From positions 914 through 64,913 of the forward strand of contig JAPOOK010000051.1 of the NCBI GenBank assembly GCA_026713485.1: a stretch of DNA of 64,000 nt, read 5' to 3'. Below the pieces are notes generated by a model. It saw only the letters and a list, made by a program, of their open reading frames with translations, was not told where the DNA came from and searched no databases. The position numbers were made by a program, and so were the translations under genes. Positions 1 to 64,000 of the stretch are shown here, piece by piece; position 1 is the first letter of the stretch, and each line of letters begins with the position of its first letter. The stretch comes from Chloroflexota bacterium (GTDB lineage Bacteria; Chloroflexota; Dehalococcoidia; UBA6926).

Positions 1-498
1 CTGACCGGTGCCGCGCTTGGCAGCAGGCTCGGCACCATGAGCCTGCTGCTCTATCTGTTTGCGGGCATCGCTGGCCTCCCGGTCTACGCTGGATCCGTCG
101 GGGATATCCTGTCAGGAGAAGTCGCCTTTGGTGCAACTGATGGCAGTCTCTGGGGCGGTGCAACGTCCTTCTGGTCAATGCCGTCTTTCGGCTACATCAT
201 TGGATTCGTTATCGCCGCCACACTCATTGGCCGCCTGGCCGAGCGAGGATGGGACCGTAGTTTCCTTTACACAGCCTTGGCCATGCTGGCAGGAAGCGTT
301 GTGATCTACGCCTTCGGACTCCCGTGGCTCCACATGTCTTTCGACAACATGACAATAAGCCTTACTCTGGATTGGGGACTGTGGCCGTTCGTTCCCGGCG
401 ACATTCTCAAACTTCTCGTGGCGGCTGGCGCCCTACCAGGCGCGTGGGTACTCCTCCGCCGTGAGCCGAAGTTGAAAGAATCGGAGGATCAACTCTAG
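1..498 (+). CDS. bioY: BioY-family biotin transporter substrate-specific component (5' partial, N-terminus lies before the window)
   Basis: Reading frame is open from nt 1. Translation LTGAALGSRLGTMSLLLYLFAGIAGLPVYAGS...GYIIGFVIAATLIGRL matches the conserved BioY core, and the protein is a multi-helix hydrophobic product. Confidence 0.6.
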   Translation: MTGAALGSRLGTMSLLLYLFAGIAGLPVYAGSVGDILSGEVAFGATDGSLWGGATSFWSMPSFGYIIGFVIAATLIGRLAERGWDRSFLYTALAMLAGSVVIYAFGLPWLHMSFDNMTISLTLDWGLWPFVPGDILKLLVAAGALPGAWVLLRREPKLKESEDQL

Positions 499-500
499 AC

Positions 501-1214
501 GTGGACATTACCTATCTCGGTGGATCAGGCTTTCAACTGCGTGGTAGAGACGCATCTCTCTTTGTCGACCCGACGGCCTCGCCTGACCGCCGTGCCAACG
601 CGCGCGCCGTCCTCATGAGCGGCTATGGCCTGGAGCCCGCCGTCGACGTCGGTGATGCACGCGTCATCAGTCGCCCGGGCGAATACGAGGTCTCCGGCAT
701 CCTGATTCGCGCCATCCGCACAAGCAGAGCCTCTGCTGACGACGCCTCGCACCAGGGAGGCATGGCATATACGGTCTCAATTGATGGCGTAGGTATCTGC
801 CATCTCGGCCATCTGAGCCGCGCGCTCACCACCGCAGAAATCTCGGAACTCGGCGAGGCTGACGTTGTCCTGTTGCCGGTGGGCGGCGAGGAGACTCTTG
901 CTCCCAATCTTGCGGCACAGGTCGCTACGCAACTCGGTCCCAAGATCATCATTCCCATGCTCTGGCAGGGTGAAGTGGAGCGTTCGATCACCGAAGCCGT
1001 TACAGCTGCGCCCGCGCAGGACGAGGCCGAAGATGGGGCAGGTGACGCTGAGGAAGCCCCGCCGGCCCCCGTAGAGACCGTTAACGTCCCCTCTCTTGAG
1101 CCGTTTCTCCGGGAACTGGGCATCCGTTCCCTGACTCCACATGACCGACTCTCAGTCACACCCACTAACCAGCCACCCACCCAACAGGTCAGCCTGCTCC
1201 TGCCCCGCTCCTGA
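501..1214 (+). CDS. MBL-fold metal-dependent hydrolase (UPF0173-like), GTG start
   Basis: MDITYLGGSGFQLRG...VVLLPVGG pattern of beta-lactamase-fold hydrolases. Starts immediately after the bioY stop. Confidence 0.5.
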   Translation: MDITYLGGSGFQLRGRDASLFVDPTASPDRRANARAVLMSGYGLEPAVDVGDARVISRPGEYEVSGILIRAIRTSRASADDASHQGGMAYTVSIDGVGICHLGHLSRALTTAEISELGEADVVLLPVGGEETLAPNLAAQVATQLGPKIIIPMLWQGEVERSITEAVTAAPAQDEAEDGAGDAEEAPPAPVETVNVPSLEPFLRELGIRSLTPHDRLSVTPTNQPPTQQVSLLLPRS

Positions 1215-1313
1215 TTAGTCGCCTGGGCCGGGCGCCAATCGACGGCAGAAGCCTATCTCAATGACAATTCGGACAGCGTGACGTGCGCCTTCCGCGCAGC
1301 TGATTACATGCGG

Positions 1314-3044
1314 TCAGTCAGCCCGCTCCACGTGAACCGTGACAATATCAAGCCCGTAGTACTTGCTGTGGCGCACGGACGCCGCATAGTGACGCAAGAG
1401 ACGATAGGACAGCTCATTCTCATCCGTAATCTCTGGGGATTCCCCAAGGAGAGCAAGTCGATCCTCCAGGTTCCCTTCCGACGGCCCGGACACGAGCTCC
1501 AGTTCTGCTGATGTGCCCACCATTCTGATGGAAGCCATCGCTTTCCTGTCGTCATCTGAATCAGTGTCGCTTTCCGTAAGAAGCCCGGAAAGAGCCTCCT
1601 CACCTACCAGCGTCAGCCGGCCTGTTGCGTCCTCCGACCAATGGGTCCTTTGAGCGAAGTCCTGTAAAAAGTCCCGTAGTTGAGTGAACCCCGCCGTTCC
1701 GCCCTCCAGGCGAATTCGCTTCCGCCGTTGAGAGGTCAACTCAAGGAACAGCACCATGATGAGCGCCACAATCGCTCCGCCCGTCATGCCGTTCTCAAGA
1801 AGGAGACTCATGAATCCGTCCCCCAGTGATTCACCGAAGATCTGCGCGTTCGTAAAGCCCACGCCTGCCCAGAATGCCAGCCCGATGATGGCCGCCTTCC
1901 GGTGATCCACACCGTCATTAATGACAATCTTCATCCCCTGCACAAACAGCAACCCGATGAGCACAGTCATGTAAGCGCCGGCCACCGGCGACGGTATTGC
2001 CACCAGGATCGCCGTTATTTTAGGGAAGAACGCAAACAGGATGAAGGTCAGGCCAATCACCACTCCTACGCGCCGTGCCCCCACGCCGGTGATCTCCACC
2101 ATTGCTACGCTGCTGGAATACGTCGTGTTGGGTACCGTGCCGGAAAGTCCCGAAAGGAGATTCCCCACGCCGTCCGCATTGATTGCCCCCTGTGCCACAC
2201 GGAAATCCGGCGCGGGCGGGGTCCTTCGCGACACTCGTTGAATCGCTACTCCGTCTCCCAACGTTTCAATTGCGCCGACAGCTGTCACCATCGCAAAGGC
2301 GGGAAGCAGTGCCCAGAAATTCGCGCCAATATCCAACGATAGACCCGGCCATTCCTCGAACGGCGCGCCGATCCAGGCAGCCTCTGTGATGACGCTGGTG
2401 TCATACAGTCCGAACACCGCCGCCGTCGCGGTTCCCGCGGCGATGCCTATAACTGGTGACCACAGGCGCAGCGAAGGCGGCGCCCGAAGAACGAGACCGA
2501 CCGTTATCGCCAGTGTCACGGCGGCGGATGCCATCGCTCCCTCCACAGGTTGTCCGGGTTCCACAGCGTCTAGCAGCCCGAATGCGATGGGCATCACCGT
2601 CGCAGCGATGAGCATAATGACCGTGCCGGTCACCACGGGGACGAATATTCGCCTCGTGAGAGACAGTTTCATGCCAATCAGGAATTGCATGAGGGACGAT
2701 GCCACGATCAGCGAGGCCATCAGTGCCGGTCCGCCATTGGCAAGCGCGGCAACGCATGCGGCCAGGAATGCCCCTGATGTTCCCATGATGAGAATGTGAC
2801 CGGAGCCGAAACGCCAGAACCGGACTGCCTGCAAGACCGTCGTGGATCCGCTCACCAGAAGCGCCGCGAATACCGCCCAGGAAGTGTAGGACTGTGACTG
2901 GTCCCCAACGCGCATCACGATGACGACCCCCAGCACAACGGCGCCAACGATAATCATCGCGCCCTGTACCCCGGCCCCCAGGGTCATGAGAAGGGGTGGG
3001 TGCTCGTCAGGTTCGAATCGTACGTGTTGGTTGACTTGGGACAT
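1314..3044 (-). CDS. NCS2 (xanthine/uracil) family nucleobase:cation symporter with ~130-aa C-terminal cytoplasmic extension
   Basis: ~12-14 predicted TM helices with Gly-rich NCS2-type motifs (GAINADGVGNLLSGLSGT.PNTTYSS). Acidic, non-membrane C-terminal tail. Confidence 0.65.
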   Translation of the reverse strand: MSQVNQHVRFEPDEHPPLLMTLGAGVQGAMIIVGAVVLGVVIVMRVGDQSQSYTSWAVFAALLVSGSTTVLQAVRFWRFGSGHILIMGTSGAFLAACVAALANGGPALMASLIVASSLMQFLIGMKLSLTRRIFVPVVTGTVIMLIAATVMPIAFGLLDAVEPGQPVEGAMASAAVTLAITVGLVLRAPPSLRLWSPVIGIAAGTATAAVFGLYDTSVITEAAWIGAPFEEWPGLSLDIGANFWALLPAFAMVTAVGAIETLGDGVAIQRVSRRTPPAPDFRVAQGAINADGVGNLLSGLSGTVPNTTYSSSVAMVEITGVGARRVGVVIGLTFILFAFFPKITAILVAIPSPVAGAYMTVLIGLLFVQGMKIVINDGVDHRKAAIIGLAFWAGVGFTNAQIFGESLGDGFMSLLLENGMTGGAIVALIMVLFLELTSQRRKRIRLEGGTAGFTQLRDFLQDFAQRTHWSEDATGRLTLVGEEALSGLLTESDTDSDDDRKAMASIRMVGTSAELELVSGPSEGNLEDRLALLGESPEITDENELSYRLLRHYAASVRHSKYYGLDIVTVHVERAD

Positions 3045-3139
3045 TGTTAGATCCGATCCGGGTTTGTAGGAATTGAGGACGGGGGTGAATCATTCACCCC
3101 CGTCCTTTAGTTTCGCCTTATGGCTGATGCCATCAAGAT

Positions 3140-4714
3140 TTAGGCAGGATCCGTGATCGGCTCCGTGTACATCTGCTTCAAGTCCCGCTTCAGAACCTTG
3201 CCCAGCGGGTTGCGTGGGAGAGGCTCCTCGGAGAACACCACGTGCTCCGGCCTCTTGAAACTGGCCAGCCGTTGGCGTGAGTACTCGATCAACTCATCCT
3301 GTGATGCCGCCTGACCGGACTTGAGCACAACGACAGCTCGAACACGCTCCCCCCATTGTTCATCCGGGATGCCGATGATTGCCGCCTCGTCGACGGCGGG
3401 ATGGGACATCAGTGTCTGCTCTACCTCTTCAGGGGAAATCATCTCCCCCGCGCGCTTGATGAAGTCCTTGGCACGACCGGTGAGGAAGATGTAACCCTCA
3501 TCGTCCTGGTAGCCAAGGTCGCCCGTGAACAGCCAGCCGTTCTTGATCGTCTCCGCCGTCACGTCGTCCTGCTGCCAGTAGCCCTTCATGAGCTGCGGAC
3601 CGCTGGCGATGATCTCGCCTTGCTCGTTGGTGGGGACATCTGTGCCGTCCTCATCCACGATGCGGATCTCGACGCCCGGGAGCGGCTTGCCGATGGAACT
3701 GAGTCGCTCGAACTTCTTCTCGCGTTCCTCCTCGGACAGGCCCTTCACGTTGTGATCATCCGGCATCAGTGCCGTGATCGTCGCGGAGGCCTCGGTCTGG
3801 CCGAAAGCGTTGATGAACTGGGTGTCTTCCAGCTCGATAATAGCGCGCTTGATGACCTCCTTGGGCATGGGCGCAGCGCCATAGGTAAGCACATCCAGGC
3901 TGGAGAGGTCGTAGTTCGGGCGCGCCTCGTGGTCGAGGAGCATCTTGAGCATCGTCGGCACCATCATGGCGCGCGAAACCTTCTCATCCTGCACCAGCTT
4001 CATCCAGGACTCCGCCTCAAACTGGCGCTGGATGACAAGTGTGCGCATCCCGAATATCGCGGAGATAACGGCCTGCATCCCTGCCACGTGGTACAGCGGA
4101 ACGGTCAGGATGTTCTTTTCTACCTGGTCCGGCTCCACTGGCGTCACGTTGCTAAGGCTGTAGCTGCTGACGCCGCCGAAGGTCAGCATTACGCCCTTGG
4201 GCAGGCCTGTCGTGCCCGCTGTAAACATCAATATTGTCGTGTCGTCGTCGTCCACCTCAGTCGTGATGTCATCTGTCGGCTGTCCCGAAAGGACATCCTC
4301 GTACGCCTCCCAGCCGTCCGCCGTGCCCTCTAGCGAGACGTAGTGCTCGACCGTGTTCAGTGATGGCCGCAGCTCATCAACCATGCCCAGATATCGCGAG
4401 CCCGTGATAACCACCTTGGACTCCGAAGCGTTGACCATGTGGCGGATTTCCTCCGCCCGCCCCCGGAAGCTCAAGGGCACAAAGATCGCCCCGAGCTTGG
4501 CCGCCGCGAAGTAGGTCTCGATGACCTCATTGCAGTTCACCTGCATGATGCCGACGCGGTCTCCACTGCCGACTCCCCAGGACTGCATTCGGCTCGCCAG
4601 CTGGTTTGATCGCGCGTTCAACTCTGCATACGAAAGGCGCGTGTCTTCAAAAACAATCGCTTCCTTGTCAGGCGCAATCATGTTCGCAATTGACAAAAAT
4701 TCAGCAGTGTTCAT
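3140..4714 (-). CDS. AMP-dependent acyl-CoA synthetase/ligase (fatty-acid-CoA ligase family)
   Basis: AMP-binding motif region FTAGTTGLPKGVMLT and a C-terminal conserved lysine region. Start chosen at MNTAEF (ATG 4714) with GGGAGGGG RBS. The upstream Met of the ORF track lacks an RBS. Confidence 0.75.
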   Translation of the reverse strand: MNTAEFLSIANMIAPDKEAIVFEDTRLSYAELNARSNQLASRMQSWGVGSGDRVGIMQVNCNEVIETYFAAAKLGAIFVPLSFRGRAEEIRHMVNASESKVVITGSRYLGMVDELRPSLNTVEHYVSLEGTADGWEAYEDVLSGQPTDDITTEVDDDDTTILMFTAGTTGLPKGVMLTFGGVSSYSLSNVTPVEPDQVEKNILTVPLYHVAGMQAVISAIFGMRTLVIQRQFEAESWMKLVQDEKVSRAMMVPTMLKMLLDHEARPNYDLSSLDVLTYGAAPMPKEVIKRAIIELEDTQFINAFGQTEASATITALMPDDHNVKGLSEEEREKKFERLSSIGKPLPGVEIRIVDEDGTDVPTNEQGEIIASGPQLMKGYWQQDDVTAETIKNGWLFTGDLGYQDDEGYIFLTGRAKDFIKRAGEMISPEEVEQTLMSHPAVDEAAIIGIPDEQWGERVRAVVVLKSGQAASQDELIEYSRQRLASFKRPEHVVFSEEPLPRNPLGKVLKRDLKQMYTEPITDPA

Positions 4715-4925
4715 CCGTGATATCCCCTCCCGATTACTTTTTCCGGTTGAGTAACTCGCCATCGCGGCAATAGTGCCGTGATCGGCGAAACCCCCTCCCG
4801 ATCTGCCCTACCACGTGGGCCACTGTAGCTAGCAGATACTAGCAGAGCGACGCCTTATTGTCACCATTCTGAGGCATGTCAGGCGGCGCAAAATGCCACC
4901 TGACATGCACGTAGTCGTCAGCGCC

Positions 4926-5714
4926 TCAGCCGGCGGTTGGCGTCACCTCAGGCTGCCCTTGGCCGGCCTCACATGCCAGTGCAGCCGCAAACAGGTTTTG
5001 CATAGCCATTTCGGCTTGCGCCTCATCACTCAGCATGGCCAGAAGAGCCTCCTCGCCGCCAAGCTGTTCCTCAAGACATTGCAGTGCTGATGGCGGTGGC
5101 AATTCCATCCCCTGGCTTGCCGCCCAGGCTGCGGCCTCCTCATCGCTAAGGCACAGCTGGACTCGTACTGCTCCGGCGATGACCTCACCAAAACTCTCCG
5201 GTGGCGGCCCCATGCCAAGAACGCCGGGATTCTCAGCCGCGATCCCTGTTATGCAGCTGCGAGTCTCGGAACTCAGCCCACCTGCCTCCGCGGAGAGGTT
5301 CGCCACCACGAATCCGACTGTGCTTTCCGTCCCCAGGCACTGGATGGGGAAATCACCAACGCCTCCCTGAAGGCTCGCTACAGGAACATCCGCAATCAGA
5401 TTGAACGCGTCAGCCCCAATAGCCTCACGTATGCACGTTCCTTCTTCCTCTGAGAATGCAGCAACAACTTCGCGCACAGTTGTCGTTGCGGTTATATCCA
5501 GTTCATTGATGGAGACAGCGACCGGGACGGGAGTAGGCTCCGGCGTCGCTGTAGCCGTGGGAGTGGGCGGTATAGGTGTAGCGGTTGGGATCGGTGTTGG
5601 CGTCGGTTCAGATTCACACGCCCCTGCAAACAACAGAACCCCGGCAATCGCCGCAAGTGCCGCGCCGCTAACGACTAAACGTCCAAAATTCCGTGCCAAG
5701 ACCTTGCCTTTCAC
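4926..5714 (-). CDS. Secreted lipoprotein with Thr/Pro-rich linker and Cys-repeat C-terminal domain (paralog of 59133..59915)
   Basis: Signal peptide plus lipobox LFAGAC, then PTPTPIPTATPIPPTPTATATPEPTP linker, then repeated xxCLxx(E/D) units. Confidence 0.5.
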   Translation of the reverse strand: MKGKVLARNFGRLVVSGAALAAIAGVLLFAGACESEPTPTPIPTATPIPPTPTATATPEPTPVPVAVSINELDITATTTVREVVAAFSEEEGTCIREAIGADAFNLIADVPVASLQGGVGDFPIQCLGTESTVGFVVANLSAEAGGLSSETRSCITGIAAENPGVLGMGPPPESFGEVIAGAVRVQLCLSDEEAAAWAASQGMELPPPSALQCLEEQLGGEEALLAMLSDEAQAEMAMQNLFAAALACEAGQGQPEVTPTAG

Positions 5715-5833
5715 TCTCCAAATGCGGATGTCACATATCCAGTCTACGAGTCGACCAAGTTCTTGAGCAGGTAATAGCCGGTACTCGTCGGTACTAACCC
5801 GTTATCGAGAACCGCTGGATCAAGGGCGTCAAC

Positions 5834-6562
5834 CTAAAGAGTTGCTGCTAGCGCCGCCTCTATTCGCAAACCCTCTGCCAACGTGACGTCCGCCCCCCGC
5901 CGCAGTGCAGCCTTCGTCGCCGCCCGTGCCTCATGCGGCAGCCGACGTGTCTCAGCCAGCAAGGTATTTGTCATCTCTGCCAAGCGCTCCGCAGGTATAA
6001 CGCGGTGTATTACTCCCATCCGCAGAGCCTCTTCCGCATCGAACCAGCGGCTTGTCAGCAGCAGGTCCAACGCCTGTGCTCGCCCAATCACACGCGGTAG
6101 AGATTGGCTTCCCGTCGCGAACGGGATCATCCCCAGCGCCACCTCAGGCAGTCGGAACCGCGCATCATCCGTCGCGATGCGAAAATCGCAGCACAGGGCC
6201 ATTTCAAGGCCGGAACCGATAGAAAACCCGTGCATCGCCGCTACTGTTGGCACCGGCAGGGAGCGCAGCAGCGACCACACATCGCGCAGGTACCGTGCCT
6301 CACGAGCAATGACGCGTGATGGGGCGGTCCCGAACTCCGTCAGGTCCGCTCCCGAGCAAAATGCTCGCTCACCTGCGCCCGTAATCAGTACGGCGTCCAG
6401 GTCAGGATTCGCGTGCAGCTCTGTCAGGATGGCGAAAAGGTCATCCCGCATCTGAACGTTGAATGCGTTCAACTGATTAGGGCGATTGAGCGTGATGTGC
6501 GCGAGACCGGAATCATCCACCTCGCACAGAGCCGCCGGCTCGTTCTGTCCCGACTCCGTCAT
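5834..6562 (-). CDS. Enoyl-CoA hydratase/isomerase (crotonase fold)
   Basis: LNRPNQLNAF...ITGAGERAFCSGADL...GFSIGSGLEMALCCDFRIA crotonase oxyanion-hole motifs. Confidence 0.75.
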   Translation of the reverse strand: MTESGQNEPAALCEVDDSGLAHITLNRPNQLNAFNVQMRDDLFAILTELHANPDLDAVLITGAGERAFCSGADLTEFGTAPSRVIAREARYLRDVWSLLRSLPVPTVAAMHGFSIGSGLEMALCCDFRIATDDARFRLPEVALGMIPFATGSQSLPRVIGRAQALDLLLTSRWFDAEEALRMGVIHRVIPAERLAEMTNTLLAETRRLPHEARAATKAALRRGADVTLAEGLRIEAALAATL

Positions 6563-6566
6563 TAAT

Positions 6567-7040
6567 TCACCTGAAGAATGGAATCCACAGGATGTACCCG
6601 GGCGGATTACCGCTGCTGGCCCTCACCGCCGCCACTATCGTCCAGATAAGCCACAAAATGCCAAGGATCAGCATGAGGAACAAGGCAACAAGCAGGAGTA
6701 CAAGCGTCTCCCAGAACCCGCCGATAATCTCCTCCTGCTCTCCGGCGATTGTCCCGACGATGAAGAAGGGAATCATCAAAATGAACAGGACAATGAAGTA
6801 GATGAAGAAACTGATATGGAAATTGAGTGCCTTCTTGCCGTGGAAGTCGACCATGTCCGACCTGCCACGGAAGATGAGCCAAACAATCAGCGGGCCCAGT
6901 ATGCCCCCAACCCCGGACGTCAAGAGCGAACTCAGTGCAGAAAGGTGAATCAGCATCGACCAGTTACGCTCTTCCCGATGCCAGGTATCACCATAGACCG
7001 GCCCGGGTGGCCTCTCAGGCCGGGGTGATTCGTTCTCCAT
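6567..7040 (-). CDS. DUF4870-family small membrane protein (copy 1 of tandem pair)
   Basis: EERNWSMLIHLSAL...HGKKALNFHISF signature of DUF4870 with 3 TM segments. Start set at internal MENESP (ATG 7040) to avoid overlapping the upstream paralog. Confidence 0.5.
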   Translation of the reverse strand: MENESPRPERPPGPVYGDTWHREERNWSMLIHLSALSSLLTSGVGGILGPLIVWLIFRGRSDMVDFHGKKALNFHISFFIYFIVLFILMIPFFIVGTIAGEQEEIIGGFWETLVLLLVALFLMLILGILWLIWTIVAAVRASSGNPPGYILWIPFFR

Positions 7041-7068
7041 CGCGTCCTCCTGCCAGACCGAATCGACT

Positions 7069-7587
7069 CTACTTGAGGAATCCGATGGAGAGAATGTACC
7101 CGGGCGGATCCCCTCGACTTGCCCGCACTGCCGCAACAATCGTCCACACAATTGAAACGATGCTGAGCCCGATGACGAACGGGATGCCGATGAGCAAGAA
7201 AGAGAACAGGACGGCAATCACTATCCAGATGGTCATGCTGATCTGAAAGTTGAGCGCCCGCTTTCCGTGGAAGTCGAACATGTCTGAGCGCGCTCGGAAC
7301 ATGAGCCAGACAACCAGCGGAGCAATGATATTAGCGAAAGGGAAAAGCAGTTCGGCAAACGCGCTCAGATGCACCAGGAGCGACCAGTTGCGCTCCTCCG
7401 GGTTGCTCACCGGGCCGTAGTAGGCTTGGCTGCCCACGCCCGGAGAGGAGCTTGTTACCGCGGGATCGGCAGCTGAGCCCGGCACGTAATCCCCCTGCTG
7501 ACTTTCCTCAGCCTGGGGCTGCTGATCGCTATCGTCTGATTCGTCGTCCGGCCTGTCCTGCTCCGCCTGCGTCATCGCACACCTCAA
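7069..7587 (-). CDS. DUF4870-family small membrane protein (copy 2), acidic/Pro-rich N-terminal tail
   Basis: EERNWSLLVHLSAF...HGKRALNFQISM. About 45% identical to the downstream copy. Confidence 0.5.
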   Translation of the reverse strand: MRCAMTQAEQDRPDDESDDSDQQPQAEESQQGDYVPGSAADPAVTSSSPGVGSQAYYGPVSNPEERNWSLLVHLSAFAELLFPFANIIAPLVVWLMFRARSDMFDFHGKRALNFQISMTIWIVIAVLFSFLLIGIPFVIGLSIVSIVWTIVAAVRASRGDPPGYILSIGFLK

Positions 7588-7646
7588 TCCTGCCTATAAG
7601 ACGCCACCAATTGTAAACCTGGGGCGGGAAGGCGTCAAAGAACTTG

Positions 7647-8465
7647 CTACTCCCCTCTGAACTCCGGATCCCGCCGCTCAAGGAAAGATTGAATCCCCTC
7701 CTCGCGATCCTTCGTCGTTTGCAAGATCATCGTGAGGTCAGTCTCCAGCAGGATGCCCTGGTCAAGCGTCATCTCAGAGCCTGTCGAGATAACTTCTTTC
7801 GCGTAACGCGCCGCAATCGGCCCGCCGGCAAGTATCTGCGCTGCTATCTCCTGCGCCGTGGTCAGAACGTCGACGGGTGGCGCCACCCGATTGACCAGCC
7901 CCATACCCAGCGCCTCTTCGGCTCCTATGGTTCTGCCGGTCAGCAAGAGATCCGTCGCATGGGCAGGCCCCACGATGCGCGGCAGGCGCTGAGTCCCACC
8001 GTCCCAGGGAATGAGTCCTTGCAGCGCCTGACCCATCCGGAACTGGGCCGTTTCCGCGGCCACGCGGATATCTGCCGCCAGCGCCAACTCAAGCCCCTGG
8101 TCATAAGCGTCTCCATTAATGGCGGCGATAACGGGAAACGGTAGGGAGGCGACGGCGCTTGCGCATCGATAGCTGTCAAACAACGCTTGAGCCACGTGTC
8201 CCGATGCGGCCTCAGCAGATTCAGTAAGGAAAGACCGGCTTGCCCCTCGTGAGAAAGCAGCCGTATCGCCGCTGGGCCCATCCTTCGCCTGATCGACCCC
8301 GGTGACTATCAGCGCGTCAAACGGGCTGTCCTCCCGTAATGACGCGCACAGATCCCTCAACGCGAACGCCAATGCGCGGTCGATGAGATTGTCGGGAGGG
8401 CGGTTTAGGACGGCAATCAGCAGACGGCCCTCAGGCCGAAGTGTGATCGAATCGTTGGTGCTCAT
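7647..8465 (-). CDS. Enoyl-CoA hydratase/isomerase family protein
   Basis: Crotonase-fold motifs (AAINGDAYDQGLELALAADIRVAAETAQF). Start at MSTNDS (ATG 8465). Confidence 0.7.
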   Translation of the reverse strand: MSTNDSITLRPEGRLLIAVLNRPPDNLIDRALAFALRDLCASLREDSPFDALIVTGVDQAKDGPSGDTAAFSRGASRSFLTESAEAASGHVAQALFDSYRCASAVASLPFPVIAAINGDAYDQGLELALAADIRVAAETAQFRMGQALQGLIPWDGGTQRLPRIVGPAHATDLLLTGRTIGAEEALGMGLVNRVAPPVDVLTTAQEIAAQILAGGPIAARYAKEVISTGSEMTLDQGILLETDLTMILQTTKDREEGIQSFLERRDPEFRGE

Positions 8466-8600
8466 ATATGCTGCACGGCTGTCCTTGCCACGTAACACGA
8501 TTGTAACCCTCGTGTAACTGGCACGACACAGAACCGGCACAGCATTGGTGATGTTACGCGGGCAAAGCCGCGTCGTTTGGTGTTCTGGAAGGAGGACAGG

Positions 8601-9827
8601 ATGGGCGAGTTCAATAGCGGCGATACTGCCTGGATGTTGATGTCGACAGCACTTGTGCTGTTCATGACACCGGGCCTTGCTTTCTTCTATGGCGGACTGG
8701 TGCGTGGACGAAACGTCATCAGCACGATTTCACTCAGCTTCGTGTCGATGGCCGTGGCCAGCCTTGTCTGGGTGCTCTGGGGATACAGCCTGGCATTCGG
8801 CGACGGCGGAGACCTTAACGCATTTGTAGGCGATCTTTCCTACATAGGCCTCTCCGGCATCGGCATCAACGATGGAGGGAACATTCCTGATCTCCTCTTC
8901 GTTGCATTCCAGATGATGTTCGCCATCATCACACCCGCCCTGATAACGGGCGCAATCGTGGAGAGGTTCAAGTTCACCACGTACATCGTCTTCCTTGTCC
9001 TGTGGCTGACCCTCGTCTACGCCCCCATTTGTCACTGGGTCTGGGCCGAGGGCGGCTGGCTCTTTGAAATGGGTGCGCTTGATTTCGCGGGCGGCACAGT
9101 CGTCCACATCAACGCGGGCGTCGCGGCGCTCATCGCCGCTGTCCTAGTGGGACGCAGGCGCAGGCCGGCACTTGAGCCGCACAACGTCCCGTACGTCGTT
9201 CTAGGCGCGGGCATCCTCTGGTTCGGGTGGTTCGGCTTCAACGCCGGTTCCGGCCTGGCGGCCAACGGGCAGGATGCAAACGCTCTGCTCGTCACCAATA
9301 CGGCTGCGGCTGCAGCAGCGCTGACGTGGGGAATCCTTTCATACATCCAGACTGGTCGAATTAGCACTGTCGGCATTGCCACCGGCGCAGTGGCCGGCCT
9401 CGTGGCCATCACACCGGCTGCGGGATTCGTCAATGTCATGGGCGCTCTTGTGCTCGGAATAGGCGCAGGAATCATCCCGTACTTCTTCGTGCTCTATAGG
9501 CCGCGAATGGGTTTCGACGATGCGCTTGACGTCTTCGGCGTGCACGGCGTCGCAGGAATCTGGGGCGCGCTTGGTACCGGAGTCTTCGCCATTGAGGCTA
9601 TTGGCGGCACGGCGGGACTGCTTGAAGGCAACCCGGAGCAGATGGGAGTGCAGGTGGTCGGTGTTGTCGCAACCCTCGCCTACTCCGGCGTCGCCACATT
9701 CGTCATCCTCAAGGTGCTGGACTTGATCCCCGGCCTTGGACTGAGGGAACCGGAGCCTGCCGAAGATGAGGGTCTTGACTTGGCTGCGCACGGTGAGCGC
9801 GCGTATGTCGCGGACGGCGCAGACTAG
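8601..9827 (+). CDS. amt: Ammonium transporter (Amt/AmtB family)
   Basis: DTAWMLMSTALVLFMTPGLAFFYGG...GAIVERF...HGVAGIWGALGTGVF Amt signature. ATG 8601 is preceded by AGGAGG. Confidence 0.85.
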   Translation: MGEFNSGDTAWMLMSTALVLFMTPGLAFFYGGLVRGRNVISTISLSFVSMAVASLVWVLWGYSLAFGDGGDLNAFVGDLSYIGLSGIGINDGGNIPDLLFVAFQMMFAIITPALITGAIVERFKFTTYIVFLVLWLTLVYAPICHWVWAEGGWLFEMGALDFAGGTVVHINAGVAALIAAVLVGRRRRPALEPHNVPYVVLGAGILWFGWFGFNAGSGLAANGQDANALLVTNTAAAAAALTWGILSYIQTGRISTVGIATGAVAGLVAITPAAGFVNVMGALVLGIGAGIIPYFFVLYRPRMGFDDALDVFGVHGVAGIWGALGTGVFAIEAIGGTAGLLEGNPEQMGVQVVGVVATLAYSGVATFVILKVLDLIPGLGLREPEPAEDEGLDLAAHGERAYVADGAD

Positions 9828-9937
9828 ACCTGCTTCAAGGAATGACTACAATCGGGAGCAACGCGAGAGCGGGAACCGATCCCGCGGCCCGGCGGTCCAA
9901 CACCGCCGGGCCGCCCAGAAGGGAATAGGAGACGACG

Positions 9938-10291
9938 ATGCTGAGCATAGAGGCGATTATCAGGCCTGAAACAATTGAGGACGTGGTAGGAGAGTTGGAG
10001 GCCGTTGGCTGCCGCAAGTTCTACTACGCCAATGTCACCGGCACGGGCCGACAGGGCGGAGTTGAAGTGTTCGTCGGCCGCGCGGGGCAAATGACCCGCC
10101 GCCACGAACGCCCAAGGACGATTCTTCGGGCCGTCGTCGAAGACGGTATGAAAGATGACGTGATCAATGCCATCATCCGTGGCGCCCGTAGCCCGGGCGA
10201 CGGTGAGGTAGGCGATGGCAAGATCTTTGTTTCTAGTGTGGAGGATGTCATCCGCGTTAGGACTGGCGAATCGGGCGAGGCAGCCATCTGA
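9938..10291 (+). CDS. glnK: PII-family nitrogen regulatory protein (GlnK-like, divergent T-loop without Tyr51)
   Basis: 112-117 aa. C-terminal IGDGKIFVSSVEDVIRVRTGE..AAI matches the PII B/C-loop consensus. Sits immediately downstream of amt. T-loop reads GTGRQGGVEVFVGRAGQMTRRHE. Confidence 0.7.
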   Translation: MLSIEAIIRPETIEDVVGELEAVGCRKFYYANVTGTGRQGGVEVFVGRAGQMTRRHERPRTILRAVVEDGMKDDVINAIIRGARSPGDGEVGDGKIFVSSVEDVIRVRTGESGEAAI

Positions 10292-10314
10292 CGGGGAAAG
10301 GCGTGTGGGGGTCA

Positions 10315-10355
10315 TATCCGCGGCGGGCACTGCCTGCCGCGGATACGCTTTTTGG
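10315..10355 (+). terminator. Rho-independent terminator after the PII gene
   Basis: Perfect 10-bp stem TATCCGCGGC / GCCGCGGATA with 11-nt loop, followed by CGCTTTTTGG. Confidence 0.55.
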
Positions 10356-10439
10356 CGCGTCCCCCTATCACCAGGCTTCAAAATTCCCTATAGTTTGTAG
10401 GGACGGTGAATCCTTCTGGCGAATGGGAGACAGGCAACG

Positions 10440-10781
10440 ATGACATCTGCGGCAGAACCCTTTGAGCGAGTTGACATCGATAGAGCGCGAGAACTTATTG
10501 ATAGCGGCAGTGTTGCGCTGATTGATGTCCGCGAACAGGAAGAATGGGATGACGGTTACATTGATGGAGCAACCCGCATTTCTGTGAACGACATCATCAG
10601 CATGAGCGCCGTTGACGATCTACCCAAGGATCAACCCATCGTCTTCTACTGCGCCGCCGGCGTCCGCTCTGCCCTGGCTTCGGAACTTGCCGCCTCTGTC
10701 GGTGTCCCAGGCCCGCTCTACAGCATGGAGGGTGGCTTCGACGCCTGGAAAAAGGCCGGCCACCCCACTGCGCAGGACTAA
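10440..10781 (+). CDS. Rhodanese-domain sulfurtransferase (single domain)
   Basis: Active-site loop FYCAAGVRS with catalytic Cys, and a ~110-aa rhodanese fold pattern. Confidence 0.75.
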   Translation: MTSAAEPFERVDIDRARELIDSGSVALIDVREQEEWDDGYIDGATRISVNDIISMSAVDDLPKDQPIVFYCAAGVRSALASELAASVGVPGPLYSMEGGFDAWKKAGHPTAQD

Positions 10782-10795
10782 GCCTGCGCCTTCCG

Positions 10796-12409
10796 TTGAC
10801 TACTGACCCGTACGAAGCCCAGCGTCCCATTATTGACGCCCTTAGTTCCCCTGCAACATATCCGCCTCGCGACGGCGTAGACACCGTCGAAGTCCGCGAA
10901 ACCCACACCGCCGTTGTCTTCCTGGCCGGCAACCGCGCCTACAAGATGAAGAAGGCCGTCGACTACGGCTTCCTGGACTTCACCACCCTCCGAAAGCGCC
11001 GCCACTTCTGCTACCAGGAACTGTTTCTCAACCAGCGCGCCGCCCCGGACATCTACCGTGAAGTCCGCGCCGTTATTCCGAATGGACGGGGTGGCTACCG
11101 TATCGTCGCGGAAGAAAACCCCGCAGCCGTCGAGTACCTCGTCCAGATGGTTCGCCTCCCGGAAGACATGATGTTGGATGCGCGACTGGGGCGCGACGAA
11201 GTCACGCCGGAGATGATGGCTGAACTCGGGCGCATAGTCGCTAACGTCCACCATCATGCCGAGACAAGCGATAAGATTGCCGCTGCTGGTGATCTCGAAG
11301 GCGTCCGCTTCAATGTTGAAGAGAACTTTGAACAGACCGAGGCCTACATCGGCCGTACCATCCCGCAAGATACATATGACACCGTCTCCCAATACGCCCG
11401 CCGGTTTATGGAGCAGCGCGAGACACTGTTCCACTCCCGTTCACAAAACGGATTTGTCCGTGACACACACGGAGACCTCCACGCCCAGCAGATCTGTATC
11501 GAGGCCAATGGCCGCATCTCTGTCCTCGACTGCATCGATTTCAATGAGCGATTCCGCTACGGAGACGTTGCATGGGATGTCGGATTCATGGCCATGGACC
11601 TCGAAGCCCGCGGCCACCCGGACCTTGCCCGCGCCTTTGTCGACGGCTACCTGGATCAGGCTGATGATCCCGGGATGCCGGAACTCCTGAACTTCTACCA
11701 GTGCTACCGCGCGTACGTTCGCGGCAAGGTTGAGGGCTTTCGGCTGGATCAACCTGACCTGTCCGACAAGGAAGCCGCAGAAGTCAAGGAGCGGGCCGAG
11801 GCCTATTTCCGCCTTGCAGAGCAATACGCCCGCACCATGATTGGCCCCAACATCGTCCTCATAGGCGGTCTAATGGGAACCGGCAAGAGTACGCTGGCAG
11901 AAGGCCTCGCGCGGGAGCGGGGCCATACCTACCTTTCAAGCGACATCGTCCGCAAGAACCTCGCCGGCGTCCCTGCTGATGAACGCCACTTCGTTGAGTG
12001 GAATACTGAGATCTATTCACCTGAGATGACGGAGCGAACCTACGATGAACTCGCTCGTCTCGCCGGCGAAGCTCTGCAGGACGGCCGATCCGTCGTCATC
12101 GACGCCGCTTTCTCCAACGCCCAACAACGCAAGCGATTCTCAGACCTCTCAAACGCCGCAGGTGTCCCTCTCCTCATGGTCATCTGCGAACTCTCTGAAG
12201 AGGAAACTCGCCAACGCCTTGATGCCCGTGTTGAGGCAGGCGGCGTCCCCACGGATGGCCGCTGGGAAATCTACACAGCCCAACGCGACTCATTCCAACA
12301 GCCCGACGAACTTCCCGCCGATTCTGTCATCTGCCTTGACACCTCCGAATCACCCGAAGCTGTCACTGATACCCTCGTCTCGCGCCTGGACGCGGACACG
12401 ATAGAATAA
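10796..12409 (+). CDS. Bifunctional phosphotransferase-like (APH/ChoK fold) N-domain fused to P-loop kinase (AAA_33-like) C-domain
   Basis: N-domain carries HGDLHAQQICIE...DCIDF (HGD..N/D catalytic loop of APH-type kinases). C-domain carries GGLMGTGKSTLA (Walker A). Confidence 0.55.
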   Translation: MTTDPYEAQRPIIDALSSPATYPPRDGVDTVEVRETHTAVVFLAGNRAYKMKKAVDYGFLDFTTLRKRRHFCYQELFLNQRAAPDIYREVRAVIPNGRGGYRIVAEENPAAVEYLVQMVRLPEDMMLDARLGRDEVTPEMMAELGRIVANVHHHAETSDKIAAAGDLEGVRFNVEENFEQTEAYIGRTIPQDTYDTVSQYARRFMEQRETLFHSRSQNGFVRDTHGDLHAQQICIEANGRISVLDCIDFNERFRYGDVAWDVGFMAMDLEARGHPDLARAFVDGYLDQADDPGMPELLNFYQCYRAYVRGKVEGFRLDQPDLSDKEAAEVKERAEAYFRLAEQYARTMIGPNIVLIGGLMGTGKSTLAEGLARERGHTYLSSDIVRKNLAGVPADERHFVEWNTEIYSPEMTERTYDELARLAGEALQDGRSVVIDAAFSNAQQRKRFSDLSNAAGVPLLMVICELSEEETRQRLDARVEAGGVPTDGRWEIYTAQRDSFQQPDELPADSVICLDTSESPEAVTDTLVSRLDADTIE

Positions 12410-12447
12410 ACACTGTCCCCGCTGCCACCATCAATCAATAGGAGAAT

Positions 12448-13731
12448 GTGCCGAAGATGACCGTTACAGATATCGCCCATGACATAGCCAACCTGGCCCT
12501 GGCTGACGAGGGACAAAGGCGAATTGAATGGGCCGCGCGTGAAATGCCCGTCGTCAAACTGATACGGGATCGTTTCACCAAGGAACGCCCACTTGAAGGG
12601 CAGCGAATCGCCGCCTGCCTGCACGTCACATCTGAAACGGCCAACCTTATGCTCGCCCTCAAAGAGGGAGGCGCGGAGGTGCGCCTGTGCGCCTCCAACC
12701 CGCTCTCGACCCAAGACGATGTCGCCGCAGCGCTCGTCGCCAATCATGGCATCTCTGTCTTTGCAATCCACGGCGAGGACACGGAGTCGTACTACAAACA
12801 CATCAACCAGTCCCTTGACGGCAACCCCACCATCACGATGGATGACGGCGCAGACCTCGTCGCCACCATTCACGGGGAGCGCACGGATCTGATCGAGGGC
12901 CTCCGCGGCGGCAGTGAAGAGACCACTACCGGCGTCATCCGCCTCCGCAGCCTCGCGCAGCAAGGCATGCTCAAGTACCCCGTCATCGCCGTCAACGATG
13001 CTGACACCAAGCACCTCTTTGACAACCGCTACGGCACCGGCCAGTCTACGCTGGACGGCATCACACGCGCCACCAACATCCTTTGGGCCGGCAAGACGGT
13101 CCTCGTCGCAGGCTACGGCTGGTGCGGGCGCGGCGTCGCTATGCGGGCACGCGGAATGGGCGCGCAGGTCATCGTCAGTGAATTCGACCCCATTCGTGCC
13201 CTGGAAGCTCTGATGGACGGCAACCGCGTGATGACGACCGCGGAGGCCGTGCCGGAGGCCGATGTCATCATCACCGTTACAGGCGACATCCATGCCATCG
13301 GCCGCAACCATATCCCCCTTCTCAAGGACAACGTCGTACTGAGCAACTCCGGCCACTTCAATGTTGAGATTGACATCCCGGCCCTCGAAGAAGCCAGCAA
13401 CGGCTCCCGTGAGATGAGGTCCAATGTCGTTGCCTATGCAATGAAGGATGGTCGCACGGTCAATCTCCTGGCCGAAGGTCGCCTTATCAACTTGGCCGCC
13501 GCGGAAGGACACCCGTCCGCCGTCATGGATCTCTCCTTTGCGGACCAGGCGCTCGCCGCTGAGTATCTCTCCGGCGGTGAAGGTGCAGACCTTTCAAATG
13601 ATGTCCACACCCTCCCACGTGAACTTGATTCGGAAGTCGCACGACTCAAGCTCCATTCCGTTGGCATTTCGATTGACTCGCCAACTGAAGAACAGACCAA
13701 GTACCTCGGCAGTTGGGAGATGGGCACCTGA
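12448..13731 (+). CDS. ahcY: Adenosylhomocysteinase
   Basis: Highly conserved SAHH motifs: SNPLSTQDDVAAAL, GYGWCGRG (NAD-binding), HFNVEID. Confidence 0.9.
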   Translation: MPKMTVTDIAHDIANLALADEGQRRIEWAAREMPVVKLIRDRFTKERPLEGQRIAACLHVTSETANLMLALKEGGAEVRLCASNPLSTQDDVAAALVANHGISVFAIHGEDTESYYKHINQSLDGNPTITMDDGADLVATIHGERTDLIEGLRGGSEETTTGVIRLRSLAQQGMLKYPVIAVNDADTKHLFDNRYGTGQSTLDGITRATNILWAGKTVLVAGYGWCGRGVAMRARGMGAQVIVSEFDPIRALEALMDGNRVMTTAEAVPEADVIITVTGDIHAIGRNHIPLLKDNVVLSNSGHFNVEIDIPALEEASNGSREMRSNVVAYAMKDGRTVNLLAEGRLINLAAAEGHPSAVMDLSFADQALAAEYLSGGEGADLSNDVHTLPRELDSEVARLKLHSVGISIDSPTEEQTKYLGSWEMGT

Positions 13732-14273
13732 GTCGCCCAAACGCAATACAGGCAAACGCGTCCGACAGGTCCGAAGCCGTGTCGATTCGAGCAACCGCGA
13801 CCCTCGAGGAGCAGGAGCGATACGGCCATTGCTTCGCGTGCGGCGTCGCCAATGAATCCGGCCTCAACCTGGAATTCGAGGCAATTGAGGATGGCGGTGT
13901 CACCGCACTCTACGTTCCGCAGGAACGGCATCAGGGTTGGCCGAACGTCCTCCACGGCGGCATAGTGGCAACACTCCTCGATGAGGCTGCCGCCTATGTT
14001 GCATATGCGCGCGGCCAACACGCCGCCACCGCGCGGCTGAACGTACGCTACAGTCGCGCCGCGTCGCTTGACGCACCCCTGCGCGTGATCGCAACACTGG
14101 CAAAAGACACCCGGCGCATGCTTACTATAGAAGCCCGTGTAACAACCCTCGACGAAGAGAAAATCGCTAACGCGGAGGCCACACTCCTCCTCATGACGCC
14201 TAAACAGGAGCAGGAATACGGCCTGATCCCGCCGACCACCGAGCCGAACGACAATAGGCAGGGCAAAGCCTAG
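13713..14273 (+). CDS. Hotdog-fold thioesterase (PaaI/YbgC-like); true start uncertain, may be a downstream GTG
   Basis: Hotdog signature HGG..ATL.DEA. The ORF start overlaps the ahcY end by 19 nt. Confidence 0.45.
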   Translation: MGDGHLSRPNAIQANASDRSEAVSIRATATLEEQERYGHCFACGVANESGLNLEFEAIEDGGVTALYVPQERHQGWPNVLHGGIVATLLDEAAAYVAYARGQHAATARLNVRYSRAASLDAPLRVIATLAKDTRRMLTIEARVTTLDEEKIANAEATLLLMTPKQEQEYGLIPPTTEPNDNRQGKA

Positions 14274-14288
14274 GGAGGAAACTGATAG

Positions 14289-15557
14289 ATGACCACGTTC
14301 CTGCAAACGAGCGAATCAGTGACAGAAGGTCACCCGGACAAACTGTGTGATCAAATCTCCGACGCGGTTCTTGACGCAATCTTCGCAGATGATTCCACCG
14401 CCCGCGTCGCTTGTGAAACCCTCGTCACCAGGGGCCTTGTCTTCGTAACTGGCGAGATCACCACCAGCTCTTATGTTGATATCCAGGCCATCGTGCGGAA
14501 TACCGTCAGGGAAGTGGGCTATACCGATTCCGACTACGGCTTTGACGCAAATACTTGTGGGGTCATCGTCTCGATTAATGAGCAGTCGCCGGACATCAAG
14601 ACTGGCGTCGACGAAGCCGAAGAAATTCGTGGCGAGGGCGCTGCAGATGCTATTGCGAACCTCGGAGCGGGTGATCAGGGATCAATGGTTGGCTATGCTT
14701 GCCGCGAGACTGAAGATGCACTCGGAACCGAAAATGTCTTTATGCCCTTGCCCATTTATCTGTCACACCGATTGGCGGAGAAGCTGGCCGAAGTTCGCAA
14801 GAATGGTTCACTCCCCTATCTCAGGCCCGATGGGAAATCCCAGGTCACCGTCGAATACGAGGATGGCAAGGTTCGACGAATCGACAGCATCACGCTGGCT
14901 GCCCAACATGACCCTGAAGTAAGCAATGACACGCTCCGCCGAGACCTCAATGAATTGGTCATTCGGGAAGTTGTGCCGCACAACTTGATGGACAAGGAGA
15001 CGAAGTTCCATATCAACTCCTCCGGTCGTTTCGTGATTGGCGGGCCCATGGCGGACGCCGGGTTGACCGGCCGCAAGATTCTCGTTGACACCTACGGCGC
15101 TGGCTACAAGCATGGCGGAGGCGCCTTCTCCGGTAAGGATCCGACGAAGGTCGACCGCTCCGGCGCGTACTACGCCCGTTACGTGGCCAAGAATGTCGTC
15201 GCAGCCGGCCTCGCGGAGCGTTGTGAGGTCCAACTCGCATACGTCATTGGACGGCGCGAACCCGCGTCCGTGTCTGTTGAGACATTTGGCACTGGCACAA
15301 TCCCCAGTGACAGGATTGAAGAGCTGGTTCGCGCGAATTTCGATATGACTCCGGGTGCAATCATCACGCAACTGGACCTCATGAGCGCAGATGCCGGACG
15401 GCGGCCCCGATATCGTCGGGTTGCGGCGTATGGCCACTTCGGGCGGAACCATATCAATCGCACCGACGGAACTCACATTGAAGTCCCCTGGGAGCGCACG
15501 GATAAGGCTGATAATCTCCGCAAGGAAGCCGGCCTGCCCGACGAGCAAGACAGCTGA
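14289..15557 (+). CDS. metK: S-adenosylmethionine synthetase
   Basis: [29 protein letters not shown], and [21 protein letters not shown] motifs. AGGA RBS present. Confidence 0.92.
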
Positions 15558-15578
15558 CCGGCCCGGCTTGCGCGGCTC

Positions 15579-16631
15579 ATGTTGACCGGAGGCCTAACCG
15601 CAGTTGTCCTCGCCGGTGGTGAAGGCACACGCCTCCGTCCACTCACCAATGAACTGCCCAAACCGGTCCTGCCCGTCGCAAACCGCCCCTTCTTTGAGTA
15701 CATGCTGGATCACCTCAAAGAGGCCGGTGTCACGCGCGTCATCATGGCGCTCGGCTACCGTGCTGAGCCGCTAATCGAGAGTTTCGGTAACGGAAGTGCC
15801 TACGGCCTCCGCATTGACTATGAAGTCGAAGACCGGCCACTCGGCACGTCCGGCGCGGTTCGTGCCCTCCTGCCGGAACTCAAAGAGACCTTTCTTGTTC
15901 TCAACGGCGATTGCGTGACAGAGATCGACATCGCCGCCATGGTGGAACAACACGTGGAACGCCGTGAATACGCCACCCTCGCCGTCCACACCGTCGATGA
16001 CCCGTCACGCTACGGTGTCGTCGTCATCGACGGCATCGGCTACGTCAGCCGCTTCATTGAGAAGCCACCCGGCCCGCGTTTCCCCGCCAACACCGTTAAT
16101 AGCGGTGTCTATGCGCTGGAACCGGAGATGTTCAACTTCATCAGCGACGGCTTCACCATGTTTGAAAAAGACCTCTTCCCCACCGCCCTCATGGCCGGTG
16201 TTGAGATCGGCACGTTCCCGTGGGAGGGCTACTTCATGGACATGGGGACGCCGGCCAGCTTTCTGCAACTCAATCGTGATGTCCTGACGGGGATCGCCCC
16301 AACACGACGCGCCCTCTCTGAACCCGCCACCGCGCCCATCATCGAAGAGTCCGCCCGGCTCGACGGCCCTGTCAACTGCGGCAACGGGGTCACAATCGGC
16401 GCAAACGCCCGCATCATCGGCCCCGTCGTGCTTGGCGATGGTGTTGTTATCAGCGACTCAGCGCTCATCGAGGAAAGCGTCATTCTGGCCGGAGCGCACA
16501 TCAACACAGGTGCCACCATACGAGGCGCAATCGTTGCCCAAAACGCTGTCGTGTCGGACGGAGCCACAGTCGAGCCCGGCAGCGTGTTTGACGGCGACGC
16601 AGCAGCCACCGCAGACGCCACAAGCGTCTAG
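15579..16631 (+). CDS. NDP-sugar pyrophosphorylase (mannose-1-P guanylyltransferase / glucose-1-P thymidylyltransferase family) with C-terminal left-handed beta-helix
   Basis: N-terminal VVLAGGEGTRLRPLT nucleotidyltransferase motif. C-terminal hexapeptide-repeat region. Confidence 0.7.
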   Translation: MLTGGLTAVVLAGGEGTRLRPLTNELPKPVLPVANRPFFEYMLDHLKEAGVTRVIMALGYRAEPLIESFGNGSAYGLRIDYEVEDRPLGTSGAVRALLPELKETFLVLNGDCVTEIDIAAMVEQHVERREYATLAVHTVDDPSRYGVVVIDGIGYVSRFIEKPPGPRFPANTVNSGVYALEPEMFNFISDGFTMFEKDLFPTALMAGVEIGTFPWEGYFMDMGTPASFLQLNRDVLTGIAPTRRALSEPATAPIIEESARLDGPVNCGNGVTIGANARIIGPVVLGDGVVISDSALIEESVILAGAHINTGATIRGAIVAQNAVVSDGATVEPGSVFDGDAAATADATSV

Positions 16632-16639
16632 CCTGCGCC

Positions 16640-17896
16640 ATGGCAGCGCCCACTGACGGGCCCCCACAGGCATCCGTCCCCTCTTTTCTCGCGGGCCCGC
16701 TCCGCACGCTCCAATTCCGCGATTTCCGTATCCTTTGGGTCGCCACCATGGCCATGTCCATGGGCTTCTGGATGCAGCAGCTCACGTTGGGCTGGCTGGT
16801 GCTCGAGATCTCGGATTCAGCATTCTGGGTAGGCGCTGCCGAGGCTGCCCGCCTTGCCCCGTTCCTGCTCTTCGGCCTCGTTTCTGGCACCATCGCGGAT
16901 CGCCTGGAACGGCGCATCCTCCTTCGTGTCATCGTCAGCTGCAACATCGTGCTAAGCGTCGCGCTTGGAATGCTGGAATTGAATGGGATGCTCTCCGTAC
17001 CAGTCGCGATCGGCGGAGCATTCCTTTACGGCACGGTCAACGCCTTTCTCATGCCCACGCTCCAAGCCTATGTCCATGACATCGTTGGCAGTCGCTACAT
17101 CGTGAACGGCCTCGCCCTCAATCAGACGGCGCAGCGCCTCATGGGCGTCTTCGGAGGACTCCTGGGCGGCACCCTGCTGTTTGTCCTGGGAATCGGCGGC
17201 ACATTCCTTGTCATGGCGGTTGGCTATGCGATTGCGCTGGCCATATTGCTATTCACCCGCACGTCGTCCCGCCCCGGATTTGGCACGCCGGAACAGCCGT
17301 CAGTTCGCCAATCCTTTACAGAGGCGCTCGGTCTCGTCGGCCACAACCCATCCGTCCGCGCCCTCCTCCTGCTCTCCGTCGCAACGGAGATATTCGCCTT
17401 CTCGCACATCGTCATGATCTCAATCTTCGCCCGCGATGTGCTGGAGATCGGCCCGCAGGGATTCGGGATCATGGTCGCCGCCCGCGCTGTCGGCTCTGTT
17501 ATCGGTGTCGTCGCCCTTGCTTCTATCGGCGATAGACTCCCCAAGGGAAAGACGTTACTCGTTGCGAGTGCCCTGTTCGGCCTCAGCCTCGCCGCATTCG
17601 GCTCACAGCCGTGGATAGTTACCGCGCTGTTCTTCCTGGGTGTGGCCGGAATAATGGCCTCGATTTTCGACCTTCTCCAGCAGGCTTCTCTGCAGCTCGC
17701 AGTCGGCGAGGATCAACGGGGCAGGGCAATGGGCATCTGGGTCATGGGTGTGGGCGCAGGCCCTGTCGGTCACCTGGAGGTCGGCTTGCTCTCGGATTTC
17801 ACGAACCCGCAATTTGCAATAGTCTTCAACGGCCTAGTGCTGGTTGTCCTGGTCATCCTCGTCACGATGACCACCTCGCGCCTCCGCCGCATCTGA
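16640..17896 (+). CDS. MFS transporter (12 TM, EntS/enterobactin-exporter-like)
   Basis: FRILWVATMAMSMGFWM... and a 12-helix hydropathy pattern with an MFS D/R motif between TM2 and TM3. Confidence 0.65.
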   Translation: MAAPTDGPPQASVPSFLAGPLRTLQFRDFRILWVATMAMSMGFWMQQLTLGWLVLEISDSAFWVGAAEAARLAPFLLFGLVSGTIADRLERRILLRVIVSCNIVLSVALGMLELNGMLSVPVAIGGAFLYGTVNAFLMPTLQAYVHDIVGSRYIVNGLALNQTAQRLMGVFGGLLGGTLLFVLGIGGTFLVMAVGYAIALAILLFTRTSSRPGFGTPEQPSVRQSFTEALGLVGHNPSVRALLLLSVATEIFAFSHIVMISIFARDVLEIGPQGFGIMVAARAVGSVIGVVALASIGDRLPKGKTLLVASALFGLSLAAFGSQPWIVTALFFLGVAGIMASIFDLLQQASLQLAVGEDQRGRAMGIWVMGVGAGPVGHLEVGLLSDFTNPQFAIVFNGLVLVVLVILVTMTTSRLRRI

Positions 17897-17970
17897 CCTT
17901 CCAAGCTGGAACGCGGCTCGCCAATTCCCAAGCCACTCAGGCTGAATCGCGCACTTAACCCGTAGCGCAG

Positions 17971-18441
17971 CTACCCACTCGCCTCCTCCAGTTGCTCCCA
18001 CAACTGCCGTGTCAGCGCAACGTGCCCCAGGTGCTCCCCGAGATGCCGCAACATCAAAACAATTAGTCCGGCGCCCGTCGACTCATTCCCAACAAACTCC
18101 CGCTTACCGGCCAGCATCTCCTCTGTGATTGACGAAAGCGCTTGTTCAACCTTCGCCTGTGTTTCGTCGATGAGCCTTAGAAGATCCGTTGACTTCGTTC
18201 CCGCCGCCGCGAATTCCGCCGCGCGGTCACGCTGCGGCTCCTCGCCTTGAGCGATGGCGCACATCCCGCCCGCCATTCCCATCATGTGGGAAACGAGCAT
18301 GTAGATCGAACTGCTCTCATCGCCGACCGGACGCCAATTCAGGGCCTCGCCGTCCAGCCCGTCCAGCGCCTGCCTCAGATCGTTCAGCACCGTGTTGAAT
18401 TGAACCCGTACTCCGGCGATAGTCGCTTCCGTCAGTGTCAT
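17971..18441 (-). CDS. DinB/DUF664-family (metal-dependent four-helix-bundle) protein
   Basis: ~155 aa helical protein with the His pattern of DinB_2. Start at MTLTEAT (ATG 18441). Confidence 0.45.
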   Translation of the reverse strand: MTLTEATIAGVRVQFNTVLNDLRQALDGLDGEALNWRPVGDESSSIYMLVSHMMGMAGGMCAIAQGEEPQRDRAAEFAAAGTKSTDLLRLIDETQAKVEQALSSITEEMLAGKREFVGNESTGAGLIVLMLRHLGEHLGHVALTRQLWEQLEEASG

Positions 18442-18581
18442 ATTCGTAGTCACTTCCTGTTTGAGAATGTCTCTCACGCTATTGCCCTGCGTGGTGGGGA
18501 AATAAGTGTAGCGGATTGGACGGAGTGGGGCTATGGGGGTAGGCGGGTTCGTCTTGAGCCTGTCGAAGGACGAACAGGAGG

Positions 18582-19459
18582 TCATTCAGGCAGTTGAACC
18601 CGAACGACGCGTGGTATCCCGGCCAGATCAAGCGCCATGTCCACTACCGTCCCCGCGGGAAAGACCTCCTTGGCAACGTCCACCATCAACGGCGCTTGCC
18701 CGTAACCGATCTCCATCAGCAATCGCCCCCCCGGCCTCAGGTAGTCCGGCGCTCCGCGAACGAGCCTCTCGGCGATTGTCATACCGCCCTCGCCCCCGTC
18801 CACCGCGACGCGTGGTTCGTGGTCCCGTATCTCCGCTTGCAGAGTCGGAAGATTCTCCGCCGGGATGTAGGGTGGGTTGCCGATGATGATGTCCACTGGC
18901 CCCAGCAGCGGCTCAAGCAAGTCGCCAACCCCGAACGTGATTCGATCCGCCACCCCGTGCCGCTCTGCGTTGGCGCCCGCTACCTCCACCGCCTCTGCTG
19001 AAATGTCCGTGGCAATGAATCGCGCCTTGGTGAGCACCGTTGCCGTGGCCACGGCTATGCATCCTGAACCCGTGCCAATGTCGGCAATCAACAGCCCTGC
19101 GCCGTCCGCGTGAGCATCGCCCATGTCCTCCACGGCCGCGATGGCCTCTTCAACGAGAAGTTCAGTCTCCGGTCGCGGTATCAACGCCCGCGCGTCCACG
19201 TAGAAAGGCAGACCGTAGAACTCCCGCTCACCTGTGATATAGAAGAGTGGCTCGCGATTCAGCCGCCGACCAAGCGCCTCCCGAAACCGCAATTCTGCAT
19301 CAGCCGAAACTTCCTGATCTGGCTCTGCCAGCAGTGATTCGGGAACAACGTCGATTGCGTACGCCAACAACAGCCGCGCCTCAAGCGCCGCAGAATCGAC
19401 CCCGGCCGCCTGCAGCTCGGCGCGCGCCTCTGTGAGCAGTCCGCGGGCCGAAGCTGGAC

Positions 19460-19463
<4 letters not shown>
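18582..19463 (-). CDS. prmC: Release-factor glutamine N5-methyltransferase
   Basis: SAM-binding DIGTGSGCIA and catalytic IIGNPPY motif. Overlaps the prfA stop by 4 nt (coupled). Confidence 0.85.
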
Positions 19464-20572
<1,109 letters not shown>

Positions 20573-20670
20573 AGTTCTTGTCCGCGCAGCGCAACTACTA
20601 GCGCTCCGCCAGAAATAGTATAGACGCGAGAATTGGACCCGAAAGAATGGAAGAGGGGTAGGAGGCAGAC

Positions 20671-21504
20671 TTACTGTAGCATCCGGGCCCGCGCCACAAT
20701 CTCTCGCACCCTGTCTCGGTCGACGCGCCCCTCCGTCACACCGTCCACCTTGAGGGCTGTTCCGAGAATCGCTCCGTCCGAGAGCGGCAGCAGTTCGCCC
20801 GCGTTGCCTATATCAAGCCCGCTGCCTATCAGGATGGGCCTGTCGGGAACTGCAGTCCTCGCACGTCGCAGATCATCCGCTGATGTCGCCGCCCCCGTCT
20901 CGTCGCCAGTCACGATGAGCGCATCCGCCAAACCGCGATACGCCGTCGACCGCGCCTCCAACTCCATCACCACACCCGCACCGACAGGGTAAGCGTGCTT
21001 GCTCATCACGTCGGCAAAGATCGGGGTACCGCTGCCAAGAAGGCGTCGCTCCCGCAGCGCCTCATGCGCCTTTCCTTCGATAATTCCCTGGTCCGTCACC
21101 AAAGCACCCGTCAGGACGTTTGTGCGTACGAAAGACGCTCCGGTGGCCGACGCGATGGAAAGCGCAGAGATTACATCCGCCCGCAGCACGTTGATGCCCA
21201 CACGAATGCGCGATTCCGCGTCCACCTCCCGCACCACGCCGTGCACCGCCAGCACTCCGATGGTCATCGCGGCGACCGTCGCCGGATGAGCGCTGCCCGC
21301 CGCGTATGGCGTGTCGCCAAAGTTCTCGACGATGATCCCGTCGATGCCTTCCTCCGCCAGGATCCTGGCATCGTCCATCGCTCGCTTGATTACATCGTCG
21401 ATATTGCCCGCCCACCGCGGCGTGCCCGGCAAGGGCGCAAGGTGAACCATCCCGATTAGAGGGCGGGGAACGGGAAAGAGCTCAGCGTATTGCGTCATGT
21501 CCAT
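20671..21504 (-). CDS. BtpA/SgcQ-family TIM-barrel protein
   Basis: GMVHLAPLPGTP N-terminal signature of the BtpA family. ~275 aa. Confidence 0.6.
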   Translation of the reverse strand: MDMTQYAELFPVPRPLIGMVHLAPLPGTPRWAGNIDDVIKRAMDDARILAEEGIDGIIVENFGDTPYAAGSAHPATVAAMTIGVLAVHGVVREVDAESRIRVGINVLRADVISALSIASATGASFVRTNVLTGALVTDQGIIEGKAHEALRERRLLGSGTPIFADVMSKHAYPVGAGVVMELEARSTAYRGLADALIVTGDETGAATSADDLRRARTAVPDRPILIGSGLDIGNAGELLPLSDGAILGTALKVDGVTEGRVDRDRVREIVARARMLQ

Positions 21505-21576
21505 GTCGCTTTCAGTCTAGGGTTCGGCGGCGTGATGTCACAAGGCCAGACCTATGACCGCTACAATTGGTGAGAC

Positions 21577-21936
21577 ATGTCGAGAGCAGCGTTCATCGGC
21601 GTCGGTGTAGCCCTCCTGTGCTTCCTGCCTCCGATCCTCCACTTCATCACCGGGCCACTCAGTCCTGCCATCGGCGGCTTCGTGGCTGGGATGCAGCTGC
21701 CGGGCCGCAAACCGTCCCTATCCGCCATAGCGGGAATGGCCGGAGTGATGACGCTGGTGCTGACAATCACCATCACCGCCTTCACAGCCATCGGCCTCAC
21801 GGTCGCCGCCAATATAGGCGACGAGGAGAGAAACTTCGGTGTCGGAGTTCTCCTGTTAGTCGCGCTCTTCTCGGCCATCTACGTCTTCGGGATGTCGCTT
21901 GTCGGCGGCCTGATAGGTTCCTCGTTGCGAAAATGA
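21577..21936 (+). CDS. Hypothetical small membrane protein (3-4 TM)
   Basis: Hydrophobic ORF with GC3-rich codon usage typical of genes in this window. No recognisable family. Confidence 0.35.
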   Translation: MSRAAFIGVGVALLCFLPPILHFITGPLSPAIGGFVAGMQLPGRKPSLSAIAGMAGVMTLVLTITITAFTAIGLTVAANIGDEERNFGVGVLLLVALFSAIYVFGMSLVGGLIGSSLRK

Positions 21937-21961
21937 AACCCAACCCGACTGACACCGCGCT

Positions 21962-22660
21962 ATGACCACTCCCAAACCTGCCGACGCCAGCTTTGACATC
22001 GTCATCTTCGATCTCGATGGAACATTGATTGACTCCCGCATCGGCATCCATTCCTCCGTCGTTCACACACTCAAGGAGATGGGCGTCCCGGCCGTCGACC
22101 AGGAGTTGCTCTCCCAATTCATCGGCCCGCCACTCATTGATTCATTCCAGGGCATTGCCGGCATGAGCGAACCCGACGCTGAACGAGCCGTCGCTGTCTA
22201 CAAGGAATACTTCGCCGTGGAGGGCATCAAGGGCTTTGAGGTCTACGAGGGCGTGTCCGAGATGCTATGGCTGCTGCGCGCCAGCGGCGTCCGGATGGCC
22301 ATCGCCACCACAAAGGACGAGGTCTTTGCCCACGAAATCGCCCTCAACGCCGATTTCATGCCATTCCTTGAGGCCGTGATCGGCAGCGACCGTGAAGGCA
22401 CGATGGTCCGCAAACCGGAACTCGTCGCCGCCGCCCTAAGGGCCTTGAAGCTGCCCGCCCCACTCCCACAAGACACAGAAACGCCCCGCATAACGATGGT
22501 CGGCGACCACGCCCTCGACATCCTCGGCGCAAAGGCCAACAACATCGCCTCAATCGCCGTCACCTACGGCTTCGGCAACAACGAAGAACTGCAACAGGCT
22601 CAGCCTGACCATATGGCCAATTCAGTGATGGAACTGAGAAACCTCTTACTGGGGGTCTAG
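21962..22660 (+). CDS. HAD-superfamily hydrolase (phosphoglycolate phosphatase-like, subfamily IA)
   Basis: Motif I IVIFDLDGTLIDS and motif IV GDHALDI. Confidence 0.7.
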   Translation: MTTPKPADASFDIVIFDLDGTLIDSRIGIHSSVVHTLKEMGVPAVDQELLSQFIGPPLIDSFQGIAGMSEPDAERAVAVYKEYFAVEGIKGFEVYEGVSEMLWLLRASGVRMAIATTKDEVFAHEIALNADFMPFLEAVIGSDREGTMVRKPELVAAALRALKLPAPLPQDTETPRITMVGDHALDILGAKANNIASIAVTYGFGNNEELQQAQPDHMANSVMELRNLLLGV

Positions 22661-22673
22661 CGGCCAATCGAAT

Positions 22674-23033
22674 CTAGGCGTGCAGCAGTCCGCGAGGAAC
22701 GAGTTGTTCGCCCCTGGGATCCACCATCAACTCAAGACCCTCGAGCGCATAGGCGCCCAATAGAGGCTGAGCCTCCTCCACGCCAAAGGCCACGATAGTG
22801 GGTACGGACCTGCCGCCATTCAGAGCAACGAACGCGAACCCAATGTCCATTTCCTCGGTGCGCCCATCCGCAAACACGAACCGGGATTCTCCAACACGTT
22901 GGACGCCGATTCCATCAAGCACAGACGATGGCAGGATACTGTAAAACGCGCCAGTATCTACAAGCGCGCCAATCTCAACCTCACCCTGCCCCGAAAGGCT
23001 CGCCAACTGAATCGTCGTCTCGAAAGTACTCAT
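22674..23033 (-). CDS. Retropepsin-like (clan AA) aspartic peptidase domain protein
   Basis: LVDTGA catalytic motif in a ~119-aa single-lobe fold. Lies immediately downstream of the CoA-transferase array. Confidence 0.5.
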   Translation of the reverse strand: MSTFETTIQLASLSGQGEVEIGALVDTGAFYSILPSSVLDGIGVQRVGESRFVFADGRTEEMDIGFAFVALNGGRSVPTIVAFGVEEAQPLLGAYALEGLELMVDPRGEQLVPRGLLHA

Positions 23034-23059
23034 GTCTCGATTTTACACGCCGGATATTC

Positions 23060-24430
23060 CTACGGTATCGACGGATCGTAATCCATCCCGATGTGGCCCT
23101 TCTTGTCGAACTCCGCGTACTCCTCGTCTGAATAGCCCAACACCGACTTATAGATATATTCGTTGTCCTCGCCCAGACGTGGCGAGTGGCGACGGGGCCC
23201 AACCCCGGGATTGTTCATCGACTTGAACGGCGTCATTAGCGCCTTATGCGTCCCCGCCTCCGGGTGTGTCACCCGCGTGAAGAATCCACGATGCTCCAGA
23301 TGCCGGTCCTCGGTCGCGTCGCGTTCATTAATCACAGCGCCGGACGGTACCCCCACCAACTGAAGCTGTTCCATGATCCATGAGGCGTGCTTTTCTGCCG
23401 TCCACGCGCTGATGATGACGTCCAACTCCGCCCTGTTCTCAAACCGTGATTCGTTGTCCTTGAAGCGCGGATCATTCACAAGCTCCGGATGACGCATCCT
23501 CTCGCACAGCGCCTGCCACTGCTCCTCATTCCGGCACGCGATCGTCACCCACTGGTCTTCGCCCTGCGTTCGATACACGTTGTGCGGCGCCAGATAGAAA
23601 TGGTTGTTGCCCATCTGCGTCCACACGCGCCCGTTCATGCTGTAGTCCATCACGAAATCGCCAAGCAACGGCACAAAATTCTCCGCCGTCGGCGCTTCGA
23701 TAAGCAGCCCCTTGCCGGTGCGCTTGAGGTATCGCTTGCCCATCAGGAACGCAAGTGTCGCGCCGATGCCGCTCGCCGCGTCCGACGGCACGCCCGCCGG
23801 CGCATACTCCGGTGACAGGTCGGGATACGTCCGAATCAGCGGATGCCCTGAGATGGCCTCCATGTGATTGCCCCAGGAACGATAGCTCTTGTACGGCCCG
23901 TCCAGCCCGAACGCCGGCATCCGAATCATGATCAGCTTCGGGTTGATCTCAGAGAGCCGTTCCCATGTGATGCCCTGACGTTCCATGCTTTGCGGCAGAT
24001 TGTTCTCAACCAGCGCGTCTGAAACGGCAACGAGTCGCTCCAGTGCCTCCTGACCCTCTTCTGTCCGCAGATTCACGGTCATCGACAACTTGTTGCGGCC
24101 ATGCGCATTGAAAACGGCGCTGCGATTCCACGGGCGTTCCCCCGGCTCACTGTCCGGCATCCCCATGCCCATATTCGTCTGAGCCTGCACCGTCGCAAGC
24201 GCGGGGCGCGCCAGCATTCCCCGCGTCGTGGACGCAAAATGCGTCGTCGACTCCACCCGTATAATCTCCGCGCCCCAGTCCGCCAACTGCATCGTCCCGT
24301 ACGGACCGGCAAACACGACCGTGAAGTCGATAATGCGCATTCCGGCCAGCGGCAGGTCAGGATCGGGCTTCGTAGGGTTGCCCGGGTTCGGCGCCCCGAG
24401 ACTATTCACACTTGAGTTATCCGCTGTCAT
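23060..24430 (-). CDS. Family III CoA-transferase (CaiB/BaiF), B-type subunit, copy 1
   Basis: MRIIDFTVVFAGPYGTMQLADWGAEIIRVE N-terminal CoA-transferase III signature and conserved Asp region (IEAPTAENF). Confidence 0.8.
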   Translation of the reverse strand: MTADNSSVNSLGAPNPGNPTKPDPDLPLAGMRIIDFTVVFAGPYGTMQLADWGAEIIRVESTTHFASTTRGMLARPALATVQAQTNMGMGMPDSEPGERPWNRSAVFNAHGRNKLSMTVNLRTEEGQEALERLVAVSDALVENNLPQSMERQGITWERLSEINPKLIMIRMPAFGLDGPYKSYRSWGNHMEAISGHPLIRTYPDLSPEYAPAGVPSDAASGIGATLAFLMGKRYLKRTGKGLLIEAPTAENFVPLLGDFVMDYSMNGRVWTQMGNNHFYLAPHNVYRTQGEDQWVTIACRNEEQWQALCERMRHPELVNDPRFKDNESRFENRAELDVIISAWTAEKHASWIMEQLQLVGVPSGAVINERDATEDRHLEHRGFFTRVTHPEAGTHKALMTPFKSMNNPGVGPRRHSPRLGEDNEYIYKSVLGYSDEEYAEFDKKGHIGMDYDPSIP

Positions 24431-24447
24431 GGCTGTCTGCTCCGTTC

Positions 24448-25680
24448 CTAAACAACCCCATCCGCTCTCAGGCCGGCGATATCCTCGGCGCTCAGCCCAA
24501 GTTCCGTCAGAACCTCGCCCGTGTGCTCGCCCAGCAGTGGCGCCCGCCGCCTCTTCGGCATTTCCGCGCCCTCGCGGTGCAGCTTGTGGTGATATCCCGG
24601 GTACTTGATCGGCCCTGTTGTCGGGTGGTCGATCTCCTGGAAATAGTTGCGCGCCATGAACTGCGGATTGTTAATGAGATCTTCGATCGTGTTAAGGGGC
24701 CCGCCCAATACGGCAAACTCCTCGCACGCCGCCCGCACCTCTTCTTTGGAGCGCTCCAGCGTCCACGGCACGATGTACGCCAGAAACTCGTCGATGCGAT
24801 CCGGCTCCGCCCGGCCCTCCGCCGTCCCCCACTCCGGCGTCTCCAGCAACTCTTCCATACCGATCATCCGGATGATGTTGGGGATAAACCGAGGCCCGCC
24901 GGTCATAAGGAAATAGCCGTCGGAGCACGGATGCACGCCGCCGCCCACCGCCACCGCGCGCCCCGGTCGGGTCCCAAGATGCCCCGTGTATTGATAGCCC
25001 ATCAGGCGACCAAGCCGCATATCGATGGAGTGCATGGCCGTCTCAAAGACGCTAACGTCCATGTAATCGCCGTCTGCGTCACGGAACTCCACCTGGAACA
25101 GTCCCAACGCGGAGGCCAGCGCCGCTGCATACCCCGCGTGGTAGCTGACCATCCGGCCCGCCGTCTTCAGCGGTTCGTTATCAGCGTCGCCGGAACTGAT
25201 CATGCTCCCGCCCATCGCGTACAGGTTTAGCTCGATGCCGATGTAGTCCCGGTACGGCCCGTCCTGCCCATAGTTTGAGACGGACGTCATCACCAGCTTG
25301 GGGTTGATCTTCTTCAGGTCCTCATACCCCAGCCCAAGCGCCTCCATCGTCCCGGGGGAAAAACTCTCCACCACAATCTGCGCGCCCTTAACAAGCTCCT
25401 TCACGATCTCACGGCCCCGCTCCGACTTGAGATCGAGCGTGACGGACCGCTTGTTGGTGTTCAGGAACATGAACAGGCCGCTGCGCTCAAGCCCAGGCAC
25501 GTCCTTATAGAACGGAGGCATGGATCGCGTGGGATCGCCTGTCTCAGGCCTCTCGATCTTGATGACATCCCCGCCGTAGTCGCCAAGGATACGGGTACCG
25601 AAAGGGCCGGCCGTCATATGCGTCAGATCGATAATGCGCACATCATCCAGCGGCATGATTGGCGTCCCGGGTGTCGTCAT
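24448..25680 (-). CDS. Family III CoA-transferase (CaiB/BaiF), A-type subunit, copy 1
   Basis: VRIIDLTHMTAGPFGTRILGDYGGDVIKIE. ~57% identical to 27047..28336. Confidence 0.8.
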   Translation of the reverse strand: MTTPGTPIMPLDDVRIIDLTHMTAGPFGTRILGDYGGDVIKIERPETGDPTRSMPPFYKDVPGLERSGLFMFLNTNKRSVTLDLKSERGREIVKELVKGAQIVVESFSPGTMEALGLGYEDLKKINPKLVMTSVSNYGQDGPYRDYIGIELNLYAMGGSMISSGDADNEPLKTAGRMVSYHAGYAAALASALGLFQVEFRDADGDYMDVSVFETAMHSIDMRLGRLMGYQYTGHLGTRPGRAVAVGGGVHPCSDGYFLMTGGPRFIPNIIRMIGMEELLETPEWGTAEGRAEPDRIDEFLAYIVPWTLERSKEEVRAACEEFAVLGGPLNTIEDLINNPQFMARNYFQEIDHPTTGPIKYPGYHHKLHREGAEMPKRRRAPLLGEHTGEVLTELGLSAEDIAGLRADGVV

Positions 25681-25724
25681 CCTCTTCTCCCCGTTCCCTC
25701 TAGATAACGCCTCAGTCCCTTCGC

Positions 25725-27044
25725 CTAATCGGCAGGGTCGAGGTCGTAATCCATGCCGATATGACCGGCTGCTTCGTACTCGGCGTAGTCCTTATCGGAA
25801 AAGCCCAGCAACTCCTTGTACACATACTCGTTGTCCTCGCCGAGGCGCGGCGGTCCCCACCGATGCCGACGCGGCGTATTCTTCGCCTTCCAGAGCGTGC
25901 TCGTGTACAGGTGCGTTCCGACCTCCGGGGCCGTCAACTCCTCCCAGAAACCGATTTCCTTCATATGTGGGTCTGCGTAGGCGTCCGACTCGGCCATCAC
26001 CGTGCCTGCTGCGATGCCGTTCGCCTGCAGCACGTTCATCGCCTCGATGGCGTCCTGTGTTACCGTCCAGGTCAACAGCTCGACATCCAGCTCGTCGTGA
26101 TGTTCCTGCCTCCCAGCGAGCGTCGCAAAGCGGCTGTCCGCCGCCAGGTCGGGCCGCTGCATGACAGTCCCGGCCACCGCCCGCCACGCCTCATCCGACT
26201 GCACACTGATGGCGATCCATCGATCATCCCCCACGCACGGGTACACGCCCTGCGGCGCATAGATCGGGTCTCGATTCCCCTGGTGCTCGGTTCGCAGACC
26301 GTTCATGGAGTAGTCCATGAACTGATCTCCCAGGTACGTCATGAAATTCTCGGCAGTTGAAAGCTCGATGAACAGCCCCTCGCCGGTCTTATCCCGGTGG
26401 CGGAGCCCCGCCGAAAACGCCAACGCCCCCGCCGCTCCGCCCGCCGCGTCCGCCGTCAACGTGTTCCCCGTCAGGCTCGGGTCCTCGCCCCGGTACCCCA
26501 TGAACGAGTAGTGGCCGACGACCGCCGCCATGTGGCTGCCGAACGTTCGGTAGTTCTTGTACGGGCCGTCGATGCCGAAAGCCGGCTGGCGGATCATGAT
26601 GGCGCGTGGATTCACCTTGTGAACACGCTCCCACGTGACGTTCACGCGCTCCATGCTGATGGGCACGTTGTTTTCCATGATCCCGTCGGATATCTGCAGC
26701 AGCCGATCAAATACCTCTTGCCCCTCAGGACGTCGCAGATCGACGGTCATGCTCCGCTTGTTGCGAGCGTGCGCGTTGAATGAGGCCCATCGATTCCACG
26801 GCCTCTCACCGGGCTCATGATCCGGGAACTGCGCCGATCCGCCTCCCAAACTCGGCATACCTCTATCGGGCCGCGGCATCATGCCCCGCGTCGTAGGCGG
26901 GAAGTGCTTGATCGATTCAATGCGAATGATCTCCGCGCCCCAATCCGCCAGCATCTGCGTGCCATAAGGCCCCGCCCAAACGACCGTGATATCGAGAATC
27001 CGCACACCCTCAAGGGGCAGCCGACGTGATCCGGTGCTGACCAT
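25725..27044 (-). CDS. Family III CoA-transferase, B-type subunit, copy 2
   Basis: VRILDITVVWAGPYGTQMLADWGAEIIRIE. Paralog of 23060..24430. Confidence 0.8.
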   Translation of the reverse strand: MVSTGSRRLPLEGVRILDITVVWAGPYGTQMLADWGAEIIRIESIKHFPPTTRGMMPRPDRGMPSLGGGSAQFPDHEPGERPWNRWASFNAHARNKRSMTVDLRRPEGQEVFDRLLQISDGIMENNVPISMERVNVTWERVHKVNPRAIMIRQPAFGIDGPYKNYRTFGSHMAAVVGHYSFMGYRGEDPSLTGNTLTADAAGGAAGALAFSAGLRHRDKTGEGLFIELSTAENFMTYLGDQFMDYSMNGLRTEHQGNRDPIYAPQGVYPCVGDDRWIAISVQSDEAWRAVAGTVMQRPDLAADSRFATLAGRQEHHDELDVELLTWTVTQDAIEAMNVLQANGIAAGTVMAESDAYADPHMKEIGFWEELTAPEVGTHLYTSTLWKAKNTPRRHRWGPPRLGEDNEYVYKELLGFSDKDYAEYEAAGHIGMDYDLDPAD

Positions 27045-27046
27045 TC

Positions 27047-28336
27047 CTACACCACCCCTTCCGACCGAAGACCGGCAATCTCCGCCTCGTCGCGTCCCAA
27101 CACATCGCGCAGAATCTCATCTGTATGCTCTCCCAGCAGAGGAGCGCGTTTACGGGCGGGCAGCCCGCTGCCGTCCACAAAATGCAGCTTCACGTGATAG
27201 CCGGGGTAGGCGATAGGCCCGGTTGTCGGATGATCGATCTCCTGGAAGAACTGCGTATGCTGCAGTTGCTCATCGTTGTGCAGGTCTTCGAACGAGTTGA
27301 TCGGCCCGCCCAGCACGCCAAACTCTTGGCACTCCGCGCGGATCTCCTTCTTGGTGCGCTCCAGCATCCACGGCACAATCACAGCCAACGACTCATCGAG
27401 CCGCTCCGGCGCCGATCGCGCCATCGGCGTCGACCACTCTGGCGTCTGTAGCAGGTCGCCCATGCCCACCATCTGCATGAAGCGCGGGAACATCGCCGGC
27501 CCCGCCGTCGTCATGAAATAACCGTCCTGGCAGATCCACGTCCCGGAACCGATAGCCCCTGCCGGCCACGGTCGTGTTGAATTGCCCCCGCCGTACTGGT
27601 ACCCCATCAGGTAGCTCTGGCGACGGTCGATGGCGCCCATCCACACCGGGAGCGCTCCCACGTCCAGGTGATCGCCTTCGCCGCTTGCCTCGACGCTCAG
27701 CAAGTGGATGGACGTGGCTGCCGCCGCAACCGCCCCCACCTGGTACGCCGCCACGCGGCCCCCGAAGTTCAGCGGTTCCCGCTCCGGGTGGCCGGTATTG
27801 ATCATCGCCCCGCCCATCGCGTAGGAGGTTATTTCCGTCGCCTCCCAGTCGCGATACGGCCCCGTCTGGCCGTAGTTGCTGATGGACGTCATGATCAGGC
27901 GCGGGTTCACAGCGCGCAGCGTCTCGTAGTCCAGCCCCAACGACGGCATCACGCGCGGCCGAAAACTCTCAACCAGCACGTCCGCGTCTTTCACCAGGTC
28001 GAGAACGATCTGCCGCCCGCGCTCCGACTTGAGGTCCAACGTCATGGAGCGCTTGCCAAGATTGGTGTACATAAACAATCCGCTGCGCTCAAGGCCCGGC
28101 TGATCCTCGTAGAACGGCGGAATATCCCGCCCCGGATCGCCCACACCGGGCCGCTCGATCTTGATCACGTCAGCGCCCCAATCCGCGAGACGACGCGTCC
28201 CAAACGGCCCCGCAACGTGCCACGTCAGGTCAATGACCCGAAGGCCGCTAAATGGCAAGACCGCTGCGTCCTGCCGCTCCCCTTGTTGTTGGCTTGCCAT
28301 AGACATGCCACCCATCCTCCCCAATGGATGCCGCAT
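27047..28336 (-). CDS. Family III CoA-transferase, A-type subunit, copy 2
   Basis: LRVIDLTWHVAGPFGTRRLADWGADVIKIE. Its stop overlaps the start of the downstream B-type gene (ATGA). Confidence 0.8.
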   Translation of the reverse strand: MRHPLGRMGGMSMASQQQGERQDAAVLPFSGLRVIDLTWHVAGPFGTRRLADWGADVIKIERPGVGDPGRDIPPFYEDQPGLERSGLFMYTNLGKRSMTLDLKSERGRQIVLDLVKDADVLVESFRPRVMPSLGLDYETLRAVNPRLIMTSISNYGQTGPYRDWEATEITSYAMGGAMINTGHPEREPLNFGGRVAAYQVGAVAAAATSIHLLSVEASGEGDHLDVGALPVWMGAIDRRQSYLMGYQYGGGNSTRPWPAGAIGSGTWICQDGYFMTTAGPAMFPRFMQMVGMGDLLQTPEWSTPMARSAPERLDESLAVIVPWMLERTKKEIRAECQEFGVLGGPINSFEDLHNDEQLQHTQFFQEIDHPTTGPIAYPGYHVKLHFVDGSGLPARKRAPLLGEHTDEILRDVLGRDEAEIAGLRSEGVV

Positions 28337-28395
28337 TATGGCACTTGCCGCCCCGCCGCGAAAGGGTAGAGCGCCCCATTATTCCGCACAATCAA

Positions 28396-28434
28396 TATGG
28401 GTTGTATGGGTGCAGGAGTATGGGTAGTATGGGT
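28396..28434 (+). promoter_or_regulatory. Four direct repeats of TATGGGT (spacing 9/14/9) immediately upstream of vapB; putative antitoxin operator
   Basis: TATGGGTtgTATGGGTgcaggagTATGGGTagTATGGGTctATG read directly from the sequence. Confidence 0.4.
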
Positions 28435-28436
28435 CT

Positions 28437-28700
28437 ATGAAGACGACTCTCGAAATCCACGATGAACTCCTACGCCGTGCAAAGCTGCACGCGAAGAAAA
28501 AGGGACGCACACTGCGCTCAGTGGTGGAGGATGGGCTTCGTCGCGCTCTCGACGACGAGCAACCGCCCAACCGGTACAAAATGCCGGACATGAGGGTCGG
28601 AGACCCCAACGGGGAAAACCCGCTCGAAAAGTACACGTGGGCGGAACTCCGGGACATGATCTACGAGAGGCCCGAATACGGAGAGTCAGAACCTGAGTGA
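28437..28700 (+). CDS. vapB: Type II antitoxin (VapB-like, RHH/DNA-binding N-terminus)
   Basis: 87-aa basic N-terminus. Overlaps the downstream PIN toxin gene by 4 nt (ATGA). Confidence 0.6.
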   Translation: MKTTLEIHDELLRRAKLHAKKKGRTLRSVVEDGLRRALDDEQPPNRYKMPDMRVGDPNGENPLEKYTWAELRDMIYERPEYGESEPE

Positions 28701-29137
28701 TAGCTGTCGATTCGAACCTGCTCGTCTATGCCCACCGCTGGGAAGCCACTGAAGACTATGAAGCCTTTGCGCTGATCCAGTCCCTGGTGGATGGCGACGA
28801 TGCCTGGGCCATTCCGTGGCCATGCATCTACGAGTTCTTCGGAGTCGTAACGAACCGCCGTATCTGGCGAGACAGTGCCACCACACCGGAACAGGCATGG
28901 TTGCAGATATCCGCATGGGCCGCCTCACCATCCCTGCGCCTACTGGGCGAAACAGACGGGTTTCTGGAAATCCTGGGACGCTTTGCTCAGCGACCGCGCG
29001 TCAGGGGCGGTGTCATCCACGACGCGCGGATAGCCGCGATTTGTGTGGCCCATGGTGTGAATACGTTGCTTACCAGGGATCGCGACTTCGCCCTCTTCCC
29101 CGAACTTCCAACCCGTGATCCCTTCTCAGCCCGGTAA
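28697..29137 (+). CDS. vapC: PIN-domain ribonuclease toxin VapC
   Basis: MIAVDSNLLVYA (Asp5), followed by conserved acidic residues (TRDRDF). Confidence 0.7.
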   Translation: MIAVDSNLLVYAHRWEATEDYEAFALIQSLVDGDDAWAIPWPCIYEFFGVVTNRRIWRDSATTPEQAWLQISAWAASPSLRLLGETDGFLEILGRFAQRPRVRGGVIHDARIAAICVAHGVNTLLTRDRDFALFPELPTRDPFSAR

Positions 29138-29149
29138 TCGTCCCGTCCC

Positions 29150-29926
29150 CTACCGCTCCAAATCCCAAAGCCCCCGGCCGCCCGCGTCCACGCCGCCGTC
29201 AACGGAAAGCACTTGTCCCGTCACCCACGACGATTCGTCGGACGCAAAATAGAGCGCCGCGTGCGCGATGTCTGACACATGCCCCCGCCGACCTAGCGCC
29301 TGCTCTGGCACATCAATGCCGTCCGCATCAGCGCCAAGCCGCTGGCGAATCAACCCCGGCGCAACCACGTTCACCCGGATATTGTCCTGCCACAGTTCCC
29401 GCGCCAAGTTGCGCGCCAGTCCGATAACACCTGCTTTTGCAGCGCCATACGCGACATTGGAGCCGCGCTGAACGCTCTCGCTTGCCGTGATGAAGATGAT
29501 CGATCCGCCGCCCTGCTGTTTCATCACCGGCTGCATGGCCCGCGCCAGGTTTGACGGCCCCTCCATCGTGTTCCCGATAGCCTGACGCCAAAATCCCGGC
29601 TCCACATCGCTCAACGTCACGGATGGATCGAAGAAGCCGCCCCCGCCGCTGTAGAGGACATCTACACGTCCCCCGCCGGCGTCACGCGCCGCATAAACGA
29701 TTCGCTCCGCGTCCGCCGCATCCGCCACATCCCCCTGAATTGCTTGCGCTCTTTCTGAAGCCGGTGTTCCCAACCGCCGAACAACACCCAGCGTTTCCTC
29801 TAGGTGCTCCGCGCCCCGCGCAACAAGGATGACCGTCGCCCCCTCCTGCGCGCATAGCAGGGCAGTGGCCCGCCCCATCCCAGGCCCCGCCCCAGATACC
29901 AGAACCGTCTTCCCCTCAAGCCTCAT
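29150..29926 (-). CDS. SDR-family oxidoreductase
   Basis: TGAGPGMGRA Rossmann motif and YGAAKAG catalytic YxxxK. Confidence 0.8.
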   Translation of the reverse strand: MRLEGKTVLVSGAGPGMGRATALLCAQEGATVILVARGAEHLEETLGVVRRLGTPASERAQAIQGDVADAADAERIVYAARDAGGGRVDVLYSGGGGFFDPSVTLSDVEPGFWRQAIGNTMEGPSNLARAMQPVMKQQGGGSIIFITASESVQRGSNVAYGAAKAGVIGLARNLARELWQDNIRVNVVAPGLIRQRLGADADGIDVPEQALGRRGHVSDIAHAALYFASDESSWVTGQVLSVDGGVDAGGRGLWDLER

Positions 29927-30027
29927 GTGAGCGTTCTCCTTTGGCGGTCAAATACTTGGCAATGCTGTCTGTGGAGTGATTGTGTCGGAGCGCCGTGAAT
30001 CGTGACAAGTGGCCTAACTGCCCCTAA

Positions 30028-30450
30028 TCACACCGGGATGACGTAGAAATCCACTCGCCTGTCGCCGGGCTCGACAGTGAACGTAGTGTCGTTGATGAAA
30101 ATCAGCGCGCCATCACTATCGTAGAATCGCGCGCCGACCGAGTATTCGTTCCTGTCGCTGAGTGGCTCATCCCATTCCAACTCATACTCAAGCGGCAGCG
30201 TTGTTACGTTGTCATATTCGCGACTCGCAATCTCTATCGACGATGCATCGGCCAACGACACATCCCGCAGCTGCACGACAACCCGCGACGAGGGTATGTG
30301 CGACAACTCATCCGCCCCCTCAAGAGTGATCTCGCCCCGGAGCGAGGTCCCCCCGCCACACCCACTGACGACAAGCATCAACGCCGCCAACCCCAACAGA
30401 CAGGCCGACAATAGCGCTAACCGCCGCGGTCCTAAACGTTCACTCCTCAT
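30028..30450 (-). CDS. YbaY/YscW-like lipoprotein
   Basis: Signal peptide plus LVVSGC lipobox. ITLP..LEYELEWDE...YSVGARFYDSDGALIF pattern of YbaY-type lipoproteins. The start may instead be ATG 30480. Confidence 0.4.
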   Translation of the reverse strand: MRSERLGPRRLALLSACLLGLAALMLVVSGCGGGTSLRGEITLEGADELSHIPSSRVVVQLRDVSLADASSIEIASREYDNVTTLPLEYELEWDEPLSDRNEYSVGARFYDSDGALIFINDTTFTVEPGDRRVDFYVIPV

Positions 30451-30526
30451 CGCCGTTCGCCCCCTTGGCTCGCGACTCATTCACAAAGATAACCCGTCTC
30501 CACCCCATCCGTGCCATAGTTACACC

Positions 30527-31327
30527 ATGGACGAAATCCTCCTCGCCCTCATGCCGGTTCTCGGCTTTCTCGCCGGAACAATCGGTGCTCTCATCGGCGC
30601 AGGCGGAGGATTCATCGCCGTCCCCATCCTCCTCATTGTCCTCCCTGACGAATCGCCCGGCATCATCACCGGCATGTCGCAATCAATGGTGCTGATGACA
30701 TCCCTCTCCTCCACGGTCGCCTATATCCGCCAGAAGCGCATCGAGTACCGCTGGGCCGCTGTCATGGCGGTGACCGGCCTGTTCGGTATGGCCATCGGGG
30801 CGTACATCGTTGAGCAGCTTGAGCGCGGCGCGTTCCAGACCGTATTTGGCATTGCCGCCCTCATCCTCATGTCGTACTTGTTAATCAGACCGATCCGTGG
30901 CCGTGGCGCTGCCCGCACGCTTGAAGAGGCTGAGGATGCTCGTGTCCCCCTGACCCGCCGGCGCGCCATCATGCTCGGCGTTGTTGGCCTCGCGACGGGT
31001 ACGATGGGCGGCCTCCTTGGCGTCGGTGGCGGCATCGCCATGGTTCCCATCATCGTGCAGGCATTCGTATTCCCCGCACACCTGGCCACGGCAACCTCCC
31101 AACTCGTCATCCTCATCACCAGCCCCGCCGCCATTGCCGTCCACCTGGTCGAATCACCGCTGCTGGACAAGATCCTGCCAATCGTCCTGCTCGGTATCGG
31201 CGCGATCATTGGCGCGCAGGTCGGCGCGCGGGTATCCCGCAAAATCTCTGCGCCATGGATCGTCCGTATCCTGGCAATTGGCCTCGGCATCGTCGGCGTG
31301 CGCCTGATCCTCAGCGGCCTGGCATAG
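30527..31327 (+). CDS. TauE/SafE (DUF81) family anion exporter
   Basis: Two internal repeats with GxGGG motifs (GALIGAGGGFIAVPILL / GGLLGVGGGIAMVPII). Start at MDEILL (ATG 30527). The ORF-track N-terminal extension overlaps the divergent gene. Confidence 0.7.
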   Translation: MDEILLALMPVLGFLAGTIGALIGAGGGFIAVPILLIVLPDESPGIITGMSQSMVLMTSLSSTVAYIRQKRIEYRWAAVMAVTGLFGMAIGAYIVEQLERGAFQTVFGIAALILMSYLLIRPIRGRGAARTLEEAEDARVPLTRRRAIMLGVVGLATGTMGGLLGVGGGIAMVPIIVQAFVFPAHLATATSQLVILITSPAAIAVHLVESPLLDKILPIVLLGIGAIIGAQVGARVSRKISAPWIVRILAIGLGIVGVRLILSGLA

Positions 31328-31397
31328 CCCTACGCGCCGATTGCGGGTACGGGCGTACAATCAATCGGATAAAGATTCGATTCTGAGGGGGTGGGGA

Positions 31398-32261
31398 ATG
31401 GAGCATCAATACATCAAGGTCGATAGAGACGATCTCGGCGTTGTCACGATTGCGTTCAACGTGCCCGAAGCGCTGAACCCGTGGCTGATTCCGCTCATGG
31501 AGGAGATGACCGTCGAACTCGATCTCATTGCCGCCAACCCTGATGACCGAGTTGTCATCTTCACTGGCACCGGACGCTCATTCTCAGCTGGGGGCGATGT
31601 CGGCCCCATGGCGGGCGCGGGCGGCGACCGCCCCATGCCGCACTTCATGAAAGAGAAAGAGAACCGCCAGCGCGGCGGCTGGAACATCCCCACAATGTCC
31701 GCCACGGAGCGAATGAAGAACGAGATGCTCAACGGACGCCGCATCCACATGCAGGTCTGGGAACTGGACAAGCCCACCATCGCCGCCGTCAACGGCGTCG
31801 CGGCTGGCGCAGGCTGCGACCTCGCCCTCGCCTGCGATATCCGCCTCGCCAGCACCAACGCCCGCTTCATCGAGGTCTACGTGCGACGCAGCCTGGTTCC
31901 CCTTGATGGCGGAGCGTACTGGGCCCCCTATCTGCTGCCACACGGCATCGCGATGGAGATGCTCCTCGCCGGAGAGGCCCTCAGCGCCGAAGACGCGCAT
32001 CGTTTCGGCCTCGTCAACCGCGTCTATGAACCGGACGAGTTGATGCCCGCCGCGCAGGAGCTTGGCCGCAAGATGGCGCAGGGCCCCGCCGTCACCCAGC
32101 AGCTCGTCAAGCACATGGTGCGAGAGATTCACACCAAGGGCTACGAAGAGCACTGGAAGTACATCGACGCCGCGCACCAACACACACGAGAAACCCACGA
32201 CTACAACGAGGGCGTCCGCTCCTTCGTCGAAAAGCGCCCCCCCGAATTCAAAGGCTACTAG
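31398..32261 (+). CDS. Enoyl-CoA hydratase/isomerase family protein
   Basis: Crotonase motifs (FTGTGRSFSAGGD, AAVNGVAAGAGCDLALACDIRLA). Start MEHQYI with GGGGG RBS. Confidence 0.7.
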   Translation: MEHQYIKVDRDDLGVVTIAFNVPEALNPWLIPLMEEMTVELDLIAANPDDRVVIFTGTGRSFSAGGDVGPMAGAGGDRPMPHFMKEKENRQRGGWNIPTMSATERMKNEMLNGRRIHMQVWELDKPTIAAVNGVAAGAGCDLALACDIRLASTNARFIEVYVRRSLVPLDGGAYWAPYLLPHGIAMEMLLAGEALSAEDAHRFGLVNRVYEPDELMPAAQELGRKMAQGPAVTQQLVKHMVREIHTKGYEEHWKYIDAAHQHTRETHDYNEGVRSFVEKRPPEFKGY

Positions 32262-32276
32262 CGGCACTACACACAT

Positions 32277-32317
32277 CCCCTCCCCCCCTTGGTGGGGGAG
32301 GGCTAGGGTGGGGGTGA
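32277..32317 (+). repeat. Type-A palindromic repeat (CCCCTCCCCC...GGGGGAGGG + TAGGGTGGGGGTGA); terminator-like hairpin with G-quadruplex-like tail
   Basis: Same element at 39853..39892, 56798..56840 and 59988..60024. Each lies within ~20 nt after a stop codon. Confidence 0.6.
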
Positions 32318-32354
32318 CAACGCCAAACAGTGCAAGGCGTACAATAGGGGCGTC

Positions 32355-33440
32355 ATGTCTGCAAGTACGAACCAAGCCCCGCCCATCGTCGCCATCACTC
32401 TTGGCGATCCGGCGGGCATCGGCCCGGAAGTCGTCGTCAAGGCGCTTGCCGCCAACGATGACCTGCGCCTCGGCCTCTGCAGGCCCCTGATCGTCGGCAG
32501 CTACGCAGTGGCGGAGATGTCCGCCCAACGCTTTGCCGGTGGTCTCCCGCTCATCCATGTTGATTCCCGTGAGCAGCTTGCAGACGTGGAATGGGACGGC
32601 GAAACGGTGCCCGTCTGGAACATCGATACACCCGGCGCGAGCGAAATCCCCTACGGAGAGCCCACCATCGCTGGTGGCGTCGTGTCCATCACCTCAATTG
32701 AACTCGCTGCCACGCTCGCCCTTGAAAACCGCATTCAGGCCATCTCCACCGCGCCCATCAACAAAGAAGCCGTGCATATGGCCGGCTACCAGGAGATCGG
32801 CCACCAGGAGGTTCTGGCGCGCATGGCGAACATCACGGAGATTGCGACCATGCTCATGGCGCATCGTCTCCGAGCCGTCCACCTCACCACCCACGTTCCG
32901 TTCCGGGATGCCTACAAGCACGTCACGAAAGAACGAATCTTGGCACGTCTGCGATTAACGGACAAGAATTTCAGAAAATGGGGCGTCGCTGAGCCACGCA
33001 TCGCCGTCGCCGCTCTCAATCCGCACGGCGGTGACAGCGGCCTGCTTGGTCGAGAGGAGATCGAGGAGATCGCCCCCGCCGTCGAGCAGGCCGTCTCAGA
33101 GGGCATCGTGGCCGAAGGGCCGCTGCCCGCCGACTCCGTATTCCTTTCCGCCGCTGCCGGAAACTATGATGCCGTCATTGCCCTCTACCACGATCAGGGA
33201 CACATCGCAGTGAAGATGCACGACTTCCATGGCAGCGTCAGCGTCAATCTGGGCCTGCCGTTTGTGCGCACGTCGGTCGATCACGGAACGGCGTACGATA
33301 TTGCCGGTACGGGCGCGGCGGAGGCCGTCAGCATGAGCGCCGCCATCCGCACCGCCGCTCTGCTCGCGACCGGACGCGGCCTGGACACCGCCAACATCGA
33401 GCAGGATGCGCGGCAGGCGCCCGCTCGCGTCTACGGATAA
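32355..33440 (+). CDS. pdxA: PdxA-family NAD-dependent 4-phospho-hydroxyacid dehydrogenase (PdxA/PdxA2)
   Basis: IAITLGDPAGIGPE N-terminus and TSVDHGTAYDIAG metal-site motif. Confidence 0.75.
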   Translation: MSASTNQAPPIVAITLGDPAGIGPEVVVKALAANDDLRLGLCRPLIVGSYAVAEMSAQRFAGGLPLIHVDSREQLADVEWDGETVPVWNIDTPGASEIPYGEPTIAGGVVSITSIELAATLALENRIQAISTAPINKEAVHMAGYQEIGHQEVLARMANITEIATMLMAHRLRAVHLTTHVPFRDAYKHVTKERILARLRLTDKNFRKWGVAEPRIAVAALNPHGGDSGLLGREEIEEIAPAVEQAVSEGIVAEGPLPADSVFLSAAAGNYDAVIALYHDQGHIAVKMHDFHGSVSVNLGLPFVRTSVDHGTAYDIAGTGAAEAVSMSAAIRTAALLATGRGLDTANIEQDARQAPARVYG

Positions 33441-33453
33441 GGGGGAAATAGCT

Positions 33454-33615
33454 ATGTGGGCCATTCCGACGGTGGTAGCCCTGATGATTCTTGGGCCGAT
33501 GGTCCTGCTGGGCTTTGTTGTGGTTCTCGTCGTGCCGACGCTCTACGTTGCTATGCACAGCAAGATTCGTCAGCCGGAGGGTATGCCCGGCTCCGAGTCC
33601 ACCGAGGGCAGTTAG
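33454..33615 (+). CDS. Small hydrophobic protein (53 aa, one TM helix)
   Basis: ATG preceded by GGGGGAAA RBS. Fills the pdxA-adh gap exactly. Confidence 0.3.
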   Translation: MWAIPTVVALMILGPMVLLGFVVVLVVPTLYVAMHSKIRQPEGMPGSESTEGS

Positions 33616-33633
33616 CCCTAAGGGGGAGCGGCC

Positions 33634-34671
33634 ATGAAAGCCGTCTATATCGAGGAACGCGGCGGGCCTGAGAACCTCATTTACGGCGACATGCCGGATC
33701 CGGAGATGGCCGACGACCAGGTCCTCATCCGCGTCCGTGCCGCCTCCGTCAACCGCTTCGATCTGAACGCCCGCGCCGGCGAGAACGGCGTCATGGTCAA
33801 CCTCCCGCGCATCCTCGGCCTTGATTTGGCAGGAGAGGTCGAGGACGTGGGCATGGTGGCCATTGAAGCGGGAATCGTGCCCGGTATGCGTGTCGTCGCT
33901 GACCCGCGCCTCCCATGCCAGCTGTGCCATTACTGCCGACTTGGACGTGACGAAGACTGCATGAACCGCTATGACCTCGGCTCGCGTCTGCATGGCACCT
34001 ACGCCGAGAAGATTGCCGTCCCCACTCGCGCAGTTCACGTCATTCCCGACGAGTTGTCATTTGAAGAAGCCGCCGCCATGCCCATCGTCTACAAGACCGC
34101 GTGGCGCATGCTGACCGCCAAGGCGCGTGTTCAGCCTGGCGAGACTGTGCTCATCCACGCCATCGGCAGCGGTGTTGGAACCGCGGCCCTCCAGATAGCA
34201 AAACTCCTCGGCTGCCGTGTCATCGCTACTGCCGGCTCCGACTGGAAACTCGACCGCGCCCGTGAGATGGGAGCCGACGAAACCGTCAGCTACGAGGATG
34301 GCGAAACATGGCCTGAAATTGTCATGGCCCTCACCGAGAACGAGGGTGTCGACGCCGTCATCGACAACGTCGGCGCGCCGCTTTGGGATGGCAGCTTCCG
34401 AGTCATGGCGCGGCAGGGACGATTCGTCACCTGCGGAGTTACCGCCGGCCATCGGGTCTCTCTCCACCTCGGCCAAGTCTTCCTCCGAGGACTGGAGGTC
34501 ATGGGCATCGGCGGATTCAGGACGTCCGACTTCGAACGAATCATTCAGCTCACACACCAGGGAAAACTCAAGGGCACGGTTGGGCGCGTATTCCCGTTGT
34601 CCGAGACAGCGGACGCCCACCGCCTGATGGAATCACGTGATTTCTTCGGCAAGATCATCCTGACTACCTAG
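33634..34671 (+). CDS. Zinc-dependent MDR alcohol dehydrogenase / quinone oxidoreductase-like
   Basis: Structural-zinc motif C..C..C......C (CQLCHYCRLGRDEDC) and GxGxxG-type cofactor site (IGSGVGTAA). Confidence 0.75.
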   Translation: MKAVYIEERGGPENLIYGDMPDPEMADDQVLIRVRAASVNRFDLNARAGENGVMVNLPRILGLDLAGEVEDVGMVAIEAGIVPGMRVVADPRLPCQLCHYCRLGRDEDCMNRYDLGSRLHGTYAEKIAVPTRAVHVIPDELSFEEAAAMPIVYKTAWRMLTAKARVQPGETVLIHAIGSGVGTAALQIAKLLGCRVIATAGSDWKLDRAREMGADETVSYEDGETWPEIVMALTENEGVDAVIDNVGAPLWDGSFRVMARQGRFVTCGVTAGHRVSLHLGQVFLRGLEVMGIGGFRTSDFERIIQLTHQGKLKGTVGRVFPLSETADAHRLMESRDFFGKIILTT

Positions 34672-34692
34672 GAAGGAGCCTGGGAGGCGGCT

Positions 34693-35430
34693 GTGCAGAT
34701 ACCGGAGATCGTCAAGCTTTCACTGGCTGAGACATTTGGAGCCTTCGTCCTGCTCCTGATGGGCGCAGGGTCGATCCTGACCGCAACAGCAACCAATCCC
34801 GGCGGCGACAACCTGATTGTCATTGCCTTCGCCCACGGCCTCGCCATCTTCATCGGCGTTTCTGCTGTCGGCCACGTCTCCGGCGCCCACTTCAACCCCG
34901 CCGTTACGTTCGCCTTCCTCATCACCGGCAAGATTCAGCCGCTCACCGCCCTCGCTTATTGGGGTTCCCAACTGCTCGGCGGCATCATAGGCGTGCTCAT
35001 CCTCAGCGCCGTCTTCTCCGGCGCGGGCGACTTGACTGACATGTCCAACGCTGCTGAGGCGACCAACCTCGGCGCGACGGCCCTCCACGGCGATGTCTCA
35101 CCCGCCGCCGGCATCTTTATCGAGGTTGCCCTGACGTTCATCCTCGTATTCGTTATCTTCCAGGTCGCCGTCGACGAGAAGGGCCCCGGCATGATTGCGC
35201 CGTTGGCCATCGGCATGACCATCACCCTCGCCGCGCTGATGGGAGGTCCACTGACCGGAGCGGCGCTCAACCCGGCCCGCGCCTTCGCCCCGGCCCTCAT
35301 CGCCGGCTATTGGACGAACCACTTCGTTTACTGGATCGGCCCGTTGCTCGGCGGTGGCCTCGGCGCCCTCGCCGCCGCCTACCTCATGCAAGGCATGAAA
35401 CTCCGGCTCCCTGGCCGCAAGGGGGACTAA
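34693..35430 (+). CDS. Aquaporin / MIP family channel
   Basis: Two NPA boxes (SGAHFNPAVTF; ALNPARAF) and six TM helices. Confidence 0.85.
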   Translation: MQIPEIVKLSLAETFGAFVLLLMGAGSILTATATNPGGDNLIVIAFAHGLAIFIGVSAVGHVSGAHFNPAVTFAFLITGKIQPLTALAYWGSQLLGGIIGVLILSAVFSGAGDLTDMSNAAEATNLGATALHGDVSPAAGIFIEVALTFILVFVIFQVAVDEKGPGMIAPLAIGMTITLAALMGGPLTGAALNPARAFAPALIAGYWTNHFVYWIGPLLGGGLGALAAAYLMQGMKLRLPGRKGD

Positions 35431-35466
35431 ACACGTGAATTTTCTGTGAGAAAGTAGAGGCAGAGA

Positions 35467-37164
35467 ATGACGCAAGGCACTTTCGAGGCTGGCGAGGTCG
35501 TACTGGCAAAGTTGTTTAGCGACGACTATCTCTTTCGCATGCCATTCTACCAACGTCCCTACTCATGGACTAAGGAAGAAGTGGGAGAACTGCTAAACGA
35601 CCTTCTAGGCGCAATGGATGGGGAATCAGATCCAGAGCCCTACTTCTTAGGTAGCATTGTCCTAATAAGCCACTCTGGATCATCTGAACATGAGGTCATA
35701 GACGGGCAGCAGAGACTGACTACGTTGACAATGTTATTCTGTGTCCTTCGCGAGCTAACGGAAGACCCGGACGATTATGGTAGCCTCGACCAGAGAGTAC
35801 GAGAGAGACCCGACAAATATGCCGGCAGCAAGAATCGATTTAGGCTCCAACTTAGGGACAAAGATGAGGAGTTCTTCCGTGCCAATGTGCAAGAATCTGG
35901 GGGTATAGCCCGGTTCTTGTCCATAGAAACCAAGTATCCGTCAGACCCGCAGGAGTTAATTCTCGAAAATACAAGGCTCCTATGGAACGAACTGTCTAAG
36001 CTGAGCCAAGCGGAGCGTGACAATTTAGCTAGTTTCGTAATCGGGAATTGCTACCTGGTGTCTGTGAAGGCGTATGACCCAGACTCTGCTCATAGAATAT
36101 TCTCAGTATTGAACGCTAGAGGTCTTGATCTAACACCCACGGATGTCCTGAAAGCCGAGGTCATTGGGGATATCCCTGCCAATGAGGGTGAACGCTACAC
36201 ACAAGCATGGGAAGACATTGAAGATGAACTGGGACGAGACAGATTCCGAGAGTTATTCGGGCATATTTTCGTTATCGAAACCGGAGATCGATTTCACCGA
36301 GAATTGGCGAAGGCATTCAGCGAGGAGGTTCTTACCCAGTACAATGGTTCCCAGTCTATTGATAAGACTTTAGGCAGATATGCAGAGGCATTTCAGATAG
36401 TTACTTCTGCCTCGTACGAAAGCGCCCGTCTCGCTGAAGATATCAACCGACATCTCGTTTACCTCCAACGGCTCGGAGACCACCCTGACTGGGTGCCAGT
36501 CGCCATGGTGATGTACGATCGGTTCGGGCTGGAGCCGGAGATATTGTTGGAACTCTTGAAGGGGCTCGATAGGCTCGCGTATGTCATGTTCATTAATGGC
36601 ATCAGGAGGGATGCTAGAATCAGCCGTTATGACCCAGCCATAAAGGCGGCTAAAGACAAGAATAAGGACGCTAGAGAAGTGTTGGCATGCCTGCAACTCA
36701 CTGAGGACGAGCAAGCCGAAGTCGTCCGCTCCCTAAATGGTCCGATTTATGGTACTCGTACAGTTGGAAGGTTCGTGCGACCACTCCTATTGCGACTTGA
36801 CAGTATGCTTGCCGATGCGGGAGCGAAATATGACCCCAAGATTATCACTGTAGAACACGTCCTCCCACAGTCTCCCGAAAAAGACTCTGAGTGGACTAAA
36901 GTCTTCCCTGATGAAGATGAGAGACGCGACTGGACAAACCGGCTTGCCAACTTGGTTCTATTGTCACGAAGCAAAAACTCGCGCGCCCAGAACTACGAGT
37001 TCGACCGCAAAAAGCGTGAGTATTTTCAGAAAGACAGTTCCACGGTATTTGCTTTGACGACGCAGGTCATTGGCGAAGAAAAATGGACCCCACGAGTCCT
37101 TGCCCGCCGGCAAAAGGGCTTGGTTGATGCGTTCCTGAAGGAGTGGGGTATTTCAAACTCCTGA
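35467..37164 (+). CDS. DUF262 (ParB/Srx-like, DGQQR) + DUF1524 (His-Me finger) protein; GmrSD/SspE-family modification-dependent nuclease; lies in a low-GC island
   Basis: N-terminal motifs FYQRPYSW and VIDGQQRLTTL. C-terminal motif EHVLPQS...NRLANLVLLSRSKNSRAQN. Local GC ~50% versus ~65% in flanks. Confidence 0.8.
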   Translation: MTQGTFEAGEVVLAKLFSDDYLFRMPFYQRPYSWTKEEVGELLNDLLGAMDGESDPEPYFLGSIVLISHSGSSEHEVIDGQQRLTTLTMLFCVLRELTEDPDDYGSLDQRVRERPDKYAGSKNRFRLQLRDKDEEFFRANVQESGGIARFLSIETKYPSDPQELILENTRLLWNELSKLSQAERDNLASFVIGNCYLVSVKAYDPDSAHRIFSVLNARGLDLTPTDVLKAEVIGDIPANEGERYTQAWEDIEDELGRDRFRELFGHIFVIETGDRFHRELAKAFSEEVLTQYNGSQSIDKTLGRYAEAFQIVTSASYESARLAEDINRHLVYLQRLGDHPDWVPVAMVMYDRFGLEPEILLELLKGLDRLAYVMFINGIRRDARISRYDPAIKAAKDKNKDAREVLACLQLTEDEQAEVVRSLNGPIYGTRTVGRFVRPLLLRLDSMLADAGAKYDPKIITVEHVLPQSPEKDSEWTKVFPDEDERRDWTNRLANLVLLSRSKNSRAQNYEFDRKKREYFQKDSSTVFALTTQVIGEEKWTPRVLARRQKGLVDAFLKEWGISNS

Positions 37165-37222
37165 TCGAGCTCGGCACCGGAACCGAAGCTGGATCGCGAA
37201 CCGAGAGCTCTAACGCAGTTAG

Positions 37223-38524
37223 TTACCGTTGGTTGATTGGCACGTACTGCCGCTCGTCCGCGCCCACGTAGATCTGCCGCGGACGCACAATGCGCTGCTC
37301 CCGATCAGTCACACCTTCATTCCATTGCGCCATCCAGCCCGCCGTGCGCGGCACTGCGAACAACACAGGGAACATCTCCACCGGGAACCCCATTGCCTGG
37401 TAGATCAGGCCCGAATAGAAATCCACGTTGGGGTAAAGCTGCCGCGAGACGAAGAAATCGTCCTCGAGCGCAATCCGTTCCAGTTCCAGCGCAATCTCAA
37501 GTAGGGGATTGACGCCCGTGACCTCAAACACCTTTTCCGCCATCGTCTTGATGATGCGGGCGCGCGGGTCATAGTTCTTGTAAACGCGATGCCCGAACCC
37601 CATTAGGCGGCCGCTCACACCGTCCTTCACGTTCTTAATGAACTCCGGCACGTTGTCCTTCGTGCCGATGTGCTGCAGCATCCGGATCACCGCCTCGTTC
37701 GCCCCGCCGTGCAGCGGACCGGACAACGAGCCGATAGCGCCGGCTAGGGCCGAGTACGGATCGGCCTGCGAGCTTGCGATTGCGCGCATCGCGTTCGCGC
37801 TCGCGTTCTGCTCGTGGTCGGCGTGCAGGATGAACAGCACGTCGATGGCCCGCTCGATGACGGGATTCGGAACGTACTTCGATTCCACCATGCGGAACAG
37901 CATGTTGAGGAAATTACCGGTGTACGTCAGGTCGTTGTCGGGATAGATGAACGGATAGCTCAACGTGTGCCGGTAGCACCACGCGGCCACCGTGGCGACC
38001 TTGCTGATTGCGCGCACCGTCTGAATCTTGCGCGACTCCGGATCCGTGACGTCTCTGGCCGCAGGATAGTACGTGCTCATCGTGGCCATCGACCCGATCA
38101 GCATTCCCATCGGATGCGCGTCATACCGATAGGTCTCCATCTGCTCCCGCACCGTCTCAAGCACCATCGTGCGGTAGCGGACGTCTTCCTCGAAGTCGAG
38201 CAACTGATCCGCGTCGGGAAGCTCACCGTTCAGGAGCAGGTAAACGACCTCCAGGTACGTTGAATACTCCGCCAACTGCTCGATTGGATAGCCGCGGTAA
38301 CGCAATATACCGGCATCGCCATCGATGTACGTGACGGCACTGCGGACGGTGGCGGTATTCAACAAGGAGGGGTCATAGCTCAGGAGGCCGAAATCGTCGT
38401 CTGACGTCTTGATCTGCCTCAGATCGGCTGCTCGGACTGCCCCGTCAGCAATCGGCAACTCATACTGCTTGCCGGTCCTGTTATCCGTGATGCTCAAAGA
38501 ATCCGGGGCCATCGCCGCCTCCAC
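37223..38524 (-). CDS. gltA: Citrate synthase
   Basis: GFGHRVYKNYDPRA catalytic-His motif and overall type-II citrate synthase conservation. Confidence 0.9.
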   Translation of the reverse strand: MEAAMAPDSLSITDNRTGKQYELPIADGAVRAADLRQIKTSDDDFGLLSYDPSLLNTATVRSAVTYIDGDAGILRYRGYPIEQLAEYSTYLEVVYLLLNGELPDADQLLDFEEDVRYRTMVLETVREQMETYRYDAHPMGMLIGSMATMSTYYPAARDVTDPESRKIQTVRAISKVATVAAWCYRHTLSYPFIYPDNDLTYTGNFLNMLFRMVESKYVPNPVIERAIDVLFILHADHEQNASANAMRAIASSQADPYSALAGAIGSLSGPLHGGANEAVIRMLQHIGTKDNVPEFIKNVKDGVSGRLMGFGHRVYKNYDPRARIIKTMAEKVFEVTGVNPLLEIALELERIALEDDFFVSRQLYPNVDFYSGLIYQAMGFPVEMFPVLFAVPRTAGWMAQWNEGVTDREQRIVRPRQIYVGADERQYVPINQR

Positions 38525-38594
38525 GCCAGTTTGACGCTATTGCAGTGCGTCTAATCTCAGTGTACAACCTGTACTGCGAGAGCAGTAGGGGACG

Positions 38595-39353
38595 CTAACG
38601 AACCGCCAGCGGGTTCAGATTCGTCGACTCGTCGTACACGTCGATGCCCTCCTGTTTCTTGAGGAATGTTACGACGGCGTAGGTGAACGGCGTGGCGACC
38701 GTCTCATAGACCACCTTCGTGAACCACTCGACGAAGAAGATCCGCCACACGTCGCCCGTCGAGAGCACCCCAAGAAACGCAATAAACGTGAAGAAGAACG
38801 AGTCCAGCGCCTGCCCGCCAACCGTTGAAGAGATGGTCCGAAGCCACAACATCCGCCCCTTCGTCATCACTTTCAGGCGAGCCAGGATGATGGCATTCGT
38901 GAACGAGCCGATCACATAAGCAATGAAAGAGGCCACCAGCAGCCGTCCCGTGAATCCCAGGATGGTATCGTACGCCGCCTGGTCCCCCCATTCGCTTGCC
39001 GCCGGCAGCAGTCCCCCCAGGTAGATCGCGATGACCATCACGAGATTCGCGCCGAACCCGGCCCAAATAACGCGTCGAGCCACGGCATATCCGTATACCT
39101 CTGTCAGCACGTCTCCAACGATGTAACTCAGGGGAAAGACAACGATTGCCGACGTGACAAGCAGTTCTCCGAAAACGGGCGCATCGCCCAACGTCACAAT
39201 CCGAACCGCAATGATGTTTGAGGTCAACAGTGCTGCGATAAATGCGGCGACCACCGCCAGGAACCATCGCGACCCGGCTCGCGCCGCCCCCGCCTCTTCG
39301 TTGTGGGCCGAAACATCGGATCCGGACAAGACGGCGCAACCCCTCCATTGCAT
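38595..39353 (-). CDS. yhhQ: YhhQ/Vut-family queuosine-precursor (preQ0/preQ1) transporter
   Basis: FPLSYIVGDVLTEVYGY and GQALDS motifs of DUF165/YhhQ. Start at MQWRG (ATG 39353). The ORF-track extension overlaps the divergent gene. Confidence 0.65.
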   Translation of the reverse strand: MQWRGCAVLSGSDVSAHNEEAGAARAGSRWFLAVVAAFIAALLTSNIIAVRIVTLGDAPVFGELLVTSAIVVFPLSYIVGDVLTEVYGYAVARRVIWAGFGANLVMVIAIYLGGLLPAASEWGDQAAYDTILGFTGRLLVASFIAYVIGSFTNAIILARLKVMTKGRMLWLRTISSTVGGQALDSFFFTFIAFLGVLSTGDVWRIFFVEWFTKVVYETVATPFTYAVVTFLKKQEGIDVYDESTNLNPLAVR

Positions 39354-39500
39354 TTGTGAACTGAAAACTGTCGCAAGCATAGCCCACACACTGCGCGCGG
39401 CGGAATGCCCTCCGATACGGTACGATGACGGCAGACTCGGATGCCCGGAACACATTGGACACCCACTCAACTTATGGCCGAGACAGGAGGCAATTGCGCT

Positions 39501-39839
39501 ATGGCACTGCTTTGTTTCGATGTTGACGGAACTCTCGACACCGGTGACGGACCCATTCCCGCGTCTGTCCTCCACGATCTGGAGGGCATGGGCCACAAGG
39601 TCGTCATCGTCTCTCCGTCCCCCCTGCGGCCCAAAGACGCCGGCTTTCCTGAGTTTCTGAGTGTCGACCGCAAGAAGAACCTTCTTGATGCCCTTGAGGC
39701 CCACCCGGATGATCGGCCCGTCTACATCAGCGACAACGATGGGGATGACAAGCTCTCTGAGGAAGTCAACTTCGAGTACGTCCACCCACTCTTTTGGACA
39801 CCCTTCTACACGCGTCTAACCTCTGACGGCGCCAACTAG
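39501..39839 (+). CDS. Minimal HAD-like phosphatase (112 aa)
   Basis: Motif I LCFDVDGTL and motif IV ISDNDGDD. AGGAGG RBS 9 nt upstream. Confidence 0.45.
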   Translation: MALLCFDVDGTLDTGDGPIPASVLHDLEGMGHKVVIVSPSPLRPKDAGFPEFLSVDRKKNLLDALEAHPDDRPVYISDNDGDDKLSEEVNFEYVHPLFWTPFYTRLTSDGAN

Positions 39840-39852
39840 CCATCCACAGAAT

Positions 39853-40075
39853 CCCCTCCCCCTTGATGGGGGAGGGTTAGGGTGGGGGTGATCTTCCCCG
39901 CTCACCCTGAGCTTGTCGAAGGACACCCCTCCGTCATTCCCGCGAAAGCGGGAATCTTAAACCAGGAGCGCATACAACCTCGCCCCCTATTCACCCTGAG
40001 CTCCGGCTCATCCGCTCATCCTGAGCTCGTCGAAGGGCGCGCCGCGCCCCAATTCCTCACGCAACTTGACAAGCT
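39853..40075 (+). repeat. Cluster of intergenic repeat modules: type A (39853..39892), B (CACCCTGAGCTTGTCGAAGG, 39903..39925, plus degenerate copies near 39990 and 40015), C (GTCATTCCCGCGAAAGCGGGAATC, 39933..39957)
   Basis: Same modules recur at 43217, 45972, 56846..57010, 57688..57760, 58938..59050 and 63868..63925. Confidence 0.6.
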
Positions 40076-40319
40076 TTATTCCGCCAGTTAACGCCATAGA
40101 CAGCAAAATGCCGGTCTCCTGTTGCATTAAAGAACCATTAATCCTGCATGTTGCGAAGCATATGCGTTCTGGCAGCTTTGAAACAGACATAAAGTGCGCT
40201 TATGCCGAATACGTCAATCTCCTGCTCCTCTAAACCCCTAGCCCTCGTGATGCGCGTTCCTGTTGCCCGTGCCCACGCGCCTCGTCTCACGCTATCGCGT
40301 AGGCGCGGCGTAGATAGGC

Positions 40320-40348
40320 TTGTTGAAGGGTTGACATTATGGTAGTAT
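40320..40348 (+). promoter_or_regulatory. Putative sigma-70-type promoter of the HU gene (-35 TTGTTG, 17-nt spacer, -10 TAGTAT)
   Basis: Hexamers read from sequence ~65 nt upstream of the hup ATG. No experimental support. Confidence 0.3.
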
Positions 40349-40415
40349 GGCGCTCGACACACCATGACGTGCGTGGCGGACGAGGGTAGGTCGCCGCGCA
40401 AATAGGAGGTGCATT

Positions 40416-40721
40416 ATGACGCAGACTCTGCACAAGGGTGACTTGGCCGGAATTGTGGCGCAGCGCATAGGCGGAACCCGGTCGAATGGTGAAGCCGCAC
40501 TGAATGCCGTCACTGGCGCTATTCAGGAATCCCTGACCCGCGGCGATCGCGTGGTCATCACCGGCTTCGGCAGCTTTGAGGTTCGCCAGATCAAGGAGCG
40601 CACCGTGCGCCCCCTTCGCGGCCCCAACGCTGGCACGCCGACCAAGGTTGCGGCACACGACCGCGTTGGGTTCTCCCCGGGTACGGAACTCGCTAAGGCC
40701 GTCAAGCGAAACGGCGCCTAA
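40416..40721 (+). CDS. hup: HU/IHF-family nucleoid-associated DNA-binding protein
   Basis: GFGSFEVRQIKERTVRPLRGPNAGTPTKVAAHDRVGFSPG arm region. AGGAGG RBS. Confidence 0.85.
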   Translation: MTQTLHKGDLAGIVAQRIGGTRSNGEAALNAVTGAIQESLTRGDRVVITGFGSFEVRQIKERTVRPLRGPNAGTPTKVAAHDRVGFSPGTELAKAVKRNGA

Positions 40722-40725
40722 TCTG

Positions 40726-40768
40726 AAGGCGCGGCGCGCTTCGGCCGCGCGCCGCGCCTTTCCTTTCA
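40726..40768 (+). terminator. Rho-independent terminator of hup
   Basis: GC-only 14-bp stem (AAGGCGCGGCGCGC...GCGCGCCGCGCCTT) followed by TTCCTTTC. Confidence 0.6.
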
Positions 40769-40806
40769 CACACTGGAAACGATTGCCCCTCTCCGTCGAG
40801 AGAGGT

Positions 40807-41297
40807 TTAATCTGGTCGCGTTGACTCTATTCGCGTGACCAGTCCGGCCATTTCAAGCGCGCCCGCAGCCGCGTCATAGCCCCGGTTGCTCCCCGGCCCT
40901 CCTGAGCGCGCCAGCGCCTGCTCCATCGTGTCCGTCGTAAGCACCCCAAACATGCAAGGCACGCCCGTATCCAGCGAGACACGCGTGACAGACTGCGTCA
41001 CTGCCATCGAAACATAGTCAAAATGCGCAGTCTCGCCACGGATCACTGCGCCGATGCAGATGACCGCCGCATAACGTCCCGTCTCTGCCATTGCTTGCGC
41101 CGCCGAGCCAATCTCAAACGACCCTGGCACATAGGCCAGGTCAATGGAATCGTCCGGCACGCCATTCTCGCTCAGAGCGGAAAGCGCGCCCTCAAGCATC
41201 CGGTTCGTGATCAGCTCGTTGAAGCGTGCGACAACGATGCCGATGCGCGCGCTGTCCGGCTCCCGCCCCTCGTTCCAGGGCAGTGGCTCAATGGGGT
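40807..41297 (-). CDS. ribH: 6,7-dimethyl-8-ribityllumazine synthase
   Basis: RIGIVVARFN...YVPGSFEI...IGAVIRGETAHFDYV motifs. No in-frame ATG is available, so a GTG start (41297) is proposed with GGAGAA 10 nt upstream. Confidence 0.75.
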
Positions 41298-41323
41298 TTG
41301 GCGACACGCTGGGTATTCTCCGC

Positions 41324-42574
41324 TCAGGACTGCCGCTCTGTATCGACGGCTGACTCGTCCTCGGAGGCTCCCTCCATCCCCGTGAGGATGTGCCCCATCT
41401 TGTCGCGCTTCGTCTGCAGATAGCGGCGGTTGTGGTCGTTTGGCTGCACCTCGATCGGCACGCGTTCTGTAAGCTCAAGACCGAAGGCGTCAAGCCCCAC
41501 AACTTTGCGGGGGTTATTCGTCATGAGCTTGAGCTTCCGCACGCCCAGGTCCACGAGGATCTGTGCGCCGATGCCGTATTCCCGGAGATCCGGAGGGAAG
41601 CCCATCTGCACGTTGGCCTCAACCGTATCGAGCCCCGTGTCCTGCAGCGCATACGCCCGCAGCTTGTTGTGCAGGCCCACGCCGCGTCCCTCCTGTCTCA
41701 TGTAGAGAAAGACGCCGGAACCCTCCGCGGCGATGTGCTGCAGCGCAAGGTCCAGTTGCTCGCCGCAGTCGCACCGCATTGAACTGAAGACGTCGCCCGT
41801 CACGCATTCGCTGTGGACGCGCGTTAGCACAGGCTCTTCGGAATTGATGTCGCCCATTACCAGCGCGACGTGTTCCTTTGCGTCGATGGAGCTCGAGTAG
41901 CCATACGCCCGGAACACACCGTGCCGGGTTGGCATGTCCGCCACACCGCGCCGTTCGACCATCGTCTCTCGCTGACGGCGGTACTCGATGATATCCGCGA
42001 TAGTGACGATAGGGATGTCCCACTTGGCGGACATCTCCTCTAGTTGCGGCATCCGCGCCATGGTGCCGTCCTCGTTCATGATTTCGCAGATAACTCCGGC
42101 CGGATACAGCCCTGCCGCCCGTGCGAGGTCAATGACTGCCTCCGTGTGCCCGGCGCGAACGAGCACCCCCCCCTCGCGGTACCGCAGCGGAAACATGTGG
42201 CCCGGACGCATCAGGTCCCCTGAACGCGTTTCCGGATGCACGAGCGCGCGGATCGTTGCTGAACGGTCACCCGCTGATATACCTGTCGTTACGCCCGACT
42301 TGGCATCCACGGACTCCGTGAACGCCGTGGTCAGCGGCGACGTGTTCTTCTGCGCCATCATTGGAATATTCAACTCATCAAGTCGCTCTCCAAGAAGAGG
42401 CACGCAGACCAGGCCCCGCGCGTTCATCGCCATGAAGTTGATCTTCTCCGGCGTCACCAGGTCCGCCGCGATTGCGAGGTCCCCCTCGTTCTCCCGATCG
42501 GCGTCGTCAACGATGATGACAAACTCACCCCGTCGCATCCGGCCTGCGGCGCTCTCGACGTCGATGATGCTCAT
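41324..42574 (-). CDS. ribBA: Bifunctional DHBP synthase / GTP cyclohydrolase II
   Basis: RENEGDL (DHBP synthase) and CDCG...Zn site plus RDY motifs of GCH II. Confidence 0.9.
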   Translation of the reverse strand: MSIIDVESAAGRMRRGEFVIIVDDADRENEGDLAIAADLVTPEKINFMAMNARGLVCVPLLGERLDELNIPMMAQKNTSPLTTAFTESVDAKSGVTTGISAGDRSATIRALVHPETRSGDLMRPGHMFPLRYREGGVLVRAGHTEAVIDLARAAGLYPAGVICEIMNEDGTMARMPQLEEMSAKWDIPIVTIADIIEYRRQRETMVERRGVADMPTRHGVFRAYGYSSSIDAKEHVALVMGDINSEEPVLTRVHSECVTGDVFSSMRCDCGEQLDLALQHIAAEGSGVFLYMRQEGRGVGLHNKLRAYALQDTGLDTVEANVQMGFPPDLREYGIGAQILVDLGVRKLKLMTNNPRKVVGLDAFGLELTERVPIEVQPNDHNRRYLQTKRDKMGHILTGMEGASEDESAVDTERQS

Positions 42575-43194
42575 TAGCTTGCCTCCACGCCCTCACTGAG
42601 GGCGCTTATCCCCTCGCGGTCCCCCTGCAGCAGCTTCTCCGCGTACTTGGCAAAGATATCCGTTTCTAGATTCACCGGCATCCCCACGTACGCCTCGCCA
42701 AGATCAGTATTCTCATACGTGTGCCGCACCAGCGACACACTGAACGATTCGTCGTCCAGCCCCATGACCGTCAGGCTGATGCCATTCACCGTGATGAATG
42801 CCTTTTCGACGAGATACTTCATTACCTCCGGCGGCGCAGTGATCCGTACAAGCCGCGCGTCTCCCTCAGGGGTGATCTCCGCCACCGTGCCCGTGCCGTC
42901 TACGTGCCCCTGCACCAGGTGACCGCCAAGACGACTGTTGAACGTGACGGCCCGTTCCAGGTTGATTGGGCTACCGGGCTTGAGCACGTTCATCGCCGTC
43001 CGCCTCAGCGTCTCCGGCATGACGTCAAAACTCACCCGGCTGTCCGTCATATCCGTCACCGTCAGGCACGCGCCATTGACGGACAAGCTGTCACCGATGC
43101 GCGTTTCGCCCAGCGTCACGTCGGCCTCGACTATCAGGCCGCCCTCGCCAACGGCGACAATCCGCCCCACCTCTTCAACGATCCCCGTAAACAT
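42574..43194 (-). CDS. ribE: Riboflavin synthase
   Basis: MFTGIVEE...SLSVNGACLTV with an internal duplicated half. Stop overlaps the ribBA ATG (TAATG). Confidence 0.85.
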   Translation of the reverse strand: MFTGIVEEVGRIVAVGEGGLIVEADVTLGETRIGDSLSVNGACLTVTDMTDSRVSFDVMPETLRRTAMNVLKPGSPINLERAVTFNSRLGGHLVQGHVDGTGTVAEITPEGDARLVRITAPPEVMKYLVEKAFITVNGISLTVMGLDDESFSVSLVRHTYENTDLGEAYVGMPVNLETDIFAKYAEKLLQGDREGISALSEGVEAS

Positions 43195-43216
43195 CTTCGT
43201 CCTGACGCCTACCCGG

Positions 43217-43240
43217 CCTTGGTCATTCCCGCGAAAGCGA
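43217..43240 (+). repeat. Type-C repeat module (GTCATTCCCGCGAAAGCGAGGAAC) in the ribE-ribD intergenic gap
   Basis: Matches copies at 39933, 56986 and 63868. Confidence 0.5.
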
Positions 43241-43291
43241 GGAACCACCGTTTATCCCTTCTTGATGCCCCTGATTATACGCCCGAGCTGC

Positions 43292-44410
43292 TTAGTCCGC
43301 GCCGCCTTGCCAATACCGCAGGATGCCGCGCACAACGATATCCTCTCCCACGAGGTCAACATCCATCCTCACGAATCGATGCGCATCCTTCACATACTCC
43401 ACGCCATCGCCGCCTACGGGCCCCGGCGCTTCACCTCCGCCGATGATCACCGGAGCGACGGAAATCTCCGCCTGATCAACGAGTCCGTCGTCAAAGAACG
43501 CGCCAAGCAGCTGCTCCCCGGCCTCTGTCATCACCTGCACCGCTCCGAGATGCCCAAGGTGTTGCAACAGTGCCGTCAGATCCACGCGCCCGCCTTCGGA
43601 TGGGAAAGCCGCCGCTGTCACGCTGTCACCCAGGTCTTGGAACGGCGCGCACACCGCCGCCGATGCCGTCGCCACCAATGTCTTGCCCGGCTCGCTGAAC
43701 AACCGGGCCGAGGGCGGCGTCCGCCCGTTGCTGTCCGCGATAACGCGCATTGGTTGGCGGGACAGCGCATTGCCCTCGCCGTCTCGCGCCGTCAGTTGTG
43801 GGTCATCGGAAATCACCGTCCCTGCCGCCGTGATGATCGCGTCAACGTGCGAACGAAGCTCGTGGACACGGCCCCGCGCCGCCTCTCCCGTGATCCATCG
43901 CGAATCCCCCGTACGACTCGCTATCTTGCCGTCGAGGCTCATCGCGTACTTCGCGATGACCAGCGGCATCCCTGTCTCCTCGCGCTTGAAATACCCCTGG
44001 AAGTGCAGCGTTGCTTCCTCAGCGCAATCACCGACGCTTGTCGAAACGCCGTGCTCCTCCAATAGACGCCGTCCGGAGCCGTTAACCGGCGGATGCGGGT
44101 CCAACACCGCGATCTCCACCGACGTAACCCCTGCGGCAATCATCGCCTCCGCGCATGGCGGCGTACGACCGTGGTGCGAACACGGCTCCAGCGTCGTGTA
44201 CATAGTCGCGCCACGCGCCTTTTCACCTGCCTGTTCCAGCGCGACGATTTCGGCGTGCGGGCCGCCGGGCGGCTGCGTGAAGCCCTCTCCGACGATCTCC
44301 CCCTCGCGCACGATAACCGCGCCAACTGCAGGATTGGGACTTGAGAATCCGAGCGCCTGACGTCCCAATTCCAGGGCGCGGGCCATGGGCGTGGTGGCCC
44401 CGTGCGTCAC
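43292..44410 (-). CDS. ribD: Bifunctional riboflavin-biosynthesis deaminase/reductase
   Basis: CMP/dCMP deaminase zinc motifs HAE...[11 protein letters not shown] plus a C-terminal reductase domain. GTG start overlaps the dcd stop (GTGA). Confidence 0.9.
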
Positions 44411-44979
44411 TGTCGGGCCTGGAAATCGCGGAACGCGCGGCTCGGCGTCGGCTCAGACTGCCCCTGGTACTTGCTGCCGAGCCGCTCGGAGCCGTAAGGC
44501 CGCTGCGCCGGCCCGGACAGCCGTGTAAAGGAGATCTGGCCGATGGGCATTCCGCTGTAAAGAGTAATAGGCAGATTGTTCACGTTGCTCAGTTCAAGGG
44601 TCAGACGTCCGCGCCAGCCGGGATCCACGTACCCCGCCGTCGAGTGGATCAGCAGCCCGATGCGCCCAAGGGAACTCTTGCCCTCTAGCCGCGCCACCAG
44701 GTCGTCCGGCAGGCCGATGTCCTCAATCGTGCTGCCCAGCACAAACTCGCCGGGGTGCAGGATGAACGGCGCGTCGTCGCGTATTTCCACCATCTCCGTC
44801 AGATCGCTCACATCCTGCCGGATATCGATATATGGCCGGCGGGAGTTCCGGAAAACGAGAACCTTGTCGCTCAAATGCACGTCGACACTTGCCGGCTGCA
44901 CGTCCCCCAGATCCAGCGGGTCGATGATTATGCGGCCGTTCTCAATTTCAGCGTGGATTTCGCCGTCGTTAAGGACCAT
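44407..44979 (-). CDS. dcd: dCTP deaminase
   Basis: PASVDVHL and [10 protein letters not shown] motifs. Start MVLNDGEI (ATG 44979) with GGGGGAGGGG RBS. Confidence 0.85.
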
Positions 44980-45067
44980 GTGATGGCCCCTCCCCCAATA
45001 CAACTACAGTGCAGTTACTATAGCGCAAATCCCACGCGCCCCACCCCGAACCTTAGCCGTAGCGCAG

Positions 45068-45871
45068 CTACACTATCGCGTACCCCACACGCACATGGAT
45101 GACAACTTCATTCTCGCCTGCCAGGATCGGCGTGGACGCCATCTCATCGTCCGCGAATGCCGAGGTGGTACGCATCATCTCAGGCGTGTCCTGCGAAAGG
45201 GGTGCCGCCCCCGACTCCGAGACATAGAACGGCTCGCCCAACTCAACTTCTGCCAACGAAGCTAGTTGCGTCGCATGGGAGAGCGCTATATGCATCGCCA
45301 ACTCTCGTGCCTCTCGTTCCGCCTCTATCCTGTCATCGATGTCGAATGAAAGGCCATCCACACGAGCGTTATCGCCGCCTGCGTTTACAGCCCCGTCAAT
45401 CACGTCCGCAATCGTGTCCAGTGCCCGAACCGTCGCGCGAACGGTGTTTGTCACCGTGAACCCCACCATCTCGCTGCGGCGTAACGTATCGTTCCACTCA
45501 TACTGCGTCGATACATTGAACGTCAGCGTCTGGATGTCGTCCTCACTGATTCCGGAGGCCGTCAGGCTGTCGACAACCGCGTGCATGGAGCTAGCGGCCT
45601 CAGACATCGCCGCGCCCACCGTCTCGCCGCTAGTCTCCACGCCGATCCGCAGAGTGGCAATGTCCGGCGTCACGGAAACCCGCCCCGCCCCTGTTACCCA
45701 GATTCCGTCCGTCGACCGATCCAGAATAACCGTGGCCCCATTGTCGTCATCCGATTCAGCGTCGTCCTCATTCGCCGCGCACGCCGCAGTCGCGATCACC
45801 GCGATGGCCAGCAGAACAAGCATCAGTGCCGCCGGGCCGCGGATTCCCTGGAAGATGTGAGTGAAAGTCAT
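45068..45871 (-). CDS. SIMPL/DUF541-domain lipoprotein
   Basis: Signal peptide plus IATAAC lipobox (start ATG 45871). DUF541-like pattern over the C-terminal ~220 aa. Confidence 0.55.
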   Translation of the reverse strand: MTFTHIFQGIRGPAALMLVLLAIAVIATAACAANEDDAESDDDNGATVILDRSTDGIWVTGAGRVSVTPDIATLRIGVETSGETVGAAMSEAASSMHAVVDSLTASGISEDDIQTLTFNVSTQYEWNDTLRRSEMVGFTVTNTVRATVRALDTIADVIDGAVNAGGDNARVDGLSFDIDDRIEAEREARELAMHIALSHATQLASLAEVELGEPFYVSESGAAPLSQDTPEMMRTTSAFADDEMASTPILAGENEVVIHVRVGYAIV

Positions 45872-45971
45872 GTGCGTCCCCCTCGGGCTGTCATTCCGCG
45901 CCCCCCTTGAGACGCTGTCTGTCCATGATGCAGGAAACGCACCGTCGGCGCAGAGGGATAGCACCATTCCC

Positions 45972-45996
45972 GTTCGCCCTGAGCTTGTCGAAGGGT
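45972..45996 (+). repeat. Type-B repeat module (CGCCCTGAGCTTGTCGAAGGG)
   Basis: Lies in the divergent intergenic region between the SIMPL lipoprotein gene and lepB. Confidence 0.5.
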
Positions 45997-46053
45997 GAAC
46001 CCCGTCGCGGACCGGGCTACAAACGAATCCGAAACTATAATGGACGGACACTC

Positions 46054-46749
46054 ATGAGATACGTGCCGGTAACTCCCACTGATGACCCGCAGGACGACTA
46101 CCTGCCGGAGGGAGTTCTTGCGCTTCCGGATGAGCACCCCGCCCGACGATTCGTCCTGGACATAGCGGAAACGCTTGGCCTTGCGGTACTCCTCTTCTTC
46201 GTGGTGCAGTTGCTTGTCCAGAACTACGTCGTCACCGGCGGCAGCATGGAGCCGTCTATCGATGACAACGAACTCATCATCGTCAACAAGGCTGTGTATT
46301 TCAGCCTCAATAGAGAAACAGTCGATGACCTGATTCCCTTCTTCGACCTGCCGGACGGGGATGACGTCTACCTGTTCCATGCGCCGCAGAGAGGCGAGGT
46401 GATCGTCCTAAACTCACCGGAGGGCGACAATCTCGACCTTATCAAGCGCATCATCGGACTCCCGGGAGACACCATCGTGTTTGACAGTCGCGGCGGCACA
46501 ATCAACGTCAATGGCGTCGAGATTGAGGAAACATGGCTGTCCGACGACCAACGGACGAGAGGATGGGATGTCACGCTAGGTGAAGACGAATACTTTGTGA
46601 TGGGTGACAACCGCCGTTCCAGCCAGGATTCCCGCCAGTGGGGAACGATCGGACGGGATGAGATTGTAGGCAAATCCCTGCTGACATACTGGCCACCGGA
46701 GAAGGTCGGCGCTTCCCCCCACCAAACAGAAGCCTACACCACCGCCTGA
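46054..46749 (+). CDS. lepB: Signal peptidase I
   Basis: TGGSMEPS (Ser box), VMGDNRRSSQDSR (Lys/Arg box region), and a single N-terminal TM. ATG 46054. Confidence 0.8.
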   Translation: MRYVPVTPTDDPQDDYLPEGVLALPDEHPARRFVLDIAETLGLAVLLFFVVQLLVQNYVVTGGSMEPSIDDNELIIVNKAVYFSLNRETVDDLIPFFDLPDGDDVYLFHAPQRGEVIVLNSPEGDNLDLIKRIIGLPGDTIVFDSRGGTINVNGVEIEETWLSDDQRTRGWDVTLGEDEYFVMGDNRRSSQDSRQWGTIGRDEIVGKSLLTYWPPEKVGASPHQTEAYTTA

Positions 46750-46779
46750 CCTCTGCCCGTATCATGAACAAACATACGA

Positions 46780-46855
<76 letters not shown>

Positions 46856-46923
46856 CCATGAATTCGTTACTCCACCTCCGGAAAAGAGACTCGACCACAC
46901 CATTCTCAAGGACGAAACACCAC

Positions 46924-48333
46924 TCACTCACTTACCGGAAGGCGAATGGTCACCGTCACGCCCTGTCCCGGACCATCGCTCGCGACATCAACCGTGCCTC
47001 CATGCGCCTCGATAATCGCTCGGGTGATGGCCAATCCCAGCCCCGTCCCGCCGACCCCTCGATTGCGGGACTGGTCGGTACGGTAGAAGCGATCAAAGAC
47101 GTGAGGAATGTCCGCAGCGTCGATGCCAATTCCGTCGTCGGTGATTGAAACAACCAGCGCCTCGTCGCCTTCTTGTCTGACCTTGAGCTGGATACTTCCT
47201 CCGGCCTCGGTGCAATGAATAGCGTTGTTGATAATGTTTCCCAGGGCCTGGCTCATGCGCATGCGATCAACATCCATGCTCGGAAGGTCAGGGGACAGAT
47301 CCAGCGACAGCGCAACTTGCCCGGCCTCACATTGGGGCTGCCACCGGTTCACTTCTGCCGTGAACAACTCATAAACCGATGTTGCTTCCCGTGCGAGCCG
47401 AAGCTCTCCATGATCGGTCTCCGCAAGCCAGTCCAGGTCAGTCACGATGCCGCCCAGCCTGTCCACCTCCTGGATGATGTGGTCCGAGGCGCTCTCAGGG
47501 GACTGAAGTCCATCCCGCAGCCCCTTCGCCTCCAGCTTGATAACACTCAGCGGGGTGTTCAGCTCGTGTGAGACGTCGTTTATCAGACGCCTGCGAAGCT
47601 CACGTTGGGTCTCCAGGGCGGAGGTCATCCGGTTGAACGCTTCGCTCATACGGCCCAACTCGTCTGAGGATGTGACCGGAAGCCGCGTCGCGTCCCCCTG
47701 GGCAATCGACTGGGTCGCCTCGGTCAAAGCCTTCACGGGCGCTGTGATCCGCCTGGACAACCAGAAAGCCACCAGGATGGCAATACCAATCGTCAGCGCC
47801 CCGCCAATTGCGGTGATGTAAAGAAGTGTATTCAGGAACCCATGTGTCTCGGTGGACAAGTATTCCTGGTTCACGTCCACGTAGACGTAACCCACCGGCT
47901 GGTCATTAGCCAGGTCGAACACGGTCTCCTGCCGCCCCTCCAGCTCGGACGTGATGTCTTCCGGAGAGAGCACGGACAGGTTGTCCATCACGACACGCCC
48001 ATCGAGCCCGGTAATCACGACTCTCACCTGGTCTTGATGGAATAGTTCCGAAGAGCCTTCCTCCCCCTCCCGGTGATTCTCCCCCTCCCGAGGACTGTCG
48101 TAAATGTATCCGGCCTCGGAAAGTGCCCGGTCCACGGTTGCCCAGCCACCGGCGGCGGTATATTCCCGGCTTATGTCTCTGGCAAGCTGAGCCGCCTCCT
48201 CAGTGCCGATCCGGTCCACGAACACACCTAGTCGGGCTTGCGTCGCGTAGTAGCCAACCGCGACGCTTGCCAGGACAGTAAGAAGGACGACCAGAACGGT
48301 CGCACCCATGATTCGCCAGTGCAGAGACATCAC
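46924..48333 (-). CDS. Sensor histidine kinase (periplasmic sensor + HAMP + HisKA + HATPase_c)
   Basis: H-box SHELNTPLS, and N/G1/G2 boxes (NNAIHCTEAGG, DDGIGI, GGTGLGLAI). Confidence 0.8.
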   Translation of the reverse strand: MMSLHWRIMGATVLVVLLTVLASVAVGYYATQARLGVFVDRIGTEEAAQLARDISREYTAAGGWATVDRALSEAGYIYDSPREGENHREGEEGSSELFHQDQVRVVITGLDGRVVMDNLSVLSPEDITSELEGRQETVFDLANDQPVGYVYVDVNQEYLSTETHGFLNTLLYITAIGGALTIGIAILVAFWLSRRITAPVKALTEATQSIAQGDATRLPVTSSDELGRMSEAFNRMTSALETQRELRRRLINDVSHELNTPLSVIKLEAKGLRDGLQSPESASDHIIQEVDRLGGIVTDLDWLAETDHGELRLAREATSVYELFTAEVNRWQPQCEAGQVALSLDLSPDLPSMDVDRMRMSQALGNIINNAIHCTEAGGSIQLKVRQEGDEALVVSITDDGIGIDAADIPHVFDRFYRTDQSRNRGVGGTGLGLAITRAIIEAHGGTVDVASDGPGQGVTVTIRLPVSE

Positions 48334-49007
48334 TCGTCCTCTACCACGAACCTGTAGCCCGCCCCGTACACGGTCTGAATCGGTGTATTGCCATCCTGGT
48401 TAATCTGCCTTCGCAGACGGGCAACCTGGCTGTCGATGGCACGGTCAAACCCTTCAAACTCATCGTTGAAGGCCAGGGCGATCAGCCGGTCCCGCGAGAG
48501 CACCTGGTTGGGGTGACGCATGAACGTCGAGAGCAAGGCTATCTGCGCCTGGCTCAGCGTCACGGGTTCTTCGTTGACCGTCACGACACTCGTGGTCTCG
48601 TTCAGCATGATGTTGCCGCGTATCAGAACCTGCTGGACTTTGTCCTTCACGCGGCGAAGCACGGCCGTTGCTCGGGCAATAACCTCATCCGGATCGAATG
48701 GCTTGACGATGTAGTCGTCGGCTCCAATGTCGAGTCCCATGATGCGCTCGGCAGGCGCTTCCCTGGCTGTCAGCATGATGATTGCAACGTCCGATTCCCT
48801 GCGTAGGATCTTGCACAACTCCACTCCGTCGAGGCGGGGAAGCATCAGATCAAGGATTATCAGGTCGGGAGCCAGCTCGCGGGCCAGTGCCAGACCGGCC
48901 TCGCCATCATGAGCAACCTCAGCGGAGAATCCGGCACGTTCGAAATACACCCTGACCCAGTTTGCGATCCGGGTATCGTCTTCAACTATTAGTACCGTGT
49001 CGCTCAT
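48330..49007 (-). CDS. OmpR-family response regulator
   Basis: Receiver domain (DD...D54-equivalent LDLMLP...K) and winged-helix C-terminus (GAGYRF). Overlaps the kinase gene by 4 nt. Confidence 0.85.
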   Translation of the reverse strand: MSDTVLIVEDDTRIANWVRVYFERAGFSAEVAHDGEAGLALARELAPDLIILDLMLPRLDGVELCKILRRESDVAIIMLTAREAPAERIMGLDIGADDYIVKPFDPDEVIARATAVLRRVKDKVQQVLIRGNIMLNETTSVVTVNEEPVTLSQAQIALLSTFMRHPNQVLSRDRLIALAFNDEFEGFDRAIDSQVARLRRQINQDGNTPIQTVYGAGYRFVVEDE

Positions 49008-49141
49008 CGTCGATCCCTGGGGAATGTCTCTGGGAGCGGTGCCTCAACTGAGGCACCGCTCCCACTTTCGCATGCGCTAGAGTCCATCATCTTACTTGAA
49101 GCGGCGGTGTGATAGTTCACTCTCGCCGATTCTGATCGGCC

Positions 49142-50710
49142 CTAGCCTCGTCCGCGTTCACCACCGGAGCCGTGCTCACCGCCGGACTCACTGCCGGAGC
49201 CATGCTCACCACCACCTTCACTGCCGCTGCCGTGCTCGCCGCCGGACTCACCGCCGCCGACTTCGGCATGGGCGACCCATCCGGTGAACGGCGCCTGCGT
49301 GGAGGGCATGTTGACTCTGGCCACCCAGCCCGGACCCAGGTTGACGGGATTCGTCGGCCCGAGCTCGGTTCCGTTCGACAGGTGCACCTCGATCCTGACT
49401 CGATTCAAGATGCTCCTCGTCGTATTCTCCACGGTGCCCTTGAACGAATTACTGGAAGCGTCATAGCCCAGGATCAGCCGCGCGCCACTGCGGATCTCGT
49501 CGAAGGTCTGGTCAGGCGCCAGCTGATTGGCCCCGCTGCCCTCTTCGCTGCCGGACTCTCCACTACGTTCACTGCCGGACTCGGCGCCGCTGCCTTCAGC
49601 ACTGTTGCTTCCGGAGCCTTCGCTGCCGCCTTCACCACCGGGCCCGTGGCCCTCGCCACCGGAACCCTCGCCGCCACCGCCTTCGCCTGAGCCTTCGCCG
49701 CCGCCACTTCCCTCAGTGCTCTGTCCCGGCATGTGAGGCACAGGTCCGGTGCCGCCGCAGTCGAACACTTCCAGGTGCACGACGTACCCGTCAAAGGAAA
49801 CTCCTGCGAGGCTCGGCTCGCTGGCCAGCGGCACGCTCGTCGCGGCCGATTGTCCGGGACTCAGGTGTCCCAGTACATCGGGGCCAAGCTCGCCAACAGT
49901 CGTCGTGCCCGACTTCAGGTGCGGTTCGGCCTGCACGTAGCAGAGCACCTGCGGGAGCGTGTTTGTGACCAGTGACTGGACCGATTGAGTTGCCGGATCG
50001 AACCGCGCAACGACGTCCAGTCCGCCAAGGTTGCCCGCCCAGGTATCACTGAGTGGAATGATGGGGCTGGACATCTCGGCTTCACCGGCCTCAGCACCCA
50101 TGCCGCCGCTCTCAGTGCCCTCGGGCCCCTCATTACCGCCCTCGCTGCCGCTGCCCTCGCCGCCGGACTCGCCACCGCCTTCACCGCTGCCAACTTCGGC
50201 ATGAGGTGTCCATCCGGTGAACGGTTCCACGGTTGAGGGCAGGTTGACCGGCAACACCTGACCCGGTGCCAGGTCGACAGGCGTCGTCGGCCCGAGCTCT
50301 GTGCCGTTGTCGAGGTGCACTTCGATCCTGACCCGCGTCAGGGTGTTATTGGTTGTGTTCTCCACCGTGCCTGTGAAGGCATTGCTCCCGGCGTCGTAGT
50401 TCAGGATCAAGCGCGCGCCGCTGCGAACCGTGTCGAAGGTCTCGTCAGGCGCCAACTGGTTTGCGCCGCTGCCCTCTTCACTGCCGGACTCGGAGCCTTC
50501 ACCGCCGGATTCTCCACCGGATTCACCGCCGGAGCTGTGCTCGCCGCCGCTCTCTCCGCCGGAACTCTCCTGGCTCGTGCCCTCGCTCCCGGACTCCGGA
50601 CCTTCGCTGGATTCGTTGTTGCTTGTGCAGCCGCTGAGGATCACCACCAGGAATAGCGCCCCCACCGCAACTACCAGGAACATACTTCTCATCAGCTTCT
50701 TGATAATCAT
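49142..50710 (-). CDS. Lipoprotein with an internally duplicated ~100-aa domain, Gly/Glu/Ser-rich acidic linkers and a His-containing (GGEHGSGSE)n tail
   Basis: LSGC lipobox. Two domain copies GANQLAPD(E/Q)TFD..RSGARLIL.YDA..N.F.GTVENTT...L.RVRIEVHL.NGTELGPT.PV.L.PG are >75% identical at protein and DNA level. Confidence 0.5.
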   Translation of the reverse strand: MIIKKLMRSMFLVVAVGALFLVVILSGCTSNNESSEGPESGSEGTSQESSGGESGGEHSSGGESGGESGGEGSESGSEEGSGANQLAPDETFDTVRSGARLILNYDAGSNAFTGTVENTTNNTLTRVRIEVHLDNGTELGPTTPVDLAPGQVLPVNLPSTVEPFTGWTPHAEVGSGEGGGESGGEGSGSEGGNEGPEGTESGGMGAEAGEAEMSSPIIPLSDTWAGNLGGLDVVARFDPATQSVQSLVTNTLPQVLCYVQAEPHLKSGTTTVGELGPDVLGHLSPGQSAATSVPLASEPSLAGVSFDGYVVHLEVFDCGGTGPVPHMPGQSTEGSGGGEGSGEGGGGEGSGGEGHGPGGEGGSEGSGSNSAEGSGAESGSERSGESGSEEGSGANQLAPDQTFDEIRSGARLILGYDASSNSFKGTVENTTRSILNRVRIEVHLSNGTELGPTNPVNLGPGWVARVNMPSTQAPFTGWVAHAEVGGGESGGEHGSGSEGGGEHGSGSESGGEHGSGGERGRG

Positions 50711-50896
50711 CGCCCACTCCTTTCATGTGGTCTTCGCGACGTCACCACGATAGGAGCGAAATGTCGCAGAAATATGTCGCCTGCCGACACTGTGCAAAAC
50801 CGGACGAGGGAGAGGCGAAACCGCCTCTCCCTCGTCTTCACACTATCTCTCCGGTTGGGGCCCTAAAGCCGAAACGGAGGGTGCAATCATGTCCCT

Positions 50897-51898
50897 TTAT
50901 GGAATCCAGGCTCTCCACACAGACTCGTTGGCATCAACCCACTCTTGTGCGGCCAGGCGCACCGTGAGGTCGTTCGCAGTCAGGTTGAGCACAATTTCGT
51001 TCTGTTGTGCGTTGGTCATCTGGAAGTTGTTGAGGAACTCGTATGCCTCCGGAAACTCCTCCTGAAGACCAGGCCAGATCAGCTTGGTGACAGGATCCGT
51101 TGGGTAGCCGCAGTCAAACCTCTCGCCATCCGGATAGCAATCTGAAGTCCATTCCGGCATCTCAATCGGGATAAGGTCGTACTTGGCGTGTGCCCAGTGA
51201 GGCTCCCACAGGTACGTGATAATCGGGTCGCCTCGCTGGAAAGCAGCATCCAGCTCGGCAAGCGCCGCGCCCTCATACCCGGCGAATACCACTTGGAAGT
51301 CGATACCAAACGCTTCGAGGCGTTCCTCCGGCCTCGTGTCCCACGCAGGCGTGAATTCAAGGAGCCTGCCGCTCGTGCCCGTGTCGCTCGTGGCAAAGAC
51401 GGACTTGTACTGGTCCATGTCGGCAACGCTGCGGAGATTGGGGGCGACGGCCTCTATGCCTCGCTCAGGGTCGCCGTTGACGATGTAGGAAGGCACATAC
51501 CAGCCCGTCTCTCCCGATATTCCTACCGGACCCATGCGATCCACCGTGGCCTCTTCGCCGTCTACGTATTCACCAAGGAGATCAGCGCTGTATGACGGCC
51601 AGTTGCAGCAAACGAAGTGAAAGTCGCCATTTTCGAGCCCGAGGAAGAGCGGTGCCGAATCGGCGGGCGCGAACTTGGTCGCGACCGTGTGGCCCATCTC
51701 TTGCTCCAACAGGATCTGCGCCACAGCCGTCGTGACGAGCTGCCCGTTCCAGTCCTGGTCGACGAGATAGAGTGTGCCTCTCTCGTCGTCTGACTCCATT
51801 TCCTCGTCGGCTTGTTCACAGGCCACCCCAACTGCAAGGCCAAGGGCCAACAGGCCTGCCAATAGGATTCCGATCCACTTGTTCTTCACTATGCTCAT
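50897..51898 (-). CDS. ABC transporter substrate-binding lipoprotein, glycine betaine/proline (OpuAC/ProX) family
   Basis: Signal peptide plus lipobox VAC. Trp-rich aromatic-box residues typical of betaine-binding proteins (GWYVP, WEPHW). Confidence 0.7.
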   Translation of the reverse strand: MSIVKNKWIGILLAGLLALGLAVGVACEQADEEMESDDERGTLYLVDQDWNGQLVTTAVAQILLEQEMGHTVATKFAPADSAPLFLGLENGDFHFVCCNWPSYSADLLGEYVDGEEATVDRMGPVGISGETGWYVPSYIVNGDPERGIEAVAPNLRSVADMDQYKSVFATSDTGTSGRLLEFTPAWDTRPEERLEAFGIDFQVVFAGYEGAALAELDAAFQRGDPIITYLWEPHWAHAKYDLIPIEMPEWTSDCYPDGERFDCGYPTDPVTKLIWPGLQEEFPEAYEFLNNFQMTNAQQNEIVLNLTANDLTVRLAAQEWVDANESVWRAWIP

Positions 51899-52019
51899 TA
51901 CTCTCCCCTCTCTGGACTAGTGGCGCAAAAGGCAAACCTTGGTCGTTTGCCTCATTGTGCGTCGTCACATAAGCATTCCTCCTTACAGGGTTTGCGGGCT
52001 CTTATTCTGAGTAGCCCCA

Positions 52020-54005
52020 TCACAATGCTCCGGCTGACATCGCAGCCGTCTGCTTTCTTTGAGTCATTCGATCAAACACCATTGCCATGAAAACGATGGT
52101 CATCCCCGCGACCAGGCCGTGGCCCATCTCAAGCCGGATGGAGTTGATAAAAACTTCCTGCCCCAGGCCGGCGCCGCCCACCAGGCCGGCGATGATCACC
52201 ATGGCCAACACCATGATGATGGTCTGGTTGAGGCCCATCATGATTCTCGGCAGGGCCAGCGGTATCTTGACCTGGAGCATTGTCTGGAAGCCTGTGGAGC
52301 CATGGGACTGCGCTGTCTCGATCGCCTCGTTCGGAACTTCCTTTAACCCCAGTGAGGTCATGCGGATCACAGGAGGCAACGCATACACCGCTGTGGCGAT
52401 GATGCCGACCAACGGCCCAATGCCCCAGAGCATGATCACCGGTATCAAGTAGACGAAGATTGGCATCGTCTGCATGGTGTCTAGGATGGGACGCAGGATC
52501 GACTCGAACGTCCTGCTCTGCGAAGCCAGGGCGCCGAGTGTGACACCAACGACTACCGTGAACACTCCGGCCGTCAGCACCTGGCTCAGTGTGACAACGG
52601 TCACGTCCCAAAGCCCGCCGATGCCCGCGAACAAGAGCCCCATAACTGCAAGTAAGGCCACGCGCCATCCCGCGGCAAAATAAGCGGCAACGGCGGCAAT
52701 CACCATCAGCGCCGGCCAGGGAAGCCAGAGCAAGAACGTATTAATGGGTGAATACCCTAGCTCACGGAACAAGGTATCGCGTATCCAGCTTGTCACACCG
52801 TAGAAATTGATAGCCATCCAGTTGAAGACGCTATTAATCTGGTCCGACATTGTAAAGGTCAACTCGTCTGGGAAATCCCTCAGAGGAGCGATGAACGCGC
52901 CAAGAAGCGCAAGGACGCCCATCAGTACGATGCCGCCCACAAGAAACGGGTTCTGAGAAGCCATGTTGCGGATGGTCTTGCCGGCTGTCCCCTCGCCGGA
53001 GGGCTTGGTCGATGAGGCGGCCGCAGTAGCTCGCGGACCGGACTGTGCAAGGGCGTAACTGAACCTGTCCAGGATGATAGCCAACAGCACGATAGCGATG
53101 CCGCTCTGCAGCCCATCCCCGGCGTCCACCTCCCTCAGCGAGAGCCAGACATCCCGGCCGAGGCCCTCCACGCCGACCAGCGCGGTAATGATCACCATGG
53201 CAACCGCCATCATGATGGTCTGGTTGACGCCCATCATGATTGAGCTCTTGGCCAACGGAATCTGAACGTGAAATAGCGTCTGGGTGGGTGTTGATCCATG
53301 AGACTGGGCTGTTTCGACAACTTCCTGTGGAACCTGGCGGATTCCAAGGTTAGTCAGCCTGATGACGGGTGCAATGGAATAAACGACAGTCAGGAAAACG
53401 CCCTGCGCCCCGGCCACCCCAAACAGGACCAGCGCCGGAATGAGGTACACAAATGCGGGCAGCACCTGCATCGTGTCAAGAATCGGGCGGACCATCGCCT
53501 CGAATCGATTGCTGAATGCCGCCAATATGCCAATAGGAACCCCGATTCCGACGGCGATAAGCACGGAAAGTCCGACCATGCTTAGAGTGACCATCGCGGA
53601 GTCCCAGAAACCAATGAGACCGGTGAACAGCGCGGCCACGCCGCTAAACACTCCCAGCCATTTGCCGCCGAGCCGGAAACCCACAAGTGAAACCCCTGCC
53701 ACCACAAGCGGCCATGGGAGCCACAGCAACAGGGCATCAATTCCGGCTATGCCTGCGTCAAGCACGTCGGCGATAGGATTGAAGAACCAGGCGAACGTAT
53801 CGCCGACCCACTCAAAACTCGTGTCGATGACCCCTTGGATGGGCAGTTCCCAGCTGCGCGGCCAGTTGCCAAAATCGGTGTTTGCCTGATTCGTCGCGAG
53901 TGTATAGGCCAGGAGATAGGTAAAGGCAACAATTACCGCCCACAGGAGCCACCGGAATCGTGACTCTCGGAGAAACTGGAGTTGCAGTGTATCCGTACGG
54001 ATCAC
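52020..54005 (-). CDS. Fused tandem ABC permease (two OpuAB/ProW-like membrane domains in one polypeptide)
   Basis: Two copies of the EAA-loop region ([20 protein letters not shown]...IMMG.NQTI) in 661 aa. Confidence 0.75.
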
Positions 54006-55381
54006 GCTACACCCTCGTCACTCACCAGGGCGGCCATCGCCTCAACCCGGGTTATTGTGCCGATGCATCGGCCGTCGTCCAGGACGGCGATGGGTGCGTC
54101 ATTGTCGATGACGAGGGGAATAAGCTGTTCTAGACGGGTATCTGCTTCAGTAACGGGGCATGAGTCCTGCATCGTGGATGCCACGCTCGTGTGCGCTGCC
54201 GCGCCATTCCTTGGTACATCGTCCAGGTGCACGGTTCCAATGAACAAACCTTCCCCGTCCACCACCACTGCGCATTCGCATTCCTGCGCGGCCATTGCGC
54301 TCATCACGTCGGCCACCGACTGATCCGCCGTCACGTAGACGGAGGGCTCTGTCATCACGGATCGGGCGGTGAGGACCTTTGAACGCGGCACGTCTCGTGT
54401 GAAGTCACGCACGTAGTCGTCAATGGGATTGGAGACCAACTCTTCAGGTGTGCCTACCTGGACGAACTCTCCGTCCTTCATGATGGCAACCCGGTCTCCC
54501 ACTTTGATGGCCTCCAGGAAATCGTGTGTGATGAAGACCATCGTCTTCTTGACCATTTCCTGGAGCCCGATCAGCTGATCCTGCATATCCCGACGGATGA
54601 GAGGATCAAGAGCGCTGAACGGCTCATCGAAAAGAAGGATCTCGGGGTCGACGGCTAGGGCGCGTGCCAACCCGATACGTTGCTGCATGCCCCCGCTCAG
54701 CTCATGAGGATATCGCTGCTCCCAACCTGACAAGCCCACCAGGTCAATGACTTCCTCCGCGCGATGAAGCTGCGTGGCCTTGTCGATGCCCTGGACCTGC
54801 AGGCCGTACACGACGTTATCTAGGACCCGCTTGTGGGGGAAGTTGCCGAAGTGCTGGAAGACCATGCCCATCTTGTGACGACGGACATCCCTCAGCTGCT
54901 GCTTGCTCATCGCGAGCAAGTCCTCACCGTCTACGTGGACATGTCCGAGAGTCGGCTCGATGAGCCTGCTCAAACAGCGGACAAGCGTGGACTTGCCACT
55001 GCCGGAAAGACCCATGATGACAAAGGTCTCTCCGTCAGATACATCGAACGAGACGTCCCGCACGGCGAGAACGCTCCCGGTCTCGGCCAGAACGTCTTCC
55101 CGGGTCTGGCCGGGCTCTACAGAATCGGCAAGCTCCTCGGCTCCGTCTCCAAAGACCTTCCAGAGGTTTTCGCAGACAAGTCGGGTCTCGACCTCTAAGC
55201 CGGGTTCGTCGGCAGGTCGCGAAAGATCGGCAGCATTGAGCGCTGCGGCATGATTATCGATATGGCACACCCCCCCACGGTGTTTCTCCACTCGGATATG
55301 AGCAGGGCTGACAGGAGGCATCGTCTCCGGCGCCACCCACCGCCTTGTGGTACAGCGGTGAGATTTAGACGCTTCGGCCAA
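54002..55381 (-). CDS. ABC transporter ATP-binding protein (OpuAA/ProV-like) with C-terminal tandem CBS domains; true start probably downstream of the ORF-track start
   Basis: Walker [10 protein letters not shown], signature LSGGMQQR, Walker B LLFDEP. CBS pair in the C-terminal ~120 aa. Confidence 0.8.
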
Positions 55382-55596
55382 TCTGGACGCGTGTCGTCCA
55401 GCCCGCCCCCTGGTATTCCTTGGTCTAGCCCCCCCAAATTTGAGATTCGTCGCAGTGTACAGGAAATCGGCGCGTTGAGTAAACTTTTGGTTAAAATCGC
55501 AAAATTTCCCGTCGACACGTGGAATCTGGTGCAGCGACCGGCCTCGTGCGCACGGATGCTAAAAGGGCCCGCCAACCCGATGCCGCAGGAAGAAAT

Positions 55597-56220
55597 ATGA
55601 GCACAAGAATGAAACTGGACAGTGACGGTGTGGAGATTCCCTCCACGCCGGTCAGTGTCTATGAGGCAATCTATTGGCGGCGACACGTGAAGGAATTCAC
55701 GTCCGACGCCGTTACCCGTGAGACTCTGGAACGACTCTTCTCCGCCGCAGTCTGGGCGCCCAATCACCGCCTTACTGAGCCAACTCGCTTCTTCGCCGTC
55801 CAAAAAGACAGCCCCATCAGGACGAAGATCGCCGATATCGCCTGGCAATCAGCGTACGACGGCGTGACCAACCCCAACCCCGAGCAGAAGCAGCGTTCCG
55901 CAGATGATCTGCGGGACAGGGTAATAACCGCTCCCGCCATGGTCTACATCTATAGCGTCAGGGGTCTGATCGAAGAGATCAGTCGTGAGAACTACGCCGC
56001 ATCCTGCATCGCCGTTCACAACATGGCCCTCGCCGCCGTAGCGGAAGGCCTCAGCCTTGGATGGAGCACAGGACGACTCACCAAGCTCCCCGGCTTGGCG
56101 GACATCCTGGGCGCGAACGAGGAATGGATGATGGTAGGTGTCGTGTTCATCGGCAAAGCCGCAGAAGACCCCGCAACACAGCGCACGCCGCACTCTGAAC
56201 ACGTCACGTGGCTTGAGTGA
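55597..56220 (+). CDS. Nitroreductase-family protein
   Basis: Nitroreductase fold pattern (RRHVKEFT...LLAAQ-like dimer helices). ATG 55597 with AGGAAG RBS. Confidence 0.6.
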   Translation: MSTRMKLDSDGVEIPSTPVSVYEAIYWRRHVKEFTSDAVTRETLERLFSAAVWAPNHRLTEPTRFFAVQKDSPIRTKIADIAWQSAYDGVTNPNPEQKQRSADDLRDRVITAPAMVYIYSVRGLIEEISRENYAASCIAVHNMALAAVAEGLSLGWSTGRLTKLPGLADILGANEEWMMVGVVFIGKAAEDPATQRTPHSEHVTWLE

Positions 56221-56297
56221 CAAGCCCCCATTCCGGTGCGTTGACTTTCCCGGCTGTCGCTGGCAAGTTCGATTCTGAGATTCCTGAACCGGAGTGA

Positions 56298-56783
56298 ATG
56301 GGAATGGTCGACAAAACGACAAGGCCGTCTCGCAGAGCAGCGAGGCCTGCGAAAGAGTCCGCCCTCAAGCCCGCTGCCAACGGCATCGTCTACCTCTCCG
56401 GAGGCAACCCCCAGATCGCCAAGGGCGATGGCGATGCGCCCGTGCAGGCCTACATCGACGCCATGCCGGAATGGAAGAGCGATATTGGCCGACGGCTAGA
56501 TGACCTCATCGTCCGCGCCGTGCCCAACGTCCGTAAGGCCGTCCGATGGAACTCACCCTTCTACGGCACGGAAGAGCACGGTTGGTTCGTGAGCTACCAC
56601 GTCTTCGCCAAATACATCAAGCTGACGTTCATGAACGGGGCAGGGCTAGACCCCATCCCCCCCGGCGGCGGCAAGGACCCGGACGCCCGCTGGATCGACC
56701 TCTACGAAGGCGACTTCGACGAATCCCAACTAACAAACTGGATCCAACAATCCGCCACCCTCCCCGCCTGGAAAGGCTTCTAA
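56298..56783 (+). CDS. DUF1801 (YdhG-like) domain protein
   Basis: AYIDAMPEWK...RWNSPFYG...IKLTF pattern characteristic of DUF1801. Confidence 0.55.
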   Translation: MGMVDKTTRPSRRAARPAKESALKPAANGIVYLSGGNPQIAKGDGDAPVQAYIDAMPEWKSDIGRRLDDLIVRAVPNVRKAVRWNSPFYGTEEHGWFVSYHVFAKYIKLTFMNGAGLDPIPPGGGKDPDARWIDLYEGDFDESQLTNWIQQSATLPAWKGF

Positions 56784-56797
56784 ACAACCACAACAGT

Positions 56798-57010
56798 CCC
56801 CTCCCCCCCTCGTGAGGGAGGGTTAGGGTGGGGAGGGAGATGCCCCCCGTTCACCCAGAGCTTGTCCAAGAGCACACCGCCGCCCAACCCTGTCATTCCG
56901 AGCGCAGCCGAGGAATCTAAAATCGTGATTAGAAAGCCCCCACTCACCCTGCGCTCATCAAAAAATGGACCCCGCACCCCACCCGTCATTCCCACGAAAG
57001 CGGGAATCCA
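56798..57010 (+). repeat. Repeat cluster: type A (56798..56840), B (56849..56872), D (GTCATTCCGAGCGCAGCCGAGGAATCTAAAATCGTGATTAGAAAGCCC, 56893..56940), B-like (56947..56965), C (56986..57010)
   Basis: Module order and sequence match the other clusters. Read directly from the sequence. Confidence 0.6.
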
Positions 57011-57077
57011 GTACCCAGATCAGAATAGGTTAGGGTAGTGGCAGTGTCAGCATGAGCTGCTGGTCTGATACTACGGA

Positions 57078-57647
57078 TTGAACATGAACGAAGAATCCCC
57101 GCTTTGGTTAATCGTTACCGGCCCTCCGGCAGCCGGCAAGACAACCCTGGCCAGACATATTGCGCCGGATCTGGGCCTCCCCCTATTTGAAAAGGACGTC
57201 TTCAAAGACAACCTCTACGCAGACTTGGGCTTTGGGGACAAGGACTGGTCTCGACGAATCGGCATAAGCGCGATCAACTTGCTGCTACTCACTGCGGATC
57301 GAATGCTGCAGGCTGGCGCCTCCCTTATCACTGAAAGCAATTTCTATCGCCAGTTTTCCTCGCAACAAGTCAGGGAAATTGCAGACGGCACTAAGGCTAA
57401 AGTCATCCAGGTTCATTGCTCCGCATCTCCGGATGTCTTGATTGCGAGGAATGCCGCCCGGCTTGACCAGAATCAACAGCGCATTGGCCACCACGTCATG
57501 CCCAACGAAGAACTGTTGAAAGGACTCAGAAATGGGACATGGGAGCCCCTGGACATTCCCTCAGAGATAATTCGTGTCGATACTTCCAGCGGATTCGATT
57601 ATGCAGATGTGGCAGGGCATATTCGACGTCTCTACGCCGACGACTAA
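57078..57647 (+). CDS. Stand-alone P-loop kinase (AAA_33/zeta-toxin-like NTP-binding) protein
   Basis: Walker A GPPAAGKTTLA. Resembles the C-domain of 10796..12409. Flanked on both sides by repeat clusters. Confidence 0.5.
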   Translation: MNMNEESPLWLIVTGPPAAGKTTLARHIAPDLGLPLFEKDVFKDNLYADLGFGDKDWSRRIGISAINLLLLTADRMLQAGASLITESNFYRQFSSQQVREIADGTKAKVIQVHCSASPDVLIARNAARLDQNQQRIGHHVMPNEELLKGLRNGTWEPLDIPSEIIRVDTSSGFDYADVAGHIRRLYADD

Positions 57648-57687
57648 TCTGCTACTGCCCTCATTTCCACAGTTCCCCGCACCCCAC

Positions 57688-57760
57688 CCGTCATTCCGCG
57701 CGCAGCCAAGGAATCTAAAATCGTAACTAGAAAGCCCCCCCGTTCACCCTGATCCCCGCC
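57688..57760 (+). repeat. Repeat modules D (57688..57735) and B (57742..57760)
   Basis: GTCATTCCGCGCGCAGCCAAGGAATCTAAAATCGTAACTAGAAAGCCCCC followed by CGTTCACCCTGATCC. Confidence 0.55.
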
Positions 57761-57778
57761 GCAAGCTGACTCCCGCCC

Positions 57779-58174
57779 CTAGCTCTCCCGCTCTTTCCGC
57801 CCCGTAATCGCCGCAACAAGCAACATCAGCGCCGATGGCAGGCAGAAGATGCCGATCGACCACACGGCGAGTACGCAGAAACCCAACAACAATACAAACG
57901 GTATCCAGAGCAGCGGGCCGCGTACCCGCTTAGTCCTGTCTGTGAATCGAAGAGTCACCACCGGGATAACGGTCAATACAACGGGAACCATCAACGGCAC
58001 AAAGATATAAGCGCCATTTACCTCCAACCCACTTCGCTGTGTGGCCATCATTCCACCATCAGAGCTTGACGAGTAGCCGGAGTAAACCGGCCCAAAAGCA
58101 AAGAAAAGTAGCACAGCCCACGTCAACAGATGAGCGACTACCGCCAACGTGATCGCTAGTCTAGGCCGTCTCAT
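57779..58174 (-). CDS. Hypothetical integral membrane protein (4 TM)
   Basis: Hydrophobic ORF with codon usage consistent with the window. No recognisable family. Confidence 0.35.
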   Translation of the reverse strand: MRRPRLAITLAVVAHLLTWAVLLFFAFGPVYSGYSSSSDGGMMATQRSGLEVNGAYIFVPLMVPVVLTVIPVVTLRFTDRTKRVRGPLLWIPFVLLLGFCVLAVWSIGIFCLPSALMLLVAAITGRKERES

Positions 58175-58214
58175 GAGGCCATCCCTTTCCTACGTCGCCA
58201 CCATGCAAGAGTAG

Positions 58215-58916
58215 TCAATGGGTGGGAACCGAGAGGTGATTAAGCGTTCGCCGCCCCACCTCCACCCCCAGTACCACGTCCAACATCTCCAGAATCGCCT
58301 GTGTTGGCACGCGATCTCCGATGTTTATACCGACGTACCCCCACACCACACCGCCGTCCGGTCGGATGACAAACGTCGCGGGCGCGGCCACACCGTCCCC
58401 CAGCAGATTGAACACCCCGTAGCTCTTCGACACGTCCTCGCTCGTGTCCGCCAGGATCGGGAACTCCGCCCCCGCCATCACCTCCATCCGCTCGGCATCG
58501 ACCAACAAGTCCGTGCTGATCGCCGCGAGGCCGACGTTCCGGTTCTCAAACTCGTCGTAGAAACTCTGCAACTCGACCAGTTGCTGCTGGCAGATGCCTC
58601 AACCGTAGCTGCGATAGAAGACCACCACGAGCGCATCGCGCCCCGCCAACAGATCATCCAACGAGTGCCTCTCGCCAGTGCCCGTAGACAGTGAGAAATC
58701 CGGCGCTTGTGGCGCTTCGGGCTCCGGAGTCTCTGTTGGAACCGCGGTGGGCGAAGGCAAAGGCGTGTCCGTCGGGGACGGCGTTACGGTTGGAGAGGGC
58801 GCGAGAGTTGGAGCGGGTGTTGGAGATTCCTCCGAGCAACCCGCGAGCACGACGCTCAGCGCCAGCATGGCCACCACCAACAACAATTGGAAGGGCACGA
58901 AACGACGGGTAATCAC
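58215..58916 (-). CDS. Lipoprotein Prx-like/AhpC-TSA-family redoxin interrupted by an in-frame TGA (58599..58601) at the first Cys of the CxxC motif; selenoprotein candidate (UGIC) or pseudogene
   Basis: ORFs 58599..58916 and 58215..58571 are in the same frame. The joined product reads ...LVVVFYRSYG-[TGA]-GICQQQLVEL..., matching the family motif FRGxW-CPxC-RRHL. N-terminus has an LAGC lipobox and a TP-rich linker. Confidence 0.45.
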
Positions 58917-58937
58917 CCCTCCATACTAATCGGCCTC

Positions 58938-59050
58938 AGCTCCTCCTGAGCCGGTCGAAGGGCGACGAATACTGTCATTCCGAGCGCAGCCGAGGAATCT
59001 AAAGCCGTGATTGGGAAGCCCTCTCGCTCACCTTGAGCTTGTCGAAGGGC
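58938..59050 (+). repeat. Repeat modules B (58938..58962), D (58970..59020), B (59025..59050)
   Basis: CTCCTGAGCCGGTCGAAGGG / GTCATTCCGAGCGCAGCCGAGGAATCTAAAGCCGTGATTGGGAAGCCC / CTCACCTTGAGCTTGTCGAAGGG. Confidence 0.55.
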
Positions 59051-59132
59051 TCCCCGCTCCGGGATTCAGACACCTACTTGTTCCCTCAGCGATACTTAAA
59101 CGATATGAAAGATCGGAGGATTTGGTAATCGA

Positions 59133-59915
59133 ATGGACTTTACGCGAACTCTAAACCCACTCCTTGTTTTCCTGGTTGCCGCGCTAACTGCGCTTGCGCT
59201 CGCCTGCGGCACGGCGGCAGAGCCGACGGCAACAGCCACGCCCGTTCCTCCCGCGCCAACGGCCACCCCAACACCCACACCAGAGCCAACAGCGACCCCT
59301 GAGTCAATGTCCGACTCCATGCCCACTCTAGGAGCAAATTCTACGTGGCAGGACGTGGTTGGTGCTCTCTTTACCGACGAAGAATCCGCCTGCGTGCGTG
59401 ACACCGTAGGAGAAGAGACATATACCGCCATGCTGAATCAGCCATTCATGGATCAATCCCTGGAAAGCAATGCAAACGCAGTGGCTCACTGCCTTTCACA
59501 GGAATCTCAGGTGGATCTGTACTTGGCGGCCATGTCCGGCGCAGCCGGTGGCGGCATCAGCACTGAGAGTCTGGCGTGTCTGAAGGCAGGCCTAATCGAC
59601 ACCGGTGAGGACTTCTTCGCAGATGAGATCCAACCGGCGGTCGCGGTGGTCTTTCTGAACTGCCTGTCCGAGGATGAATTGGCCGCGCTGGCGGCCTCGT
59701 CTGCGTTGGAACCGGCCGGGGAGACATCCGAAACGACTCCGCTGGAGTTGCTGCGCGCCCAGGCCGGACTTGATCCGAACGTCCAGGCCCTGTTTGATTG
59801 CCTTGATCAGAACGCCACCCAACGTGAGTTGGAGGCGTACTTCAATGAGAACTCCCAGACACTCCCCTCAGCGGCAATGGAGTGCTTCGTGCTGCACCCG
59901 TTAGCGGGTGGATAG
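59133..59915 (+). CDS. Secreted lipoprotein with Thr/Pro-rich linker and Cys-repeat domain (paralog of 4926..5714)
   Basis: LALAC lipobox, ATATPVPPAPTATPTPTPEPTATP linker, five xxC(L/V)xx repeats. Confidence 0.5.
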   Translation: MDFTRTLNPLLVFLVAALTALALACGTAAEPTATATPVPPAPTATPTPTPEPTATPESMSDSMPTLGANSTWQDVVGALFTDEESACVRDTVGEETYTAMLNQPFMDQSLESNANAVAHCLSQESQVDLYLAAMSGAAGGGISTESLACLKAGLIDTGEDFFADEIQPAVAVVFLNCLSEDELAALAASSALEPAGETSETTPLELLRAQAGLDPNVQALFDCLDQNATQRELEAYFNENSQTLPSAAMECFVLHPLAGG

Positions 59916-59979
59916 TCGTTCCCAAACTGCCCGGGCGAGCGAACCCAGTCCATAACCCGTAGAAAATCCTCGCCCAGTC

Positions 59980-60024
59980 AAAAAAATCCCTCCCCCCTGT
60001 GTGGGGGAGGGTGGTGGCGGGGAG
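59980..60024. terminator. Bidirectional intrinsic terminator (type-A hairpin) between convergent lipoprotein gene and rplT
   Basis: A7 + CCCTCCCCCC-TGTGT-GGGGGAGGG. On the minus strand the hairpin is followed by UUUUUUU just after the rplT stop. On the plus strand it follows the lipoprotein stop. Confidence 0.6.
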
Positions 60025-60038
60025 ATTGAGCTAAGGCC

Positions 60039-60413
60039 CTACGCCGCAGCCCTCTCCGCTTCCAGGGCTTCCTTCGCCGCCTCGGCAATCCGCGCAAACG
60101 CTTGCGGGTCCCGCACGGCCAGATCGGCCAGCATCTTGCGGTCGACAGCCACGTTCGCCAGCTTCAGGCCGTGGATAAGATTCCCGTACGTGATGTCATT
60201 CATCCGCGCCGCGGCGTTGATCCGCGTGATCCACAGTCGCCGAAAGTCGCCCTTGCGCTCTCGCCGGTGCTCATAGGCGTACTGCCAAGAGTGCAGCAGG
60301 GACTCCTGCGCCCGGCGAAACAGCTTGTGCCGGGAGCCCCATTGCCCCTTCATCAGGTTGATGACTTCCTTGTGGCGGCGACGCGTTCGAGGCCCGCCCT
60401 TGATTCGGGTCAT
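60039..60413 (-). CDS. rplT: 50S ribosomal protein L20
   Basis: MTRIKGGPRTRRRHK...RLWITRINAAAR conserved L20 sequence. Confidence 0.95.
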   Translation of the reverse strand: MTRIKGGPRTRRRHKEVINLMKGQWGSRHKLFRRAQESLLHSWQYAYEHRRERKGDFRRLWITRINAAARMNDITYGNLIHGLKLANVAVDRKMLADLAVRDPQAFARIAEAAKEALEAERAAA

Positions 60414-60457
60414 AGCTTGTATTCCTCTCCGTAGTGTCCGAAAGGAGAAATGTGCCC

Positions 60458-60664
60458 TTACGGGCCGTAAGGCAGCAGTCGCTGTACGCGACGCCTGTCC
60501 GCCGGGCTCAGGGGATGCTCATCGCCGTAAAGGCGCTTAACGTCCTTGGGCTTACGGCGGCGCAGGTGGCTCTGATGCCCCTTGCGCTTGGTCAGCTTGC
60601 CGGAGCCGGTCATGCCGATCCGTTTCTGAGTGCCCTTATGCGTCTTGAGTTTGTACTTTGCCAT
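60458..60664 (-). CDS. rpmI: 50S ribosomal protein L35
   Basis: MAKYKLKTHKGTQKRI...GHQSHLRRRK conserved L35 sequence. Confidence 0.95.
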   Translation of the reverse strand: MAKYKLKTHKGTQKRIGMTGSGKLTKRKGHQSHLRRRKPKDVKRLYGDEHPLSPADRRRVQRLLPYGP

Positions 60665-60701
60665 GGTGATTCCTGTCCCCGCGCTTGCTGACTATCTAAT
60701 T

Positions 60702-61337
60702 CTACGCCTGATCGGTTGAAGCCGCGACGACAGGTGTCTCTTCAGCCTGCTCATCCGGAACTGCAGCCGGCTCATCCAAAGAAGCCTCTAACGGGGCCTC
60801 AACCTGCTTCGCCGGCGCGGCATGCTTGCGCTTCAGGGGGGCCAGAATCATGCTCATGCCCCGTCCCTCCAGCTGCGGCGCAACATCAATGCCCGCTATG
60901 TCTTCCACCTGTTCAGATACCTTCTTAAGCAGATTGATCGCCAACTCGGGATGCGTCGCCTCCCGGCCTCTGAAAATGACCGAGACCTTGACCTTATCCC
61001 CGCCGTCAATCAGCTTGCGTACCGTCCTCGTCTTGAAGTCGATATCGTGCTGACCAATCTTGGGGCGGAGCCGCACCTCGCCGAGTTCCTGCGTGTGCTG
61101 TCCCTTGCGGAGCTCCCGCTCCTTCTTGGACTGCTCGTAGCGATAGCGGCCGTAATCAAGTATGCGGCAAACAGGGGGCTGGGCGCCCGGGGCAACCTCA
61201 ACCAGGTCAAGGCCCCGATCCTGCGCCAGCTGAATGGCGTCTGCCGTATGCATCACCCCAACCCGTTCCCCCGTGTCGGTCACCACAAGGACTTCTGACA
61301 CGGTTATGCGTTGGTTGACGCGGTAATCTCTCGGTAT
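60702..61337 (-). CDS. infC: Translation initiation factor IF-3; proposed non-canonical ATA/ATT-class start at 61337 (the ORF-track Met 61301 truncates the conserved N-terminus)
   Basis: Upstream in-frame codons encode ...PRDYRVNQRITVSEVLVV, matching the IF-3 N-terminal RINEEIRA.EVRLI region. Conserved C-domain VIFRGRE. infC-rpmI-rplT gene order. Confidence 0.8.
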   Translation of the reverse strand: MPRDYRVNQRITVSEVLVVTDTGERVGVMHTADAIQLAQDRGLDLVEVAPGAQPPVCRILDYGRYRYEQSKKERELRKGQHTQELGEVRLRPKIGQHDIDFKTRTVRKLIDGGDKVKVSVIFRGREATHPELAINLLKKVSEQVEDIAGIDVAPQLEGRGMSMILAPLKRKHAAPAKQVEAPLEASLDEPAAVPDEQAEETPVVAASTDQA

Positions 61338-61445
61338 GTCTACTCCCTCGCTTTGTATCTGTCAGCCGTATCGCTCAAGCACGTACTCTACAATCCGCCT
61401 ATTTACCCCGTCAAGAACGAAGAGACGCCCTGCACCGTCAGCGGC

Positions 61446-63857
61446 CTACCTGAGCACGCCACTCTCAGTCCCCTTTGATATTTCCTCGTCGGACAAGCCG
61501 AGCACGCTCCTGAACACATACTCATTATCCTCACCGATCCATGGCGCACGGTTCGCCGCAGTTGCCCTGGATAGGGAAGGAACGGCCGGCAGTCCGTGAT
61601 GGGAGAGCGTCCCCCACGTCGTGTGCGTCGACCGCACGATGTGTCCGCGCTCTCTCAGATGCGGATCGTTGTACAGGTCCTCGCTGTTCATCGCCACGCC
61701 GGCCGGCACCCCGACCTTCTGCAACATGTGAAGAACCTGGTGCGACGTGAACGCCTTGGCCCACTCGCTTATCTCATGGTCGATTTCGTCGCGATTCGCC
61801 CGTCGTCCCTCCCTGTCCGCAAAACGTGGGTCGTCCGCCCAGTGTGGCGCGCCCATCGCCGTCGACAGCGCCCGCCATTGCTCGTCCGTCTCGCACGCGA
61901 TGACGATCCACGTATCCGGGTACAGGCACGCGTACGCCCCGTAGGGCGCGTAATGGGCCGCCAACGGCTCGTCATAGCCCACGCTGCCCCAGATGTTCCC
62001 GTTGATCGTGTAGTCCAGGATGGCCGGGCCCATCATCGATCCCTGCCCGTCCACCTGCGCAATCTCAATGAATTGCCCGCGACCCGTCACGTCGCGGAAC
62101 TCAAGCGCCGCCGCCGTCGAAAGCGCAACGAACGCCGCTCCCACATAGTCCGGTATGACACCCTTCGCGTGGTTCTGCATCGGCGAGTCCGGGTGCCCCC
62201 ACAACAGCGACAGCCCCGTCACCGCCTGCAGGTTGTTGCCATACGTTACCCAGTTGTTCAGCGGCCCGTCTGATCCCATACCCGGCATCCCGATCTGGAT
62301 GATGCCCGGGTTGATCTTCGTCAGATCGTCGTAGCCCAGCCCAAGCCGCTTCATCACCGTCGCGCTGAAGTTGTCAACGACCACATCGCTGTCTTTAGCG
62401 AGCCGACGGAACAGCTCCTTGCCCTCATCCGAGCGGAGATCGACTGTGCAGCTCAGCTTGTTGCGGTTCATGTCAGGGAACAGCGGGCGCGTCGGCTCGC
62501 GATTCGCCTCAAGGCTTGCAGACTCCACCTTGATGACCTCCGCGCCATAGAACCCCAGGAACATGGTCCCGATGGGCCCGGCAAACGCCCGCGTGATGTC
62601 CGCTACGCGGATGCCGTCCAACAGCGCCGCATCTGGCGCCTTCCCATTCGTCGGTGCAGGGTACGTCTCGCGTCGCGGGGAAACCGTCTCGATCTCTGCC
62701 AACACCTCATCCCGATGCTGATCCAGCAGCGGGGCAGGGCGAGTCTGGTTCCACGGCGTCGCCGACATGATGAACGGCTGACCCGGCGTCTCATACTCGC
62801 CAACGACAGGATGCGTCACCTTCTGGAACCACCCGCGCTGCCTCATATGGTCATCCGTCACGAAATCCTCGAACGTATTGACCGGGCAGCACGCGAGGCC
62901 GCGCTTCTGCGCCTCCTCCACGAACTCATCGCGGTCGAACTGTTCCACGAACGACTGAATCAGTATCTGTGCGAGGTCCTCGTTGTCCGTCCGGTACTGC
63001 GATGAATCCCAGTCATCGTCGGACAGCACCGCGTCCTCCATCCACTGCCGGGACAGGACGCGCCAATGGCCGGTCATAAAGATCGCAATCTGGACGTACT
63101 TGTCATCCTTTGTTCGATAGATATTGGCGGGACCGCCGCGGGGGCCCTGCCGCGTCACGATCTCGCTCCGCTGGCTGTACCGTGCAATCGTGCCGACCGT
63201 CGCGAACGTCAGCGCCTCCTGCAGCGAAAGGTCGATGCGCTGCCCGCGCCCCGTCGCCCGCCGGTGCCGAACGGCATTGATCGCCAGGTACGCTCCGTGG
63301 ACGGCCGCGAGCTGCGACCCAATCTGGCACGGCAGAACGACGGGTGAGCGCTCATCATCGCCCTGGCTCATCATCACGCCGGACATGGCGGAGATGATCG
63401 CCTCATTGGCCGCAAAGTGGCTGAACGGCCCCGTCTGCCCGAATGGCGTCAGCGAGACCGTCACAAGACCCGGATTCAAAGCCTCCAGCCGTGCATCATC
63501 AATCCCCAACGCCGCCAGCTGGCCGGGCGTCGTGCACTCCACAAAGACATCCGCGCGCTCGATGAGCTTCTCAAGCGTCTCCCGCCCGCCGGAGTCATCA
63601 ATATCCAGCACGATACTGCGACGATTCAGATTGGCGTTCAGGAACTTGATCCCGCGCTCCGGGTCTGCGATGTCCCCCGCGAAGGGCCCATGCATCCGGT
63701 TTGGATCGCCCCCCGGCGGCTCCACCTTGATGACGTCCGCGCCGAGCCCCGCGAGATACCCCGCGCAATACGCCGCCGGAATCTCCCCAATCTCTACAAC
63801 CCGCAGATGCCCCAGCGCCGAATCCGTTTCCCCGTTAGTCATAGCCATTCTCCCCAC
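61446..63857 (-). CDS. Fused two-domain family III CoA-transferase (A-type domain followed by B-type domain, 803 aa)
   Basis: Two complete CaiB/BaiF domains: LRVVEIGEIPAAYCAGYLAGLGADVIKVE... and IRVADITRAFAGPIGTMFLGFYGAEVIKVE.... The domains match the A and B subunit types of the 23060..28336 array respectively. Confidence 0.8.
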   Translation of the reverse strand: MGRMAMTNGETDSALGHLRVVEIGEIPAAYCAGYLAGLGADVIKVEPPGGDPNRMHGPFAGDIADPERGIKFLNANLNRRSIVLDIDDSGGRETLEKLIERADVFVECTTPGQLAALGIDDARLEALNPGLVTVSLTPFGQTGPFSHFAANEAIISAMSGVMMSQGDDERSPVVLPCQIGSQLAAVHGAYLAINAVRHRRATGRGQRIDLSLQEALTFATVGTIARYSQRSEIVTRQGPRGGPANIYRTKDDKYVQIAIFMTGHWRVLSRQWMEDAVLSDDDWDSSQYRTDNEDLAQILIQSFVEQFDRDEFVEEAQKRGLACCPVNTFEDFVTDDHMRQRGWFQKVTHPVVGEYETPGQPFIMSATPWNQTRPAPLLDQHRDEVLAEIETVSPRRETYPAPTNGKAPDAALLDGIRVADITRAFAGPIGTMFLGFYGAEVIKVESASLEANREPTRPLFPDMNRNKLSCTVDLRSDEGKELFRRLAKDSDVVVDNFSATVMKRLGLGYDDLTKINPGIIQIGMPGMGSDGPLNNWVTYGNNLQAVTGLSLLWGHPDSPMQNHAKGVIPDYVGAAFVALSTAAALEFRDVTGRGQFIEIAQVDGQGSMMGPAILDYTINGNIWGSVGYDEPLAAHYAPYGAYACLYPDTWIVIACETDEQWRALSTAMGAPHWADDPRFADREGRRANRDEIDHEISEWAKAFTSHQVLHMLQKVGVPAGVAMNSEDLYNDPHLRERGHIVRSTHTTWGTLSHHGLPAVPSLSRATAANRAPWIGEDNEYVFRSVLGLSDEEISKGTESGVLR

Positions 63858-63867
63858 CGATTAGGCG

Positions 63868-63925
63868 CATTCGTCATTCCCGCGAAAGCATGCCCCGTAC
63901 TCCGATACGGGGCGGGAACCCAGAA
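63868..63925 (+). repeat. Type-C repeat module split by a nested 24-nt palindromic insert
   Basis: GTCATTCCCGCGAAAGC-[ATGCCCCGTACTCCGATACGGGGC]-GGGAAC. The insert is itself a hairpin (GCCCCGTA...TACGGGGC). Confidence 0.45.
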
Positions 63926-64000
63926 CACCCTCTCCCAATCTGCGAGTACGATAGGCGTCCCACCCTTAAAGGGTCAAGAACAAACCACCCCCGCTCACGA

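Follow-up and report, generated by a model that had tools for sequence, protein, structure and literature searches.

The stretch of DNA analysed here (the window, 64,000 nucleotides from a marine member of the Dehalococcoidia, phylum Chloroflexota) carries an array of four consecutive minus-strand open reading frames (ORFs) of the family III CoA-transferases (CaiB/BaiF), in the order A2-B2-A1-B1, and a separate 803-aa ORF composed of two such domains. The order and the exact coordinates of the four genes agree with an initial reading made without database searches (the sequence-only reading). The main features are as follows:

23060..24430, minus strand: B1, 456 aa, predicted catalytic subunit of the beta class (BbsF-like), B-type cluster, PF02515 E 1e-90
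24431..24447, minus strand: spacer between the A1 stop and the B1 start, 17 nt by ORF coordinates
24448..25680, minus strand: A1, 410 aa, alpha-class subunit (BbsE side) without the catalytic Asp, A-type cluster, PF02515 E 3e-91
25725..27044, minus strand: B2, 439 aa, second predicted catalytic subunit of the beta class, B-type cluster, PF02515
27042..27049, minus strand: junction of the A2 stop and the B2 start, TAG-GA-ATG, 2-nt spacer (read as GTG GTG TAG GA ATG)
27047..28336, minus strand: A2, longest ORF 429 aa, second alpha-class subunit, PF02515
29150..29926, minus strand: short-chain dehydrogenase/reductase (SDR; Pfam adh_short), upstream of the array on the same strand
61446..63857, minus strand: type III CoA-transferase with two domains, alpha-then-beta, 803 aa from a GTG start, two PF02515 domains

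Matches to PF02515 (CoA_transf_3) cover the full length of A1, A2, B1, and B2 (E 1e-87 to 1e-91), and each of the four, like either half of the 803-aa fusion, scores 293-306 bits against a gathering cut-off of 23.3 bits. A scan of the window for further family III genes found none beyond these ORFs. The named NCBIfam equivalogs compared (formyl-CoA transferase, succinate-glutarate, mesaconate, oxalate, and carnitine CoA-transferases, and mesaconyl-CoA isomerase) match the four proteins at 160-218 bits at best versus curated cut-offs of 413-750, which none of the window's proteins reached. With regard to gene starts, A2 probably begins at the ATG at 28306, which is preceded by GGAGG; its orthologue in a related locus (L001) was called at 419 aa. 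The real start of the fusion is probably a few codons downstream of the GTG, and its homologues are 798-801 aa long. The 4-nt ATGA overlap that had been read at the A2/B2 junction is contradicted by the 2-nt spacer listed above, and no in-frame start further upstream of B2 is present in the sequence.

The array is flanked on one side by a retropepsin-like ORF, HAD, BtpA, RF1, and PrmC, and on the other by VapBC, the SDR, and TauE. The hydratases, ligase, and SDR that had been described as nearby all exist, but two of the three enoyl-CoA hydratases (5834..6562, 7647..8540, and 31341..32261) and the AMP-ligase (3140..4762) lie 15-20 kb from the array, beyond housekeeping genes. The retropepsin-like ORF contains a DTG motif, although Pfam scores it under the gathering threshold. 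The SDR also adjoins the array in L001, but only 1 of the 94 flanking genes sampled from related loci (a heterogeneous set that includes three representatives of the four-gene array) encodes an SDR; its role as a functional neighbour is possible but unproven. No clue to the substrate was found in the genomic context of the window or of the related loci.

The four proteins fall into the two distinct subtypes originally proposed, and the N-terminal motifs quoted for them are found in the proteins. A- and B-types share about 26-27% identity, far below the within-type values of 56.8% (A1/A2) and 50.5% (B1/B2), of which only the former lies in the range of 55-60% first estimated. The B-types also contain the insertion noted after the first strand, which exceeds BbsF by 19 residues in the HMMER alignment. 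It is located as follows:

24119..24247, minus strand: B-type-specific segment, B1 residues 62-104 (alignment with BbsF; B-type invariant columns)
26787..26912, minus strand: B-type-specific segment, B2 residues 45-86, counterpart of B1 62-104

Residues R70, G71, R75, G97, R99, P100, W101, N102, and R103 of B1 are invariant in the B-type alignment. B2 ranks only 92nd among 120 B-types in similarity to B1, and the description of the array as tandem duplicated can therefore at most refer to a very ancient event; by sequence similarity, A1-B1 and A2-B2 are distant lineages lying side by side and not a recent tandem duplicate.

The closest structurally characterized counterpart is BbsEF, whose chains A and B (PDB 9fn0) presumably correspond to BbsE and BbsF, respectively, judging from the JGI name of one B-type homologue. 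The best PDB match of B1 overall is 9fn0_B (6e-53), with 9fn0_A reaching only 2e-13, whereas A1 prefers 9fn0_A (1e-47) to 9fn0_B (5e-35) and A2 matches 9fn0_A at 8e-43. Conversely, BbsE scores 237 on the A-type profile and 246 on the FusN family profile versus 121 and 91 on the beta profiles, while BbsF obtains 298 and 248 with the beta profiles versus 180 and 174. Each subunit is thus nearer its own BbsEF counterpart than the other chain, and in both systems paralogous family III subunit genes lie side by side with the alpha-like gene leading. In neighbor-joining trees with six homodimeric enzymes as outgroup, 195 of 200 bootstraps recovered the beta clade; the alpha clade, recovered in 141, has only moderate support (70%, and the outgroup is limited to those six). 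The phylogeny recommended earlier thus separates both classes from the homodimers. In the clustering and profile comparisons, the N domain of the fusion is not part of the A-type cluster, and the C domain joins BbsF.

On the other hand, identity between BbsEF and the A- and B-types of the window is only about 33-37%, and even the nearest A- or B-type domain reaches no more than about 35-37% with BbsE and BbsF. B-types differ from BbsF by the longer conserved segment with its invariant GERPWNR motif, and the host is a marine Dehalococcoidia bacterium, unlike the source of BbsEF, a denitrifying betaproteobacterium. Neither a bbs-type beta-oxidation operon (acyl-CoA dehydrogenase, hydratase, SDR pair, and thiolase) nor benzylsuccinate synthase was found near the array, in the window flanks or in the related loci; therefore, the substrate is almost certainly not that of BbsEF. 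A benzylsuccinate-specific BbsEF orthologue was accordingly rejected, on this absence and on the low identity.

In family III enzymes, a catalytic Asp (Asp169 in Frc, Asp178 in BbsF) forms anhydride and thioester intermediates. The corresponding codons in the window are:

23780..23782, minus strand: B1 Asp217 (GAC), predicted catalytic nucleophile
25144..25146, minus strand: A1 Ser179 (AGC), at the catalytic-Asp position (multiple alignment)
26448..26450, minus strand: B2 Asp199 (GAC), predicted catalytic nucleophile
27746..27748, minus strand: A2 Ala197 (GCG), at the catalytic-Asp position (HMMER against SUGCT and multiple alignment)
62148..62150, minus strand: fusion Asp570, C-terminal domain, predicted catalytic nucleophile, invariant in 60 homologues
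63315..63317, minus strand: fusion Ser181, N-terminal domain, at the Asp position and not acidic

Asp217 of B1 is matched in the alignments to the D of 'NYTDHV' in 9fn0_B and to that of 'AMTDLATG' in human SUGCT, and is invariant among the aligned B-types. PDB entry 9fol bears the title 'BbsEF, D178-CoA adduct', and residue counting in chain B places D178 at the Asp of 'NYTDHV', while chain A has no Asp at this position in the alignment; in A1, 'rmvSyhag' stands opposite the 'amtDlatg' of SUGCT (HMMER). The Asp is present in all 121 B-class domains examined (117 from related loci, B1, B2, the fusion C domain, and BbsF) and absent from all 109 A-type domains, in which S (61), A (18), G (9), N (7), L (6), T (5), E (2), or F (1) takes its place. 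As in BbsEF, where D178 belongs to the B-like chain, the nucleophilic Asp is confined to one subunit type. This loss from the A subunit, overlooked by the sequence-only reading, is the most telling feature of the array: A1, A2, and the fusion N domain are family III members by fold and sequence, and are not predicted to be catalysts. The preferred interpretation, to which a probability of roughly 80% is assigned, is that A and B jointly make up one BbsEF-like heteromeric enzyme, an interlocked alpha-beta dimer with a single Asp-bearing site.

The A-type site may nevertheless be more than simply 'dead', because the CoA-binding motifs (DLT..AGPF.T, GADVIKIERP, N.NKRS, E[SN]F.PG, and G..GP) are at least 95% kept in A-types, unlike BbsE and the fusion N domain, in which the first of them is degraded. 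Thus, an unlikely variant of the heteromer is one in which the alpha site binds a CoA ester and performs or assists a second step, making the enzyme bifunctional; this step could be a lyase or isomerase reaction, an intramolecular transfer, substrate channelling, or allosteric control. In 64% of A-types and in BbsE, the residue next after the substituted one is a Tyr, and the two characterised two-domain relatives exceed plain CoA transfer, with DddD acting as a transferase/lyase and PtmU4 in sulfur transfer (PMC6006322; PMC4437653). However, the residue at the Asp position varies (S, A, G, N, L, T), leaving no conserved substitute catalytic residue there, and the conserved motifs may serve folding or the dimer interface only.

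The heteromer with one Asp-bearing site also accords with gene organization in relatives. For 75 of the 94 unfused B genes in 79 related loci, a same-strand A gene is located at most 150 nt upstream, in keeping with the synteny check suggested at the outset, although such counts are not independent observations because the loci were collected by means of a B-type profile, are all from Chloroflexota, and include many orthologues. Spacings of 2 nt and 17 nt between A and B are the two commonest in these loci, and the A-B-A-B array is conserved in about 24 related genomes. In addition, there are 23 true A-B fusions in relatives, all in A-then-B order with linkers of 6-23 residues, the closest being 59% identical to A1 and 63% to B1. 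The distance matrices of the partners correlate at r = 0.95, against a maximum of 0.06 in 500 shuffles of partner assignment. The coupling is not absolute, since five relatives have an extra B1-like gene without partner and in a few relatives A1-B1 is interrupted by an insertion of 0.6-2.2 kb.

It is very improbable, for these reasons, that A and B are separate homodimers catalysing successive pathway steps, with adjacency reflecting co-regulation and A performing a reaction other than CoA transfer. Homodimers do make up most of the characterised family III enzymes (SUGCT, Frc, YfdE, and CaiB among the PDB matches), and canonical ones score 234-254 bits on the A-type profile, near the 237 of BbsE. 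Against this stand the short-linker fusions, the co-divergence of the partners, the subunit-specific matches to both chains of a solved heteromer, and the absence from all A-types of the nucleophile used in every known reaction of the family.

The 803-aa protein had been cited as fusion evidence for the A-B heteromer, and it does contain two PF02515 domains in alpha-then-beta order, with best PDB matches to 9fn0_A for the N half (4e-48) and to 9fn0_B for the C half (4e-57). Its AlphaFold2 model is confident (pLDDT 91, pTM 0.93; residues 1-9 below pLDDT 50) and resembles 9fn0_B/D with a TM-score of 0.90. However, its affinity with the array, as judged from the clustering above, is limited to the alpha and beta classes, and it is no orthologue of the A- and B-types; the fused proteins of other genomes that resemble A1 and B1 are the stronger fusion evidence. 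In its own family, the Asp is present in 119 of 119 C domains and absent from 118 of 119 N domains. The family has 3232 hits, and 108 of 150 diverse representatives combine an alpha domain without Asp and a beta domain with it. An N-domain Asp also occurs in about 12-15 of about 129 diverse two-domain proteins, so that Asp loss is not a defining trait of the entire alpha class. The least probable idea, that B is a self-sufficient homodimeric transferase and A a regulatory 'poison' subunit that tunes activity down in mixed dimers, would suit the partnerless B1-like copies, but it would make A a permanent inhibitor in the thousands of proteins in which it is fused to B, and the short spacers (2-17 nt) in the order A-then-B suggest that both are made in equimolar amounts.

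By domain arrangement, the window fusion can be assigned to an established type III family with two domains (DddD, PtmU4). None of the best 120 of the 3232 homologues carries the name DddD. Enzymes of this family have tandem family III domains with a conserved catalytic Asp in the C-terminal one (PMC6006322). The window fusion is likened to them by this architecture, the genuine A-B fusions of relatives have the identical domain order, and the four array genes represent the split form. While one-domain and two-domain enzymes are kept separate in that study (PMC6006322), the N and C domains group here with BbsE and BbsF, respectively.

The heteromer of A and B, proposed originally with BbsEF as precedent, is thus upheld by chain-specific homology, complementary Asp distribution, adjacency, fusions, co-divergence, and bootstrap separation from the six homodimers. 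Natural fusions, co-divergence, and the confident single-chain model of a fused relative lend indirect support to a physical alpha-beta (alpha2beta2) complex; this association, one active site in each dimer, and the reaction chemistry are what we infer. Briefly, alpha (A1, A2) would interlock with beta (B1, B2) into a dimer in which only beta retains the nucleophilic Asp (Asp217 or Asp199), and hence one competent site would exist per dimer, formed by the large domain of beta and the small domain of alpha. The Asp would attack the donor acyl-CoA to give a mixed anhydride and then an Asp-CoA thioester, and CoA would finally be passed to the acceptor carboxylate. Alpha, which retains its CoA-binding motifs and evolves as slowly as beta (mean identity to own type 0.65 for A1 and 0.645 for B1), would be an obligatory structural partner, maybe ligand-binding, and not a second enzyme, because Ser or Ala replaces the Asp. 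The 803-aa protein has the same architecture in one chain (BbsE-like N, BbsF-like C) and belongs to another subfamily. The two pairs of the window are presumably two enzymes with different carboxylate substrates.

Other heteromeric family III enzymes include the succinyl-CoA:malate CoA-transferase SmtAB and phthalate CoA-transferase. The homodimers (Frc/YfdW, YfdE, CaiB, human SUGCT, and the Brucella protein 4ed9) share the Pfam family and fold with the window proteins and, as predicted for B, the Asp-based chemistry. Their identical subunits each carry the Asp and they therefore have two active sites; unlike them, the window subunits are only about 26% identical and have the Asp in one only. 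SAR202 Chloroflexi, which share the phylum and the gene family with the window, were reported to have many CaiB/BaiF paralogues per genome, some with DddD as top match (Landry et al. 2017, PMC5395668); the accessible part of that article counts them as individual transferases and does not describe alpha/beta pairing or a missing Asp. The array would thus add new pairs to a known kind of enzyme, the BbsEF-type two-subunit CoA-transferases.

Four consecutive minus-strand genes of the CoA-transferase family III are present in the ORF listing, at exactly the coordinates proposed in the sequence-only reading. In what follows, A and B denote the alpha-class (BbsE-side) and beta-class (BbsF-like) genes, respectively.

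23060..24430, minus strand, B1, 456 aa
24448..25680, minus strand, A1, 410 aa
25725..27044, minus strand, B2, 439 aa
27047..28336, minus strand, A2, 429 aa as the longest ORF

Each of the four is a full-length PF02515 protein in the Pfam scan, and two PF02515 domains are found in the 803-aa ORF at 61446..63857 (the fusion). The curated cut-off of the named NCBIfam enzymes is reached by none of the family III proteins of the window, and a profile built from these proteins detected no further family III gene in it. Pairwise identity is 56.8% between A1 and A2, 50.5% between B1 and B2, and 26-27% between A and B proteins. A1 and B1 are separated by 17 nt and B2 and A1 by 44 nt. The A2/B2 junction had been described as an ATGA overlap; it actually reads GTG GTG TAG GA ATG, a 2-nt spacer with no in-frame start upstream of B2, the earlier observation being otherwise confirmed. 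The true start of A2 is probably the third ATG (28306), just after GGAGG, and the gene call for its orthologue in L001, a related Chloroflexota locus, is shorter by 10 residues. Across 22400..30200, promoter and terminator scans returned sites no more numerous than in shuffled sequence and are uninformative on operon structure.

Across the whole PDB, the best match of B1 is chain B of entry 9fn0, the benzylsuccinate CoA-transferase BbsEF (E 6e-53, compared with 2e-13 for chain A), while A1 and A2 prefer chain A (1e-47 and 8e-43; A1 against chain B, 5e-35). In HMMER alignments, the nucleophilic Asp (in 'AMTDLATG' of human SUGCT and 'NYTDHV' of 9fn0 chain B) corresponds to Asp217 in the B1 sequence; the position is occupied by Ser179 in A1 and Ala197 in A2, and chain A of 9fn0 likewise has no Asp there. 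A second entry, 9fol, is titled 'BbsEF, D178-CoA adduct', and a residue count along the chain B alignment identifies D178 as the Asp of 'NYTDHV', which places the covalent intermediate of the solved heteromer on its B-like chain. We infer that chain A is BbsE and chain B is BbsF from one B-type homologue named 'BbsF subunit' by JGI; a literature statement that BbsE lacks the catalytic Asp was sought and nothing usable was found, and the same holds for SmtAB. The earlier proposal of a heteromeric A-B enzyme is supported and can be sharpened to a catalytic beta and a non-catalytic alpha subunit, as in BbsEF. With the nucleophilic Asp in beta only, each alpha-beta dimer would have one competent site.

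The distribution of this residue was followed in related genomes. Searching species-representative genomes with a B-type profile gave 78 loci, every one of them from Chloroflexota, and with L001 added these contain 204 family III ORFs; many of these loci are orthologous, so that counts drawn from them are not independent. Clustering of 236 domains, reference proteins included, gave two groups, A-type (n = 109) and B-type (n = 121), the latter also taking in BbsF and the C domain of the window fusion; neither group includes BbsE, the N domain of the fusion, or the three homodimeric reference enzymes. The Asp is present in 121/121 B-class domains and in 0/109 A-type domains, where the position is filled by S (61), A (18), G (9), N (7), L (6), T (5), E (2), or F (1). 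The A-B synteny suggested as a check was observed in related genomes: 75 of the 94 unfused B genes are preceded, at a distance of at most 150 nt and in the same orientation, by an A gene; the commonest A-to-B spacings are 2 and 17 nt, as in the window. All 23 fused proteins have the A-then-B order, and 6-23 residues separate their aligned domains. For 104 pairs of A and B partner domains, the distance matrices are correlated at r = 0.95, compared with a maximum of 0.06 in 500 trials with shuffled partners. Long alternating tandem arrays also occur, B-A-B-A-B-A-B-A-B in L027 and B-A-B-A-B-A-B in L025.

Exceptions to the pairing comprise extra B1-like copies, A1-B1 insertions, genes at locus ends, and a few ambiguous ORF calls. 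In five relatives (L005, L009, L013, L016, and L017), an extra full-length B1-like gene without an A-type partner follows B1 (about 7250..8850). It was considered as a remnant tied to the retropepsin-like region of the window, an explanation rejected because the gene is complete, of the B1 kind, and shares 78% identity with B1 of the window. In four relatives (L005, L009, L011, and L015), A1 and B1 are set apart by insertions of 0.6-2.2 kb. The gap is 2.1 kb in L005, 1.2 kb in L011, and 574 bp in L015, the closest relative, versus 17 nt in the window; in L009, it holds (3786..5983) two lipoprotein-like genes of 320 and 311 aa with signal-peptide-like N-termini.

With regard to the role of the alpha subunit, the CoA-binding motifs are kept at 95% or more in the A-types, which diverge no faster than the B-types, indicating that they are under selection. 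Judged from these motifs, A-types may still bind a CoA ester; in BbsE and the fusion's N domain, on the other hand, the first motif is degraded. The B-types have an additional conserved segment (residues 62-104 of B1) in which R70, G71, R75, G97, R99, P100, W101, N102, and R103 are invariant. We take it to correspond to the region around Trp48 of Oxalobacter Frc, of which W48F and W48Q variants are present among PDB entries, and by this correspondence the segment may line the substrate entrance.

The fusion of the window had been put forward as support for the heteromer, with non-orthology of its domains to A and B named as a refuting outcome. The domains are not orthologues of A and B, but they fall into the corresponding two classes and keep the A-then-B arrangement. 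Chain A of 9fn0 is the best match of the N half (4e-48; next best 1e-39) and chain B that of the C half (4e-57; next best 4e-44). The confident AlphaFold2 model (pLDDT 91, pTM 0.93) has BbsEF chains B/D as its best structural matches, with a target TM-score of 0.90. The N domain is not A-type, being about 30% identical to A-types and no nearer to them than homodimeric enzymes are. Profile scores define two deeper classes, alpha (A-type, fusion N family, and BbsE) and beta (B-type, fusion C family, and BbsF). In neighbor-joining trees with six homodimeric enzymes as the outgroup (SUGCT, Brucella 4ed9 and 10uh, E. coli Frc, YfdE, and CaiB), bootstrap support was 195/200 for beta and 141/200 for alpha after removal of one atypical protein, P0251; with P0251 included, the 80-taxon tree did not recover the classes, a failure attributed to this protein. 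P0251 (831 aa, from outside the window) has two halves that score nearly alike on alpha and beta profiles; it may be a fusion that arose independently or has diverged little. Fused proteins in other genomes, 63% identical to B1 and 59% to A1, are nearer to pair 1 (A1 and B1) than pair 2 (A2 and B2) is, and are better Rosetta-stone evidence than the fusion of the window.

The family of the window fusion is large: of 8000 scored candidates, 3232 match at E <= 1e-30, almost all of them about 800 aa long. The Asp is present in 119/119 C domains and absent from 118/119 N domains, and Asp570 is invariant in a 60-sequence alignment of fusion homologues. Among the 150 most A1-like representatives of 50%-identity clusters, drawn from 1.8 billion proteins, there are 108 fusions of an alpha domain without Asp to a beta domain with it, and 21 single alpha domains without Asp. 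An N-domain Asp also occurs in about 12-15 of the two-domain proteins among P0241-P0390, those plausible on inspection among 18 flagged by a rule that accepted any Asp within two columns of the catalytic position and over-called it. Loss of the nucleophile is thus common, but not universal, in the alpha class. This minority of two-domain family III proteins has Asp (or Glu) at the N-domain catalytic position, as in 'GFQGDYQLG', and to judge by this residue some fused enzymes may have two live sites.

When plasmids were searched by tblastn with the fusion as query, numerous two-domain relatives with roughly 31-33% identity were found, and none of them is called DddD. An OpuA-type glycine-betaine ABC transporter (50897..55381, minus strand; binding protein, fused permease, and ATPase with CBS domains) is encoded some 6 kb from the fusion. 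Betaine-like compounds (DMSP, carnitine) are the substrates of characterised relatives from the CoA-transferase family of the fusion; the transporter may lie close by chance. Two-domain proteins numbered 2401 in bacteria in 2018, with DddD and PtmU4 characterised; the conserved Asp is in the C-terminal domain, and PtmU4 D430 mutants had 125-400-fold lower activity (PMC6006322).

The two pairs had been regarded as a tandem duplication. They instead represent two distinct lineages, since B2 ranks 92nd of 120 B-types in similarity to B1, and A2 72nd of 108 A-types in similarity to A1; single pairs elsewhere in the same genomes are also nearer to pair 1 than pair 2 is. About 24 genomes, with B1 identities as low as about 72%, retain the A2-B2-A1-B1 order, so the juxtaposition is old and stable. 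Pairs 1 and 2 presumably have different substrates.

The surroundings of the array include the following features.

22674..23033, minus strand, retropepsin-like ORF, 119 aa, with a DTG signature (LVDTGAF) and Pfam scores below the gathering threshold
about 28435..28700, plus strand, VapB-like antitoxin ORF between A2 and the SDR gene, read by eye from the reverse complement
28697..29137, plus strand, VapC, PIN-domain gene between A2 and the SDR gene

The flanks consist mostly of housekeeping or unrelated genes: downstream, the small retropepsin-like ORF, HAD hydrolase, BtpA, RF1, PrmC, and DinB; upstream, the VapB/VapC (PIN) pair on the opposite strand, SDR, TauE, one enoyl-CoA hydratase, PdxA, and Zn-dehydrogenase. 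A 92-aa ORF antisense to vapB (28379..28657, minus strand) is probably spurious. The retropepsin-like ORF directly follows B1 in some relatives only (L004, L014, L015, and L018; 67-79% identity). The hydratases and AMP-ligase previously cited as context do exist, but two of the hydratases and the ligase are 15-20 kb off rather than near, with an ammonium transporter and SAM-cycle genes in between. In L001 (B1 91% identical), the same A-B-A-B array has SDR, TauE, and hydratase genes nearby, and a carbonic anhydrase takes the place of the VapBC pair. No conserved catabolic neighbourhood emerged when every larger gene of the window was scanned with Pfam, together with 94 genes around the related loci, which are heterogeneous, and a substrate prediction was therefore dropped. 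Elsewhere, a GmrSD-type restriction endonuclease gene (35467..37164, plus strand) lies within the lowest-GC stretch of the window (0.545 at 36-38 kb versus about 0.60 elsewhere), which suggests acquired DNA.

The nearest relatives, with B1 orthologues up to 98% identical, are genomes about 1.9-2 Mb in size from uncultured Dehalococcoidia (Chloroflexota); several record names suggest sponge, coral, or seawater as the source of the metagenomes. SAR202 genomes are reported to have many CaiB/BaiF paralogues, some most similar to DddD, and it has been proposed that, through the very large expansions of this family in Dehalococcoidia/SAR202, refractory organic acids of marine origin enter CoA-dependent pathways (PMC5395668). 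The available portions of PMC6006322 and PMC5395668 contain no description of A/B pairing or of a missing Asp in one-domain partners. A bolder reading, which we consider rather unlikely, is that most of the marine Dehalococcoidia/SAR202 'CaiB/BaiF' expansion would consist of obligate alpha-beta units, split or fused, and not of independent transferases. The A/B lineage of the window would then be a distinct type, its alpha having a working CoA-ester site without nucleophile (in a regulatory, channelling, or second-reaction role) and its beta an invariant arginine-rich insertion (R70, R75, GERPWNR) that would form a new pocket, suited to an unusual anion supplied by organic matter of marine or sponge origin. 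If the obligate-unit part were true, roughly every second paralogue in such counts would be a partner without catalytic function.

The main value of the finding is in annotation and experiment design, and neither a new mechanism nor a new kind of system is involved. The four genes would all be annotated as 'CoA transferase'; with A-types lacking the nucleophile and occurring solely as partners of B-types, the apparent number of enzymes is halved. For expression, each pair should be co-expressed, or a natural fusion taken. In addition, a single alpha-beta architecture appears to underlie both the split BbsEF-type enzymes and the 'two-domain' ones of the DddD/PtmU4 type, which joins two literatures. 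For the ecology of these organisms, correct unit counts and constructs are needed before substrates can be found.

Follow-up and report, generated by a model that had tools for sequence, protein, structure and literature searches.

What is a lone nuclease gene doing between two housekeeping genes, and how did it come to be there? The question is raised by a locus in a bacterium of the Dehalococcoidia (Chloroflexota), where a single gene of low GC content separates a MIP/aquaporin gene from a convergent citrate synthase gene. We analysed this gene within a 64-kb stretch of one contig, hereafter the window, and in the light of its relatives elsewhere. In our judgement it is probably a horizontally acquired, stand-alone defence nuclease of the GmrSD family, with a putative defence role and with activities and a target specificity that are predicted. 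It would thus represent one more stand-alone GmrSD-family nuclease, from an uncultured lineage in which phage defence has barely been studied. Three facts weigh against this reading. DndI, its best structural relative, is not a stand-alone enzyme and is toxic without DndBCDE. Further, the closest members of its clade lie not in defence islands but in atp and nuo operons, an unusual location for a defence gene. Finally, recent horizontal transfer by itself does not account for the composition of the gene.

A single gene of foreign composition

Between the stop codon of the MIP gene (35430) and that of the citrate synthase gene (37223, minus strand), the sole plausible gene is an intact open reading frame on the plus strand (35467–37164), which encodes 565 amino acids and fills the gap between the two flanking genes. 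Two antisense reading frames of 82 and 114 amino acids in the same interval are mechanical calls only. NCBI already lists the protein under the name "DUF262 domain-containing HNH endonuclease family protein", an identical sequence (P0001) being annotated in a Chloroflexi MAG. A reading of the same DNA made from the sequence alone (the sequence-only reading) had placed one 565-amino-acid gene here, and this is confirmed.

The gene is compositionally foreign. Its GC content is 0.499 and its GC3 0.539, against 0.585–0.642 and 0.71–0.82 respectively in the neighbouring genes, and its GC3 lies 3.6 standard deviations below that of 40 other reading frames (z-score −3.6). In 1.7-kb sliding windows, the island has the lowest GC content of the entire 64 kb (0.499 against a mean of 0.602, sd 0.022, and against 60.3% for the window), and the next-lowest region outside it reaches 0.559. 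The sequence-only reading had correctly described an island of about 50% GC, and had overstated the background at about 65%, which we measured at about 60–64%.

The gene appears to lack transcription signals of its own. A scan of 34.5–38.7 kb returned no promoter-like sites and six terminator-like sites against 3.4 expected, all of them within coding sequence and not above chance. Likewise, no significant hairpin or terminator was detected at the 3′ end of the gene (hairpin z-scores −1.3 and −0.5). The 36-nt spacer ahead of the gene (35431–35466, plus strand) carries an AGAGG Shine-Dalgarno-like motif and contains neither a promoter-like nor a terminator-like site, which fits read-through transcription from the MIP gene. 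Transcripts that begin in the ECH-PdxA-ADH-MIP gene string upstream probably read through into the nuclease gene.

Domain architecture and predicted mechanism

Judged by its sequence, the protein is a full-length DUF262-DUF1524 nuclease of the GmrSD family (PF03235 plus PF07510), for which the corresponding activity is predicted. Its N-terminal DUF262 domain (GmrSD_N, a ParB-like NTPase; residues 14–232, 35506–36162, plus strand) matches PF03235 over profile positions 2–198 of 199 (E 5.8e-37; bit score 128, cut-off 33.2). The C-terminal DUF1524 domain (GmrSD_C, a His-Me finger nuclease; residues 437–553, 36775–37125, plus strand) matches PF07510 (E 4.9e-25; bit score 88.5, cut-off 23). Between these domains, an AlphaFold2 model of the protein (pLDDT 83.6, pTM 0.80) predicts an all-helical linker or middle region (residues 233–436, 36163–36774, plus strand), where pLDDT is mostly 85–98. 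The structural match to DndI 9JFL runs the full length of the protein and takes in this region. No NCBIfam family was matched by the protein.

Translation places the motif FYQRPYSW at 35545–35568, DGQQR at 35701–35715 and EHVLPQS...NLVLLSRSKNSRAQN at 36853–36993, all on the plus strand, the last of these holding the catalytic motif E463-H464...N495...N504...N509. The motifs and the two Pfam domains that had been read from the letters alone were thus recovered, the domains well over their gathering cut-offs. Among 35 clade members, residues Q29, R30, P31, Y32, W34 and D79–R83 are invariant, as are E463, H464, N495, N504 and N509. Equivalents of the catalytic residues are needed for defence in HEC-06 (Q79/R80 and E471/H472; bioRxiv 10.1101/2024.01.29.577857) and in DndI (R87 and N541; PMC11662687).

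We propose that the N-terminal ParB-like NTPase, with its DGQQR motif, is coupled through the helical linker to the C-terminal His-Me finger, which would serve as a DNA nickase or endonuclease. By analogy with HEC-06 and DndI, NTP hydrolysis in the N-terminal domain would control the binding and release of DNA, and the E-H...N...N centre would nick and then linearise invading phage or plasmid DNA. Foreign DNA might be told apart by a feature of its own, for instance a modified base. The gene probably arrived horizontally in a small slot of variable content enclosed by two conserved genes, and has since been kept under strong purifying selection.

Closest characterised relatives

Profile and sequence comparisons identify DndI (PADLOC 'Orf5', PDB 9JFL) and HEC-06 as the closest characterised relatives, with EcoCT-GmrSD, BrxU and SspE more distant. 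The strongest match was to the PADLOC model PDLC02686 'Orf5' (E 8.9e-142, 471 bits, end-to-end), a name that derives from dndI and spans 17 diverse models. Three HEC-06 models (PDLC04155, PDLC04157 and PDLC04154) also match end-to-end (E 5.6e-63 to 2.8e-59), the best at 211 bits. Since PDLC02686 outscores them, the protein belongs to a sister subfamily and not to HEC-06 proper. Because its best model carries the name of a Dnd accessory, a lone copy of such a gene may go uncalled as a defence system.

HEC-06, at about 560 amino acids, has the same DUF262-linker-DUF1524 architecture and acts without a partner gene. The DGQQR and E-H residues that are essential there are present here as Q82/R83 and E463/H464. 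HEC-06 is, however, Hma-embedded candidate 6, whereas the window gene is embedded in neither an Hma nor a type I restriction-modification (R-M) system.

DndI is the best PDB match by structure (Foldseek E 1.4e-15, TM 0.63, over the full length, yet with only 18% identity) as well as by sequence (E 1.4e-17), and shares with the window protein its domain order, the DGQQR motif, the tyrosine of the YQR motif and the HNH asparagine. It is the Orf5 of the IscS-DndBCDE-DndI phosphorothioation-sensing system (PMC11662687; PMC4198939). The dndI gene is linked to dndBCDE/dndFGH, and its product is toxic in the absence of phosphorothioation (PT), whereas no dnd genes accompany the window gene.

The remaining family members resemble the protein less closely. 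In SspE (PDB 6JIV/7DRS), the N-terminal DUF262 domain with DGQQR and the C-terminal His-Me motif align (Foldseek E 1.7e-13, TM 0.45); in both SspE and DndI, the N-terminal domain aligns with the N-terminal region of the window protein and the HNH region with its C-terminal region. SspE is, however, larger (about 770 amino acids, range about 750–790, against 565), its HMMs match only partially (80 bits, residues 10–97), and it requires neighbouring sspBCD, whereas no ssp genes were found near the window gene. BrxU, EcoCT-GmrSD and Eco94GmrSD have the same Pfam architecture and are stand-alone or accessory nucleases without a cognate methylase. BrxU (PDB 7P9K) was matched by Foldseek at E 1.9e-6 with a global TM of only 0.30, and phmmer returned no BrxU match at E < 0.01. 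The PADLOC mREase_IV model matches residues 12–95 only. Apart from DndI, SspE and BrxU, Foldseek matched the model to no other fold at E < 1e-3.

Membership of the GmrSD family, as the sequence-only reading had it, is thus supported by Pfam, PADLOC and fold alike, although DndI and HEC-06 stand closer to the protein than the GmrSD, BrxU and SspE enzymes after which that reading called the family. Its view that the family cleaves phosphorothioate DNA is contradicted by the literature: SspE and DndI detect PT on the host's own DNA and direct their attack at foreign DNA that is unmodified, while PT DNA is not cleaved (PMC11662687). Modification-dependent cleavage is therefore one of two modes within the GmrSD family.

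A nuclease without partner genes

Pfam searches of the 20 largest reading frames in 25.7–55.4 kb of the window detected no integrase, transposase, methyltransferase, dnd, ssp or BREX domains, and PglZ, PglX and BrxC-type genes were likewise absent from the scanned reading frames. Within this scope, the absence of methyltransferase, dnd/ssp and BREX partners that had been claimed for the locus holds. So does the claimed lack of an integrase or direct repeats at the island borders, where our repeat scans found no delimiting direct or inverted repeats beyond chance; the nearest tRNA lies at 46.8 kb. Partner genes are equally absent beside the gene in 11 other homologue contexts, with one exception, a DndB-like reading frame that is flanked by IS elements and occurs in only one variant of a contig. 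Given this absence here and elsewhere, the nuclease most likely works alone, as do HEC-06 and classical type IV enzymes.

The same evidence bears on a different possibility, in which the protein is a PT-sensing effector of the DndI/SspE type whose dnd or ssp genes lie elsewhere in the genome, of which our analysis covered 64 kb. Here, PT on self DNA would stimulate the NTPase and release the enzyme, and an unmodified invader would be nicked. In favour of such an effector, DndI/Orf5 is both the nearest relative with a solved structure and the name of the top PADLOC model, and Y28 aligns with the PT-sensing tyrosines Y25 of DndI and Y30 of SspE. However, Y28 is part of the general YQR motif and hence not diagnostic of PT sensing, and its column, tyrosine in 28 of the 35 clade members, is histidine in the other seven. 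Identity to DndI is low, and the genes of characterised DndI and SspE nucleases adjoin their modification genes (PMC11662687), an arrangement found neither among the 20 largest reading frames in 25.7–55.4 kb nor, but for the DndB-like reading frame, in the 11 other contexts. Finally, close relatives have gained and lost this gene by itself, which would endanger the host if the nuclease were toxic in the absence of PT. We therefore consider a PT-sensing effector unlikely, and favour a nuclease that acts alone.

A variable slot among related genomes

The slot between the MIP and citrate synthase genes offers a clean natural experiment, since five related genomes present it in four states: empty, occupied by a HAD hydrolase gene, or occupied by one of two diverged nuclease alleles, with no mobile-element signature. 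In L004, the slot is empty and synteny is conserved. In L003, a closer relative than L001, whose flanks are 93–94% identical to those of the window at the nucleotide level, it holds the HAD hydrolase gene. L001 has the same allele as the window, matching it in junctions and in low GC content, and the spacer ahead of the gene is about 83% conserved there. In L093, the slot is taken by an allele of 59% identity whose junctions differ, within flanks that are 92–96% identical (MIP 84%). The slot measures 0.9–2.7 kb, holds one gene only, and is bounded on both sides by the 3′ ends of housekeeping genes that converge on it.

The borders of the island can be placed by comparison with L003, to which blastn homology ends at 35397 and resumes at 37192. 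The left junction (35398–35430, plus strand) takes in the last 11 or so codons of the MIP gene, which are unlike those of relatives without the window allele: the window and L001 have the MIP tail MKLRLPGRKGD*, and L003, L093 and L004 share a tail resembling MRGLPKWGSSD*. On the other side, an island-specific 3′ spacer (37165–37191) leads to the right junction at about 37191/37192, which boundary alignment places 32 nt ahead of the citrate synthase stop codon.

Presence/absence polymorphism among relatives marks the nuclease gene as accessory. Together with its foreign composition, this supports the horizontal acquisition proposed by the sequence-only reading, which had taken the same gene in the same place with the same GC content in related genomes as a mark of ancestry. 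Such a match is found in L001, which shares gene, junctions and GC, and is not found in L003, L004 or L093. An ancestral core gene of merely atypical composition is thus scarcely tenable and largely refuted: L004 has an empty site in conserved synteny, L003 holds unrelated cargo between closely similar flanks, L093 has a distant allele within far more similar flanks, and the nearest alleles occur at other loci and in other phyla. Consequently, we interpret the gene as an old accessory insertion in a hotspot.

Pan-genome studies have shown that integration hotspots flanked by core genes host defence and other accessory genes. The present slot resembles these in lying between core genes, and in having varying or no cargo, the cargo being AT-richer than its host and lacking recognisable mobility genes. 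It differs from them in being a single-gene slot at convergent 3′ ends, and in that the slots of sister lineages are inside atp and nuo operons.

The nuclease gene is under strong purifying selection, as indicated by a dN/dS of 0.049 between the window and L001. Despite a dS above 1, the genes of both have retained a GC3 near 54%, so that recent horizontal transfer alone is insufficient to explain their composition.

Three further ideas about the slot were considered, of which the first is not supported and the other two are rejected. The first was that the lineages of the window and L001 had recently exchanged the gene; the island is more diverged (dS 1.55) than its flanks (dS 0.5–0.9), and flank identity is not raised near the junctions. 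The second was that the HAD gene of L003 is a remnant of a nuclease-plus-HAD island like that of L092; the two HAD proteins are only 25% identical over 126 amino acids. The third was that a dispersed REP/MITE-like hairpin borders the window island; this hairpin occurs in the L003 and L093 slots and is absent from those of the window and L001.

Clade members in housekeeping operons

The nearest clade members lie co-directionally inside atp and nuo operons (atpA-atpG and nuoK-nuoL). Alleles 62–68% identical to the window gene occupy the atp operon, where their position is conserved across alleles that are 67–86% identical to each other. No report of a GmrSD gene lying within a housekeeping operon came up in the literature that we searched.

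We speculate, though we consider it unlikely, that the PDLC02686 subfamily in Chloroflexota and their relatives spreads as a promoter-less single gene, which inserts co-directionally with gaps of 1–110 nt into core strings with constitutive expression, namely atpA/atpG, nuoK/nuoL and MIP/citrate synthase. Insertion could be homing-like, driven by the gene's own His-Me nuclease, or could represent "operon hitch-hiking" by which an innate immune gene obtains steady expression. If true, either mechanism would amount to a novel way of mobilising or regulating defence genes, unlike defence islands or embedding within defence systems. Were the atp/nuo pattern general, innate immune genes could spread and be expressed by riding on core operons, and discovery based on defence islands would miss them.

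Taken further, homing might be all that the gene does: a selfish, free-standing gene resembling homing endonucleases would cut conserved loci that lack it and be copied in by recombinational repair. This would account for precise single-gene insertions between highly conserved genes, with a lone nuclease gene in tight slots of the MIP-citrate synthase, atpA-atpG and nuoK-nuoL strings, no integrase or repeat signatures, an adjacent MIP 3′ tail replaced together with the island, and two different alleles in the same slot. Yet the slots also carry cargo other than nucleases, namely the HAD hydrolase of L003 and the small reading frames and TA-like genes found in atp and nuo slots of other contexts. 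The flanks of the window and L001 are no more alike beside the island than elsewhere, alleles 62–68% identical sit at a different site in the atp operon, and defence is the only role known for the NTPase-coupled GmrSD architecture. We regard a purely selfish gene as very unlikely.

A domesticated, vertically inherited gene with a role outside defence, such as DNA repair or nucleoid maintenance, co-expressed with housekeeping operons, seems to us just as improbable. Strong purifying selection would be expected of it, as would the conserved, co-directional atp-operon position with its short gaps. Against it stand presence/absence and allele replacement among close relatives, a GC3 that is foreign in every host of the clade, and the occurrence of the same subfamily on conjugative plasmids beside R-M systems. 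A horizontally acquired defence nuclease therefore remains our preferred reading.

Other collections yielded more distant homologues. A scan of metagenome contigs with the window protein gave only four distant matches (25–32% identity), whose surroundings were uninformative. Matches in a phage collection were partial (23–45% identity, the best near-full-length match at 23%) and so provide no evidence that the clade is phage-borne. On plasmids, where the setting speaks for a defence role, 41%-identical homologues of the same PADLOC subfamily lie beside type I R-M systems on conjugative IncF plasmids. On a Rhodococcus plasmid, a member of this subfamily adjoins DUF1156/DUF499 genes, which we take to be Hma components.

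A single-gene island among metabolic genes

Between the stop codons of MIP/aquaporin (35430) and of the convergent citrate synthase (CS; 37223, minus strand) lies a single credible gene, that of the nuclease (35467-37164, plus strand; 565 aa). It has a GC content of 0.499 and a GC3 of 0.539, and its seven neighbour genes range from 0.585 to 0.642 in GC and from 0.71 to 0.82 in GC3. In 1.7-kb sliding windows, GC is lowest over the whole 64-kb window at the island (0.499; mean 0.602, sd 0.022), with 0.559 for the region that comes next, and the GC3 z-score of the gene against 40 other ORFs is -3.6. The sequence-only reading had seen here a one-gene low-GC island, and at 49.9% GC it indeed lies far beyond local fluctuation; the background, which that reading put at about 65%, measures about 60-64%. 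Second-lowest in GC is 56300-59100 (0.559), which may be another small accessory region; it has several short ORFs, including one of 161 aa and one for a 189-aa P-loop protein (GPPAAGKTT), with three REP-like repeats interspersed.

Between 25.7 and 55.4 kb, a Pfam scan of the 20 largest ORFs returned metabolic and housekeeping functions only: upstream, two CoA-transferases, SDR, TauE, enoyl-CoA hydratase (ECH), PdxA, a Zn-dehydrogenase (ADH) and MIP; downstream, citrate synthase, a Vut_1 transporter, HU, riboflavin genes, SIMPL, a histidine kinase and an OpuA-type ABC transporter. None of these ORFs is an integrase, transposase, methyltransferase, dnd, ssp or BREX gene, and a repeat search found no repeats bounding the island, so that the absence of partner genes and of mobility features at its edges holds as first proposed. 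The nearest tRNA lies at 46.8 kb. The 36-nt gap 5′ of the nuclease gene contains an AGAGG Shine-Dalgarno-like motif, a promoter scan around the gene gave zero promoter-like sites, and a hairpin search 3′ of its stop codon gave nothing significant. The simplest model is that transcription would come by read-through from the co-directional ECH-PdxA-ADH-MIP string.

The Vut_1 gene adjoining citrate synthase (38595-39785, minus strand), presumably a YhhQ-like queuosine-precursor transporter, is far more divergent among relatives than its neighbours, with identities of 86% to L003, 63% to L093 and 45% to L004, three related genomes in which citrate synthase is 82-99.5% identical. Its mechanically called ORF is over-extended, the Pfam domain beginning at residue 212.

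Protein family and conserved residues

All defining features of the GmrSD family that can be tested are present in the window protein. Pfam recovered both expected domains well over their gathering scores, GmrSD_N (PF03235; 5.8e-37, residues 14-232) and GmrSD_C (PF07510; 4.9e-25, residues 437-553), and the motifs named from sequence are in place: FYQRPYSW at 35545-35568, DGQQR at 35701-35715 and EHVLPQS...NLVLLSRSKNSRAQN at 36853-36993. No NCBIfam model matches the protein. NCBI already labels it as a DUF262 HNH endonuclease, and a Chloroflexi MAG there carries an identical annotated protein. Its top PADLOC match is PDLC02686 'Orf5', end-to-end (8.9e-142, 471 bits); dndI was first called orf5 ("orf5 was designated as dndI"; PMC4198939). 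Three models of HEC-06, a single-gene GmrSD-like phage defence, rank next and also match end-to-end, but score lower, at about 200-211 bits, and the SspE and mREase_IV models cover essentially only the first ~100 residues.

A confident AlphaFold2 model built from 35 homologues (pLDDT 83.6, pTM 0.80) has DndI (9JFL) as its best PDB match (E 1.4e-15, TM 0.63), yet at only 18% identity, followed by SspE (TM 0.45) and then BrxU (TM 0.30); the search returned no unrelated fold at E < 1e-3. Phmmer also picked out these DndI and SspE chains and aligned both the DGQQR and the His-Me region. When 35 clade members, which share 47-87% identity with the window protein, are aligned, residues Q29, R30, P31, Y32 and W34, D79-G-Q-Q-R83, and E463, H464, N495, K503, N504 and N509 are invariant. 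Equivalents of these residues are needed for defence by HEC-06 (Q79, R80, E471 and H472, from Ala mutants; bioRxiv 10.1101/2024.01.29.577857) and by DndI (R87A and N541A; PMC11662687). Pfam, PADLOC, predicted fold and invariant motifs thus agree on the DUF262-DUF1524 assignment. Further, dN/dS against the orthologue in L001, a related genome, is 0.049, which indicates a gene that is intact, functional and under selection. The locus lacks the linkage of DndI to dnd genes, of SspE to ssp genes and of BrxU to a BREX locus, and the protein fits best in a DndI/HEC-06-like sister subfamily that probably acts alone.

The MIP-CS slot as a hotspot

By its citrate synthase, the window belongs to the Dehalococcoidia. 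Across five related genomes, this one slot takes four states. In L004 (closed chromosome OZ243973.1; flanks 77-87% aa identity) it is empty, with MIP and CS convergent and 72 nt apart and ADH and PdxA beyond. L003 (flanks 93-94% nt, 96-99.5% aa) carries an unrelated 937-bp insert (9334-10270) encoding a HAD hydrolase (9438-10082, minus strand; PF13419, 3.3e-28) that is likewise low in GC (GC3 0.47). L001 (flanks about 83-85% nt) shares both the nuclease allele (86.5% aa) and its exact junctions with the window, at a GC3 of 0.55. In L093 (flanks 92-96% aa, MIP 84%), the nuclease is only 59% identical and the junctions differ, with a 381-nt upstream gap, an extra 91-aa ORF and the other of two MIP tails. 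Homology between the window and L003 breaks at 35397/35398 and 37191/37192; from the first of these, the island includes a replaced 11-codon MIP tail.

Because the closest relative, L003, lacks the gene and farther relatives carry the same or a very different allele, the slot must have been filled independently at least three times, by allele A, allele B and the HAD insert. Presence, absence and allele swaps among relatives, together with foreign composition, bear out the horizontal acquisition proposed from sequence. That reading had taken the same gene, in the same place and with the same GC, as the mark of ancestry; this combination is found in L001 only and does not make the gene ancestral. 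The reading as an ancestral core gene is largely refuted by the absence of the nuclease from L003, the empty slot of L004 and the 59% allele of L093.

Synonymous divergence of the nuclease between the window (35467-37164) and L001 (6605-8302) is near saturation (dS 1.55, vs 0.5-0.9 for the flanks), so the insertion they share is, judged by this divergence, old. Its GC3 is about 0.54-0.55 in both, in a host at ~0.8. A simple recent transfer awaiting amelioration fails to explain a GC3 near 54% in both lineages, and the low GC looks maintained rather than the fading trace of such a transfer.

The window has three copies, vs 0.06 expected, of a dispersed REP/MITE-like palindromic repeat about 50 nt long (core GTCATTCCGAGCGCAGCCGAGGAATCTAAAG; 56894-56917, 57692-57715 and 58976-58999). 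It is missing from the window's MIP-CS slot, and is present in two copies in that of L093 (6632-6655 and 6841-6864) and one in that of L003 (10208-10229).

Proposed mode of action and self-sparing

Architecture, motifs, modelled fold, purifying selection and absence of partners are observed here directly; by analogy with HEC-06, DndI and SspE, the ParB-like N-domain would hydrolyse NTP, this hydrolysis would gate DNA binding by the C-terminal region, and the His-Me centre would nick and eventually linearise DNA. Enzymes of the GmrSD/BrxU type limit cutting to modified foreign DNA, whereas DndI and SspE sense phosphorothioate marks on self DNA. DndI is toxic without DndBCDE (PMC11662687). A phosphorothioate-sensing effector with unlinked partners, as the resemblance to DndI could suggest, is improbable: close relatives have gained, lost and exchanged the nuclease as one unit, and partner genes are never nearby, with no adjacent dnd, ssp, BREX or methylase gene in any of the 11 chromosomal contexts examined, save for a DndB-like ORF that lies between IS elements in one contig variant. 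Both observations favour partner-independent action, and we consider that the window nuclease probably acts in this manner, as HEC-06 and type IV enzymes do.

Homologues within housekeeping operons

The nearest homologues outside the species group (62-68% identical) all lie inside F1Fo ATP synthase operons, co-directionally between atpA and atpG, in five of five assemblies (L002:9230-12205; L083:7533-10264, in L083/L084; L085:7536-9718; L090:6259-9130; L091:6951-9656), and GC3 is below that of the atp genes in all five. Directly 5′ of the nuclease gene, four of the five have a conserved, unannotated, low-GC ORF of 119-125 aa (L083:7533-7910; L085:7536-7913; L002:9530-9889; L090:6558-6917) with VHGD, CxxC and ELHDxDCWG motifs. 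Neither Pfam nor PADLOC has a match for this family, which the window lacks; it may be a nuclease partner or regulator, or independent cargo. A nuo (complex I) operon has a 52% homologue between nuoK and nuoL, ending 1 nt before nuoL (8658-10684 in four contig variants, L097-L100) and with a 101-aa ORF in front of it; between nuoC and nuoD, this operon further carries a TumE-like gene and an ORF of 95 aa.

Of the 11 contexts, nine have a co-directional upstream gene and eight an upstream gap of 36-111 nt, and the nuclease gene is AT-richer than its flanks in every host. A literature search found no report of GmrSD genes embedded in housekeeping operons. Such embedding may only show where cargo is tolerated in compact genomes, as other small cargo common to these slots suggests, or may be hitch-hiking on constitutive operons; homing-like spread by the nuclease itself is the least likely of these readings. 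It is doubtful that the pattern reflects a truly distinct mechanism.

Wider clade, phages and plasmids

Every clade member tested matches PDLC02686 end-to-end, and the subfamily crosses phyla and is mobile. One member (L092:5940-9766) adjoins a low-GC type II restriction endonuclease (PADLOC REase_II, 6.6e-52; Pfam RE_CfrBI), with no methyltransferase annotated among the adjacent genes. A phage collection yielded partial matches only (23-45% identity), the best near-full-length one at 23%.

Plasmids carry 119 full-length homologues, mostly on conjugative enterobacterial elements and at best 41% identical. In Klebsiella and Enterobacter, conjugative IncF plasmids have a type I R-M system headed by a 41%-identical member of the PDLC02686 subfamily, with the gene order WYL-DUF262-HsdM-HsdS-HsdR on a Klebsiella IncF plasmid (L094, NZ_LR890193.1:2543-12050); 916 Klebsiella records have a match. 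On a Rhodococcus plasmid, the homologue adjoins DUF1156/DUF499 genes, which we take to be Hma components. Both plasmid settings correspond to the described contexts in which GmrSD-like genes are embedded in other defence systems (bioRxiv 10.1101/2024.01.29.577857).

Follow-up and report, generated by a model that had tools for sequence, protein, structure and literature searches.

The gene for a 522-aa lipoprotein with internal repeats is the first of a compact and widely conserved three-gene unit, in which it is followed by the genes for a response regulator (RR) and a sensor histidine kinase (HK). Our best explanation, held with about even confidence, is that the lipoprotein is the principal output of this self-contained sensory cassette and works as a cation buffer with feedback. 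The window, that is, the whole 64-kb stretch of DNA analysed, has six ORFs at 46924-55381 in the ORF list, all on the minus strand, and both their coordinates and their Pfam matches agree with the gene types given in the first-pass annotation. The stop codon of the RR gene overlaps the HK start by 4 nt. The features of the region, from 5' to 3' on the minus strand, are:

54002-55381, minus: ABC ATPase, ABC_tran and CBS (Pfam)
52020-54005, minus: 661-aa permease, two BPD_transp_1 domains fused in one protein (Pfam)
50897-51898, minus: betaine-type binding lipoprotein, OpuAC (Pfam)
50796..50836, minus: intrinsic-terminator-like hairpin past the OpuAC gene, GACGAGGGAGAGGCG-GTTT-CGCCTCTCCCTCGTC, then CGGTTTTG
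50758..50778, minus: box GACATATTTCTGCGACATTTC, direct repeat GACAT-N8-GACAT with a 13-nt period, proposed RR binding site
50747..50752, minus: -10-like hexamer TATCGT (TAnnnT), starting 8 nt downstream of the second GACAT, candidate -10 element
50717..50724, minus: Shine-Dalgarno sequence GAAAGGAG, before the ATG at 50710
49142..50710, minus: 522-aa lipoprotein, three FxLYD-like beta-sandwich domains (A-B-A') with Gly/Glu/Ser/His linkers (ORF, profile, model)
50627..50710, minus: signal peptide and lipobox (...VILSGC), residues 1-28 (pattern match)
50189..50461, minus: domain A (D1), residues 84-174 (AlphaFold2 model, FxLYD profile, conservation)
49736..50074, minus: domain B (D2), residues 213-325, diverged copy of the A fold (alignment)
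49256..49528, minus: domain A' (D3), residues 395-485, 76% identical to D1 (alignment)
49145..49255, minus: C-terminal tail, three GGEHGSG repeats and a basic end (GERGRG) (sequence)
49032..49063, minus: perfect 15-bp GC-rich hairpin without a U-tract, between lipoprotein stop and RR start
48330..49007, minus: response regulator, OmpR/PhoB family, Response_reg and Trans_reg_C (Pfam, NCBIfam)
46924..48333, minus: sensor histidine kinase, HAMP, HisKA and HATPase_c (Pfam, NCBIfam)
47839-48237, minus: ~130-aa extracytoplasmic domain of the kinase (residues 33-165), between TM1 and TM2
48028-48096, minus: conserved Glu/His-rich loop of the kinase sensor domain (residues ~80-102)

The association of the lipoprotein with the two-component system is strongly supported by the comparison of related loci. 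By their Pfam matches the RR (Response_reg 100.7 bits, Trans_reg_C 72.6 bits) and the HK (HAMP 55.8, HisKA 43.2, HATPase_c 101.5 bits) form an OmpR/PhoB-type two-component system. The related loci have RR orthologs scoring 360-420 bits, and both genes lie directly downstream of the lipoprotein gene on the same strand in 65 of the 74 loci with enough downstream sequence, which span Dehalococcoidia/SAR202, Tepidiformaceae, Caldilineaceae, Anaerolineales and Acidimicrobiia. The functional link to the two-component system suggested earlier is supported by the very co-occurrence across genomes that had been proposed as its check. Neither protein reached an NCBIfam equivalog cutoff (best matches BaeS and PhoB), and no named two-component system could be assigned; the best family matches of the kinase are the envelope-stress kinases BaeS, WalK, MtrB and CpxA, all under the curated cutoffs. 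With its large outer domain and no Pfam PAS match here, the kinase presumably does not resemble PhoR. The model of its sensor domain built from homologs is poor (pLDDT 52.5).

The same loci have in common a near-invariant sequence in front of the lipoprotein gene. The 21-nt GACAT box has a single match in the window at up to 3 mismatches (0 expected by chance), stands 5' of the gene for the lipoprotein in 75 of the 77 related loci and is absent elsewhere in their 20-kb flanks. It is also retained in the nine loci without an adjacent two-component system, as would be the case if these were additional output genes under control in trans; one metagenome-assembled genome (MAG) has three such copies (L011, L020 and L062). 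The search used exact matches in metagenomes and covered the genomes by these flanks, and within this scope no other box-controlled gene was found. There are 29 exact occurrences in metagenomes, 16 of them preceding FxLYD lipoprotein genes and one an RR gene; the matches away from lipoprotein genes look like chance, lie on unrelated contigs and were discarded as regulon members. On the basis of this co-occurrence we propose that the OmpR/PhoB-type regulator of the cassette binds the box. A direct repeat just upstream of the -10 element, replacing the -35, is classic for activators of the OmpR/PhoB family, and the box resembles the pho box in lying immediately 5' of the candidate -10 in place of a -35, whereas its half-site period is 13 nt as compared with 11 in the pho box and the usual 10-11 nt of OmpR/PhoB-family sites. 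The TA positions of TAnnnT are at least 90% conserved (55 distinct instances), and the Shine-Dalgarno sequence is conserved as CACGAAAGGAG in most loci. No -35 match was found at sigma-70 spacing to TATCGT, and a generic sigma-70 scan predicted no promoter here. Reading the box by hand as an ECF-sigma or plain sigma-70 element was also rejected, since the spacings to TATCGT (9 and 22 nt) misfit.

The hairpin between the lipoprotein and RR genes is strong (MFE -34 kcal/mol, z -7.3), and hairpins with differing stem sequences occur at the same position in 81% of 47 non-redundant loci (median z -4.1), so that it covaries in sequence and is fixed in position. We propose that it is a partial terminator or a 3'-end stabiliser that sets the expression ratio of the lipoprotein to the two-component system. 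Rfam over the region gave tRNA only, with no known riboswitch or leader.

The N-terminus of the 522-aa protein (MIIKKLMRSMFLVVAVGALFLVVILSGC) contains the lipobox LSGC with Cys28, and a signal peptide with a lipobox-type motif is also present in 59 orthologs; by this pattern match it is a bacterial lipoprotein and predicted substrate of signal peptidase II. It is rich in Gly (21.5%), Ser (13%) and Glu (11%). The protein had been considered to be of no known family, which has to be revised: NCBIfam NF038353 (FxLYD_dom, cutoff 23 bits) matches the whole protein with 39.7 bits and D1 alone with 27.7 bits, and one relative is already named 'FxLYD domain-containing protein' by NCBI. D3 alone scores 18.7 bits, under the cutoff, and D2 is undetected; the alignment spans model positions 2-57 of 71, and the nearest string to the name (ILNYD / ILGYD) falls outside the aligned stretch. 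NF038353 carries no function, and nothing relevant was found in the literature under the FxLYD name. Pfam gave no family above cutoff, with weak matches to GEVED, DUF7507, DUF7537 and TOBE; no relative was found in the PDB by sequence or by profile, and an exact-sequence lookup of the protein returned no match. Modelling of one repeat unit with AlphaFold2, as had been suggested, yielded a confident seven-stranded beta-sandwich for domain A (pLDDT 92.8), with which a fold search retrieved only generic Ig-like sandwiches. The conserved family comprises well over a thousand proteins, and the subfamily of the cassette is compact (851 clusters at 50% identity), with GEHG linkers, the GACAT box and the two-component system as its hallmarks.

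D1 and D3 are identical at 82 of 108 positions (76%); thus the duplication itself stands, the figure being slightly lower than the ~80% first estimated for the outer domains. It is visible in the DNA as well (75% identity over 300-333 nt, alignment z 69 against shuffles). The other features read from the sequence at first pass were likewise recovered: the diverged third domain between the outer pair, D2, has 32-34% identity to D1 and D3 (z 13-16 against shuffles), the linkers are acidic and rich in Gly, Glu and Ser, and the tail GGGESGGEHGSGSEGGGEHGSGSESGGEHGSGGERGRG consists of three GGEHGSG units. Two Cys are conserved in domain B (LCYVQAEPHL, EVFDC), which is followed by a segment, PVPH / EGHGP, that is conserved as well. 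On the age of the duplication, which had been called recent, our result is the opposite. With 75% DNA identity, 41 of the 84 differences between D1 and D3 are at third codon positions, and the A-B-A' layout occurs in about 60 of 77 related loci from lineages as distant as Dehalococcoidia/SAR202, Caldilineaceae and Acidimicrobiia. Among 59 A-B-A' proteins, the N- and C-terminal A domains within one protein have a mean identity of 82%, and those of different loci 77% (N-N) and 75% (N-C); the nearest relative of the N domain is the N domain of another locus in 48 of the 59, and no alignment column tells the N from the C position. This comparison rules out a recent duplication and fits an old one under strong constraint, with some homogenisation; A-B-A' is the ancestral, conserved layout. 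Domain number varies from one to three in representative clusters of the family, with B-A and A-B layouts besides A-B-A' among related loci, and some full-length homologs reach 730-780 aa. Such a variable repeat number suits a binder of scalable capacity better than it suits a 1:1 co-sensor.

The possible ligand is suggested by His and Glu residues. Domain A has two conserved motifs, E-x-H (E130, H132) and H-x-E (H170, E172), which are kept in both domain types. The linkers, with a median of ~209 residues per protein, contain 34% Gly, 15% Glu and 12% Ser; their His occurs almost exclusively as G-E-H-G-(S/G), and 54 of 68 orthologs have a tail with at least two EH motifs, so that the His/Glu-rich tail pointed out earlier is conserved and not mere noise. 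Glu/His/Gly-rich linkers persist even in P0249, an apparently low-GC, Lys-rich homolog. On the other hand, lipoproteins of this type may use acidic tethers rich in Gly and Ser simply as generic spacers. Moreover, the outer domain of the kinase has a conserved loop (REGEGHGEGE..FHxD) with chemistry matching the motifs of the lipoprotein. Their common occurrence in the lipoprotein and the kinase sensor loop suggests cation or metal buffering, as in CopM-CopRS. The A domains have no Cys or Met, which makes soft metals such as Cu(I) and Ag(I) unlikely. Metal or cation binding by the lipoprotein is plausible from these motifs, and its probable ligands are cations at the surface of the cell. CopM is a helical member of DUF305; neither this family nor CpxP/ZraP/Spy, CopC/PcoC or other periplasmic metal-binding or accessory families were found in the lipoprotein with Pfam and NCBIfam at E<=0.1.

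In the mechanism we favour, the cassette would be read in the order of box and promoter, A-B-A' lipoprotein, hairpin, OmpR-type regulator and sensor kinase. An extracytoplasmic signal would be detected by the ~130-aa outer domain of the kinase, and the phosphorylated regulator would switch on the lipoprotein gene from GACAT-N8-GACAT at the -35 position; at the hairpin only some transcripts would run on into RR and HK, which would leave the lipoprotein in excess. Anchored by its lipid on the outer face of the membrane, with three beta-sandwich domains on flexible acidic tethers, the lipoprotein may capture the inducer, for which a divalent or transition-metal cation is the likeliest candidate, via Glu and His side chains, the candidate ligands being the E-x-H and H-x-E of each domain and the GEHG repeats of linkers and tail. 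Such buffering at the surface would damp the signal, as CopM does with CopRS.

Several known systems resemble parts of this cassette. In copMRS of Synechocystis sp. PCC 6803 the first gene, under the control of CopRS, encodes a periplasmic and extracellular copper-binding protein, which captures the inducing metal on the extracytoplasmic side and by itself confers resistance (PMC4335983). The likeness is in operon logic and in gene order, an exported metal-binding protein (in the cassette a putative one), RR and HK. However, there is no sequence relationship, CopM binds Cu(I) whereas the A domains lack Cys and Met, and no copBAC-like efflux operon is linked here. SilE and PcoE, encoded beside the metal-sensing pairs SilRS and PcoRS, are extracytoplasmic, His-rich repeat proteins that are partly disordered and buffer metals (PMC5008109), and the lipoprotein shares with them location, His-rich repeats and a neighbouring two-component system. 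SilE is wholly disordered, with His and Met motifs for Ag(I), while the lipoprotein has three folded domains (pLDDT 92.8), Glu-His motifs and a lipid anchor; disorder throughout and His/Met motifs were not found in it, Met being 1.3% of its residues and linker His lying in GEHG. In the sigE-cseA-cseB-cseC operon, reported from Streptomyces only, promoter activity rises when CseA is lost, CseA is proposed to act on the kinase from the extracytoplasmic side, and ~90% of transcripts stop inside the operon (PMC6767563). Here the likeness is by gene order (lipoprotein, RR, HK, in a bacterium without an outer membrane), and the termination parallels our conserved hairpin, but the regulated output there is a sigma factor gene placed first. 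QseG-QseE (PMC6075780, PMC12691602) and CpxP-CpxA (PMC4160245) are further cases of feedback on the kinase by an extracytoplasmic protein that the two-component system controls or whose gene lies with it; those systems are Gram-negative, and the lipoprotein has no CpxP-like or other known Pfam family.

These precedents, proposed for CseA-CseC and shown for QseG-QseE and CpxP-CpxA, also raise the possibility that the lipoprotein is an accessory co-sensor that touches the outer domain of the kinase and sets its activity, the signal being perhaps envelope stress or another stimulus that is not a cation. The tight linkage of the three genes is in keeping with this, as is the fact that lipoprotein and kinase outer domain face the same compartment and have similar Glu/His-rich loops, which could interact, possibly bridged by a cation. 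We nevertheless regard it as a tentative alternative, because nine loci have the lipoprotein gene and the box with no kinase adjacent (three of them in one MAG), the variable domain number is unusual for a stoichiometric partner, and the box, with no other target found, marks the lipoprotein as the regulated output. The two roles are compatible, as a ligand-loaded lipoprotein could serve both. A rather improbable alternative is that the lipoprotein, a tethered polyanion at the cell surface, is induced by stress from pH, ionic strength or damage to the envelope and has a structural or buffering role there. The linker composition and length agree with this, the closest folds are surface/biofilm proteins and lipoproteins (e.g. 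SadB, RbmA, YjhA and YajI), and the best matches of the kinase, though under cutoffs, are to envelope-stress kinases. In that case the Glu-His pairs would be pH-titratable groups for conditioning the surface and not specific metal ligands. The folded domains, however, retain 70-80% identity and conserved polar residues in at least two phyla, which suggests a specific ligand or partner and not bulk charge.

The adjacent OpuA-type ABC importer, of which the lipoprotein had been suggested to be a cargo, and of which it might equally be a second binding protein or accessory, can hardly account for it. In the window and in L005-L007 the genes are immediate neighbours and share a strand, but the latter genomes are 94-96% identical to the window, and no related transporter is adjacent to any other related locus. 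The terminator-like hairpin past the OpuAC gene (MFE -38.2 kcal/mol, z -7.25 in 200 shuffles) with its T-tract separates the binding-protein gene from the lipoprotein promoter region and is the predicted boundary between transporter operon and cassette; furthermore, Pfam found no OpuAC or other substrate-binding domain in the lipoprotein. The comparative data and the terminator rule out the transporter link, and on these grounds the adjacency is incidental and the lipoprotein unrelated to the transporter.

Going further than the cation-buffer reading, we can imagine, with some doubt, an undescribed autoregulated module in at least two phyla, composed of operator, FxLYD-like lipoprotein, attenuating hairpin, RR and HK, in which a new beta-sandwich domain captures a specific metal cation. 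The kinase would then sense the same cation via its loop of matching chemistry, and capture would involve the E-x-H / H-x-E site and the GEHG tethers; the hosts, Chloroflexota and Actinomycetota, are marine and apparently also associated with sponges. If this is true, the fold would be a new one for metal binding and the circuit a new one for cation homeostasis, in lineages without genetics. Both the ocean and sponges harbour Dehalococcoidia/SAR202 and related Chloroflexota in abundance (PMC6306507). These bacteria are largely uncultured, as are the marine Actinomycetota that also host the cassette, and almost no signalling circuit in these Chloroflexota has an assigned input or output. The cassette is unusually legible from sequence, with a single sensor pair, a single operator that is near-invariant and a single output gene, and is suited to in vitro work, the 21-nt box for the regulator and the small domain with its high-confidence model for the ligand. 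Should the ligand prove to be a metal, the domain would represent a new module for cation binding, and box and regulator a possible compact sensor part; otherwise the cassette would still be a clean example of a two-component system with no evident target besides the extracytoplasmic protein that is its partner.

Genes for metal transporters, oxidases or chaperones are not conserved around the related loci, nor is any other neighbour that could serve as a clue to the regulon. A GAF-PAS hybrid kinase/regulator lies near 15 of the loci, and alaS/ruvX near 7.

The six minus-strand ORFs of the block encode an ABC ATPase with CBS, a permease, an OpuAC binding protein, the 522-aa lipoprotein (49142-50710), an OmpR-type response regulator (RR, 48330-49007) and a histidine kinase (HK, 46924-48333), just as the first-pass annotation had described them. 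According to Pfam, the 661-aa permease contains two BPD_transp_1 domains, the kinase HAMP, HisKA and HATPase_c domains, and the ATPase one CBS stretch (residues 340-389). The ATPase ORF (54002-55381, minus strand) is listed from a TTG start which leaves about 100 residues before ABC_tran (beginning at residue 108), and its true start is probably further downstream. The lipoprotein begins with a signal peptide and the lipobox LSGC (Cys28), is rich in Gly (21.5%), Ser (13%) and Glu (11%), and carries three GGEHGSG units in its tail. Its three related beta-sandwich domains are arranged as A-B-A'. The outer ones, D1 (residues ~84-174) and D3 (~395-485), are indeed near-duplicates, at 76% residue identity (75% at the base level) rather than the ~80% claimed earlier, and the diverged middle domain D2 is, as was also noticed then, related to them (32-34% identity to D1 or D3, with alignment z of 13-16 against shuffles).

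No Pfam family scores above its cutoffs in the lipoprotein. However, the domain is not an unrecognised one, as had been thought, because both the whole protein (39.7 bits) and D1 alone (27.7 bits) pass the cutoff of 23 of the NCBIfam FxLYD domain model NF038353, in an alignment that covers only model positions 2-57 of 71; D3 alone stays under this cutoff (18.7 bits) and D2 is not detected by the model. A search of 5.8 billion proteins gave at least 1,448 relatives of the domain and at least 1,743 of the full-length protein, nearly all unnamed or 'hypothetical' and one named 'FxLYD domain-containing protein', and when 1.84 billion representatives were scanned exhaustively with HMMER, the matches grouped into 851 clusters at 50% identity, each of which has one to three domains. 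Nothing relevant was found in the literature under the FxLYD name. By these sequence matches, the family is large and already catalogued, without an assigned function. In distant members the A domain is fused to other domains: two copies with Cache-like sensor domains in P0275 (594 aa), one with a Cu_amine_oxidN1 domain in P0363 (318 aa), and one with a stretch that weakly resembles a TbpB-like beta-barrel (23 bits, under the cutoff) in P0381 (429 aa).

The conservation of the surroundings was analysed in 77 loci taken from one-genome-per-species contigs, which belong to Dehalococcoidia/SAR202, Tepidiformaceae, Caldilineaceae, Anaerolineales, Acidimicrobiia and one OM1 actinobacterial bin. The proposed link to the kinase and regulator is borne out by this co-occurrence, since the lipoprotein gene is immediately followed by RR and HK orthologs (360-420 and 650-800 bits, respectively) in the same orientation in 65 of the 74 loci with sufficient downstream sequence; four seeming exceptions proved to be over-extended RR ORFs. 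Clustering of all flanking ORFs left the lipoprotein, RR and HK genes as the only conserved unit. The next commonest neighbour (15 loci, e.g. L020 16049-18487, minus strand, and L036, L042, L053, L057 and L068) is a hybrid of ~810 aa encoded within a few kb of the cassette, in which a kinase is fused to an OmpR-type regulator in a single GAF-PAS-HisKA-HATPase-receiver-winged-helix chain, and which might feed another signal into the control site of the cassette. Three noncoding features lie in or next to the cassette in the window:

50796-50836, minus strand: perfect 15-bp hairpin followed by CGGTTTTG, downstream of the binding-protein gene (-38.2 kcal/mol, z -7.25)
50758-50778, minus strand: box TGACATATTTCTGCGACATTTC, ~30-50 nt upstream of the lipoprotein start codon in the window and 60-75 nt in the locus alignments
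49032-49063, minus strand: perfect 15-bp GC-rich hairpin without U-tract, between lipoprotein stop and regulator start (-34 kcal/mol, z -7.3)

The first of these looks like the terminator of the OpuA-type transporter operon. Apart from the window, L005-L007 are the only loci with the transporter genes beside the lipoprotein gene, and their DNA is 94-96% identical to the window. On both grounds we rejected the transporter as a functional partner, and with it the earlier suggestion that the lipoprotein is its cargo; it is an incidental neighbour.

Within the box, two copies of GACAT are spaced at a period of 13 nt, and a conserved TATCGT element follows 5 nt after the box, beginning 8 nt past the second GACAT. 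In the arrangement used by OmpR/PhoB-family activators, a direct repeat stands right next to the -10 element and there is no -35 element. With up to 4 mismatches the box precedes the lipoprotein gene in 75/77 loci and occurs nowhere else in their 20-kb flanks, as 12 further matches there all precede lipoprotein genes missed by ORF clustering. In the window it occurs once (0 expected by chance), with no second copy. When the metagenome collection was scanned for exact matches, the box turned up 29 times. Sixteen matches stand ahead of FxLYD lipoprotein genes (single-domain ones included), one ahead of a lipoprotein-like ORF truncated where its contig ends, and one immediately ahead of a regulator gene; the remaining ones, on unrelated contigs, are about what we would expect by chance. 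The contig with the regulator match, L107, has two boxes on its minus strand, at 1025-1044 and 2284-2303; one stands ahead of the lipoprotein gene, one 21 nt upstream of the regulator gene, and the two-component system (TCS) of this lineage may have its own operator copy. From the co-occurrence we infer that the regulator of the cassette binds the box. The box is retained in all nine loci without an adjacent TCS, and both box and TCS are absent from the stand-alone single-domain relatives that end in HPEVG. Three contigs of one Dehalococcoidia MAG, CATOSI01 (L011, L020 and L062), bear three lipoprotein copies, each with the box and without an adjacent TCS. In L002 (~7900-7960, plus strand) a variant with an 11-nt period, GACACATTTGTGACAC, lies upstream of P0049, a stand-alone single-domain relative from Acidimicrobiaceae whose gene has no adjacent TCS and is divergent from a pair encoding an ABC ATPase and DUF7224.

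A hairpin is found at the position of the intra-cassette one in 81% of 47 non-redundant loci, where the stem sequences differ (median -28.7 kcal/mol in a 44-nt window, median z -4.1). We infer that it is a partial terminator or 3'-end stabiliser, which would make the lipoprotein message more abundant than that of the TCS. It resembles the internal transcript stop of the sigE-cseABC operon, where ~90% of transcripts do not extend beyond the first gene (PMC6767563).

The data are best accounted for by a self-contained sensory cassette that has its own surface-tethered lipoprotein as its main and possibly sole output, and we regard the cassette and its regulation as well supported. The lipoprotein probably binds the inducing cation, and the signal would thereby be damped; cation binding itself, suggested by residue patterns, is put forward tentatively. 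By function, copMRS (PMC4335983) is the nearest precedent, and alternatives are SilE-type sponges (PMC5008109) and accessory lipoproteins such as CseA, likened here by operon description, or QseG (PMC6767563, PMC6075780). None of them appears to be related to the lipoprotein by sequence or fold; thus, the cassette would represent known regulatory logic in a new variant, built on an uncharacterised domain family. As for the ligand, linker His occurs almost exclusively as G-E-H-G-(S/G) (115 GEHGS, 63 GEHGG and 52 EGHGP), and 54/68 orthologs carry two or more EH motifs in the tail. In P0249, a homolog that looks low in GC and rich in Lys, the A-B-A' layout persists and so do the Glu/His/Gly-rich linkers, which argues that GC content does not account for these linkers. 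Domains of either type retain E-x-H in strand 4 and H-x-E in strand 7, and B has two conserved Cys besides. The ~130-aa outer domain of the kinase has a conserved loop, REGEGHGEGE..SE..FHxD, of the same chemistry; its model is poor (pLDDT 52.5) and usable only for the order of elements (helices, long unstructured loop, four strands, helix). Such Glu/His sets suggest, as a hypothesis, borderline or hard cations (Zn, Ni, Co, Cu(II), Fe) or proton sensing, and Cu(I) or Ag(I) is disfavoured since the A domains lack Met and Cys. The clustering of flanking ORFs gave no conserved metal-handling gene near the cassette loci.

The duplication had been taken as recent, which does not hold, as A-B-A' is the rule across these distant lineages (57/77 loci in the final tally, and three more outside its filter), with B-A in 11 and A-B in six. 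In 59 A-B-A' proteins, the mean identity of A copies is 82% within a protein, and 77% (N-N) and 75% (N-C) between loci, no alignment column separates the N from the C position, and the N copy is nearest to an N copy of another locus in 48/59. From this pattern we read the A duplication as old and strongly constrained, with some homogenisation within genes.

Extra ORFs in other frames or antisense inside the lipoprotein gene (49172-49690, plus; 49474-49794, minus; 50315-50656, plus; and similar), with Ala/Gly/Thr-rich translations, look like artefacts of GC-rich repetitive linker codons; that an equivalent antisense ORF forms a cluster across nine loci simply reflects the conservation of the gene on the other strand. 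A tRNA-Lys (anticodon TTT; 46780-46855, plus strand; Rfam 62 bits, also ARAGORN) is convergent with the kinase gene, 69 nt from its end, and the listed ORF 46795-47148 (plus strand) overlapping it is probably spurious. In L001 (7042-8483, plus strand, on a 2.6-Mb contig) the lipoprotein gene is broken into two ORFs that overlap, and the regulator gene, too, is in two pieces (153 + 83 aa), which points to frameshifts, due either to misassembly or to decay. Several short 'single-domain' database matches (e.g. P0004 and P0006) are pieces of multi-domain genes of this kind.
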